64,000 nt of DNA from Eledone cirrhosa (Eukaryota): contig OZ024742.1 of the NCBI GenBank assembly GCA_964016885.1, positions 314,402,001 through 314,466,000 of the forward strand, in the 5' to 3' direction. This document shows, one piece after another, positions 1 through 64,000 of the stretch (positions are counted from its first letter, which is position 1; each line of letters begins with the position of its first letter). Position numbers and translations under genes: made by a program. The notes below the pieces were generated by a model. It was given only the letters and a program-made list of their open reading frames with translations. It ran no database searches and was not told where the DNA came from.

Positions 1-558
1 TCAAAACTGACCAATGGGAGAGTGACCTTACAAATCTTTATAACACGGAGATGGGTATAACACACACACATTTTATTTGATTATTTTATTTTGTTCCTTT
101 ACCACCTTATTCCTTCTACCACTTCATCATTTTTTTGAGCTGACTCCAACAACAACACCACTACCAACATAAGTATAGAGGTCAGATGTACCTAACAATA
201 ACAAGAACAACCCACTACAGATTGGCTTGCCTCAGAACGAATTATCTATAGACTTTTGACTGAGGAATGTTCTAACAACTGACCAATGAGAGGAGAAGAG
301 GCCCTTTGACGCTGAAATTCGGTTGTTTAAATTCATATGATTCCAGTTCCTCAGTGAAATAACAACCCAACCAGGAACTGGGCATATCAGAGTATTGACA
401 AATTTAAACACCTTAACAACATGTGTACTCGTCTCTACCACGCTAATTCGGACTGCCTGAAGAGGTCACAGCCAAAGATGGCTGTCACCGAAATATATAT
501 AGCAGTAATAAACGAAGCCAAATTTTAAACATTTGACTTAATTATTTTGTTTTATTTT
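1..558 (+). mobile_element. 3' portion of a PLE pseudo-LTR / HHR element ending in (TA)n
   Basis: Contains the HHR at 452-506, followed by AATAAA (507-512), a T-rich tail and a (TA)n junction; truncated by the window edge. Confidence 0.6.
452..506 (+). ncRNA. Type-I hammerhead ribozyme
   Basis: ACTGC-CTGAAGA-GGT.ACAGCCA aaga TGGCTGT.ACC-GAAA-TATATA-TA-GCAGT: stems I and II pair, palindromic stem III, predicted cut after AUA. Confidence 0.85.
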
Positions 559-764
559 ATATATATATATATATATACACACAGAGGTATCAACAGTAAG
601 TTGTGGGATCTATTATATCTAGAAACGATCGTAAAGCAGTGAAGTATATCTCTAATGACTTTTATATTTTTTATTTCACAGTTTTTATTTCATTTTTTTA
701 TTTCATTTTTTTTTCATTTGTTTTTCATTTTTTATTTCATTTTTATTTCATTGTTTTAACTTAT

Positions 765-871
765 ACTGCCGTCGGGGTCATACTTTTTCCTATTTCCCAC
801 TCTACTACCCTAAGTATTGAGTACTCTGGTGCGTTATGGTCCATCTGGTTCCTTACCACATTTCATTTGTT
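765..871 (+). mobile_element. Short (TA)n-inserted family A fragment (also 32621-32759, 35791-35983, 52432-52592)
   Basis: Four recognisable copies share GCCGTCGGGGTC...GTATTGAGTA...GTTATGGTCCA and all end in ...GTT-(TA)n. Confidence 0.75.
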
Positions 872-890
872 ATATATATATATATATATA

Positions 891-1020
891 TCACCTTGTT
901 CACCTTGACCGACCAGTCTGTCGGGTGCCAATCGGCGCCGCTCGTCACACAACGTCGTGCTGTTTTAGCCATAAGATAACGCCATCCCACTGGCTGGGCG
1001 GGCAGGCCGGTACTCATTTC
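891..1020 (-). mobile_element. Short retroposon sharing its 3' tail with the RTE LINE at 27893-28538
   Basis: 891-927 is the reverse complement of 28502-28538 (CCCGACAGACT.GTCGGTCAAGGTGA.CAAGGTGA) apart from a few mismatches. Confidence 0.6.
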
Positions 1021-1037
1021 TATATATACACACACAC

Positions 1038-1068
<31 letters not shown>

Positions 1069-1081
1069 TGTGTGTGTGTGT

Positions 1082-1114
<33 letters not shown>

Positions 1115-1488
1115 AGTGCCTATCTATCTGCCTATCGATCCACCATCCTATCTTTATTTCCATATATCTGTCTACCTGACAATAGTTATATGTTTACCAA
1201 AGATCTATTTTGAAAAGAAAAATAGTCTCAACCAAAGAATACAAATCCCAATAGCATTCCTCTTATATATAGACAGAAAATATAAAAGAGAATTGTTATT
1301 TATTTATTGCATGAACAATGAAATACGATAGTCAGAGTGTCAGGAGGTAGGAGGTCAAAAATAGTCGAACAAGCCTCTTTACAGAGGACGTTGCAATAAA
1401 AGAATTCAGGCTGGTTGGTTGGTTCGATAATGACTGAATTTTTATTTTGTCTCTCTCCTTTGTTCTGGCCTACAGCATCTTGTTTTTG

Positions 1489-1541
1489 TATTTTGTCACT
1501 GATGAGGTCACAGAAGGTGTGACGAAAGAGCTTTGAAAATA
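1489..1541 (+). ncRNA. Probable type-I hammerhead ribozyme
   Basis: CTGATGA-G-GTCACA gaagg TGTGAC-GAAA-GAGC-TT with imperfect stem I; enclosed by the inverted repeat 1409-1430/1560-1581. Confidence 0.6.
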
Positions 1542-1759
1542 TCTAGATAAGCCATAAGCTTATCGAACCAACCAACCAGCCAACCAACCGCAAATCTTTA
1601 ATAAATTGAAGTGAAAACTACAGGTGCGTGTGTTTTAATTGGCAGCATGACCCTCCCAAAGTATAAAAATATAAATTTCAATACACGTTTTCAGATTAGA
1701 AATCTTGCAAAACAAATTCAAAAACGAAGTAAAAACCACAGACCCTCCATCTCAACTCA

Positions 1760-1797
1760 CCTTTTGAAAAGCAGAAGAACTGCGAAACCGGTAAAGG
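1760..1797 (+). ncRNA. Minimal type-I hammerhead, U3-A8 core variant
   Basis: CCTT-TTGAAAA-GCAG aagaa CTGC-GAAA-CCGG-TA-AAGG; decayed homolog on - strand at ~35311-35347. Confidence 0.8.
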
Positions 1798-1865
1798 AAC
1801 CAAATAAATATATATATTTAAAAAAAAATAAGACTTCAGTTGCATTTTCGATTTCATCCCTTTTT

Positions 1866-1899
<34 letters not shown>

Positions 1900-2109
1900 A
1901 AACAATGAAATTTCATTTCGCACTCTTAGTACGGCTGATACTTAAATATTAAATATGTATAATTCGGGCTGTTTGTTTACAAACAAACCGAACATTATAA
2001 TAAATGTTCGGTATAACCATACGTACATATATATGTATATGTGTGCTTGTTTGTATGTATATACATACTACTGTGCGTCTGTATACATATGTGTATGTAC
2101 GTATACATA

Positions 2110-2246
<137 letters not shown>

Positions 2247-2319
2247 ATATATACTTCGTTTTTGAATTTGTTTTGCCAAATTTCTTATCTGTAAACGTGT
2301 GTTGAAACAGATATTGTTA

Positions 2320-2802
2320 TACTTTGAAAGACGCTAACATCTCTGGTGATACATGGGAAAATGTTGCTTCTGATCGTAATAAATGGAGAAAGACTGTATA
2401 TGAGGGAAAAGTTGCCTTTGAGGCATCTCGAATCGCATACGAGAAAGTAAAGGAAGGGCATTGCTGTTGCACTTCCAGACGGCGAAGGTCCTCCTATGGC
2501 GCTGACATGCAGCGTCTGTGCGAGACTCTGCTTAAGCAAAGCTGGACTCGAAAGTCATCTTCGCAGTCATAAAGTAAGACCAGTGGTGACTACCAGGCTG
2601 CTGTTGAAGATACTACTCATCATGCTTGCCAAGCATGTGGTAGAGAATGTAAATCAGTAGGAGGGCTCAAACGACATGCAAAAGTAGATGAACTCCAACC
2701 ACAGCCGGCTATTCCCAGTGAATGTTTTGGTTGCCGACTCTGTGCAAGACATTTTAGATCATTGGCTGGGCTAAAAAGCCACATTCGATCGCAGCGCTGT
2801 TA
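2320..2802 (+). pseudogene. 3' end of RTE-clade LINE ORF with three C2H2-like zinc fingers (frameshifted)
   Basis: LKDANISGDTWENVASDRNKWRKTVYEG (RTE C-terminal W..DR..WR motif), then CSVC..GLESHLRSH, CQAC..GLKRH, CRLC..GLKSH. Confidence 0.7.
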
Positions 2803-2843
2803 ATTGCTATCGTGTGTGTATATATATATGTTTATGTGTGTGC

Positions 2844-2911
<68 letters not shown>

Positions 2912-3029
2912 TATTATTTTTGTTGTTGTCGTTATTATTATTGTTGTTATTATTATTATTATTGTTATTATTATGTTTTTTTCTTTTTCTCGTGCAATGG
3001 CCATTCTCGATAACGAGGGAGCAGGCATC

Positions 3030-3098
<69 letters not shown>

Positions 3099-3099
3099 T

Positions 3100-4383
3100 A
3101 ATATATTTAGAAACACACAGATACATGCGGACACACACATATACATGAATGCATCCACACCCAACCGTGAGTTAAGGGTGCCAACCTCACCGATGTTGCT
3201 CAATGAATGACTGGGACAGACCAATCCGGTTGAACTAGACTGAACCAGTATCAGAGTTAAAAATACATTATGAAGAGAGAAGGAACATTTAGATATAATT
3301 AGTAATAAAATGTACCATACCTAAACTGCTCCTAGATTCCTCGACTACGTAGTTTCGTGGCATAAACAAAAACAATACATCATAAAGATATAGAGTCCCT
3401 GCGAGGTCTGCCGACTTATCAAGAGGATACCTCATTTTACTAGTATCAAGAACGCGTCTACACGACGTGAGAAAGAATCCCAAAAGGCGGAGGGGGAGAT
3501 AGTCACGCGATATAACGGTCGAGAAACAGAGCTAAGCCTCTTATAACCCCGAAGAAAATACCACAGAGGCGGAGGGGATATTCATATCGAAGCCGTAGAA
3601 GAGGTGTTGAAGGAGGCGAGAAGTATGAGTAATGGCAGCTTTCCAGCAGTCACCACACTTCAAAGATTACTCAAACAGAGAGGGAGTTATTAACAATATA
3701 TTTAGAAACACACAGATACATGCGGAGCAGTTTAGGTATGATACATTTTATTACTAATTATATCTAAATGTTCCTTCTCTCTTCATAATGTATTTTTAAC
3801 TCTGATACTGGTTCAGTCTAGTTCAACCGGATTGGTCTGTCCCAGTCATTCATTGAGCAACATCGGTGAGGTTGGCACCCTTAACTCACGGTTGGGTGTG
3901 GATGCATTCATGTATATGTGTGTGTCCGCATGTATCTGTGTGTTTCTAAATATATTTTTAATAACTCCCTCTCTGGTTGAGTAATCTTTGAAGTGTGGTG
4001 GCTGCCGGAAAGCTGCCATTACTCATACTTCTCGCCTCCTTCACCACCTATTCTACGGCTTCGATATGAATACCCCCTCCGCCTCTGTGGTATTTTCTTC
4101 GGGGTTATAAGAGGCTTAGCTCTGTTTCTCGACCGTTATATCGCGTGACTATCTCCCCCTCCGCCTTTTGGGATTCTTTCTCACGTCGTGTAGACGCGTT
4201 CTTGATACTAGTAAAATGAGGTATCCTCTTGATAAGTCGGCAGACCTCGCAGGGACTCTATATCTTTATGATGTATTGTTTTTGTTTATGCCACGAAACT
4301 ACGTAGTCGAGGAATATAGGAGCAGTTTAGGTATGATACATTTTATTACTAGTTATATCTAAATGTTCCTTCTCTCTTCATAA
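3100..4383. mobile_element. ORF-less retrozyme-like element B: 595-nt unit, inverted (- 3100-3726; + 3724-4383), in (TA)n
   Basis: Direct repeats with 595-nt period on each arm; arms are near-perfect reverse complements; one HHR per arm. Confidence 0.85.
4224..4313 (+). ncRNA. Hammerhead, U3-A8 variant with ~60-nt stem II (mirror copy 3338-3427, -)
   Basis: TCCTC-TTGATAA-GT.GGCA...TGCCAC-GAAA-CTACGTAG-TC-GAGGA; palindromic stem III, GUC site. Confidence 0.75.
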
Positions 4384-4506
4384 TATATATATATATATGT
4401 ATATATATATGTGTGTGTGTGGATGGGTGTGTGTGGGTGTGTGTGGGTGTGTGTGTGGGTGTGTGTATGTGTGGGTGTGTGTATGTATATATGTATATAT
4501 ATATAA

Positions 4507-4538
<32 letters not shown>

Positions 4539-4644
4539 GTTAGAATTGGTGCTCTGAAATAGCCATATATATATGAATGTATATATAGTGTATTGCAAAA
4601 TACACTATATATACATATATATATGTATTTGTCTGTATGTATAT

Positions 4645-4830
4645 ATATTCAATATAGATATGTCTTCGGGTCTAGAACTGGTTCATTCGACGCAAATCAT
4701 CAGCTGGATTTCCTTCGAATGAAACAGTTCTAGTCCTGTAGAAGCCATTTCTATATTAAATATTTATACTCTGCTATGTATTGAGTATGTTACTTACTGT
4801 GGTTATCCCCGATTGAACCCGAAATACACC
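4645..4830 (+). mobile_element. Small fold-back element C (imperfect palindrome ~4645-4760 plus tail)
   Basis: CTAGAACTG..TTCATTCGA / TCGAATGAA..CAGTTCTAG arms; CTGATGA on - strand in the loop; bulged hairpin at 4768-4786. Confidence 0.55.
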
Positions 4831-6884
4831 CCCCACACATATATATGCATACATGCATATATGCATACATACATGCCTATATGTGTATCCTTGTATGTTT
4901 ATATGTAATTGTGTATGTATGGGTATGGCTCTGCCAAGTTTTAGTTATAACATTTTTTAGCGTGATAATTGAAAAACTGTGTTTTACTTTTTCCTGTGCT
5001 TTAGTATTTTATATATATTATTATATTATAATTTTCTGAGATAGGAATTCATTTTAGTTCGATGAAATCCAACATATGTTTGACTTATAATTTTGTGTTT
5101 TTTATCTTATTTTTCACTCTCTCTTATTGAACATCAACTCAAACACATGCAAATTTAATGTATTATATAGTGTTTCGAATTTTAAAGACTAAGCCCTTTT
5201 CGGGGAGATCAGTCACGCAGCGGAGAATGATTTTTTCTACAACTAAAAGTTTTATAATATATAACGTCGAACTAGAACTAAAAGCAATCGATACAGACAA
5301 GAAGGAGGAAAACGTGCAGCAGTGCGCTGCAAATACAAATATAATATTCAAAAAGATAAAACAGAAAAACATCAAACGAAATAATTTCTCTCTTATCACG
5401 AGGGAGTTTTTGAAACCGAATGATGATGGGTTCATAATAATAAAGTCGTGGTTTCGATTCCCTGACTGAGTAGTGCATTGTGTTCTTGAGAAAAGCACAT
5501 CATCACTTTTCATCACTTTAAGATGTTTCATTTCCTTTTTTCTGAAATTGAGTAATATTTGATTTAGCTGAAAATGAGCAACTGTAGGTTAGCACTGCGA
5601 CACCCGACTGACTTCGAGAGCATCGAGGAGTTTTGTACTCTTAATCACTTAATGCTTATGAAACAGGCATATTATTCTGGTTGTGTCCAAACGACCGAGA
5701 CAAGCATGGAAAGACAGGCGGAAAATGTTCATTCTAGATCTCCTGTTATACAGAACGCAAATTAAATTGTTAGCAAAATGAACATTACAAACGTAAAAAT
5801 TAAGTTTTCAAGATAGGGTACACTGCTATTAAAATCTAGTGGAGAATGAACTTTCAAAAGTATCTAAAACAGCATACATTCAGTGCATAAGAAGCCTCAA
5901 CAAGATGTAATAAGTAAATATCAAGCCTCAACAATATGTAATAAGTAAATATTGTTTTACGTTTCTTTTTCTCATGCTTGTATGAACTATATGACTGCAA
6001 CTCGGTTTCGAGTGAGGGCATCGCTTGATACTTAAGCATGACCATCACTGACGAGTGGTGTTCTAGTCCTGCTAAGGACTGGCTTAAGGCCAGCAATGCT
6101 ATGCATCGCAGAAAATGTCACAGATCAAGCGATCGTTTGCTTGAATCTTTTTAAGTGACGAAAGGCTTTGCACAGAGCCAATGCCATTCTCTGAACATCG
6201 GATGCAAACTAAGACGCAGGTTCTGTATCAGAGTGACTTCTCCTAGATAGATGTCTTAATGAAGACTAGGAGTCTCTCGCTACGCAAAAAAGAAAACTTT
6301 CTTGGATGGTCGTTGACTCTCCTGAGTTCCTTTGATGGGTTATGTTTTCCAATCCGTTCCTTTGATGGGTTATGTTTTCCAATCCGTAAGATGTCAAAAT
6401 TCCTCCTTCTCACCAAGCAAGCCTGGTTAGGTTTGCCGGTTTAGTTGCCGACGGCCCGACCATGTACAGGGTTACATGTTACCAGTAGCACTGAAGAGTG
6501 ACATGACATAATATATATACATATTTTTTTTCCTGAAAGTGTGGTTATACCCAATAAAGAAATAGTCCCCAATATGTAATCATAGAGGTAAATATACTAT
6601 ATTGTATAAAATACATGGCAAACTGATGTATATATTTGTAAGTAATCAATCAGAGTTTCCTGAAGCAAGGTTGACTTTCTGAACGCAGCCGATGAACGAG
6701 AAGAAATCAATTTGCCTCAGGAAACTCTGAGTACAGGGGAATGTATACACCGGATTGCCATGCATTATATACTTTGCTTTTCATTTTTACGGGTAGGCGT
6801 CGACAAAATAAAACACAAGCGATGCACTGGGATACCTGCTGGCTCTGTGCCAAAAGTAGAAACAATTATATAGAGTATACACAA

Positions 6885-6932
<48 letters not shown>

Positions 6933-6982
6933 GGCAACTAATTGTGTTAAAGTAACAGAACTAATCATGAAGTAACACTACA

Positions 6983-7144
<162 letters not shown>

Positions 7145-8665
7145 AAGAATCAAAGAACTGTTCAAAACATTATTGTGCTTACAGCTGTTTCCTCCAAACC
7201 GAGGTTTGGATTCTTCGGAGCAATTTATTAATGCATGGACAGTTATATGACCTCCTTTTCAGCCGAGAGACATACCAATACATATTCAAACATTGATACA
7301 TATTCAAACATTGTGGGTCAACATTCATTACAAAATTTAGAGTGGCAGTACACACTTCGAGATTACATTTATATTAATAGGTACAATCAAAAATCAAAGA
7401 TATAGGTTAAAGTACAACATGAAGATAAGTGGTTATATAGTGCAAATGTTATATGTGTGGCACGCATGTGCGTCTTGTTTATATAGTGTGGCAGAGAGAT
7501 ATGTGTGGTAGAGGCACTTAGGTAGGTAAATAAGAGTGTTAGGTTGGTAGATCTGGTGGCAAAGTCTTTATATGATTGATGTAGTCTGTGTGTGGAGAAA
7601 TATTATAAGCATTAAAGATAGTGCAAGCATTAAAAGAGTTATAAGTATTGGAGATGCACAACGCAGGGATGTCAAGTAATTCATGTACTTCGGCATTTTC
7701 ATGGTCAAGGGAGTGTATATTTCGATTATATGCCTTTCACATAATCCACGACAATCCAGTTAGAGATCGTAGTCTGGTGTTCTTTAGTTCGATACAGGAG
7801 GTTGTTACGTTTCGAGAGACGCCATTGAATACCGGAAGTGTGTGTGTGGCTAAGGGGAGTTAATGCATGCGGGGAGGTAACTCTGGGGTTTCTATATCCA
7901 GCCATTAAAATGTGTCCCAATATGGACCCTAAATTCTATGGTGAGGTGCACCTTCCAAGAGAGACTTTTAAAGCATAAAGTGTACTAACTATAGAGTAGT
8001 TTAACTAAATTATGCTGAAGGTGATCATATTATTATTAAGGTGGATTAACCCATCTTAAGGTGCTACAAATGGAAATTATAGATGATGAGCGAGGATTCT
8101 AAATTAATGATCTCCGTGGTTGTAGTCTGCTCATATGACCAGGCGCGGTGATTGCAGGATTGCTTCAGGACCCAATGATCTCTGGTAAGATCTGGGTCAT
8201 CGCTTGCTACATTGGATGTCGAAAGATAATCGTCCCCAGGCAGGCCAAAGGTCAATCCGCAGTCCTCGCGACCCCTCTCTGACCGTCAGATCATCCATAT
8301 ACGTACAACCCGCACGGCAGTTGCATTGCATTCACTCACTGCGCTCAGCAGCCCGGTCCTACTGGTCAACAGCGCTACTCGATTAAATCATTTTACATCT
8401 GTCTAAGGAAGGTGTTTCCTCAGCCCAATACCATCCAACCGATCAATTCATGCTCAAATTACCCTTAGAGCGGTGTAGTGCCGTCCAGGTGGGTGGATGT
8501 TGTCACACCTGCCGTAGAGGTATAAATGGGTATTTTCCCTGCGAAGGGTTCCAGAGGGATGTCGTTGTTTGTGTTATAAAGGATCAGCTAGTGTTGGGTA
8601 TGTAGTATAGGGTGTGTCTCTGGTGTTTGATGCTAGATGTGGTGTTAGGTTCCAGTCCGACATTG

Positions 8666-11125
8666 CTATATATAGGGCTTAAAGTTTTGGAAGGAATGTC
8701 TGAGGCGGTGCTGGCAAGTTGCAAACACCTCAGATTTTTTGTTAAGTAGGTTACGGTTGGAGAAGATAATATTGTGTGTCTCTAGTATACAGAGGTTACA
8801 GAATTTATTAGGTGGTTTGTACGAGGTCGCGCTGCCTATCACTTCCCATTTGAGTGTGTATGGTTTATTTTTAGATTTTAGATAGTGTATGTAGCTAGAA
8901 AGTGAGGTGGAGTTGGCTAGGCTGTGCTTTTTGAACGAGTGGATGTGCGAGTTATATCTAATTTTGAAGCAGTTAGAAGTGGAGCCTACATAGGTTTCTG
9001 AAGAGTTATTAGTCGTGACTGTGCATGAGTATATGACATCCTTGGTTAGGCATTTTTTATCTAAAGGGCAGGTTCTATTAGCTCTACAGTTACAATTATT
9101 CTGTGCGTTAGTCCGCTGGTTATAATGCAATGCGGAAGTCTGTGTGGTGGATATAGGATTTTGGGTGTTCAGGTTGACAACCCTGGTGTTATTACTTATA
9201 CTAGTGTTATTTCTATTGTTACTGCCGTTGCTATTGTTGCTTGCTACAGTGGTATTTAGAGGGTTTGCATCCCGTTGTGATTTTGTTTGTTGGAAGTAAG
9301 AACTAATTTTACTATTATTGCTGCTAGCTATGTGGTATGCTAAGTTAGGCGTCGTAGAGTATGAGATTTTAATGGTGTTTTTGTTTAAGAGGTTGTGGTA
9401 CTTGTGTCCTAGAGGGAAGTTTTTATCTAGTAGTGAGAAGAAAGCCCTAGGTATGTTGGTGGAGACATTTAGGTTGAAAGGAGGGTTGAAAAATGTATTA
9501 TTTCTTCTTCTATTTTTGCTTTTAGTGTTTGGTGTGTTGCTTCCTCCTAAGGCCTCACAGTAGTTTCCATGGTAATGGTTACTTCCGGTGGCACCCTCCG
9601 CTTTGGTGTACTTGTGGTTGCTATTCCTATTATTAGATTTCCTCATGGACATGTTGTGCGAGATGATGTTGTAGCTATGTGTTTTCTTAGGTAGGAACTC
9701 TATTTCTATATTATGGCCGGAGCTAGCTAATGCTTGATTGTAATATTGTGAGTTTTTGCTAAATATGTTTGCGTCATAGGACAGACTAGAGATTCTATTG
9801 GACACCCCCTTAGAGATAGAGTTTAATATTGATCTAGGGTGATTAGACTTGGTATCTACGTAAATAAGTTTCTCATTAGGCTTATGGAAAGGTGTATATA
9901 TTTTTGAGTCTAGGTATAGTGTGGCGTCTAGGAAGTTAACATTTTTAGTGTTTTTGTCCATGGTGATACTAAGGTTAAAGTTTTTGAATGTCTTATGCAG
10001 TTGTTTTCTAGTTCTTTCTATATTAAATTTTTTATATTCTATGAGTAGAAGTGCATCATCGCGGTACAAACCACCGTTGAGGTAAGGGAGGTCTTTATGG
10101 ATTTCATTGAGGAGGTATAGGCCGACCAAATCAGTGACCTGCGCCGAGTCACTAGATCCCATGGTTATGTCGAAGTTGTTGTGCGTATCCTTGCGTGTCC
10201 ATAGTTGGTCCTCGAAGGTGATTATGGTTTTACGGGCCGCAAGGATGACATCAACCTGGGCTCTAGTCAGGTCGCTATTGGTCATGGCCATGATAAGTGC
10301 CTTATTTAATAGGATAGGGGAAATAGAGGTGTAGTATGAATTGATATCAAATTGAATAAATTTTTTGTTCTTATTATTCTTGATATCCTTAAACCATTCA
10401 ATTACTTCACCCGTATTTCCCCATTGTTTAAGGTGTATCTTGTGTTTAATTTGTGGGATGATTTTATCCAAAATCTTCTTGCTGATAATACCAATGTCGG
10501 ACTTGGAAGGGCAGATAAGTCTTATCGTGGGGTTGCTGATGAAGTTCTCCTTATGGTCCTTCAGAGAGAATCTAGGGGGGTTCGGAGTGAAAGGTTGTGT
10601 ATGCCTCTGTAGTCCTAGTTTAGACACTATATTATAACCCTCTACATTAATATCTTCTAAGTTTTTCAAGGTGGTTTTTTTGTAGCTTTTATGTAGTTCA
10701 TTATATATAAACTTTCTATAAGTAATATAATCTAGGCTGTATATGTTATTAGTTTTATCTGCGTGTACAATAATGTTATTACTAGTTTTGAATCCACTAA
10801 TAGAAGTGTTAAGTTTGTTTAAGAAGGTGTTGCTTCTAATATGGTGCTTATTGTATTTAATGTTCTTAACTAGTTTAACTAGGTCATTTTCAAAGGAGTT
10901 AAGTAGAGTGTTATGAGGGGGGCTTTTAAAGGTTTTAAAGCCGAAGGAGTCAAAATTGTTAGTATTATTCAAGTTGTTAGATTTGTTTCTATCATAATGG
11001 AATGTCCTCCATCTCACTCTATTGATAAATGAATTTACACTGTTGATCAGCAATTTCTCATATGTATTCCTGGATGGTATTGGTATGTTCTTGGTTGACA
11101 TGGGGAGTTGGTCTTTGATTAGCAT
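8666..11125 (-). CDS. PLE reverse transcriptase + C-terminal GIY-YIG endonuclease (819 aa, uninterrupted)
   Basis: ADKT, KDHK..RLICP, QFDINSYYTSI, ITMGS, LYRDD, VNFLD RT motifs; CxCx5Cx5C linker (CNCRANRTCPLDKKC); VIY..YVG..R...H, CNLC..E..LLN..CQH. Confidence 0.93.
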   Translation of the reverse strand: MLIKDQLPMSTKNIPIPSRNTYEKLLINSVNSFINRVRWRTFHYDRNKSNNLNNTNNFDSFGFKTFKSPPHNTLLNSFENDLVKLVKNIKYNKHHIRSNTFLNKLNTSISGFKTSNNIIVHADKTNNIYSLDYITYRKFIYNELHKSYKKTTLKNLEDINVEGYNIVSKLGLQRHTQPFTPNPPRFSLKDHKENFISNPTIRLICPSKSDIGIISKKILDKIIPQIKHKIHLKQWGNTGEVIEWFKDIKNNKNKKFIQFDINSYYTSISPILLNKALIMAMTNSDLTRAQVDVILAARKTIITFEDQLWTRKDTHNNFDITMGSSDSAQVTDLVGLYLLNEIHKDLPYLNGGLYRDDALLLIEYKKFNIERTRKQLHKTFKNFNLSITMDKNTKNVNFLDATLYLDSKIYTPFHKPNEKLIYVDTKSNHPRSILNSISKGVSNRISSLSYDANIFSKNSQYYNQALASSGHNIEIEFLPKKTHSYNIISHNMSMRKSNNRNSNHKYTKAEGATGSNHYHGNYCEALGGSNTPNTKSKNRRRNNTFFNPPFNLNVSTNIPRAFFSLLDKNFPLGHKYHNLLNKNTIKISYSTTPNLAYHIASSNNSKISSYFQQTKSQRDANPLNTTVASNNSNGSNNRNNTSISNNTRVVNLNTQNPISTTQTSALHYNQRTNAQNNCNCRANRTCPLDKKCLTKDVIYSCTVTTNNSSETYVGSTSNCFKIRYNSHIHSFKKHSLANSTSLSSYIHYLKSKNKPYTLKWEVIGSATSYKPPNKFCNLCILETHNIIFSNRNLLNKKSEVFATCQHRLRHSFQNFKPYI

Positions 11126-12910
11126 ATTGGCAATATTATATGTCAGCTCAACGATATGGAGCAGTTAATAGTATTAGTTATACTATTTATGGTTATGTAA
11201 ACACAAAACCTTAAGCAGTTGTAAGTATTTTACACACACCCTAAATAGTGGTAGGCAGTAATGTATTACTACCTTATTACCAGTAAGTTAAGTAGCTCAA
11301 TGTAAAAACATCAGAAGATTTACAGAGCAGTTATATGAAATATAAGAATCAAAGAACTGTTCAAAACATTATTGTGCTTACAGCTGTTTCCTCCAAACCG
11401 AGGTTTGGATTCTTCGGAGCAATTTATTAATGCATGGACAGTTATATGACCTCCTTTTCAGCCGAGAGACATACCAATACATATTCAAACATTGATACAT
11501 ATTCAAACATTGTGGGTCAACATTCATTACAAAATTTAGAGTGGCAGTACACACTTCGAGATTACATTTATATTAATAGGTACAATCAAAAATCAAAGAT
11601 ATAGGTTAAAGTACAACATGAAGATAAGTGGTTATATAGTGCAAATGTTATATGTGTGGCACGCATGTGCGTCTTGTTTATATAGTGTGGCAGAGAGATA
11701 TGTGTGGTAGAGGCACTTAGGTAGGTAAATAAGAGTGTTAGGTTGGTAGATCTGGTGGCAAAGTCTTTATATGATTGATGTAGTCTGTGTGTGGAGAAAT
11801 ATTATAAGCATTAAAGATAGTGCAAGCATTAAAAGAGTTATAAGTATTGGAGATGCACAACGCAGGGATGTCAAGTAATTCATGTACTTCGGCATTTTCA
11901 TGGTCAAGGGAGTGTATATTTCGATTATATGCCTTTCACATAATCCACGACAATCCAGTTAGAGATCGTAGTCTGGTGTTCTTTAGTTCGATACAGGAGG
12001 TTGTTACGTTTCGAGAGACGCCATTGAATACCGGAAGTGTGTGTGTGGCTAAGGGGAGTTAATGCATGCGGGGAGGTAACTCTGGGGTTTCTATATCCAG
12101 CCATTAAAATGTGTCCCAATATGGACCCTAAATTCTATGGTGAGGTGCACCTTCCAAGAGAGACTTTTAAAGCATAAAGTGTACTAACTATAGAGTAGTT
12201 TAACTAAATTATGCTGAAGGTGATCATATTATTATTAAGGTGGATTAACCCATCTTAAGGTGCTACAAATGGAAATTATAGATGATGAGCGAGGATTCTA
12301 AATTAATGATCTCCGTGGTTGTAGTCTGCTCATATGACCAGGCGCGGTGATTGCAGGATTGCTTCAGGACCCAATGATCTCTGGTAAGATCTGGGTCATC
12401 GCTTGCTACATTGGATGTCGAAAGATAATCGTCCCCAGGCAGGCCAAAGGTCAATCCGCAGTCCTCGCGACCCCTCTCTGACCGTCAGATCATCCATATA
12501 CGTACAACCCGCACGGCAGTTGCATTGCATTCACTCACTGCGCTCAGCAGCCCGGTCCTACTGGTCAACAGCGCTACTCGATTAAATCATTTTACATCTG
12601 TCTAAGGAAGGTGTTTCCTCAGCCCAATACCATCCAACCGATCAATTCATGCTCAAATTACCCTTAGAGCGGTGTAGTGCCGTCCAGGTGGGTGGATGTT
12701 GTCACACCTGCCGTAGAGGTATAAATGGGTATTTTCCCTGCGAAGGGTTCCAGAGGGATGTCGTTGTTTGTGTTATAAAGGATCAGCTAGTGTTGGGTAT
12801 GTAGTATAGGGTGTGTCTCTGGTGTTTGATGCTAGATGTGGTGTTAGGTTCCAGTCCGACATTGCTATATATAGGGCTTAAAGTTTTGGAAGGAATGTCT
12901 GAGGCGGTGC

Positions 12911-15086
12911 TATTAGAAGCAACACCTTCTTAAACAAACTTAACACTTCTATTAGTGGATTCAAAACTAGTAATAAAATTATTGTACACGCAGATAAAAC
13001 TAATAACATATACAGCCTAGATTATATTACTTATAGAAAGTTTATATATAATGAACTACATAAAAGCTACAAAAAAACCACCTTGAAAAACTTAGAAGAT
13101 ATTAATGTAGAGGGTTATAATATAGTGTCTAAACTAGGACTACAGAGGCATACACAACCTTTCACTCCGAACCCCCCTAGATTCTCTCTGAAGGACCATA
13201 AGGAGAACTTCATCAGCAACCCCACGATAAGACTTATCTGCCCTTCCAAGTCCGACATTGGTATTATCAGCAAGAAGATTTTGGATAAAATCATCCCACA
13301 AATTAAACACAAGATACACCTTAAACAATGGGGAAATACGGGTGAAGTAATTGAATGGTTTAAGGATATCAAGAATAATAAGAACAAAAAATTTATTCAA
13401 TTTGATATCAATTCATACTACACCTCTATTTCCCCTATCCTATTAAATAAGGCACTTATCATGGCCATGACCAATAGCGACCTGACTAGAGCCCAGGTTG
13501 ATGTCATCCTTGCGGCCCGTAAAACCATAATCACCTTCGAGGACCAACTATGGACACGCAAGGATACGCACAACAACTTCGACATAACCATGGGATCTAG
13601 TGACTCGGCGCAGGTCACTGATTTGGTCGGCCTATACCTCCTCAATGAAATCCATAAAGACCTCCCTTACCTCAACGGTGGTTTGTACCGCGATGATGCA
13701 CTTCTACTCATAGAATATAAAAAATTTAATATAGAAAGAACTAGAAAACAACTGCATAAGACATTCAAAAACTTTAACCTTAGTATCACCATGGACAAAA
13801 ACACTAAAAATGTTAACTTCCTAGACGCCACACTATACCTAGACTCAAAAATATATACACCTTTCCATAAGCCTAATGAGAAACTTATTTACGTAGATAC
13901 CAAGTCTAATCACCCTAGATCAATATTAAACTCTATCTCTAAGGGGGTGTCCAATAGAATCTCTAGTCTGTCCTATGACGCAAACATATTTAGCAAAAAC
14001 TCACAATATTACAATCAAGCATTAGCTAGCTCCGGCCATAATATAGAAATAGAGTTCCTACCTAAGAAAACACATAGCTACAACATCATCTCGCACAACA
14101 TGTCCATGAGGAAATCTAATAATAGGAATAGCAACCACAAGTACACCAAAGCGGAGGGTGCCACCGGAAGTAACCATTACCATGGAAACTACTGTGAGGC
14201 CTTAGGAGGAAGCAACACACCAAACACTAAAAGCAAAAATAGAAGAAGAAATAATACATTTTTCAACCCTCCTTTCAACCTAAATGTCTCCACCAACATA
14301 CCTAGGGCTTTCTTCTCACTACTAGATAAAAACTTCCCTCTAGGACACAAGTACCACAACCTCTTAAACAAAAACACCATTAAAATCTCATACTCTACGA
14401 CGCCTAACTTAGCATACCACATAGCTAGCAGCAATAATAGTAAAATTAGTTCTTACTTCCAACAAACAAAATCACAACGGGATGCAAACCCTCTAAATAC
14501 CACTGTAGCAAGCAACAATAGCAACGGCAGTAACAATAGAAATAACACTAGTATAAGTAATAACACCAGGGTTGTCAACCTGAACACCCAAAATCCTATA
14601 TCCACCACACAGACTTCCGCATTGCATTATAACCAGCGGACTAACGCACAGAATAATTGTAACTGTAGAGCTAATAGAACCTGCCCTTTAGATAAAAAAT
14701 GCCTAACCAAGGATGTCATATACTCATGCACAGTCACGACTAATAACTCTTCAGAAACCTATGTAGGCTCCACTTCTAACTGCTTCAAAATTAGATATAA
14801 CTCGCACATCCACTCGTTCAAAAAGCACAGCCTAGCCAACTCCACCTCACTTTCTAGCTATATACACTATCTAAAATCTAAAAATAAACCATACACACTC
14901 AAATGGGAAGTGATAGGCAGCGCGACCTCGTACAAACCACCTAATAAATTCTGTAACCTCTGTATACTAGAGACACACAATATTATCTTCTCCAACCGTA
15001 ACCTACTTAACAAAAAATCTGAGGTGTTTGCAACTTGCCAGCACCGCCTCAGACATTCCTTCCAAAACTTTAAGCCCTATATATAG
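12911..15086 (+). pseudogene. 5'-truncated inverted copy of the same RT-EN ORF (lacks ~94 N-terminal codons)
   Basis: Translation matches 8666-11125; begins abruptly at the inversion junction 12910/12911. Confidence 0.9.
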
Positions 15087-16529
15087 CAATGTCGGACTGG
15101 AACCTAACACCACATCTAGCATCAAACACCAGAGACACACCCTATACTACATACCCAACACTAGCTGATCCTTTATAACACAAACAACGACATCCCTCTG
15201 GAACCCTTCGCAGGGAAAATACCCATTTATACCTCTACGGCAGGTGTGACAACATCCACCCACCTGGACGGCACTACACCGCTCTAAGGGTAATTTGAGC
15301 ATGAATTGATCGGTTGGATGGTATTGGGCTGAGGAAACACCTTCCTTAGACAGATGTAAAATGATTTAATCGAGTAGCGCTGTTGACCAGTAGGACCGGG
15401 CTGCTGAGCGCAGTGAGTGAATGCAATGCAACTGCCGTGCGGGTTGTACGTATATGGATGATCTGACGGTCAGAGAGGGGTCGCGAGGACTGCGGATTGA
15501 CCTTTGGCCTGCCTGGGGACGATTATCTTTCGACATCCAATGTAGCAAGCGATGACCCAGATCTTACCAGAGATCATTGGGTCCTGAAGCAATCCTGCAA
15601 TCACCGCGCCTGGTCATATGAGCAGACTACAACCACGGAGATCATTAATTTAGAATCCTCGCTCATCATCTATAATTTCCATTTGTAGCACCTTAAGATG
15701 GGTTAATCCACCTTAATAATAATATGATCACCTTCAGCATAATTTAGTTAAACTACTCTATAGTTAGTACACTTTATGCTTTAAAAGTCTCTCTTGGAAG
15801 GTGCACCTCACCATAGAATTTAGGGTCCATATTGGGACACATTTTAATGGCTGGATATAGAAACCCCAGAGTTACCTCCCCGCATGCATTAACTCCCCTT
15901 AGCCACACACACACTTCCGGTATTCAATGGCGTCTCTCGAAACGTAACAACCTCCTGTATCGAACTAAAGAACACCAGACTACGATCTCTAACTGGATTG
16001 TCGTGGATTATGTGAAAGGCATATAATCGAAATATACACTCCCTTGACCATGAAAATGCCGAAGTACATGAATTACTTGACATCCCTGCGTTGTGCATCT
16101 CCAATACTTATAACTCTTTTAATGCTTGCACTATCTTTAATGCTTATAATATTTCTCCACACACAGACTACATCAATCATATAAAGACTTTGCCACCAGA
16201 TCTACCAACCTAACACTCCTATTTACCTACCTAAGTGCCTCTACCACACATATCTCTCTGCCACACTATATAAACAAGACGCACATGCGTGCCACACATA
16301 TAACATTTGCACTATATAACCACTTATCTTCATGTTGTACTTTAACCTATATCTTTGATTTTTGATTGTACCTATTAATATAAATGTAATCTCGAAGTGT
16401 GTACTGCCACTCTAAATTTTGTAATGAATGTTGACCCACAATGTTTGAATATGTATCAATGTTTGAATATGTATTGGTATGTCTCTCGGCTGAAAAGGAG
16501 GTCATATAACTGTCCATGCATTAATAAAT

Positions 16530-16576
16530 TGCTCCGAAGAATCCAAACCTCGGTTTGGAGGAAACAGCTGTAAGCA
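16530..16576 (+). ncRNA. PLE pseudo-LTR hammerhead with CCGAAGA core (copies 7176-7222 and 11375-11421 on -)
   Basis: TGCT-CCGAAGA-a-TCCAAAC ctcg GTTTGGA-g-GAAA-CAGCTG-TA-AGCA. Confidence 0.75.
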
Positions 16577-16866
16577 CAATAATGTTTTGAACAGTTCTTT
16601 GATTCTTATATTTCATATAACTGCTCTGTAAATCTTCTGATGTTTTTACATTGAGCTACTTAACTTACTGGTAATAAGGTAGTAATACATTACTGCCTAC
16701 CACTATTTAGGGTGTGTGTAAAATACTTACAACTGCTTAAGGTTTTGTGTTTACATAACCATAAATAGTATAACTAATACTATATATATATATATATATT
16801 AAAGAGTTAAACAAGATTATTCAATGAGTACATCAAAGAATGATTTTACAGTAAATTGGAAGCACT

Positions 16867-16915
<49 letters not shown>

Positions 16916-16918
<3 letters not shown>

Positions 16919-17301
16919 TATAGACATAGAATATTCGAAAATATTCTGTATGTTTATAATAAACATTTTGAAGACCTAATCGCTATAGAATAGAATACGT
17001 CACGTATTACAATTAGATTCTCGATAAAAGCAAGGGAAGTAATCTACGCGTTTCATTCTTATTAGAAATCTTCAGGACTACATATCCAGTGCTTTTATCG
17101 AGAATGACACATTTCTCGATAAAAGCACTGGATATGTAGTCCTGAAGATTTCTAATAAGAATGAAACGCGTAGATTACTTCCCTTGCTTTTATCGAGAAT
17201 CTAATTGTAATACGTGACGTATTCTATTCTATAGCGATTAGGTCTTCAAAATGTTTATTATAAACATACAGAATATTTTCGAATATTCTATGTCTATATT
17301 C
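16916..17301. mobile_element. 386-bp palindromic element D with one HHR per arm
   Basis: Reverse-complement arms centred at ~17108, flanked by TA repeats. Confidence 0.85.
17136..17178 (+). ncRNA. Minimal type-I hammerhead (mirror 17039-17081, -)
   Basis: GTAGTC-CTGAAGA-t-TTCT aata AGAA-t-GAAA-CGCG-TA-GATTAC. Confidence 0.8.
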
Positions 17302-17331
17302 ACATATATATCGCTATTTCAGAGCATTTAT

Positions 17332-17417
<86 letters not shown>

Positions 17418-17432
17418 AAAATAACAGATTAA

Positions 17433-17483
17433 AGTTTAAGCAAAGAATCGCTGCTTTCACCCTTAACGGGATCTTCTGAAACT
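17433..17483 (-). ncRNA. Hammerhead-like motif with CAGAAGA core in element E (17413-17757; homolog 32781-32848)
   Basis: On -: AGTTT-CAGAAGA-t-CCC gttaa GGG-t-GAAA-GCA..TGC-TT-AAACT. Confidence 0.55.
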
Positions 17484-17753
17484 AACAAAGTCAATCTGTA
17501 AACGCAGAACTGGATATTTCAAAAAACGTTGCAACCGGAGGAAGACAGGAAGACGATACTTTGGTTCATGGTGACATTCGCTGGCAAAGAACGGGAAAAA
17601 AACGAATAATACGTCATTAATAGGAGCGGTGAAAAACAATTACGTGCAAGGACAGAACCACGTTTATGGTATAAAAGAGGTCGTAGACTAATGTTCTCTA
17701 AGTGGTGCATAGAGACGTTCTCTGGCAATGAACGAATAAACGAAGATAATAAG

Positions 17754-17808
<55 letters not shown>

Positions 17809-17829
17809 TATATACATATATATATATAT

Positions 17830-20509
<2,680 letters not shown>

Positions 20510-20573
20510 GAGTGCTTCCAATTTACTGTAAAATCATTCTTTGATGTACTCATTGAATAATCTTGTTTAACTC

Positions 20574-20691
<118 letters not shown>

Positions 20692-20764
20692 TACGTAGTG
20701 TTACTTCATGATTAGTTCTGTTACTTTAACACAATTAGTTGCCAGAGAGAAGATAAAAGGAGAA

Positions 20765-20904
<140 letters not shown>

Positions 20905-21829
20905 AATGTTGCCACCTCCTTACTGATTCCATTTGGATGACACATCTCATGAAATGATTCATTGATTTTACTTATTGTTGTACCTAATCGAGCTCGAGAT
21001 ATTATAGGCCAAACTTTACTCATACGACATTTTACTTGCGTTATTCAACTCTACATTTATATGGGTTATTCAGCTGAAACAGATTATGGTAGATCTGGTT
21101 AAATCATTACAGTTTCATCGCAGAACAAGGCAGGAGGTTTTAAAAGGAGAGTGTTTGAAGAATAAAAGGTGTAGTTGCAACAAGCAAATATTACAAAGGC
21201 TTATATATACTCACGAACACACACATAGACACTCAAAGATGCACACACACACATACACACACGCACACATACATACACACACACATGCACATGTACATTC
21301 ACACACACAACAACTCATACAAGCCCACATACAATTAAGGGTTCGCGTGTAAAAATAATAATTTCTGATTTAGGAGCTAGGCCAAACATTTCGGGGCAGG
21401 CGAAAGTCGATTAAAGCGTTTTACGTTTCTTTTTCTCATGCTTATATGAACTATATGGCTGCAACTCGGTTTCAAGTGAGGCTATCGCATGATACTTGAT
21501 TACTCGTATTTTATTTATCGATCCCGTAAGGATGAAAGGCAAATCTAATCTCGGCGGGATTTGAACTCAGAGCCTAAAGAGACGTAGCTATATGTTGTGT
21601 AAATATAATGTTTTAATAAATGAATGTTGGACTAACTGTACAGCTTCTTCATTGCAATAAAGCCTTAATGGCTGAATATGCCACAGAAACAGTGTAATAT
21701 TCTCGCCGAATCAGTGAGAGAGTGTGGAAAAATTGGACATTTGGATTACATGTACAATCCATATACGAGTTTTCACAGTTTTCATATTCCAAATTACCCC
21801 TACAATCCTCGAATAACCGGAGACTATGA

Positions 21830-22050
21830 TAATGGTTTCTACTATAGACACAAGGTCAGTAATTTGGGGAGAGGGGAAAGTCGATTAAATCGGCCCCAGT
21901 ACATACTGGTGCTTTATTTTATCGACCCCGTAAGGATGAAAAGCAAAGTTAACCTCGGCGAGATTTGGAATCAGACAATAAAAGGCTGTAACTCTCTGCC
22001 GCGAAGCAGGGTGTCCGATGCTCTGCCGATACTGCCAATCCACCGCCCTC
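21830..22050 (-). mobile_element. tRNA-derived SINE (other copies ~21365-21590 -, 29520-29680 -, 46035-46155 +, 46530-46715 -, 49768-49902 -, 60103-60255 -)
   Basis: Shared core ACTGGT.CTTTATTTTATCGACCCCGTAAGGATGAAA.GCAAAGTTAACCTCGGCG.GATTTG.A with reverse-complement B box. Confidence 0.85.
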
Positions 22051-22932
22051 ACCGGAGACTATGATAATAATATTTATACTAGATGCCATGCAGTTGGATT
22101 GAACGTGGGCTTTTATGATTACGAGAGAAATATTTTAGTCACTCAGCCAACCTACGCCTGTCCACTTATATATATGTTTTATATGGCTCTGAAAGGAATG
22201 CTATTTATTCGGAATTAACAACCTAATTATATCAGTTCCTAAGGCAGTCGATATGCACGAATGGATATCTAACCATATTATATAAATTGGCTGAAATTGA
22301 TACTTTCCTGATCCTATGATTTTCATAATTGTATCTGTTCCAATATGCTCTTTATGAAAATTATTGATTTAATACGAAGGGATGAATCTCTAAAGAGAAC
22401 TGGAATAATGGTGCGCCGTGTTGATATAAAATCAACAGCAAGTACATTAACTGCATTAATGAAGTAAAATTAATGGCACCGATAACGGGTCGCAGATGCA
22501 GTACAACTAAACTCATTGATAAAGATTGCAGATTTCTATATATCTTTTATTTCTAACATTCATGTAATACCTCGCATATATGAATTAATTATATCCCATA
22601 TTCTAGGAGAGAGTTAGGGAAACATTTCCATGTGCAGAGCCATTTTAGCTATAAAAAGAATGCTGTCGGAGCCATATAATTGATTACAAACTAAAATACA
22701 TAAAAAATTACACGAATTTAGTTTACGTGTTCTCACTCACTACGCTCGTTGGCTTTGAATATTATTTAAAATGTCTATTTATTTTAATAGAAATTTGCAC
22801 ATTTAATTATAAATTTATATCTGAGTGCCGAAATGCCATTGGTGATACGCTAAAGTGTCGGGGACTGTTGACAAATTCTCTAGAACATTATATATGTGTG
22901 AGTGTGTGTGCGCGTGTGTGCGGGTATGTGTG

Positions 22933-23015
<83 letters not shown>

Positions 23016-23192
23016 TAGATATATATGTATGTATTCGTTCAGCAAGAATTTTGATTTGAAATTGTGTCGTAACCAATATTGTAATATTTGCGGATGGTCA
23101 CTTGGCCATATTCATAAAGATAAATCTGGAACATCGCAGTAAAATATGCTTTGTGAACATATATGTATGTATTTATGAATGTGTGTATGTAT

Positions 23193-25826
23193 GTTATCTC
23201 TTTCTCTTAATTTCGAATATATTCTTTGACCGGCCACCTTCCTGGTGGTAAGGTTGTAAAAGAAAAGAAATTGTCATCCCTTGAATCGCAAGAATGTTTT
23301 GCAAATTTTGAAGGTGCCAGCGTCGCAGCCATTTGTAGACTATGAATTAGGGAGCTGCGCTTTTTGTCCGCAAATCCAAGTTCAGTCATACTTTGGTCCA
23401 AGCGGGTTGGTATATAACCCGTAGCTCTAATAATGATGGGTATGAAGCTAAAGGTGTATCTTGGATACTGGATTTGTAAACTCCTCATAAATGGTCCGTA
23501 GATGTCCTCCTTCTCCTGTATTTTTCTGACAACGTTTACATCAAGTTGGCAGCTGATCTCCACAACAGAACACGTTTTCAATGTGTGGTCCCAAACAACA
23601 ATATCAGGCCGGTTGTGCTTTAATTTGGTGGCAGTTTTTATTTTCAGGTTCCACCAATATTCCTTAGTGCCATCTGTCTCAATATATTCTTCCTCGTTTG
23701 TTGTTAATTTTGTTTTCTGAAGTGCGTTCCAGATGGTTCTGGCTATCCCATCGTGTCTCACGGGGAGGTAGTAGCGAGATGACATTCTTTCGCAGCTGGC
23801 AACAATGTGGCTTACATCCTCGATCTTTGTTTTACATAGCCTACATTTATTGTCAGCTGCTGGCCCTACCCTTTTGTGCAACAGATATTTGGTAGGGAGT
23901 TCTTGTTCCTGTATTGGAGAGATATATCCCTCAAGATATGATGTCATAAACTTGTCGGAACTCAATGCCAAGCTTTTTGAGTGGTTTATCCCCTCTATGG
24001 TCTGTGTTTTACGCCTCAAGAATCCATGCACAACTTTTTCTGTAAATTGGTCAATTTTTTCATCTTGTTTGAACATTGAAATAGATCTTCCGATTTCTCT
24101 GGGTGAGAGATTTATATCAGGCTTTATTCCATATCTCTCCTCCAGATCAGTCACTATTCTAATGATATTTTTTTTTCATGCTCATAAACCTGGGCAAGAT
24201 GGTTGCCAACCTTTTTCCTCTGTTGAAGGTGTTGCTTCAGTGTTACTATCCGGGTCTCATATGTTGTTAATATGGATTTTTTACCCCGGCCACCTTCCTT
24301 GCGTGAGAAGTATAGCCTATCCACATCACCATTGATGTTAAAGTTACCAGTAACACTGAGAAGTTTGCGAGTTCTAACATCCATCTCACTTAGTTCTTAC
24401 AATGACCAGTTCAGCAGGCCAAATGTTGGCGTTAGAATTGGCACAACATAAGTATTGTGGGCAATGTACTTGTTGTACGCTGACAGTTCTGATGACCATA
24501 TTTTCTTTACTCTTCTGAGGTATTCAGTTCTGGTTCTCTCCTTATTTATGGGTCCATCATATCTGACATTCTCATCCTGTCCAAGATATCTGTAGTTGTC
24601 ACCTGACTGTAGAGGTTGTATTGTCAGGCCGTTCATCTCTAGATTTCTAGAGGGGGCACAGCTCTTCCACGTTTTACTGCCAAATATGCACACTTGGACT
24701 CACCAAATTTCATTTTGATGTCTGTTGAAAATTGTGTAATGAGGTCCAATTGTTTCTTGATGTCATTGATATGTGGCCCATACAACTTCAGGTCATCAAC
24801 AAAGAAAAGAGGGGAGATACTTCTTTGACCACTTTGTTTCCTGAGTAGGTAAGATAGTGGGTTTAGTGAGAGAACGAAGAGTAGCACTGGCAAGCTATCA
24901 CCCTGAATGATGCTCTTCTGGTAATGTATCTTATCACTCTTAACTTGCTCCTTCTCACCTCTAAGGATCAAATTGGTGTACCAGTTCTTGGTCAGGCGTT
25001 CAACAGCAGCTACCAATGGTTGTGGGACTTTGGCTAACTGTAAATCCTTAATAATCCACCCATGAGGTACACTATCAAATGCTTTTTGATAGTCCAGCCA
25101 CACCACAGTCATGTTTCTGCGATTCTTTGTTGTCTTTTCCTGAATCATTTTATTAGTTAGTAGGTGATCCAGCTTGCTCAGGTGTTATGATGTTGTTGGT
25201 AGCACAGTGATCCTGTAAGAACAGGTTAAGGCACCTAGTATATAATTTATACATGATGTTTTGGCAGGCTATTGGGCGGTCATTTTTGGCAAGGGTGGTT
25301 TGGCTATTTTGGGGAATGAGGAGAGTAGTGGCAGTTGATAACCATCTGGGCAGTTCTGGTGTGCCTTTAATGGATTCTGTAAACAGCCGTATGAGATTTT
25401 GCCGATAGAAAGTGAAATTCTTCAACCAGTATCCTGTAATGAGGTCTGGGCCTGGTGATTTCCTATTCGACATTTTCTGTAGAGCTGTTTCCAGTATTGA
25501 CCCATCTATGTCATATTGTTTTGTCTGGACATGTTGGCAGTAGTCCTGTTCCAGTTCTTTTAGCCAATTAGTTTGTCTGTTGAATCCGTCATCCGTTTCC
25601 CATACATATCTCCTGTAGCTCTCAACCTGTTCTTTTGAAGGGGTGTCATTTACAGGGATTGAGCTTTTGCCACCGAAGCTGCGATAAACTGATTTAGGAT
25701 CTCTGGCAAACAATCTATTTAGCACTTGTCGTTTATGTGCTGTTGACTTATATTTTAGTCTTGTTGTTTCGACTGGTGTAATTTGGAGTTCAAAGTTTTA
25801 AATTTTGTATCTCCCAATCGTCTCTC
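23193..25826 (-). mobile_element. Decayed R4/Dong-like non-LTR retrotransposon (RT + CCHC + restriction-like endonuclease) in (CATA)n
   Basis: Broken ORFs with KSPGPD, RPIAC, WLDYQKAFDSVPH, QGDSL, FVDDLKLY, YRYLG, CRLC..H...C, RHD, HNRPDIVV..E; stops and frameshifts. Confidence 0.85.
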
Positions 25827-25928
25827 TAACTTTTTTTAGGTGTTCCTGGTGTCGTGTGAAGTTGCTCTCTATGTATGTATGTATTTATGTATGTATGAAT
25901 GTATGTATATGTCAGGTCACCAGTATAT

Positions 25929-27203
25929 GTCAGGTCACCAGTTGGTGCTACTGATAACATGTATTCCAGTACAACCTGTCCCATGGTCGGGTCGTTGGCA
26001 ACTAAACCGGCAACCCCACCAAGGTTTCTTGGTGACGAGGGTGACTTTGGACATCCTGCAGGACTAAAAATAAAACCTGTCAAAGGGAAAAGGAGCTCTT
26101 AAGAGTCAATGGCCATCCAAAATCACCGGGAGAGATGACCCCTTAGCCTTTATCAAGGCAGAATTCTAGGAGAAGGAAAACTCTGATATAACACCTGCAA
26201 CCCTGATGGTATCTAATGATGTTGACTTATTCTTCTTTTTGGTAAATATCATCTTGGTTAAGAGAGTGGGACTGGCTTTGTGCAGTGCCTTTGCTCACTA
26301 TAAAAGCTTCACGCCACAGGCATTGCTTTATATCTGGAAATCTCTCTGCACTTGTCGTTACAGGGTACCATGGGTCCAGCACTATGTGTCAATAATTGTC
26401 ACAAGTGTAGTGTTTGTACCAGAGTTTTCAAGTCGCTGGCTGGACTAAAAAGTCACACTCGTTCAGCGCATCTGTAGGGGTTCTCCTACATGGATATAAA
26501 GTAGTGGCCGTGCTCGAAAATGAGTTGGCAGCCACCATGTATGTATGTATGCATGTATGTATGTATTTATGTATGTATGTATGTATGTATGTATGTCAGG
26601 TCACCAGTTGGTGCTACTGGTAACATGTATTCCAGTACAACCTGTCCCATGGTCGGGTCGTTGGCGACTAAACTGGCAACCCCACCAAGGTTTCTTGGTG
26701 AGGAGGGTGACTGTGGACATCCTGCAGGACCAAAAACAAAACCTGTCAAAGGGCAAAGGAGCTCTCAAGAGTCAATGGCCATCCACAATCACCGGGAGAG
26801 ATGACCCCTTAGCCTTTGTCAAGGTAGAATTCTAGGAGAAGGAAAACTCTGATATAACACCCGCAACCCTGATGGTATCAAATGATGTTGACATTTTCTT
26901 CTTTTTGGTAAATATCATCTTGGTTAAGAGAGTGGGTCTGGCTTTGTGCAGTGCCTTTGCTCACTATAAAAGCTTCACGGCACAGGCATTGCTTTATATC
27001 TGGAGATCTCTCTGCACTTGTCGTCACATGGTACCATGGGTCCAGCACTATCTGTCAATAATTGTCACAAGTGTAGTGTTTGTACCAGAGTTTTCAAGTC
27101 GCTGGCTGGACTAAAATGTCACACTTGTTCAGCGCATCGGAAGGGGTTCTCCTACATGGATATAAAGTAGTGGCCGTACTCGAAAACGAGTTGGCAGCCA
27201 CCA
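25929..27203. repeat. Two tandem ~610-bp non-coding repeats separated by (TATG)n; related pieces at 61560-61950 and ~6230-6450
   Basis: 25929-26538 is similar to 26594-27203; both contain GACTAAAC.GGCAACCCC-like and CTAGGAGAAGGAAAACTCTGA motifs reminiscent of RTE 5' UTRs. Confidence 0.7.
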
Positions 27204-27660
27204 TGTATGTATGTATGCATGTATTTATGAATGTATTTATGTTCTTCTGGTTTTATAATTTCACAAATTTTTTCCCAATAGAGAGAGAGTCGGTTTCTAA
27301 CATAGACACAAGACTCTCTCATTGGAATTTACACACCATCAACTAGGTAGATTATGTATGCATGCATGTGAAGATATGGATGTGTAAGTTTTGAGTTGTA
27401 TGTGTGCATATATATATATATGTATGTATTTGTAAATATAGTTAATATAATTTCTAAGTTTTGAGTTGTATGTGTGCATGTCTATATGCTTTGTATTTGT
27501 ACATGTATATATGCAGTTATTAGATGCAAAACCTTTGGAACGTTTTACATATGAATGTATGTATGTATGTAAGAATTCAAGTGTCTGTACATATATATAT
27601 AAATATTTAATCGGCCGTATATAAACTTATATATTATGGTGATTTGCTTTCGTACATACC

Positions 27661-27731
<71 letters not shown>

Positions 27732-27817
27732 TTGTAAATATAGTTAATATAATTTGTATATATAGTTAATACATGAAACACAAAACACAGGAGGTAATTT
27801 TACAGTTATATTAGTTG

Positions 27818-27861
<44 letters not shown>

Positions 27862-27892
27862 AATACATTTATATATTACATATATATATAAA

Positions 27893-28538
27893 ACTCTGCA
27901 GTAGGCCTCAAGATGAACCGCATGAAAACGAAGTTCATGCAGTCCGACGACGTACCAACAGGTCGAATGGTGGTTGGCGGTGATGAAATAGAGGAGGTGG
28001 AGGAATACGTCAACCTAGGACAAGAAGTGAACATGTGCCGAGACATTGAGAGGGAGATCTCGCGGAGAGTAAGGGCCGGATGGAAGGCGTTCAACGGCAT
28101 AATGGATGTGCTCAAGGGGAGGTTGGACAAGACCACTCGCGCCAACCTCTTCAATAGCACAATTTTACCTGCAATGTTATATGGCAGTGAAACTTGGGCT
28201 ACAACGAAGAGAAAGGAGCAGAGGCTGGTAACGGCTCAAAGAGCTATGGAGACATCAATGCTAGGAATCTGGTTGAGAGAGCACATCAGGAGCGAAGTCA
28301 TCAGACAGAAGTCCGGCGTGAGGGACGTCATCACGGAATATATGCGCAGCAAGTTCAGATGGGCTGGACACGTCGCCCGGTTCACCAATAATCGGTGGAT
28401 CTGCGCAGTTGTCGAGTGGTAACCGCACGAGCGGAAACGACCACTCGGAAGGCCTCCACGAAGGTGGAGTTACGATTTTAGGAATACGATTGGGCGAATG
28501 GACGCCCGACAGACTTGTCGGTCAAGGTGATCAAGGTG
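27893..28538 (+). pseudogene. 5'-truncated RTE-clade LINE 3' end
   Basis: GLKMN..KTKFM, EYVNLGQ, EISRR..AGW.AF, LPAMLYGSETW, RWAGHVAR, RP.GRP..RW; CAAGGTGA tail repeat; in (TA)n. Confidence 0.85.
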
Positions 28539-31201
28539 ATATATATATATATATATATATATGGGTATGTACGAAAGCATATAATCATATTATATAAGTT
28601 TATATACGGCCGATTAAATATATATATATATGTACAGATACTTGAATTCTTACATACATACATACATTCATAAATACATTCATACATACATAAATACATA
28701 CATATATGTTCACAAAGCATATTTTCCGGCGATCTTCCAGAAGCCCTCTTTAATGATACATGTCTAACAAGAATAGCCAGCGTAATCTATCCCAAGCAGA
28801 TATGGCGGCAACACATGCGTTTATGTATCTCATTAGAATAAGTTAAAGCTAAATTAAAACCCTGCTCTTGTTGCTATGGAGACGTTATAATTGTGGTGAT
28901 CAATAATATTCTCTGCAATATGTTGATAACATAAACAGAAACAATCAATCTTCATCTAGTCGTGAATACTTGTGTGTATATATGCGATAGTATGCGTGTA
29001 CGAGTGTTTATATTTATGTAAAATCAAGGAACAAATCTCTGTGTGTATTCTATAGGTTTTACACCATATTTATGTAAATACTATCTACTACATTATGCAC
29101 AATACATTATATATATTGTAGCTACCATCCATTAGTTTCACAAGCCCATAAATCTATGACAGGAAAGATACCATATTTCCCGTTCTTTCGTTCACTCAAA
29201 TGGAATGAAATGAGAGCTCACTGCGGTGGACTGACCCTCTCTTTTAGAAAGCTCTCTTGTAACTACAGTCGATTAACGCAAAGGAAATCGGGATAATCTT
29301 CTGTCTGATATACATCTAGTTTCGAGCCAAATTTTAATTTTAAATTACATTATATATACGGAGCATTCAAACATTCACTTATAATTGTGGAATAGGCACG
29401 TACTATATAGGCTTGCAGTTCAGTTCCGAAAATAGACATAATGCCACTGATCTAAGTGCATACAGTCCAAATATAGCTATAATATAATAATATAATAGCT
29501 ATTATATAGTAATAACAATGTTTTCTGATTTAGGCACACGGTCAACAATTTGGTGGGGTGGGAGTGTTCAATTAAATCGACCCCAGTGCATTACTGGTGC
29601 TTTATTTTATCGACCCCGTAAGGATGAACGGCAAAGCTAACCTCGGCCGGATTTGAACTGAGCTGCCAATCCACCGCCCTGATATAATAATGATAATAAC
29701 AACAATAACAACAATAGAGCAATACTATAATCAATAGCATAAAACAAACGACTGTTGTAGAGTTGTTTCCAAATTTTAGTAGTTTTTCTTTCCGTTCATT
29801 AGATTTTCTATTTTTTCTAGTTATTACTTATACGTACGTTTGCATAAAGAACGACATTTTCCATTAATCAGAAAATACTGAGATATACAAAATCGTTCAT
29901 TATAAGAACTTTTCCTTTGCTGCATTTTTAGTTCCCTGTAGCATCGGAAAACTGCCATATGATTCCGTAAAGAAAAGCAAAATAGAAAGTATTGGAATTG
30001 TATATCGCAATATATATATTGGATTTTGCCTTAGGTAGAATTAAGGTAAAGAATGTGTTCTCAAAGATACCTTTGTAGATGAAAGTTGAAACGTTTACAC
30101 ACATTACATGCACTATCTCGGATACTGCATTTTATCTCCAATGTTTAGTTTAAAGATGAATTCATGTTTCCTTGTATATGAGTTTTCCGTAAATATCTTA
30201 CAAAGGGTCACTGAAAACATTTTCAAATATAGGATATACGGTAATCCCTTTCATGGTGGTTTCGTAAAATACTTTTGAAGAAAGAAAAAAAACCTTACTG
30301 GAGTTTCCTAACAAAACAGAAAAGCATAGTTATCAATATATCTTATTCAAAATCCACTTAGACGACAAACGTTGTGTATATACAAGATCCATCTAGCGTG
30401 TAGCTCGTCAAATTTCTCTTCAGTGCCACGTAAATCGAATCTGTATTCGTATTAAATGTCAATGTGTATCGTTTGTAATTATTAGTAGATTTATAAAACA
30501 ACCCTCAGGTTTTACTGAAGCAACAGTAAATTTTAAATAGCGAATGAGAAACTATGTATTTTATTGTAGATTTGGGACTGAATCTAGTTAGGAATACCAC
30601 TAATTATATCGTAGTTTGAGGAGGAACGCTAACATTAATAATGCAGGTACATCAAAACTGTCACGAGTAAATGATAAACATTCTATAGATCGATCCAAGT
30701 TAGATAGAAATTTATATGAAAAAATACAAACAATCGCATGACTTTTATAATGTCAACCACACTAAACAAATTTTGTTTGTTGCTTGCATTTTTTGGAAAT
30801 TACTTTTCCTTATAGAATTATGAACATATATATTGTGCGATGGCAAACAACCGTCTAGTAAATCGATTACTTCGTAACTTATATTGCATTGTTCTGTATG
30901 AAATTTGACGTACAGTATCAGTTTAATATATTCGCCAAGATAATTGTAAAATGTGTAAAGGAAATTAAAACCCAGATAATGAAAAACATGTGTGATACAC
31001 TATGCCTCTCTGAATATCTACAACATATTGTAAAATAAACGGAAACTAATCGGAATATCTCCAACACAACTATAAACGATGAACAATTGTTTTCCTCTTT
31101 TGAGAATGTCAGCAAATATAAGACAGAGACTGAGCAAACTGCTGTGACAAGGACGGGAAAAAAAATTAAAAGGAAGAAATTATTTCAAAACTAAGGATTA
31201 A

Positions 31202-31370
31202 CCGTGGGACCACAGGGTAGATGAGAAGGAAAGTGAGAATGTTGAGAAATACCAGAGGCTGAAGAAGGAACTCAAGAAACTAAAGAGAAACAGACACATT
31301 GATGGGGTACCGAGATTGTGGTTAGGAAAAGTTTGGATGCATGGCTTGAGAAGCTAGGAATTACCATACC
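31202..31370 (+). pseudogene. Fragment of restriction-like endonuclease domain of an R4-type LINE
   Basis: PWDHRVDEKESENVEKYQRLKKELKKL ... LDAWLEKLGI. Confidence 0.55.
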
Positions 31371-31513
31371 GTAACGTTGAAAGGATAAGTCATCTTCTGT
31401 AGGGTTTGAACTCATAACGTACAAGGACTGAAGGGATATGCCACAAAGTAATCCGTACAACGCCTTCGGAGCAATAATAACCATATCAAAACTATGGTAC
31501 AGATATTTCGTAA

Positions 31514-31600
<87 letters not shown>

Positions 31601-31641
31601 CTTAAAATTACGAAATATCTGTACTATATATATATATATAT

Positions 31642-32282
31642 AATTAAGTTAAAAATGTAGATCCACATATGTATACTGAAAGACTAGTATGCATATGAAT
31701 ACACACACGTATACATATGTAGATGTACCAAGTCTTTCACTGGTCACTTTACTGTGAGTATCCAGCTATTCTGTATGTAAACACACAGACAAACCGGTTT
31801 TTAGAGTCATACTGGTTTTTGTGGAAACACCTTTCCTCTATTCTCCAGACAAGGCTATGCAAATTGGTCTGCCCACTACTAATTTTCATAGAAAAAGCAT
31901 ATAACGATATGTGCTTTTACGATTCTCCAGAAAGGCCGGTAGATAGGTAAATATTGCTGATGAGTTGTAACAACAACGAAACTAGTTCAATGTTCCTTGT
32001 CTGGCTTTCTGGAGAATAGAGGAAAGGTGTTTCCACAAAAACCAGTATGACTCTAAAAACCGGTTTGTCTGTGTGTTTACATACAGAATAGCTGGATACT
32101 CACAGTAAAGTGACCAGTGAAAGACTTGGTACATCTACATATGTATACGTGTGTGTATTCATATGCATACTAGTCTTTCAGTATACATATGTGGATCTAC
32201 ATTTTTAACTTAATTGTTTAAGCGTCAGTCATACAAAAGTGAGTTACAAACGAAACGAAATTTAATTTCGTTTCGTTATTTG

Positions 32283-32288
<6 letters not shown>
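31642..32288. mobile_element. Diverged family G copy (inverted), HHR at 31950-31994 (+)
   Basis: Homologous to 18998-20476 with the same two termini; stem II GTTGT/ACAAC versus GATGT/ACATC (compensatory). Confidence 0.85.
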
Positions 32289-32356
<68 letters not shown>

Positions 32357-32367
32357 CATATATATAC

Positions 32368-32516
<149 letters not shown>

Positions 32517-33564
32517 CTCTACGGTTCTTATATATTTGATATATATTTATCCTTATCGAGCCCTCTTTAGATTTTAGTCTTCAAATTTATTATTATTACT
32601 ATATATATATATATATATATACTCCAGAAATAGCCGTCAAAACGGCTTGAGCTCTGCCGTCGGGGTCATACTTTTTCCTATTTCCCACTCTACTACCCTA
32701 TGTATTGAGTATTCTGTGGCGTTATGGTCCATCTGGTTCTTTACAACAATTCCTTTGTTATATATATATATATATATATATTAAAATAAAAGATTCAAGT
32801 TTAGCAAAGAATCGCTTTTTCACCCCTAACGGGATCTTCTGAAAACTCATATATATATTATTATACTCTTGATTTGGCCTGAGATGAATATTTCCAGATA
32901 CCTTTTAAGCGTAACTTTCCGTATTTATTATCACTATGAAATATTGATTGTTATTCTGGTATCATATCTCTGTTTTTAGCCTAAGAAAATACCTATATGC
33001 GTGTATAAATAATACATGCATATATTTATTTTTTAAAAATCTAATTGAGTTCTTCACACGCAGGGTTAAAATTGTTGAAAAGATATATATTTTACTTTCT
33101 TATGTTTCGCGATGACCTCCCCTTTCCGCTTGATGACAGTGTGAGATTTCTCATTCTGAGACTGCTGGAATTTCAAATTTGGCGGTCATTCTGATACGGA
33201 GAAAGACTGTCGCTAACATTGGATTAGACATCGGTAAGAGAGTTTTTTTATATCGATGTTTGACGGGAATCCACTGATGATTTATAAGTGCCCACCTGCA
33301 TATATTCCTACGGGATATGTGCAGGCTTCTACATAACCTGGACACATTTTCCCAACTTGTAGAAAACTTATAATGAAACAATTGTTTGGAAAGGGAGATA
33401 TATTTTAATTATGTCTCATATAAAATAATACAACTGACTTTCCGCAAAATACATATAGTTAGCACCCAAACGTAAAATTGGGATTATACTAAGGTATATC
33501 CTAATGTTTGTTGAGTGAGATGGAAGCCAGTCAGAGTATAGCTTAAAGCTTTCTCTGTTAATGT

Positions 33565-33647
<83 letters not shown>

Positions 33648-34934
33648 TATATATACAAGTTAATATAAATTAATATATTTGATAAACACAAATACCAACA
33701 TATCCGTGTTTGTATTGTAAAAGACTAAGTTAGCTAGATTGAAAAATACTAATTATAATAATACAGTTTGCCTGTCTCGATTTAAAATAATAAATCAATA
33801 AAAACAAAGCATATTGGCAAATGGCCGTGGTGCTTGGACAAATTTAAATTTCAAAATCAAACCTGTTCCGTAGACAGGTTTAAACCTTAAAATCCAAATA
33901 AGTTTCGAAAAATGAAAAAGTGAAAAAATACCGCATTTCTACTCCTCAGCAAGCACCAGAAAAATTGGTGTTTCACTTCAAAATATTTAAAAAGACTGTT
34001 TAACGCACATGGTTTTTCACACATGGTTATCCAGTGTCTAGCTTCCGCATACTCGTGCTGCTAGAAATAAACAGCCGTTTATATGGGGCTAAATTTAGCT
34101 CTACGTAAGGAGCAGTGATACTATTAATAATGAGTTCAAAACTCAGGCAGTCCTTTACAATGAAATAGCTCAATGAAATAGCTCAATATATGCATATATA
34201 TATATACATATATACATATATACATACATATACATATTTATATATACATATATACATATATACATATATATATATACATATATATATATACATATATACA
34301 TATCTACATATATATATATATATAAGAAAATGAGTTTTTTTAAAAACCAAATCAAAACTATAGTACAGATATTTCGTAATTTTAAGATATAATATATATA
34401 TATAACCCGGTCGAGAGCTTATTCGGTTTGTGCTATTTGTGCAGTTTTTTGCATGCTATACACATACTGAATTCATTTGCCAAAATATAGGGTTATTTCC
34501 CATTGTGAGTCCCACACGTGATTTACGTGCCTCTGTGTCACTCACAAATTTGGTACAGAGCATAAAACCTGTTGATAACGTGATATTCCTTGTTCGACCA
34601 TTATACCTAAAACTTATATATTTAAGCAGACAGTATTTTGATTTAGGTGCAATAGAAACCCTGCATTTGGGTTTTAACATCAATTCCAAGGGGTCCAGGT
34701 GTGTGTTTTCTTTATCCTTTATTTTATCTTGTTTTGACTTGTTTAGCTTGATTTGCTTTTTGGCTTAGGTGGTTGACGCTTTCTTGACCACTATTTCAGT
34801 TTTGTATGGCCTCTTAACATATTGTTTAGCTCTAGTATTTTTAACTATCGAGCGCTTTCCAGTATCATATCTGATTTCTGCGTTTCGTTTCGCCTTTTCT
34901 ACCGCTGAAATGCGATTCTCGCTGAATCTATATT

Positions 34935-34998
<64 letters not shown>

Positions 34999-35001
<3 letters not shown>

Positions 35002-35140
35002 TGCTTTTGACAACAGCTGGTGAGATGCATGTAAGTAAATATTCTATTTATCTGATATTTTGTAACTAATCTTACATAGATCGATATCGAAGTAGAGTTA
35101 CGATGTATTATCATCACCTAGAAACGATCGTAAAGCAGTG
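34999..35140 (+). ncRNA. Hammerhead, U3-A8 variant with ~107-nt stem II insert (3' part also at ~617-641)
   Basis: CATTGCTT-TTGACAA-...GGTG...CACC..-GAAA-CGATCG-TA-AAGCAGTG; 8-bp stem I, palindromic stem III. Confidence 0.6.
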
Positions 35141-35392
35141 AACTATATTTCTTATGACGTGATTATTTATTTTATTGTTTTAACTTATATATATATATAA
35201 GAAAATTATTTTTTTTTAATGAAAAAGACGAGATGTACTACACGAGTGAAATTATACGGAAACGAAATCGAAAAGGCAACTTGGGTTTTTTTAAGAATAT
35301 TTATTTGTTTCCTTTACAGATATCACAGTCTTATGCTTTTCAAAAGTAAAATTGAGATGGAGGGTTTGTGGTTTTTCTCATATATATATATA

Positions 35393-35545
35393 TAGGCGGT
35401 AAGTTGGCAGAGTCGCTAGAATGTCGGATAGAATGCTTTAAGTTATTCGGCCCAGCTCTCTGAGTTCAAATCCCGCCGAGGTCAACTTTGCTTTTTATCA
35501 TTTCGGGGTCGATAGGCAAAGTACCCGTCAAGGACTGGGATCGAT
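35393..35545 (+). mobile_element. tRNA-derived SINE
   Basis: A-box-like TGGCAGAGTCG and B box GAGTTCAAATCC, followed by the family core. Confidence 0.85.
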
Positions 35546-35750
35546 TCTTACTTCATATATCTTTCTTATATCTTCTCTCTGCAAGAAATCTGCAGTACTT
35601 AGGGTTGCAGAGGGATTGGTTCCGCTAGGCTTAAAATATCCAAGAAACACTGCATGTCAATATGGCGCCACTACGACTCTGTCAAGGGTTACGGTACCAT
35701 ACATACATACATATATATATACATGTATATATATATACATGTATATATAC

Positions 35751-35790
<40 letters not shown>

Positions 35791-35792
<2 letters not shown>

Positions 35793-35983
35793 CGAAGGAA
35801 ATGTGGTAAGGTACCAGGTGGACCATAACGCACCAAAGTACTCAATACTTAGGGTAGTAGAGTGGGTAATGGGAACGAGTAGGACCCCGACGGCTGAGCT
35901 CAAGCCGTTTCGACGGCTAATTCTGGACTCAGAATTAGCCGTCAAAACGGCTTGAGCTCAGCCGTCGGGGTCCTACTCGTTCC
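35791..35983. mobile_element. Family A fold-back copy retaining the 3' half of an HHR
   Basis: On -: GCCGTC-GAAA-CGGCT tgagctc AGCCG-TC-GGGG; palindrome 35872-35983. Confidence 0.7.
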
Positions 35984-36748
35984 TATATATATATATATAA
36001 AGTTTCTCATCTAAGTAATTTTAAATAAAAGCAGTAGCAGTTCTCCGGCTTGTCCGAGTAATTTCTTAAAACACATTTTTGATAAAATATTTAAAACGAT
36101 GCTAGCTATGTCGTAGGATTGACGATCTGTTCACAATTGTGTTTTCAAGTAATTGAAAAGATGGCACATATGCATGCGCAATATATGCAAGTATATAACC
36201 TAAAATATTTACGCTTACATTTTCTTGGTAAACGTTCTTGTTTTGAAAATATAGTAATTTACGTAGCTTACTCGAATTATTTTCTATTTGACAACTTTTA
36301 TCAATATCTATTTTAGTACTTGGTTGTGAAAACGATTGGTGATATAACGCGATGTATTTTAAAGAAATGTCACTTAATCTATGAACAGATGTAAGTTTAT
36401 GTGTACCCAAATGTTAATGTTGTAGCCAGCAACTTGGAATATCTGTTTTTACATATTGCGATAATTAAACATCTATGTTGTACATAAATATGTACATAAT
36501 TTCTACACAATTTTTTTTAAAAACATGGCTAAATAAATTAACCTAGAACTTCTGGTCGGAATTGCTTTAACCTTCTGTTTCGTTATCTATTCTTAGAATA
36601 TTCTCATACAAGGAATTATGAGGTATCACGATTAAACCGCAATGCAGTATAGAATGCGTGAAAATGTGTGTAAAATTGTCAATGTAAATTTACTAAGATA
36701 TGTTCCAGTGCGTAATGATTATTTTATTTCCAAATAAATGTATATATT

Positions 36749-36800
<52 letters not shown>

Positions 36801-36807
<7 letters not shown>

Positions 36808-37440
36808 CGTACAATAAGAAAAGATTTAAAAAAAAATTTATTTTTTTTATTTTTACTTACTTAAATTTTCACTCCAACTAATTAGTTTCTGCAATGGGAT
36901 AAAGACAGTTACGTAATCTAACTGTCGAGAATTCATTGCGTCATCAGGGAGTCTATTCTCAGCTAAGTCTCCAGGCAATGCGCGGACACTGGCGGCTCAT
37001 ATAAAAATAATAATAATTCGGTAGATGGAACAGCTAGCGAGGACTGAATTCCATGCACTGAAATCCTCACTGCCTCTAGTCAAATGGCCGATTCTAAAGA
37101 ATCAATCACGTGACACAGAGGCTAGTCAGAAGGAATGGGATGGTAACATGACAGACGCCTACTAACACCCCCCCAAAAAATTTTTTTAGAAGTGGTTTTG
37201 GCAGGTTTGCTCGACAAATCAGTGATTTGGAGATAAATAAAGATAATTTAATATATCAGAAAATTTAAATCAGTAAGTAAAAATTTAAAAAAAAAATTTT
37301 TTTAAAAAGATTTTCTTATTTTACGTCTTTTATATTATTGTTCTGCATCCTCCTGCATTGAACCACCTAGGTACTATGACATAACCTGTGTATTTGCTGG
37401 CATAGGCGTGCATCTGTGCGCTTATGTTAGTTGATATATT

Positions 37441-37445
<5 letters not shown>
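36801..37445. mobile_element. Diverged family F copy, HHR at 36871-36952 (-)
   Basis: On -: ACTCC-CTGATGA-c-GCAATG..GACAGTTA/TAACTGTC..CATTGC-a-GAAA-CTAATTAG-TT-GGAGT; colinear with 17830-18853. Confidence 0.8.
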
Positions 37446-37479
<34 letters not shown>

Positions 37480-37536
37480 TAATATATATATATTATATAT
37501 ATAATATATATATATGATATATATAATATATATATA

Positions 37537-37611
<75 letters not shown>

Positions 37612-37614
<3 letters not shown>

Positions 37615-38712
37615 ATACTATTTGTAGGTTATGTATATAGTATAAACACCCACAAACAGGAAGGTCAGTAATTTCTTAATAACCTTATTACCAGTAAGGG
37701 AAATAGCTCAATGTATGAACATCAGTTGTTTTACAGAGCAGTTAAATCAATAAATTATACAATTATCAAAGTTGTGTTCAAATCATTTAATAGCTGACAA
37801 TCGTTTCTTCCAAACTCTCGATTGGAATGATCGGAGCATTATCAATGTTTGCACATATAATTCACCTCCTATTCAACTGAAGAATAATATAGATACATAT
37901 AAATTGATGTTGTGAGCAACAGTTTCGTATTTACAGGGTGGGATGGATGCGACATATATTTTACGAGAATTGTACCATAATTATACAAGCATTCAAGTTC
38001 AAATTAAAATCAAAATCAAAATTAAATCAAAATCAAAATCGAAATCAAAAGCACGGAGTGGAATACATGCAACAGTTAAAACAAGGGAATTGTCCAAATA
38101 TTAAAGAGGCATTGAGGAAGCAGTTTTGAAAAAAGGAATCGTGCGATAACAATTCATATGCAGGCGTGTGGATATTGTGACTGCGTAGGTCTTATACAGG
38201 AGAAGGAGAGAAGCCAAGCTAGTATGCATATATAGAAGAATAAATACTGTAGTTAGAGCAATTGTGTTAATGTATTAGAGTCTATTGTGGGTGTTGGATG
38301 TTTATGGTGTTCGAATTAATGTGTGTTGAGAAACATACAGTTTTTGCAGACTTTTCCATGACATATGTTGAAATAAACTTTAGTTGGTGTTTATAATGCG
38401 TGTTTAAGTTAGTCACTTCCGGAAATTAACGATTGAAAATTTAACGGTTGATCAAATATAGCCTATGAATATGAATTCATTAAGACTAATTTACAATCCA
38501 TTGCTCTAACTAACTTAAACACTCATTATAAACACCAACTAAAGTTTATTTCAACATATTTATATGTATCTATAATATTGTTCAGTTGAATAGGAGGTGA
38601 ATTATATGTGCAAATATTGATAATGCTCCGATGATTCCAAACGAGAGTTTGGAAGAAACGATTGTCAGCTATTAAATGATTTGAACACAACTTTGATAAT
38701 TGTATAATTTTT

Positions 38713-38715
<3 letters not shown>
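37612..38715. mobile_element. pseudo-LTR-only inverted insertion of a third Hydra-like PLE family; HHR 38625-38669 (+)
   Basis: Homologous to 16480-16780; GCT-CCGATGA-TTCCAAAC gaga GTTTGGAA-GAAA-CGATTG-TC-AGC. Confidence 0.8.
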
Positions 38716-38762
<47 letters not shown>

Positions 38763-38768
<6 letters not shown>

Positions 38769-41700
38769 CACATGAATCAAAGTTCTGTTCAAATCATTTA
38801 TTTGCTTACAATTGTTTCTTCCAAACCGAGGTTTGGAGTCTTCGGAGCAATTTTTAAATGATTGTTTACATACATGACCTCCTTTCCAACACAAGAAACA
38901 TCCAGAAACATATGTATATATCGATGCACAGTATAATATTTTAGCATGGCAATTTACATTCAAAATTAAAATCATATTAAAAGAAAACTAAAACAAAATT
39001 AAAGTTAAAATACAACATCGGCAGTTTACGAAGATAATGCAAGAGGATAGTTTGAAGTAGTTAGTGTATGCAATAGTTACACGTGGGGCATGCACGTGTG
39101 TCTTATTTATATAAGATTAATGTGCGGCAAAGTGTTATATGCAATACAAGCACGTTAAGCGGGTAGACAAGAGTATTATGGGGGTTGTACTGGTAAAATA
39201 TTTGTTTATGTATGATAAAGAAGCTTGTGTGCAGAGAAATATTAAAAATGAAAAACAGAATAATGTTATGTTTTCGTATGCACCACCATTTTCACAATCC
39301 AGGAAACGTAATATATAGATTATATGTCCTTCACATAATTCACGATGATTCAGTATTGGAAACTTGATGTATTAGGTTAGATTATTACAGCATGTTGTTC
39401 TTTAATTTTATAGAGCAGGTTGTTTTTGTTGCGAGAATTTACATCGTTTTATTTTCCCGAAGTATGTGTGTGATTAAGGGGAGTTAATGCGTGAGGCGAG
39501 GTAACTAGCTGATTTCTATAACTAATACTTTTATTCCAATGTACATTAAACGGTGTCCCAATTGAGTCCCTTACATATATGGTTATAAACAGTTTTTAAA
39601 TTTAAGTATTCTATCTTTAAATTACAGTCTACTTTATCAAGAAGTACTAATGGTATCCATATTAGGATGATTACCCTCTATCATAGAGTGCCACCACTGA
39701 ATATTCGACATGAAGAGTCAGATCTCCAAATCAATGATCTTTGTAAATGTAGTCTACCCACAGAACCTGGCAGGGTTTTATTAGAACTACGTCTATTTAT
39801 AACCCCTGGTAAGATCTGGGTCAGCGCATGTCTGATTGCATGGCAAAGTTAAATATCTCTATGGTAGACCAGAGAGCAATTCTCACTTACAATGTCATTA
39901 ATCTGTCTACCAAGTGATACATGTATGTATAACTCATATACCACTTGTATATAGTTCATTGTACTCAACATGTAGGTTATATAGCTCTTTTATGTTAATA
40001 AATGAATAAATTAATCTTCTATTTAACCAAAGATGGCACTCCATACACAGAATAACAATAGCACAAACAATTCAGGTTTTAAAGTTTACATTTAATTATA
40101 TAGTGGTGTAATGTAGTCTAAGTAATTGAAGGCAATCATACTAAAAGTAGATCTACATGGGGATATTTCTAGTGTAAAAGGTTCTAGATAGATGTCACTA
40201 ATTGTATTAAGATAGGGTGGAAAATTGAGTGTGGAGTTGTGGTGTAACGTGTGCCCCAAAGGTGTGTTGCTAGAAGTGGTGATGGGTTCAAGTCTGACGT
40301 TGCTATTTATTGGGTTTAAAGTTTTGGAAACGAGTGTCGGAAGCGGTGCTGGCATGAAAGCGAACACTTCTGATTTTTTATTAAGGAGGTTATGGTTTGA
40401 GAAGATAATAGTATGGGTCTCTAGTAGACAGAGGTTACAAAATTTATCAGGTGGTTTGTACGATGTCGCCTTACCTATCACTTCCCATTTAAGTGTATAA
40501 GATCTATTTTTAGTTTTTAGATAGTGTATGTAGCTAGATAGTGAAGTGGAGTTGGCTAGACTATGTTTTTTGAAAGAGTGGAGGTGCGAACTGTATCTGG
40601 TTTTGAAGCAGTTTGAAGTAGAGCCTATATAAGTTTTAGAAGAGTTGCTAGTTGTGACGGTGCATGAGTATATGATATCCTTGATTAAGCATTTTTTATC
40701 TAAAGGACAGGTTCTATTAGATCTACAGTTACAATTATTCTGGGTGTTAGTCTGCCGGATATTATGTTGTGTAGAAGTCTGGATGGTAGCTGTATGATTA
40801 TGGTTATGGGGGTTGTCGTTCCTAGCGTTATTGCTTACACTAGTGCTATTACTATTATTACTATTGTTATCAGGGTTAGTTGATATAATGTTATTTTGAA
40901 GGTTTACCGCCTGTTTTGATTTAGTTTGTTGGAAGTAAGAATTAATTTTTCTTTTATTGCTGCTAGCTATGTGGTATGCTATTTAGGCGTAGTAGAGTAG
41001 GAGATTGTAATTGTGTTTCTGTTTAAAAGGCTATGGTACTTGTGGCCAGATGGGAAGTTTTTATCTAGGAGTGAGAAGAAAGCCTTAGGTAGGTTGGGAG
41101 AGACGTTTAGATTGAAAGAAGGGTTGAAAAATGTATTATTTCCACTTCTATTTTTGTTTTTTATGTCTGATGAGTTGTTTCCTTTTATGGTACTATGGTA
41201 ACTTCTGTGGTGTGGGGTACGTTTGTTGGCATCCTTCGTATTAGTGCGTGTGTGGTTGCTATTCTTATTACTAAATTTCCTCATGGACATATTGTGCGAA
41301 ATAATGTTGTAGCTATGTGTTTTTGTAGGTAGGAACTCGATCTCTATATTATGGCCTGATCTAGCTAATGCCTGATTATAATATTGTGAGTTTTTGCTAA
41401 ATATGTTTACGTCATAGGATAGATTAGAGATTCTATTGGATACTTCCTTAGAGATAGAGTTTAATATTGATCTAGGGTGGTTAGACTTGGTATCTACGTA
41501 AATCAGTTTTTCGTTAGGTTTATGGAAACGTGCATATATCTTTGAGTCTAGGTAGAGGGTGGCGTCTAAGAAGTTAACGTGTTTAGTGTTTTTGTCTATG
41601 GTGATACTAAGGTTATAGATTTTGAATGTCTTGTGCAATAGTTTTCTAGTTCTTTATATATTGAATTTTTTATAGTCTATAAGTAGAAGTGCATCATCGC

Positions 41701-44700
41701 CGTACAAACCACCGTTGAGGTATGGAAGGTCCTTATGGATTTCGTTAAGTAAATATAGGCCGACCAAATCAGTGACCTGCGCCGAGTCACTAGATCCCAT
41801 GGTTATGTCGAAGTTGTTTTGCGTATCCTAGCGGGTCCATAATTGGTCTTCAAAGGTGATTACGGTTTTACGGGCCGCAAGAATGACATCAATCTGGGGT
41901 CTAGTCAGGTCACTATTGTCCATGGCCATGATTAGTGCCTTATTTAATAGGATAGGGTAAATAGAGATGTAGTAAGAATTGATATCAAATTGAATACATT
42001 TTTTATCCTTGTTATCCTTGATATCTTTGAACCATTCAAAAACTTCACCCGTATTTCCCCATTGTTTAAGGTATATCTTGTGTTTAATCTGTGGGATGAT
42101 TTTATCTAAAATTTTCTTACTGATAATGCCAATGTCAGACTTGGAAGGGCAGATAAGTCTAATCGAGGGGTTGCTAATGAAGTCCTTCTTATGGTCCCTC
42201 AGAGAGAATCTAGGGTGGTTTGGGGTATATGGTTGTGTATGTCTCTGAAGTCCTATTAAATACAAAAAGCACCATAATAAAAACAACACCTTAAACAAAC
42301 TTAACACCTCTATTAATGAATTCAAAAGTAGTCATAACATTATTGTACATGCCGACAAAACTAATAACATATACAGCCTAGATTATAATACATATAGAAA
42401 GTTTATATATAATGAACTACATAAAAGCTACAAGAAAACTACTATGAAAAACTTGGAAGATATTAATATGGAAGGCTATAATATAGTGTCCAAACTAGAA
42501 CTTCAGAGACATACACAACCATATACACCAAACCACCCTAGATTCTCTCTGAAGGACCATAAGGAGGACTTAATTAGCAACCCCTCGATTAGACTTATCT
42601 GCCCTTCCAAGTCTGACATTAGCATTATCAGTAAGAAAACTTTAGATAAAATCATCCCACAGATTAAACACAAGATATACCTTAAATAATGGGGAAATAC
42701 GGGTGAAATACTGATAACAATAGTAATAATAGTAATAGCACTAGTGTAAGCAATAACGCTGGGGACGACAACCTCCATAACCATAATCCTACAGCTACCA
42801 TCCAGACTTCTACACAACATAATATCCGGCAGATTAACACCCAGAATAATTGTAACTGTAGATCTAATAGAACCTGCCCTTTAGATAAAAAATGCTTAAT
42901 CAAGGATATCATATACTCATGCACCGTCACAACTTGCAACTCTTCTGAAACTTATATAGGCTCTACTTCAAACTGCTTCAAAACCAGACACAATTCGCAC
43001 CTCCACTCTTTCAAAAAACACAGTCTAGCCAACTCCACTTCACTATCTAGCTACATACACTATCTAAAATCTAAAAATAGATCTTATACACTTAAATGGG
43101 AAGTGATAGGTAAGGCGACATCGTACAAACCACCTAATAAATTTTGTAACCTCTGTCTACTAGAGACCCATACTATTATCTTCTCAAACCATAACCTCCT
43201 TAATAAAAAATCATAAGTGTTCGCGTCATGCCAGCACCCCTTCCGACACTCCTTCCAAAACTTTAAACCCAATATATAGCAACGTCAGACTTGAACCCAT
43301 CACCACTTCTAGCAACACACCTTTGGGACACACTTTACACCATAAATCCACACTCAATTATCCACCCTATCTTAACACAATTAGTGACATCTATCGAGAA
43401 GCTTTTATCCTAGAAATATCCCCATGTAGATCTACTTTTAGTATGATTGCCTTCAATTACTTAGACTACATTACACCACTATATAATTAAATGTAAACTT
43501 TAAAACCTGAATTGTTTGTGCTATTGTTATTCTGTGTATGGAATGCCATCATTGGATGAATAGAAGATTAATTTATTAATTTATTAACATAAAAGAGCTA
43601 TATAACCTACATGTTGAGTACAATGAACTATATACAAGTGGTATATGAGTTATACATACATGTATGACTTGATAGACAGATTAATGACATTGTAAGTGAG
43701 AATTGCTCTCTGGTCTACCCTAGAGATATTTAACTTTGCCATGCAATCAGACATGCGCTGACACAGAGTTTACCAGGGGTTATAAATAGACGTAGTTCTA
43801 ATAAAACCCTGCCAGGTTCTGTGGGTAGACTACATTTACAAAGATCATTGATTTGGAGATCTGACTCTTCATGTCGAATATTCAGTGGTGGCACTCTATT
43901 ATAGAGGGTAATCATCCTAATATGGATACCATTAGTACTTCTTGATAGAGTAGACTGTAATTTAAAGATAGAATACTTAAATTTAAAAACTGTTTATAAC
44001 CATATATGTAAGGGACTCAATTGGGACACCGTTTAATGTACATTGGAATAAAAGTATTAGTTATAGAAATCAGCTAGTTACCTCGCCTCACGCATTGACT
44101 CCCGTTAATCACACACATACTTCGGGAAAATAAAACGATGTAAATTCTCGCAACAAAAACAACCTGCTCTATAAAATTGGATTAAAGAACAACATGCTGT
44201 AATAATCTAACCTAATACATCAAGTTTCCAATACTGAATCATCGTGAATTATGTGAAGGATTATAATCTATATATTACGTTTCCTGGATTGTGAAAATGG
44301 TGGTGCATACGAAAACCATAACATTATTTTGTTTCTCATTTTTAATATTTCTCTGCACACAAGCTTCTTTATCATACATAAAAAATACTTTACCAGTACA
44401 ACCCCCATAATACTGCTTAAAGTGCTTGTATTGCATATAACATCTTGCCGCACATTAATCTTATATAAATAAGACACACGTGCATGCACCACGTGTAACT
44501 ATTGCATACACTAACTACTTCAAACTATCCTCTTGCATTATCTTCGTAAACTGCTGGTGTTGTTTTTTAACTTTAATTTTGTTTTAATTTTTTTTTAATA
44601 TGATTTTAATTTTGAATGTAAATTGCCATGCTAAAATATTATAATGGATGTCACCCCACTGTGCATCGATATATACATATGTTTCTGGATGTTTCTTGTG

Positions 44701-44990
44701 TTGGAAAGGAGGTCATGTATGTAAACAATCATTTAAAAATTGCTCCGAAGACTCCAAACCTCGGTTTGGACGAAACAATTGTAAGCTAATAAATGGTTTG
44801 AACAGAACTTTGATTCATGTGATTTCTATATAACTGCTCTGTAGAACAACTGATGTTATTACATTGAGCTATTTATCTTACTGGTAATAAGGTAGTAATA
44901 AATTACTGTCTTACACTGTTTAGGGTTTAAAATATATATAACTATAAAAAGTTTTAGTATATACATAACCATAAATAGTATCCTTAATAC
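38763..44990. mobile_element. Older Hydra-like PLE, inverted structure (- 38763-42253; + 42254-44990), HHRs 38803-38849 (-) and 44742-44786 (+)
   Basis: ORF remnants closely similar to 8666-11125 with stops/frameshifts; + arm has an internal RT deletion at ~42709; different 3' UTR. Confidence 0.9.
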
Positions 44991-45066
44991 GATATATATA
45001 TATATATAGTATTAAGGATACTATTTATGGTTATGTATATACTAAAACCTTTTGATTCATGTAATT

Positions 45067-45172
<106 letters not shown>

Positions 45173-46258
45173 CAATGAAGTGTCAGTTTCTACGATAATA
45201 CATGGGTCGTTTTTTTATCCTTATTTAATCTGAGGCAATATTTCATACATTTATAGATTATGTTTTAGGTTGTTACTGAAATATTAGTAAAGTTTTGAAT
45301 GACATAAGAAAAACCAATGCTGGAAATATACAAAATTGATTGAACGGCTCAGTAACTATCGTTACATATATCATTGATTAAGGAATCATTTTAGAAATAT
45401 TTGGAGTTTATTCACAGCTGAAAGAAACGAGATATGATAAGCTATTTATTCCAGTATACTACACTATCCACCAGATTATTATACTCCGTATGTATGATAA
45501 TACCTGGAACAACAGATGTTCAATCTCACCGGTGTCCAGTCCGATTGGAATCTCTTTGAGTTAGTAAGATCAATATCAGTTATATATTAGCTTGATTTCA
45601 TAGACTAACTTTTTTATCAACGGTTATTGATTTGAAGAAAATACATAATTTATAAGGGCAGAAGTGGTAGATAGATAAAAGTTTAGGCAGTAATTTTTCA
45701 TGATATTTGTTCCGTCCCTCTCTGCAAAGAATTTAAATCGCTCCATCGTAGCCGTTTTTGATCAATAAAAAATAATAGTCCAATGCAATACTTTTGTCGA
45801 ATAGATAGATCGTCGGGCGGGATACATTGTTTCGGGTAAACTAACTTCGTGACCTGCTTTAACATCATCCTCTCACAGATGGTTGATTTCAGCGATGTTT
45901 CGAGGGTTGCAAGCATTTGCACTAGACCAAGCAGATATCTTGCAGCTTCCTCCTAGTATTTTCTGAAATGCAATATGCTACAAAATGTTTTATTTTCTCC
46001 ACTGTGGCGAAGAAGAAATTATTTCATTGTTTTACGGTCTGAGTTCAAATCCCGTCGAGGTTAATTTCGCCTTTCATCCTTACGGGGTCGATAGAATAAA
46101 GGACCAGTAACGTACTGGGTAATTGGTGGCCTTGTACCAAAAATTGAAACAATTATTTCATTGTTTTGATTTCTTGATCTAATCCACCACAATCATGATT
46201 TGTATAGAATTATACACATACATACATACACACACAAATTCACTCATACACATACATA

Positions 46259-46299
<41 letters not shown>

Positions 46300-46313
46300 A
46301 CACACACACACAC

Positions 46314-46365
<52 letters not shown>

Positions 46366-47031
46366 ACATACACACATACACACATACACAGACACACAGA
46401 CACACACACACACAAACACACACAACGATAGTGAAAACACCTGCGTAAAATGTAAAATTAGCTTGCGAACGTATATATATGTATGGGGGGGGGGGGGGGC
46501 GTCATGTTATAATATTGACAGAAATAATTGTTTCTACTTTTGGCACAAGACCAGCAATTATCCAGTGCATTACTGGTACTTTATTTTATCGACCCCGTAA
46601 GTATGAAAGGCAAAGTTAACCTCAGCGAGATTTGAACTCAGAATGGAAAGGGCCGTAACTCTATGCGTCAACGCATGGCGTTTGACCCTCTACCGATACT
46701 GCCAATGCAGCGCCCTTATTGACAGAAATAATATTGACAGAAATAATAATAAAACACACTAACTGTTTTGTTTGGGTTGGTTTTCTCTTCCGTATATTTT
46801 ATATGCCTATAGTTAATTTAGCTGTTAAAAATATAGAAATAAATATATATGAATATAGTCTCTCAGATTTCTTTCATCACACACCTGTGGCATCATCAGT
46901 GATACTATTATGTTTGTTTCCATTGTATTGTAATGTTTACTTATTCCATTTATTTATTTATTTACTATTGTCTACCCAAATATAAAATTACTGTTTCAAC
47001 ACACGACTTCATATCAAAACTGAAAAACAAA

Positions 47032-47122
<91 letters not shown>

Positions 47123-48494
47123 ATGTGTGTGTGTGCGTGTGTGTGTGTGTGAGTGATTGTGTGTGTGTGTGTTTCTGTGCGTGTGTGTGTGTGTGTTTCT
47201 GTGCGTGTGTGTGTGTGTGTTTGTAAATATACATATATACATATGATATATATATATACGCACCTACACAAACACACACAGCATTTATCGTAACTTGCCT
47301 GGCACCAAAAAAGTGTAGATATATGAGGAAATGCATTGTAAATGAAGCAAACATTGCATAAGAAAATTCAATTTAACTCTGGAAAGAGCACAAATTTATA
47401 TTGTTTCGTATTTTCTGTTATATAAGCATTTCTATGCTCATTCTAATATTAATTTATTAATGCATTTGCGCTTTCATATTTTCTGATTCAAGTGTTATCT
47501 TTTTTTTTCAGGCATTTTCTTATCCTCATATTTTATGATTTCCTCCTATTTTGTATTGACATCAGTATTTATTTCCTCGTTTGTATTTTTCTTCTTTAAG
47601 CTTCTATGTTTGTTTTCAACAACATTCCTATTTCCTATGTATCTCGTTTTTCTTTCTTTCATTCTTTCTAATGTTTTTATAGAATTACTTTCATTCTGCT
47701 CTGTTCATTTTTTTCTAAGCTTATCATATTAGTGTAACTCAGCAAACAGAATAAAGAAAACTGTATGGCATATCTTATGAATTTAGATTAAACATTTCAG
47801 CTATGAGAAACTAATTAATATAAATCCTGAATATTTCATATTTTTTACTATAAAAACGTATTTTATATTTGTTTACCACGAAAATGAAGAATATGTATTG
47901 ACACAATGAGAGAAACAAAATAATAATATTAGGAACGAAGGAAGATTGCGATATATTTATTTATGATATTTGAATTTTAAGTATTACGATCATGGCAGTA
48001 ATCTACTAGAATAACAGTTTTGAAGAAAGTGAGATGCGTTAGGGAAATTAAATTGCTATGGGAGGATTTTTAGATTATGAATCTGTGTTCTCATCAAATT
48101 ATTTGCATTCAGACGTTTTCAATTTATGCGATTGTTTTGCAACGGATATGTAACTTCCCTAAGACCGGTTTTCTAAACTCTTTCTGCATACAATACAGAA
48201 CAGAGCAAATACGAAACACCGAAAGTAATTTAACCGTTTATGCTACTATTTCTGATTCTTTAACATTGTTCCCGATTTTCTATATGAATATTTAGATGAG
48301 GAATTAATCCTTTTAGCACTTGTCTTACTTTCATTTTGCATCACATTTATTGAACAACAGCCTCGCATGTTTTTTACTGCTTTATTCAATTTATTCAATA
48401 TACAAAAATCACAATGTCGTGAAAGTCCACTGACATTATATAAACATGATTGAACAGTTTCTAACAAAAACGAAACACATTATTAAAGGGAACA

Positions 48495-48685
48495 GGGCGG
48501 TGTATTGGTAGTATCGGTAGAGAGTCGGATGCCATGTTTTCCAGCATAGTTACGTCCCTTTAAGGTCTGAGTTCAAATTCCGCCGAGGTTAACTTTGCCT
48601 TTCATCCTTACGGGGTCGATTAAATAAAGTACCAGTAATGTACTGAGTAATTGCTGGCCTTGTACCGAAAGTAGAAACAATTATT
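48495..48685 (+). mobile_element. tRNA-derived SINE, near full length
   Basis: GGCGG..TTGGTAGTATCGGTAGA..CTGAGTTCAAATTCCGCCGAGGTTAACTTTGCCTTTCATCC. Confidence 0.85.
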
Positions 48686-49995
48686 AAGGGAACAGAAAAG
48701 GAAGAGAAAAAATAAAAAAAGAGTAAACGAAAAGAAGGATCGTGGAGAAAGAGAGGGAGAGGGGGAAAGGACAGCCACTACATCCCAGTCTGAGAGGTGC
48801 TTCAACCGCGCCACGTATACCAAACGGCAGTAACGTTACTATGGTAGATGGCCACAGATATCAGCTGCAACATCCATCCCACGGGTTTCCCTCCTCAAGT
48901 GGGTCAACGTTTTCGTTTATTTATTATTTACAATGGGCTGATTTCCAACAACCTTGCGTTTTAGTTAAAACAGTATCAGAAAAAATATAGATACAAATAG
49001 GAATCAACAACAAATTCATATGCATATAACAGATTCAGAAAAAAATATGCAATGATTTCGGGGCATATTCGAGCCTGACTCTGTAATTCCATTACGTTAA
49101 TGTAGATTATCATTTGCGACGTATTGTTTCCTGTACAATAATTTTAGCTTCATAATTTTGTTCGTTATAGTTATAATATTTGCTGAGTTAAATCATGAAT
49201 TATTAAGTAATCGAATACAAATCATTGATTAAAAGGCAAAGACGAAGAGGAAGGATATAAATAGATTAGGAAAAATAGTCAGGCAACAAAACTTAAGAAT
49301 CCTGATGCATTTGGTTACACTTATATGAAATGTTATTGTGCAATTTAAAAGTAATATTAGACGTAAATCATGAAGGAATTCATGATTTGGTTATTCACGG
49401 CAGACATTCTTGTGTTTACTGATGAGGTTATTGCTATTGATGGGGTCTTTATCGTGGTATTATTGTTTTGTTTAGGTTGTTCTTGTACTGAGTTAGGAAT
49501 CTTTAAGATTCTGAAGAAGTATATTTTAGGCTACGAACAGGGGTATTTGTCTTTTAAAGTCTCCCTGGAAAATAAACATGAAAGCCATTTATTGTCTGTT
49601 CAAGCAATTTGATTTTACATGTGCTAGTTGATAAAATGTAGCGAATATGAAAGTAAGACTGAATAAAGTCTATTACGTTATGAAGACAATTAATACATGG
49701 TAATAATTAGCCTGCGCAGTTTAATGAAAACACAAAAGCTATATAGGGTGAGTAATATTAAATATTTGTTTCTACGTTAGGCACAAGGCCAGCAATTACC
49801 CAGTGTATTACTGGTACTTTATTTTATCGACCCCGTAAGGATGAAAGGCAAAGTTAACCTCGGCGGGATTTGAACTCAGAATGGCAATGGCCGTAACTCT
49901 ATGAGTAATATTAAATATTATCCAGTTACTAGTATGAATATAGCTCGATGGATGTACATTGTATATATATATATAGCTACGATGTATTTACATTG

Positions 49996-50076
<81 letters not shown>

Positions 50077-50084
<8 letters not shown>

Positions 50085-51437
50085 TGATAAACACGAAATG
50101 TGTTTATATTGCAACAGACAAAGTTAGCTATTAATGAAATAAACTAATTAAAGTGAATACAATTTGTCTGTCTCGATATAAGTCAATAAAGACAAGCTTA
50201 TATTGGCAACGGCCATTTCGTGTTTATCATATATTTTAAATGTATTTAACTGCTCGGAAGAGCCCCTTCCTGGAGCTTAATTATTGTAAACGACTGAGAG
50301 TTTATTCTCAAAATATAATATAATGTATAGCTCCTTTATTGTAGAGCTGATCCTTAATCCTGCATAAGCGGCTGTTATTTCTAGCACCGTGAATGCTGGA
50401 CGGCTAGTTTTTGGCCTGCCTACACACGTGTAGTCAGACTTGCAAACTTTTTGATGTGAGATATCTAATTTTACTGGATTCCTGTTGATAAGCACAGAAG
50501 ATTTGGATATTTCACTCTTTTATTTCTATTCCATTTCGATTCTCTTTATTTTTCAATTCACATTCCACCGTTGCGAAACTTATTTAGGTTTCGAGGTTCA
50601 AATTCGTCTACAGAACAGGTTTGAATTTTGAAATTTAAATCTGTCCAGGAATCATGGCCGTTGCCAATATAAGATTGTCTTTATTGACTTATATCGAGAC
50701 AGACAAATTGTATTCACTTTAATTAGTTTATTTCATTAATAGCTAACTTTGTCTGTTGCAATATAAACACATTTCGTGTTTATCATATATTTTAAATGTA
50801 TTTAACTGCTCGGAAGAGCCCCTTCCTGGAGCTTAATTATTGTAAACGACTGAGAGTTTATTCTCAAAATATAATATAATGTATAGCTCCTTTATTGTAG
50901 AGCTGATCCTTAATCCTGCATAAGCGGCTGTTATTTCTAGCACCGTGAATGCTGGACGGCTAGTTTTTGGCCTGCCTACACACGTGTAGTCAGACTTGCA
51001 AAAGTTTTGATGTGAGATATCTAATTTTACTGGATTCCTGTTGATAAGCACAGAAGATTTGGATATTTCACTCTTTTATTTCTATTCCATTTCGATTCTC
51101 TTTATTTTTCAATTCACATTCCACCGTTGCGAAACTTATTTAGGTTTCGAGGTTCAAATTCGTCTACAGAACAGGTTTGAATTTTGAAATTTAAATCTGT
51201 CCAGGAATCATGGCCGTTGCCAATATAAGATTGTCTTTATTGACTTATATCGAGACAGACAAATTGTATTCACTTTAATTAGTTTATTTCATTAATAGCT
51301 AACTTTGTTTGTTGCAATATAAACACATTTCGTGTTTATCATATATTTTAAATGTATTTAACTGCTCGGAAGAGCCCCTTCCTGGAGCTTAATTATTGTA
51401 AACGACTGAGAGTTTATTCTCAAAATATAATATAATA
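50077..51437. mobile_element. ORF-less element H: 556-nt unit, ~2.2 tandem copies plus ~135-bp inverted arm, in (TA)n (diverged fragment ~33660-33910)
   Basis: 556-nt period (50277 vs 50833); same tandem/inverted architecture as the HHR families. Confidence 0.85.
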
Positions 51438-51459
51438 TATATATATATATATATATGTT

Positions 51460-51560
<101 letters not shown>

Positions 51561-51789
51561 CAGTGCTTGTAAAGGAGCTAGCTGTCATAATTGCAGCCTG
51601 GAATAGAATAGCAGAACATTTTGCTCCACATGTGCACATAATTCATTAAAACTCTGCAAACTGCATTTCTATCCAAGACATTTTTTTGCAGTTATACCAA
51701 CACTTAACTGGTGAACATTCGCTATCACGGGTCACACCACTTCCATATTTTGTTGACTTGAAGAGAATCCAGAAAGCGGTTCGTCTTAA

Positions 51790-51935
51790 ACATTTCTTCG
51801 GCCGTCTCTGAAAGCTTTTTTCCTCTTAAAAACCTTATCGACAGAATGGCATCTCCATAAACTTGTGTCACAAAATTAATATTTGGGTGGCAGATTTGTT
51901 GAATTTCACAGAAAGTTTGATTGTTTCCCTGCATC
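51790..51935 (-). pseudogene. Possible mariner transposase N-terminal fragment
   Basis: Frameshifted IKLSVKFNKSAT...VYGDAILS resembles the mariner HTH region. Confidence 0.4.
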
Positions 51936-52395
51936 GCAAACCTAACAGAGGTCGTAAACAGCAAAAATAACCCTAATGATAGTAAAAAGTGGCCTGTAGC
52001 CGCCACAGAGAACCGAACTCTGCATCTTTCCAGTGGCGATACATGTATATGAATTTTACTTAGTAATTATATTCTCGATGTACATTCGTGCCTATAAGAG
52101 AGAGAGAGAGAGGGGGGGGGAGCAGAGAAAAAAAGAAAGAAAGGGGAGAGAGAGATGTAAATGATTGATGTGAATGTATTACTTAAAGTCATGCGGTGAA
52201 AAAGAAAATATGAAATTAAATTCATAATTTATAAAAACAGCTACAAAATAAATATACGATTGCTCTCATTGGAAATGAACGTTTAACAATTCTAACAATG
52301 TTTGAAATTAATGTTTTATAATATTTTATCGAATTATGAATATTGTAATATTAAAAAATGCTTTGCCGGTGACTGTGACATTTCTCTTGCTCGAG

Positions 52396-52433
<38 letters not shown>

Positions 52434-52590
52434 CGAAGGAAATGTGGTAAGGAACCAGGTGGACCATAACGCACCAAAGTACTCAATACTTGAGGTAGTA
52501 GAGTGGGTAATAGGAACCAGTAAGACCCCGACAGCTGAGCTCAAGCCGTTTCGAAACGGCTTGAGCTCAGCTGTCGGGGTCTTACTGGTT

Positions 52591-52691
<101 letters not shown>

Positions 52692-52714
52692 CTAAAACAT
52701 TCCGTATTTAACAT

Positions 52715-52755
<41 letters not shown>

Positions 52756-52757
<2 letters not shown>

Positions 52758-55145
52758 AAGGAAAACTCTCGAGGCTAAAACATTCCGTATTTAACATCTT
52801 ACGGAAACAGAAGAAGATAGCTCCAAACCTCTCCAGGACACAACAACTCGCCCTGAAGAACGTACGGAATAGGGAACTTATATACTTACCATCCGACAAA
52901 GGTAAAGAGTTTTGCGTCATCTCTCAAGCAACATACAACAACCTAGCCTTTGAACACCTAAGCGACTATGAACTATATACAGAGATCCCAGACATGACTG
53001 CAGCCCAGATCGAAAAACAGACCAACTCCATCTGGTTCGACATCTGTAGGAGAAGAAAACTCCCGAATAAAGTTAAGCTCAACTACACCACTAGAAATAG
53101 CAGACTGCCCACCTTCTACCACCTCATCAAGACCCACAAGAATAGTACTAAGACATAAATAAGACCCATCGTCTCTAGCAGAATAGGACCCCTATACAAA
53201 ATGTCTTGGCTCCTCTCCCAGGTCCTCAAGCCTCTACTCACCACCTTTCCCGGGCATGTCAGTAGCTCCGACGAAGTCATACGTAGACTACACCAACTCC
53301 AGCCAGAAGAACTTAAACTAAATAGATACGCCTTTAGCCTCGACGTTTTCTCCCTCTACACTACAGTCCCCGCTCATCCAGCTGTCGATTTATTGACGGA
53401 CTGCGTGGTCGCAGAGGACATCCGCTGCTACGGCCTCCATCCGACGGACATACACCAACGTTTGTCCTTCGCAGTGGACAACACGTACTTCACCTTCCAC
53501 CACCACACATACAGACAAACAACTGGATTACCCATGGGATCAAGCCTATCGGGCCTGCTGGCCCTCACCTATATGAACCAGCTAGAATGCCGAGCCCTCA
53601 ACACCTGCCATTCCCATACCTTATACACCCGATATGTAGATGACATACTCATCCTTACATCATCCCGCGAGGAGGCAGATAAAATATACACAACATTCGC
53701 CAGCATGGACGCCAGTATAAAGTTCAGCATAGAACACCCCGATGACCGCGGATCCCTATCCCTACTGGACTTCCAACTCAGGGTAACAGAGGAAGGCAAC
53801 ATCCACACCTGCTTCTATAAAAAAGCCACCAGCAAGGACCTGTTCGTACATTTCAGATCGGCCCTCCCAGCCGGCGCTAAGTTCGGATACATAAGGAACG
53901 AACTACACGTATCCGGAACAAATGCACCGACGCTAGAGACCGAGACAAACACACCACACATTTCCTGGAAGTACTCAAACTGAAAGGATACACGACATCC
54001 ACCACAAACCGTGCCAGAAAGAACAGAGGACACCACACCCGAGGCACTAACACTTGCTTCCTGAAGCTCCCACACTTCAGTGACGAAACAACAACAGCCA
54101 TCCGCAGAGCTATCAGACGAGAGGGACTAGATATCCAACTGGCCCACTCAGGTCCTTCTCTACGCGGACAGCTAACCAAAAGACACTCCACCAGACATGA
54201 CAACCGCTGCAAGCTAGCGAACTGCCGCATCAACGACACAGACCTGTGCCACCAGGCTTACGACGTATACAGACTAGAGTGCGACAAATGCAGCAACCTC
54301 TACGTAGGTAGCCCCACCAGACCACTCCACATAAGAATAAAAGAACACCTCAATACTAACGCTTCCTCATTTAAGAAACACCTAGTTAAATGCAAAAACA
54401 CCGACAAAACCATAACAGTTAGGATAGAACTAAGGAAAGAAAGCTCGGCAATCTTAGAATTAAGGCAGCACTAATTATAGACAAAACACAACCACCAATC
54501 AATAATAGACTAGAACTCAACACCCTATTTATAACTTGATAGAGCATCTAGCCCCATACTTACGCCCCCCTCCCACACACACGCACACACACATGCACGC
54601 ACACACACACACACACACACACGCTTATACCTCCACTTATTCTCTCTCTCACACACACATACACACACAAATACCAGTTCTAACACGAGAGAACATCTAT
54701 CCCCACATTTTCGTATAGACATATCTTCTCACACTCACACACACACACACACACACACATATTACACCTTCACGCATTCTCCCACACTCTTAAACAGGCA
54801 TGTAAAAAAAACAACCTTTTAAAGGGAGACTACTCTTTATCCACCTAACCTTAACTCTTTGACATTAGAGATAGAACAGATACCCTATACCATTTCCTGT
54901 CAGCATGACTTGGCAAGCTATTTAGAACACTGGTTTAACCGCTTTACTTCCCTCCGAAGAAGAGATATTATCTCGAAAATTAAGGACATTTAAATAAATC
55001 TAAGGTAAAAGACTAATTGTTAACAATATCTTTTGCATTTGCATTCTTTATTCTATGTCCATACCTGCATTGTTTTGGCTTTACAAACACAAACGTGTAT
55101 ACCTCATTACACAATGCTTCAAGTGAACTATAACTTCCTGCATAT
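52756..55145 (+). mobile_element. Decayed Penelope-like element of a different clade (RT + Cys linker + GIY-YIG)
   Basis: PSDKG, LPTFYHLIKTHK, RPIVS, SLDVFSLYT, GLPMGS, RYVDD, LLDF; C..C..C, VYRLECDKC..YVG..RIKEH; frameshifts; HHR-like motif 54951-54985. Confidence 0.85.
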
Positions 55146-58100
55146 AGTATATATATATATATGTAGTAGGAATAGAAATGTATTACATAGCAGTCTCATA
55201 TCTTATTACTTCAACTGTATCAACTCATAAACTCTCCGAAGTGATTGTTCGATACATAAATCAATCGATAGACAATCATGCAGACATGCCAAATAAACTA
55301 ATTAAGCATTCAGAATTAATTTTCAAAGCATCAAAACAATATTCGATTATTCATATATCATCACAGTAGCTTTGATTTGCTGATAACTAATGTTATTAGG
55401 TGTTAATCATTGGTTGAAATATCAAGGGCTATTATTCATTTGCCTGATCTGTGCTGTGTTTATTTTGAAGAGACCTAATACGCTCTAGCGAAGCCCGTTA
55501 AGAGCTCGTGTTATGCAAATACTATTATGAACTGACGACACAAATCCCTTTCGAGCTGCTGAATTTCTTTGGCTTCCACTATAGAAAATATGTCCAAATA
55601 TTCATATTGGTATTCAATATATATTTGATATACATATCATTTTCAATGTTCGTTTCCTTAGAATTGAAGTATCACAGTGGGACAAGTATGGCAGAAATGA
55701 GAAAGATCTTTAACAGCCCCAAATGATAAAACATGAACGTCAAACATGTTGGAAGATAGACTGCCTGCACATAGTCTTGTGTATATAGAAGATGAGAACT
55801 TTCGCTACACTCCTTTCGATGAAATACTTTATGATTTGGCTAGAGAAAAATTACGGAAAAGAATGTTTCAAATCAAAAATAGATTATTATTGAATTTAGT
55901 TTTGTTTTAATATTTGCTCTGAATACTTGCTAATTGTTAAGGAAAATAATTATGTTTCATGCGGCAAATTGAATAAATCAATTAAGTAGATAAAATAAAC
56001 AATTTTTTACAAATTTAATGTTGTAATCATTAATAAATAATAACCATGTATAACTATTTAAACATGTTTTACACGAATGTTTTTAGAGAAGTGTCTCACC
56101 CGGTGAAACTCCGGTCCTCACCTACACACATCGACACTCGAAACTAAATGGCGCATGTAACATCCGTCTTTTTTTTAGAAACCTCAGCATTGCTAAACTA
56201 ATCATATTGCAGATTTTATACTACATTCAATAATGTCCACTTTCTTTCTTATCATGGCATCTATGATATCACATATCCCCTGAAGATCTAGTTCTAATTA
56301 CTGTGCTTAAAATTTCATCTCATTTACCTCTACAAACCAAGCGGTAGTGAGTCTATTTTAACCAACTGCAATTAGTCTTGAGGCTAGTGTCACTGAAATT
56401 ACTAGGGACATGTGCTCTTTCTCTTCGAGCTAAATATCTAAAAAGTATTAAGTATCTGAAAGTGCAAAATTCAATGATAGACATGCATTTGTTACACCTG
56501 TATCGCTGAGTTAAAGGATGAAAGTTAGCAAGCATACTATTTTCCCAGTGTCTCTAAGACTGGCGGTTGGAATGTTATATGCTGACTGGTAAACTGGTAA
56601 GAATGCTTACCAGATTGACTTTTAAGCTGGAAAGTGTATTGAGTCTACCACCAAAAAAATAATAAAACAAAAAATGTAAAAAACACAAACACAACAACAA
56701 ACATGAGCGTTCAAATAGTCGATCCTTTATTCATTCTCCATTTACTAGGATTCAATATCAGATTTTTATTCAACTACAAGCTATGTTAAAATACATGCGA
56801 ATGATGTGCCATGCAACAGTAATCCCTCTATATATATAGGTGATGGCTGTAAAGAAAGTATCCTATATTTAATACTTTTCATTCATTCCCTAAAGACATT
56901 AAAACTGTGAAAGATGATTTTAATAGAGAACTAAAATCATTTGGGAAGACATGTAATAATAGAGATATATTTCGTACTCTCCCTCACTTTCCTTATAATG
57001 ATTTGGTTGGTTTGATATTTCATTTTAGAATGTATTTGTTAGAAGCGAAAGTAGCAAACTGCTGTTAGGATTTTTACCGTCATCCAATTCTGAAAATCAT
57101 CCCAATATCAAATTATTCCTGTAATAAATTTGTAAAATTACGAAACCTAAATAGATTCTGCAGTCTATATGCTCAGTGGTACGATAACTGTAACCAGTAT
57201 GAGGATAGAAAAAAAGAAAAAAACAACATGTATTAGTATGTTTAGGAGTGCAGATAGAAAACGGTTATATAAAATATTATGCGGTATTGAGAAACGAAGT
57301 ATTTAATGTTGTTTCAACTTTAGATTGCAAAAGATGTGACTGCTCAATGTAGCATATCAAGCAATGAATGTGGTATACTACATTTATGTAACAACATAAA
57401 ATGAACCCGATTTTTGTATTGTAAAATACAGTAGTACAAGCAGAAGGGATAGAATTAGGGTGAAAATTCATGAGGAGACCTTTTGAAAACACTCTACATG
57501 GATTAGACGGAAAGCTGCTATACCTGAAGCAATATTTAGGCAAAAAAAAAAAAAAAAGAATAAATAAGAATAAAATTAATCTTTGACAATTGATAGAATA
57601 AGAATGTCACATTCTCGTCGTCCTTCTGCCAACAGTTGATATAAAATGTTTGTAAATAATTATATTTCCTGACTGCATTAGATTTCAGTAGTCAAAGACT
57701 ATCTTAGTTATAACAACCAGCTGTTGAAAGGGAATTTAGAAAATTAAATTTGTTTTTGTTTTCAATATAAAACAGATATGTCACATAAAACAAAACATAA
57801 AGCACTTTTGTTATCCACTGTATTTCAGAATTCCTAGGAATGATTTCTCTTAGCCGATAAATCTGATGGCAGATTAAGATAAAACATTGAAAGACATATA
57901 TGCCATACATAATAAACTACTGTCTTCTAAATGAAACATGTTATTCTTATATCTAACGTGCATATTTATGAGTGAATGTCGATTTTTTTTTAACACATTG
58001 ATTTCTCTTCCTACTAAAAATGCTTATTTAGTCTATTTGGTATTTACACATACATTTATTTCATCCCCGAAAGTGTTTTGCTGATCAATATATATATATA

Positions 58101-58320
58101 TTTTGAAAACGATGTAGAAAATGAAGAAAAAAGAATCACGTGAAATTATTACACTTTACAAACCAGATGAAACAATAATAAAATCGATGGTTTAGAGCAA
58201 CCAGATTAACATTTACGGAAAACGCGGTTGCAAAGATTTCCGAATCAGAAATACCATCTTCTACCATATAATAAGTCAAACACAAAGGAAGACTTAATCA
58301 TATCTGGTTACCTTAAATAA

Positions 58321-60050
58321 CACCGTGTAACAAATTTTTTGTTCCCCGGTTCTAAGTATCATTTCCTGGTTTGTTATATCCCATTATTATAAAAAGAAAA
58401 CATTATTATTTAATCAGAAGTTTGGGTTTGTAGTCAGGGGTTTTATATTTCGTAATTTTCATATTTTTCAAGAAAAAACACATTTAAACAAAATTTATCA
58501 GTTCATATAATTAAAGCAACAGAGTATATATTTATTTTATTACACAAGCTTATCAAAAGCAAACAAGTAAAAACAAATAACACTTATAAAGCAACTTATA
58601 CACGTCAGAAATGACTGGATTTCCTGGATTTGCCGTTGTAGTCCAGGTCGTATTCCCGCACTAGCCCCCAGATATAGTACCCCATCATTTTTTCATTGTA
58701 GTGGCCCTGGTACCTCCGCTCAATCTCTTTCATATCTTGGTGGAATCGTTCGCCTTGTTCTTCTGAGTAGGCGCCCATATTGTCCTTGAATTTTTCCAGG
58801 TGAACGTCCAGCATATGGAATTTAAGCGACATCCTGTATCCCATCGCGCCAAAAGCCTTTATCAGATCCTGCACCAGTTGCTGGTAGTTTTCAGCTCTGT
58901 AGTTGCCCAGCAAGCCCTTAACAACTGCCTTGAAACAGCTCCATGCTGTTCTCTCAATCCTATTTAGCATATTGGAGAACTCGGTAGACTCAAACACCTT
59001 CTTTATCTGAGGTCCAACAAAAATTCGACCTTTGATTGTGGCCTCAGATAACTTGGGGAAGAACTCAAGAAGCGGCTAATTCTTGGTTGAGAGCCTTCAC
59101 AAAATGCTTCATCAACCCCAACTTAATGTGCAGTGATGGCATGAGCACAATCTTGGGATCAACCAGTGGCTCCCACATGACGTTCCGAGTCCCAACTACA
59201 AATTCTGTTCGCTGCTCCCAGTTCTTTCTTTCGTAGTGGTCAGAGGTGATTCTGCTGTCCCAAAGGCAGAGGAAGCATTGGGATTTGATAAAGCCTCCTT
59301 TGAGTCCAAGCAGGAAAGCCACCATCTAGAAGTCTCCAATGATTTCCCAATTGTACTGGTTTTATTGCAGAGCTTCCAAGAGGACTTTCACACCGTAGTA
59401 ATCTTCCTTCAGGCAGACTGAATGAGCTAGGGGCAGTGTCGGGAAATTGTTTCATGTGGAGGAGGGCAGCCTTCAAACTTGTGGTGGAGCTATCTATAAA
59501 TAGCCGCCACTCCTTGGGGACAAACGGCTCCCCAATAACGTCAAACAGTCCAGGCACATTATGGCAGAAGCAGAGGCCATCCCTAAGATGTAAAAGCCTG
59601 AGAAAGGTTCGTGTCGACTTCTCTGACTTGTCACCTGCACTTCCTCCTTGACCAAGTTCCACTGCTTCATCCTAGAGACGAATGCTTAAAACACAACTTA
59701 CGCTTTATACAGGGTGCGAAAATCCAGTATCAATAAATCTCTTTAATCCACTTTTTAACAATTTTATACTTTATTGCACTTTTATCATTTTCTTTAGGTA
59801 TTACTCTTTATTTTATAATTTTAATTTAACCTGAAACATATAAAAAAAATCATTTAACATAAGCAAATTAAACTTACATACAACGTAAAATCCAGCATAC
59901 AAATAATTCTAGTGAATAACTTAGAGGTTTTACAAACCCAAACTTTTAATTGTTTAATAGCACTTTATTTATTTATTTGGGATCTAAGCAACACAAAAAA
60001 GTGATTACAAGCCAGGAACAGAGAAAACAGATTTTTTTTGTTACACTGTG
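58321..60050 (-). mobile_element. Internally deleted Chapaev3-like (CMC) DNA transposon
   Basis: TIRs CACCGTGTAACAAA / TTTGTTACACTGTG, TAA on both flanks (3-bp TSD); transposase remnants WRLFIDSS, CFLCLWDSR, LHIKLGLMK, SEEQGERFHQD..RRYQG. Confidence 0.8.
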
Positions 60051-60269
60051 TAATCAGCATATTATTCGTTCTTATACTACCTATTAACGAATGATTAAAT
60101 GTCGTGGCACAAGGCCAGCAATTATCCTAGTGCATCCCGTAAGGATGAAAGGGAAAGTTAAACTCGGCGGGATTTGAACTCAGACCGTAAATGGGTGTAA
60201 CTCTATGCTACAAAGCATGGCATCCGACCCTCTACCGACACTGCCAATCCACCGTTGAAATAATTATAA

Positions 60270-60457
60270 TTGTTTCTACTTTGGGCACAAGGCCAGCAAT
60301 TATCCCAGTGTATTACTGGTACTTTATTTTATCGACCCCGTAAGGATGAAAGGCAAAGTTAACCTCGGCGGGATTTGAACTCAGACTATAAAGGGCCATA
60401 ACTCTTTGCTGCAAAGCATGGCGCCCGACCCTCTACCGATACTGCCAATCCACCGAT
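60270..60457 (-). mobile_element. tRNA-derived SINE, near full length
   Basis: Reverse complement of the family consensus including B box. Confidence 0.85.
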
Positions 60458-61986
60458 CCTATAACTATAATACGAAAGCATCAGCCATGACTGCTATATG
60501 AATAAAAGAAATTTTACATAGCTTTCTTTAAATGAAATTCGAAAATGTATTATTGTTACTATTAATGGATTATAGCCAAGGCTATATCACGTTCATCGTG
60601 ACCAACATGTAAGACATTCAATCATTATCTTATTCAAAGCCAGCAATATTTTGATTTTATCGGGCGATACGGTGGTCGAGAGAGAGTGGAAGGGAAGGAA
60701 AAGGGCGGGTGATAGCGAGTGAAACTGAAATAGCGACAGAGACTGAAAGAGATGCTGAACGGAATATTTTAATGCGTTTTATTATATCCTTACGTCAGTT
60801 GACAGTGCACTAAAATGAATCGGGTTGTTATCCTTCTGAAAATGGGGATAAAACACTTTCCAGAATTACATCGAATAAAATCGATCGGTATTACTTCTCC
60901 CTCCTAAATAATCGCTGTGCTCAAATCTATTAATATAAATATTAAACATGCGTTTTATCTTAACTATACAAGAAGTTTAACCTTATCGGTAAACCTACAA
61001 TTAGAAGCCATTAATCAATTTAAAATTGATTCTAATAAAAGGCAGCCATGAGTGCCCAATGAGACTTTAAAATAAATTTATCAACATACTACAACTTCTG
61101 TTTGAGAATAATTCTTCATATTTTGGCTGGGGCACAAAGCATGAAATTGTATTGGCTTTCAAACAAGTTGGAAACTATATTTATTCGGACTTTCCTCAAC
61201 AGAATATGTCATCATACTCTTCTCTGGACTTCAAAAATCATACTATAGTGCTCTGTGGCTCTACAGATCAAGTTAATCCTTCCATTCCCTCACTTGCTCG
61301 ACGATATCCAGAAGAATATACATACATACATACAGACATACATACATGGCATGATGGCTGCCTCCTCGATATCAAGTATGGCCATTGCACGATATAACAT
61401 TATTAATAATTATCAATTAATGGTATCGTGCAATGCCTGTGTGTCAAGATTCTTTTTAAAGTGAGGAAAGACTGTTCACTAGGCCAAACCCACTCTCTGA
61501 GCAACAGTAGCTATAACCAAAAAAGAATAAACGATCAACATCATCGATAACTACTGAACCGCAGGTTTTATGTCGGAGTTATTCCAGTTTCCTGAGTTAC
61601 CTTCTCCTAGAAGAATGCCCTGACAAAGTCTAGGGATCCTTCACTCCCAGTAGTTTAACCACGCGATCGGGTATCCAGCCCGATTATTTCTATGTCCCTG
61701 CGCATATATATATACATATGTACACATGCATATACATATGTACACATGCATATACATATATGCATACATACATATATCCATATGTATATACATATTTACA
61801 CATTTTTCGATGGCCGTTGCCTCCTATGGGTTCTTCCGCCCTTTGTCAGGTTTTGTTTTTTTGTACTACAGGGTGTCCAAAATCACCCTCCTCACCAAGT
61901 AAACTTGGTGGGGTTGCCGGTTTAGTCACCGACGACCCTACCCTACGTCATACATACATACATACATACATACATACATACATACA

Positions 61987-62017
<31 letters not shown>

Positions 62018-62391
62018 GTGTGTGTCCGTGCATGTATATATGTGTCGGAGTGTATGAGTGTAGAAGAGCATGTATGTGAGGTGTGAGAGTATCATGTTAT
62101 GATGCAAGTTTTATTGAATTTCCGTGCAGATAATATTTATGAATATTCATTACAGTAAATCTTAATCGTGCAACTATCAATATAGGTACGTATTTCTCTT
62201 TCAGATTCTAAAACCATTTTTCTTTAAAACGATTTGAGCTTGACCTTAAGTTTGATCCAACTAAAGAGTACATTTGACATTGCATGCACTATGAGAAACT
62301 TTAGGCAGCGCTCTTTCTACAATCGTCAATAAATGTTTCGGTGTATCCAACAGGAAAATTTTTCCAGGTCAAACATTGATGTATATTTTCC

Positions 62392-62448
<57 letters not shown>

Positions 62449-62452
<4 letters not shown>

Positions 62453-62832
62453 TTTTGCGAGGTTTTTTATATGAAATCGTGTGTCGAAACAGATATTGTT
62501 ATATTTGGGGAGGGTCATATTTGCGTAATATTGCCAGAATTAATAACAGAACACACTCACTGTTTGGTTGGTTTTCGCTTCTCGCTGTCTTTTATATATA
62601 TATATCTGCGATCTAACTTACTCGGTCCTCAATGTTGCCATTTGTCTATATTGTATCTGTATTATTTTTGACCGCCGGTCAGTCAATGGCAACATTGAGG
62701 ACCGAGTAAGTTAGATCGCAGATATATATATATAAAAGACAGCGAGAAGCGAAAACCAACCAAACAGTGAGTGTGTTCTGTTATTAATTCTGGCAATATT
62801 ACGCAAATATGACCCTCCCCAAATATAACAAT
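62449..62832. mobile_element. Fold-back repeat in (TA)n; family also at ~1630-1710, 2255-2325, 46965-47030
   Basis: 62495-62642 is inverted at 62684-62832; shared CGTGTGT.GAAACAG..ATT.T.TATA.TT.G motif. Confidence 0.65.
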
Positions 62833-62864
<32 letters not shown>

Positions 62865-63744
62865 CTTCTCTTCTGTTTACTCATTTTTATGCATCTCATC
62901 TGCTTGTTTACAATGTTATTTGCTGTTTATTCATGGAGGTGAAGACTATGCCTACGTCATTTTCAAGGCCCCTAAGACACTGGAATGAGAGAAGGAGGAA
63001 AGCAACACAAATTCGAGACCTGGTCCACATACTTACAATTGAACTCTACTAAATAATCCAGGGGCCAAAGGTTTGTGTTATATATACCAGCCAACCTATC
63101 AGTTGTTTTGTCTATACACATCGATCAAAATTGTTCCGTTTTACATCCCTGAAGTGTACTCTCTTGTTACTTTCCTATTCTGGTACGTTTCATTTGATAG
63201 TACCTGCTGTCATTCCCTTCATTTCTCCCACACTTTCTCTCACTTTGAATCAATCCTTCACACTCTCACTTTGACTCTGACTCATTTTTCTAAACAGTGA
63301 TTAAATATTAATCTCTATATACACCATTAACTGAACGTAATTCATTCGTTTACAAAATGAAATTAATAAATCTGTCCATTTATAAATAAACAAATACACA
63401 ATCAGTTACAAAATTCAATATCAATTAGCTTCGTTACTAATTGATGTGACATGTCATGGCGTCGAAACAATAAACAATATTTATTTGTTTATTTATTTGC
63501 AGAGTTCTAAAGCATTTACTTAGTAACCGAAATGCGATCGCTTGATAAATAAAGATATTCCCGTGGTCATTTAATTATCTTATTAGAGATGTCTAGTGTA
63601 AGCCCTCTCATTATAGAATATTAATGTCAAGATCAATAACATATTTGAAATATAGTAAATCTTCTAAGCATTTATAGGCAATGCATGTTATATGACTCAT
63701 TTTCCGCATTGAAATATGTCATCTGTCTATTATCTAAGACTGTA

Positions 63745-63786
63745 TCCAGCTGATGATCCGTTTGAGGTGAAACCAATTGTTCTCGG
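63745..63786 (+). ncRNA. Degenerate hammerhead-like motif in a short element ending at (TA)n 63886
   Basis: TCCAG-CTGATGA-t-CC gtttga GG-t-GAAA-CCAATTG-TT-CT(C)GGA; bulged hairpin at 63826-63845. Confidence 0.45.
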
Positions 63787-64000
63787 AAATGGTGTATTAA
63801 CTGTTGTGGAACTACTTCTACCAAAACTCGTCCCATGGACTGAGTGCTCTACTACTGCTGGTATAACCCACCAGGGTTCTACCACTATATATATATATAT
63901 ATACTCAAGGAAAAAATATTCCGAGCCTTATAATATAATATATAAAGAAAGACAAACACAGATATATACATATATGCGTTCAAATCACAAGGGAAGGTAA

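Follow-up and report, generated by a model that had tools for sequence, protein, structure and literature searches.

In telomerase repeat addition the 3' end of the product realigns on a short internal template, and in L1 twin priming two target strands prime on one RNA, which leads to inversion. Among described elements, the Hydra clade of the Penelope-like retrotransposons (PLEs) resembles the locus studied here in its protein motifs, (TA)n targeting and pLTR hammerhead, as well as in its partial tandem with an inverted copy and a tail at one end (Craig et al. 2021, PMC8557442); there the tail is ascribed to cleavage by the endonuclease (EN), and the words 'hairpin' and 'stem-loop' are absent from the main text. 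A second likeness is PAc, a Poseidon PLE from Anolis, for which the tail is bounded in vitro by two internal sites, downstream of the hammerhead, at which the RT starts, both target strands being cut and extended and ribozyme cleavage being dispensable (Frangieh et al. 2024, PMC11167929). The 3' stem-loop of UnaL2 is likewise a bulged-hairpin cis signal common to non-autonomous partners; in L2 and SINEs the bulged stem and slippage function at initiation, and this template slippage has been likened to telomerase (Nomura et al. 2006, PMC1636434). Finally, non-LTR retrozymes (Cervera and de la Pena 2020, PMC7229834), like three of the families described below, are tandem, have no ORF and carry a type I hammerhead. 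Their mobilization by PLEs has been proposed, with pLTR homology and co-occurrence as the arguments (PMC7229834; Li et al. 2026, bioRxiv 10.64898/2026.07.22.740005), and a mobilization signal is not named in the available portions of either source.

The window that we analysed, 64,000 nucleotides of Eledone cirrhosa DNA, contains a young PLE inserted head-to-head, together with older copies:

7133 to 16783, unstranded: whole head-to-head insertion, arms joined at 12911 (self-BLAST).
8666 to 11125, minus strand: 819-aa ORF of the young PLE (Hydra clade), RT and C-terminal GIY-YIG endonuclease (RWR 38, DKT 123, YRDD 354, CxCx5C 678, CxxC 776, CxH 804).
11372 to 11424, minus strand: candidate minimal type I hammerhead from a pattern scan, core CCGAAGA at 11417, predicted cut after 11379.
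7180 to 7218, minus strand, and 16534 to 16572, plus strand: further candidate hammerhead copies of this element (pattern scan).
11295 to 11328, minus strand: hairpin 1 (GCTC, upper stem of 5 bp, TT bulge, GAGC), roughly 50 nt past the predicted ribozyme cut.
16623 to 16656, plus strand: second copy of hairpin 1, inside the tail of the end-2 arm.
11146 to 11162, minus strand: hairpin 2, with an upper stem of 1 bp, 20 nt ahead of the ATG.
7133 to 7140, minus strand: end 1, where the element meets (TA)n, 3 nt ahead of the hairpin 1 position as counted from the end of homology.
16780 to 16783, plus strand: end 2, where the element meets (TA)n, 5 nt ahead of the hairpin 2 position.
37706 to 37739, minus strand: hairpin 1 of an older Hydra PLE copy.
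44836 to 44869, plus strand: hairpin 1 of another older Hydra-type copy.

We assign the young PLE to the Hydra clade from its protein motifs, hammerhead and (TA)n target. The protein agrees with the definition in section 11 of Craig et al. 2021 (PMC8557442): the RWK-type and DKT motifs of the Hydra-clade RT N-terminus (RWR 38, DKT 123) and the Hydra-type EN features (CNCRANRTC 678, VIY 697, YVG 712, CNLC 776, CQH 804) are present and CCHH is absent, as judged by eye; the remaining features of the clade, a pLTR hammerhead (here a candidate) and insertion into (TA)n, are found as well. No Pfam family was found for the protein, and no relative was found in the viral contigs searched. Dozens of intact copies are present in the genome. 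In the window the end-1 arm (minus strand) spans 5.8 kb or 1.4 units, the end-2 arm (plus strand) spans 3.9 kb, and the 165 nt separating the two ends make up the tail. A fold-back origin of the second arm was rejected, since each arm holds sequence missing from the other.

A bulged hairpin beyond such ends had been picked out in an initial annotation of the window, and our findings confirm and widen that observation. All 16 hairpins it listed are in place; those that follow the two ends of the young PLE have the form RCTC-[stem-loop]-TN-GAGY. The hairpins at 11146-11162 and 50330-50347 have an upper stem of only 1 bp, and the one at 3799-3858 has an A-C mismatch as its outer pair. A hairpin follows each 3' end of the young PLE at a distance of 7-8 nt, as had been claimed, when measured from the start of the TA microhomology, and of 3 and 5 nt when measured from its end. 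Across the window the offset is 0-8 nt in 13/13 pairs of junction and read-through copy, two of these alignments being weak (F2 site 2, score 17; H site 1, score 26). We then collected termini de novo from 664 kb, comprising the window and 600 kb taken irrespective of the motif, which yielded 62 recurrent (TA)n-terminus classes with an informative read-through copy. Class-weighted motif starts amount to 9.6 in the 0-9 nt bins versus 0-1.4 per 5-nt bin elsewhere, and 11/62 classes are positive against a background of 3.2% (p 4e-6, for classes that are not fully independent). Six of the 11 are families that the annotation had not listed (6/54, p 0.007), and 51/62 are motif-negative. Variants also follow recurrent ends: a hairpin with a 1-nt bulge in class 12 and a mismatched one in class 27. 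Genome-wide, one strict pattern has 89,798 matches versus 964 for a reversed control, a count that speaks to abundance only, since amplification of a few families drives it.

The lower stem had been said to covary. Among the families of this genome this holds for the outer pair only, with the GTTC/GAAC version confined to family F; the lower stem is almost invariant in 22 outside lineages, over which the motif columns are invariant, and is therefore uninformative on pairing. In the same lineages the upper pairs of hairpin 1 form in 21/22, 19/21 and 17/19, a result matched by 0/10000 shuffles, and RNAalifold recovers the same fold with a covariation score reached by 0/500 shuffles, both tests taking no account of kinship among lineages. 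The upper pairs of hairpin 2 form in 15/16, 6/14 and 6/8, and its covariation is not significant (p 0.18-0.40). Because G-U and A-C pairs are both rare, these data do not distinguish an RNA hairpin from one in single-stranded DNA. An unpaired 3' flank, ACT-N-T, which the annotation had missed, is conserved too, its positions being kept in 34, 36, 38 and 36 of 39 hairpins, although the anchor pattern partly demanded that flank. Among the Rfam matches listed (150 of 152) no meaningful family lies over any hairpin of the window, and an Rfam search of 8 loci gave only one sub-threshold, unrelated match. A twister-sister-like ribozyme was rejected, as it requires 5- and 6-nt internal loops.

Further families of the window carry the same hairpins:

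3724 to 4318, plus strand: family B, 595-bp ORF-less unit, hairpins 3799-3858 and 3964-3982.
4229 to 4235: core of a candidate U3-A8-type hammerhead of family B, predicted cut after 4308, assigned by hand.
4768 to 4786, plus strand: family C hairpin.
17986 to 18506, minus strand: family F, 521-bp ORF-less unit, hairpins 18441-18464 and 18327-18345.
18078: core of a candidate canonical hammerhead of family F, predicted cut after 18009 (pattern scan).
18561 to 18579: inverted copy of family F; second locus at 37209-37232 and 37340-37363.
50214 to 50769, plus strand: family H, 556-bp ORF-less unit in 2.2 tandem copies, hairpins 50252-50276 and 50330-50347.
50485 to 50491: core of a candidate long U3-A8-type hammerhead of family H, predicted cut after 50645, assigned by hand.
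35771 to 35986, unstranded: family A head-to-head pair, hairpin 1 at 35840-35863 (minus strand).
799 to 822 and 52481 to 52504: other family A hairpin copies.

The longest ATG ORFs of B, F and H are 57, 67 and 27 aa, and the three resemble retrozymes in being tandem non-coding units with a type I hammerhead, here a predicted one. All retain both hairpins and have copies ending at both, in units of 521-595 bp, which sets them apart from published retrozymes. One family F arm stops at 18853, matching neither site. Family C corresponds to class 83 of the de novo set, with the motif in 5/7 read-through copies. For family A the annotation had predicted a second hairpin past the known end, and it was found there. 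Read-through copies of this family enter a Hydra-type ORF with a tandem period of 3.54 kb (L253-L256), and the existence of a coding partner of the same sequence rules out family A as a non-autonomous element; we assign it to another autonomous Hydra PLE, of which it is the pLTR end. A 257-bp tandem derivative of family A is present at L235. The families had been called unrelated, but they have an architecture in common, namely the Hydra-type pLTR modules hammerhead, hairpin 1 and hairpin 2. Nor is the motif common to all (TA)n-targeting elements, as had been supposed: it is specific to the Hydra clade, and both a co-resident CCHH-type (non-Hydra) PLE and family E are without it.

Outside this genome we sampled 78 metagenome relatives with 28-42% protein identity. 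The motif follows the hammerhead in 34/37 scorable copies (200 nt of downstream sequence, no TA run), scored with an anchor pattern composed after inspecting the relatives; it occurs two or more times in 25, is missing from 3/37, and is found in 61/1545 random windows of the same loci. The upper-stem register test and the motif definition of the initial annotation are the out-of-sample parts of this comparison. One false hammerhead (L156, 169) is included among the 57 copies of the motif count and excluded from the terminus and covariation sets. An antisense control (25/37) is invalid, GCTC/GAGC being its own reverse complement, and was left unused. Termini lie 0-4 nt before a hairpin in 5/11 outside comparisons listed (L122, L141, L142, L153 and L144, the last at a contig end). 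Inspection by eye shows the motif in Hydra consensi published for coral and sea cucumber, clearly in 3 of 6, and these consensi likewise end before a hairpin position; Hydra-1_Obim has no clear match, Hydra-1_Crog is deviant and Hydra-1_Amil stops before the motif. On these sequences, Hydra-type PLEs from several animal groups carry the hairpin twice after the predicted ribozyme.

The two ends are used in combination. Head-to-head insertions join an end-1 arm to an end-2 arm in 24/24 classified pairs from samples not selected on end: 8/8 for the young PLE, and 10/10 and 6/6 for family A, where 3/13 pairs were unclassified, one of them possibly end-2/end-2. In a selected sample L243 is an end-2/end-2 exception, and three more coordinate pairs look alike. 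A further 30 end-2 copies were found with a query containing that end, of which only the partner arms are informative; there are 7, outside the 24, and all are end 1. With a query upstream of both ends, 11 of 30 loci stop at end 1, 15 at end 2 and 4 read into the ORF. In addition, 1-5 extra copies of the adjacent 9 nt are present on 8/18 end-1 arms versus 0/50 read-through arms. Such a stutter is the trace that repeated re-priming would leave, and argues for realignment of the primer on UAUA.

Since copies end just before either hairpin, the hairpin is likely to be a copying-start signal. We put at roughly 70% the probability that the hairpins are RNA binding sites holding the RT, so that copying would start internally on the AU-rich bases just 5'. 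That a cis signal fixes the copy start and is shared by non-autonomous RNAs, as the annotation had proposed, appears well supported by the fixed offset, the conservation across the clade, the family A prediction and the stutter, once the notions of unrelated families and of (TA)n generality are dropped. A fuller scheme, in which Hydra PLEs integrate by programmed twin priming, seems to us an even bet. One RNA would carry two portable 16-60-nt hairpins loading two RTs. The endonuclease would cut both (TA)n strands; one RT would prime one strand at hairpin 2 and a second RT the other at hairpin 1, with a single RNA probably serving both. The 3' end of the target would pair with the UA-rich bases, and its realignment after about 9 nt may leave repeats of the telomerase kind. 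The two cDNAs would pass through the ribozyme site, implying an uncut tandem or circular template, and once they were joined at truncated 5' ends the insertion would be head-to-head and tailed on one side. Any RNA retaining both hairpins would then be mobilized in trans.

An unlikely alternative is that RNA is cut under the direction of the hairpin, by an element protein or a host nuclease, at a place a few nt 5' of it, and that ordinary TPRT then starts from the new 3' end. A cut of this kind accounts for the fixed offset and for the hairpin missing from the copy, and 3'-end priming in L2 also yields stutter (PMC1636434), but the strict end-1/end-2 pairing requires two differently cut RNAs per event, and the motif matches no Rfam ribozyme or other family. 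We regard it as a long shot that the motif acts in DNA, the endonuclease binding an inverted repeat, or a single-stranded cDNA hairpin in a longer intermediate, and cutting beside it to resolve the ends. The invariant GCTC/GAGC arms and few G-U pairs are in keeping with this, as are the tail requirement for recognition by the D. virilis EN, as cited in PMC11167929, and the wording of Craig et al. 2021, tail by EN-mediated resolution (PMC8557442). However, the extra 9-nt units suit re-priming rather than cutting, arm spacing varies from 8 to 50 nt with the upper stem paired, the motif is invariably on the ribozyme's strand, and the PAc tail ends are RT start sites (PMC11167929). It is highly improbable that the hairpins serve translation or RNP packaging while copying begins at the nearest UA-rich stretch for other reasons: hairpin 2 does sit near the start of the ORF in relatives and, in the window, roughly 20 nt ahead of the ATG, but B, F and H, which have no ORF, retain the hairpins and have ends at each of the two, the ends in 30/30 loci make no use of UA-rich stretches in other parts of the unit, and the ends track a hairpin spacing that varies from 55 to 165 nt. 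Chance resemblance in AT-rich repeats has a negligible claim. In its favour are the brevity of the motif, the presence of a loose version in 3% of random 15-nt windows and the absence of the motif from most terminus classes, but chance is already contradicted by the hammerhead-copy count (34/37 vs 4%), the invariant columns, the upper-stem covariation and the family A outcome.

The preferred reading, an internal start set by the hairpins, departs from each known system. Compared with telomerase, the repeats added here by stutter are abortive, and long synthesis follows them; compared with L1 twin priming, both primers start at fixed, signal-defined sites. The tails of 55-165 nt are bounded by two copies of one motif, whereas those of Craig et al. 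2021 measure 30-40 nt (PMC8557442). PAc starts in an ORF stem-loop rich in AC, at sites without homology to the target (PMC11167929); here the starts lie 5' of a repeated bulged UTR hairpin, on UA-rich bases matching (TA)n, with stutter. L2 has a single hairpin, located 5' of the start, and each insertion includes a copy of it (PMC1636434); ours, for which the enzyme is a PLE RT, is 3' of the start, duplicated and absent from the arm that begins at it. Its position 3' of the junction and its duplication rule out identity with an L2/SINE-type 3' stem-loop. We found no description of the duplicated hairpin motif in the openly accessible literature searched.

The motif bears on start-site choice in PLEs, on the tail found on one inverted arm only, and on the use of PLE enzymes by retrozymes, and it can serve as a marker for annotating Hydra-derived repeats. 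Direct mutational tests become feasible with a cis motif shared across the clade, start sites predicted to the exact position, and an 819-aa enzyme that is intact and high in copy number. The stutter suggests that an RT sister to telomerase realigns on an internal template. If true, a twin-priming signal would explain the tail, the head-to-head structure and how the retrozyme-like RNAs of this genome are mobilized, and it could be transplanted to any RNA.

We observe that the genome around the window (3.0 Gb) carries a young Penelope-like element (PLE) with two 3' ends, each lying just before a bulged hairpin. The element and its pLTR, in sense order, are laid out as follows:

7133-16783, young Hydra-clade PLE, a single head-to-head insertion with a 5.8-kb arm (minus strand) and a 3.9-kb arm (plus strand), the outward ends of both arms in (TA)n
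11379, position after which the hammerhead is predicted to cut
11295-11328, hairpin 1, preceded by end 1
11146-11162, hairpin 2, preceded by end 2
11125, ATG

The 819-aa ORF has the Hydra-clade protein marks, checked motif by motif against the definition of Craig 2021 (PMC8557442). An Asn/Ser-rich insert between RT and EN (residues ~490-660 of the ORF at 8666-11125) is ~100 aa longer than in most relatives; N-rich inserts have been described in rotifer Penelope (Arkhipova 2013). In its source one Hydra PLE protein (P0036) bears the name 'GATA zinc finger domain-containing protein 14-like', probably a mis-annotation.

All 16 hairpins listed in the initial annotation are present in the window, and at 13 junctions of the window's families homology ends 0-8 nt before a hairpin. 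A query placed upstream of end 1 and end 2 retrieved 30 loci of the young PLE; all 30 stop at end 1 (11) or end 2 (15) or read through into the ORF (4). A blind set of 664 kb, taken without regard to the motif, gave 1005 (TA)n junctions in 102 recurrent terminus classes, of which 62 had a read-through copy that was informative. The motif most often begins 0-9 nt past the terminus, and 11 of the 62 classes are positive against a background of 3.2%; six of the 11 are families absent from its list (p 0.007). Classes 1 and 3 carry the motif in a minority of copies only, and class 12 has a variant with a 1-nt bulge. The motif is absent from the remaining informative classes, some of which are internal TA runs, tails of simple repeats or elements of another type.

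For the wider clade we used a protein alignment of 51 sequences (50 of the 120 matches listed, plus the query), which recovered 78 metagenome loci at 28-42% identity. The hammerhead is found in 48 of these (57 copies). Downstream sequence of 200 nt free of a TA run was available for 37 copies; the motif follows the hammerhead in 34 of them and occurs at least twice in 25, as compared with 61 of 1545 random windows. Across 22 clusters below 65% identity, each with one representative, the distance from the ribozyme cut to the start of the hairpin is 36-69 nt for hairpin 1 and 101-134 nt for hairpin 2. The upper stem of hairpin 1 covaries: its three pairs are kept in 21/22, 19/21 and 17/19 lineages, several types of pair occur, and none of the shuffles does as well; in the same set the upper pairs of hairpin 2 are not above shuffles. 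The first upper pair forms in 58 of 64 distinct hairpins with a 2-nt bulge, against 1, 2 and 10 with bulges of 0, 1 and 3 nt, and an unfitted alignment gives the same folded structure. The consensus is RCTC-Y...R-TH-GAGY-ACT-N-T, AU-rich on its 5' side. By eye, three of six published Hydra consensi have a clear motif: Hydra-2_Amil, Hydra-1_Ajap (both copies) and Hydra-2_Ajap. Hydra-1_Crog is deviant, Hydra-1_Amil stops before the position and Hydra-1_Obim has no clear match. Two loci (L144, L175) have a third, looser copy 177-191 nt past the cut, at the ORF start.

A second hairpin had been predicted just past the end of repeat family A. Patterns ending at its distal end with no TA after gave 431 and 852 matches, of which 60 loci were examined; 14 copies run on into TCTA-GCTC-CTAY...GTAG-TA-GAGCACT or a close variant, as predicted, and most others continue as (TA)n-like sequence. 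The read-through copies lead on to a Hydra-type ORF, which makes family A the truncated terminus of a further autonomous PLE. This element and the ORF-less units of the window are:

G000:C1:91475117-91488771 (L253-L256), second autonomous Hydra PLE with family A as pLTR, a tandem array of period 3.54 kb
family B, 595-bp tandem unit; family F, 521 bp; family H, 556 bp; each ORF-less, with a hammerhead and both hairpins, all on one strand

The ribozyme of the second PLE is of the U3-A8 type (Cervera 2014) with long stems. Those of B and H were assigned by hand to this variant as a prediction; in constrained folds stem I closes and not every helix forms as drawn. A 257-bp tandem made of the family A pLTR alone (L235) is apparently a retrozyme-like unit born from the autonomous PLE.

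The signal is a Hydra-clade trait. Other elements in the window are:

52756-55150, CCHH-type (non-Hydra) PLE, also (TA)n-inserted, with two 3' ends ~42 nt apart
18997-20475 and 31642-32289, family E, a tandem repeat of 476 bp that ends recurrently at two positions and has an HH9-like hammerhead
16916-17335, class 13, a family of 310-bp tandem repeats, hammerhead at 17142, with a different hairpin past its end
23207-25797 (minus strand), broken non-LTR retrotransposon that retains pieces of its RT and a restriction-like domain at the C terminus

No such hairpin occurs in the CCHH-type tail in 25 loci (L259-L283); the scan flagged two, of which one lies in adjoining family A sequence and the other is a weak match overlapping the distal end. 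The motif is likewise absent from family E (classes 50 and 56) and its relatives (classes 19 and 34); family E and relatives alike have an unbulged CGG/CCG-type hairpin ~6-8 nt beyond one end, possibly the signal of another clade.

Head-to-head insertions of the young PLE join unlike ends, end 1 with end 2, in 8/8 cases. Family A pairs are unlike in 10/10 classified cases in the 664 kb (three unclassified) and in 6/6 from loci retrieved with other elements as targets; in the window B, H, F at its second locus and older Hydra copies pair in the same way by appearance. Like-end exceptions, L243 and probably three coordinate pairs, come from a sample selected for end 2. A tail on one inverted arm only is already known (Arkhipova 2013), and the link of each arm to one motif copy is apparently new relative to the literature found. 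In the window insertion the ORF start is in the left arm and the 165-nt tail between ends 1 and 2 in the right; since each arm holds sequence absent from the other, neither was copied from the other. In four loci (L005, L008, L019, L023) an end-1 arm of just ~10 nt stands opposite a long end-2 arm, which suggests that the site-1 RT often aborts early.

At end 1, one to five extra copies of TTTCATATA lie between element and (TA)n in 8 of 18 distinct arms and in none of the 50 arms that read through (about four being the same place fetched twice). Since TATA stands on either side of the unit, a product with TATA at its tip could realign at the start. The extra copies may also have arisen later, by slippage beside the microsatellite; against this, the young copies concerned are 99% identical. 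In one CCHH-type locus (L273) a 7-8-nt stretch of the tail is repeated about five times in tandem ahead of (TA)n, and the stutter may thus extend beyond Hydra.

From these sequences we favor, at a probability of roughly 0.7, the hairpins as protein-bound start signals for two RTs priming on both (TA)n strands. The PLE protein would bind both hairpins and cut both strands of (TA)n; one RT would start 5' of hairpin 2 and the other 5' of hairpin 1, with one target strand per RT pairing with UA-rich bases as its primer. Arms pass the ribozyme site with no pile-up there and some exceed one unit, which argues for an uncut tandem or circular RNA as template. For comparison we take telomerase repeat addition and the twin priming of L1. 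RNA cleavage at the site is an unlikely source of the ends, and resolution of the ends at the DNA level is less probable again. We give little credence to hairpins serving translation or packaging, and next to none to chance resemblance.

No description of the motif was found in the passages searched, drawn mostly from open-access papers and including text of Frangieh 2024 (PMC11167929), the Li 2026 preprint, Craig 2021, Cervera 2014 and 2020, Arkhipova 2013, Nomura 2006, Schostak 2008, PMC6765202 and PMC11620745; the motif is apparently undescribed so far. The RNA motif is real and clade-wide; in Hydra PLEs and the ORF-less units partnered with them it lies at both probable start sites of copying, and from genomes we infer a function in starting it that lends itself to direct test.
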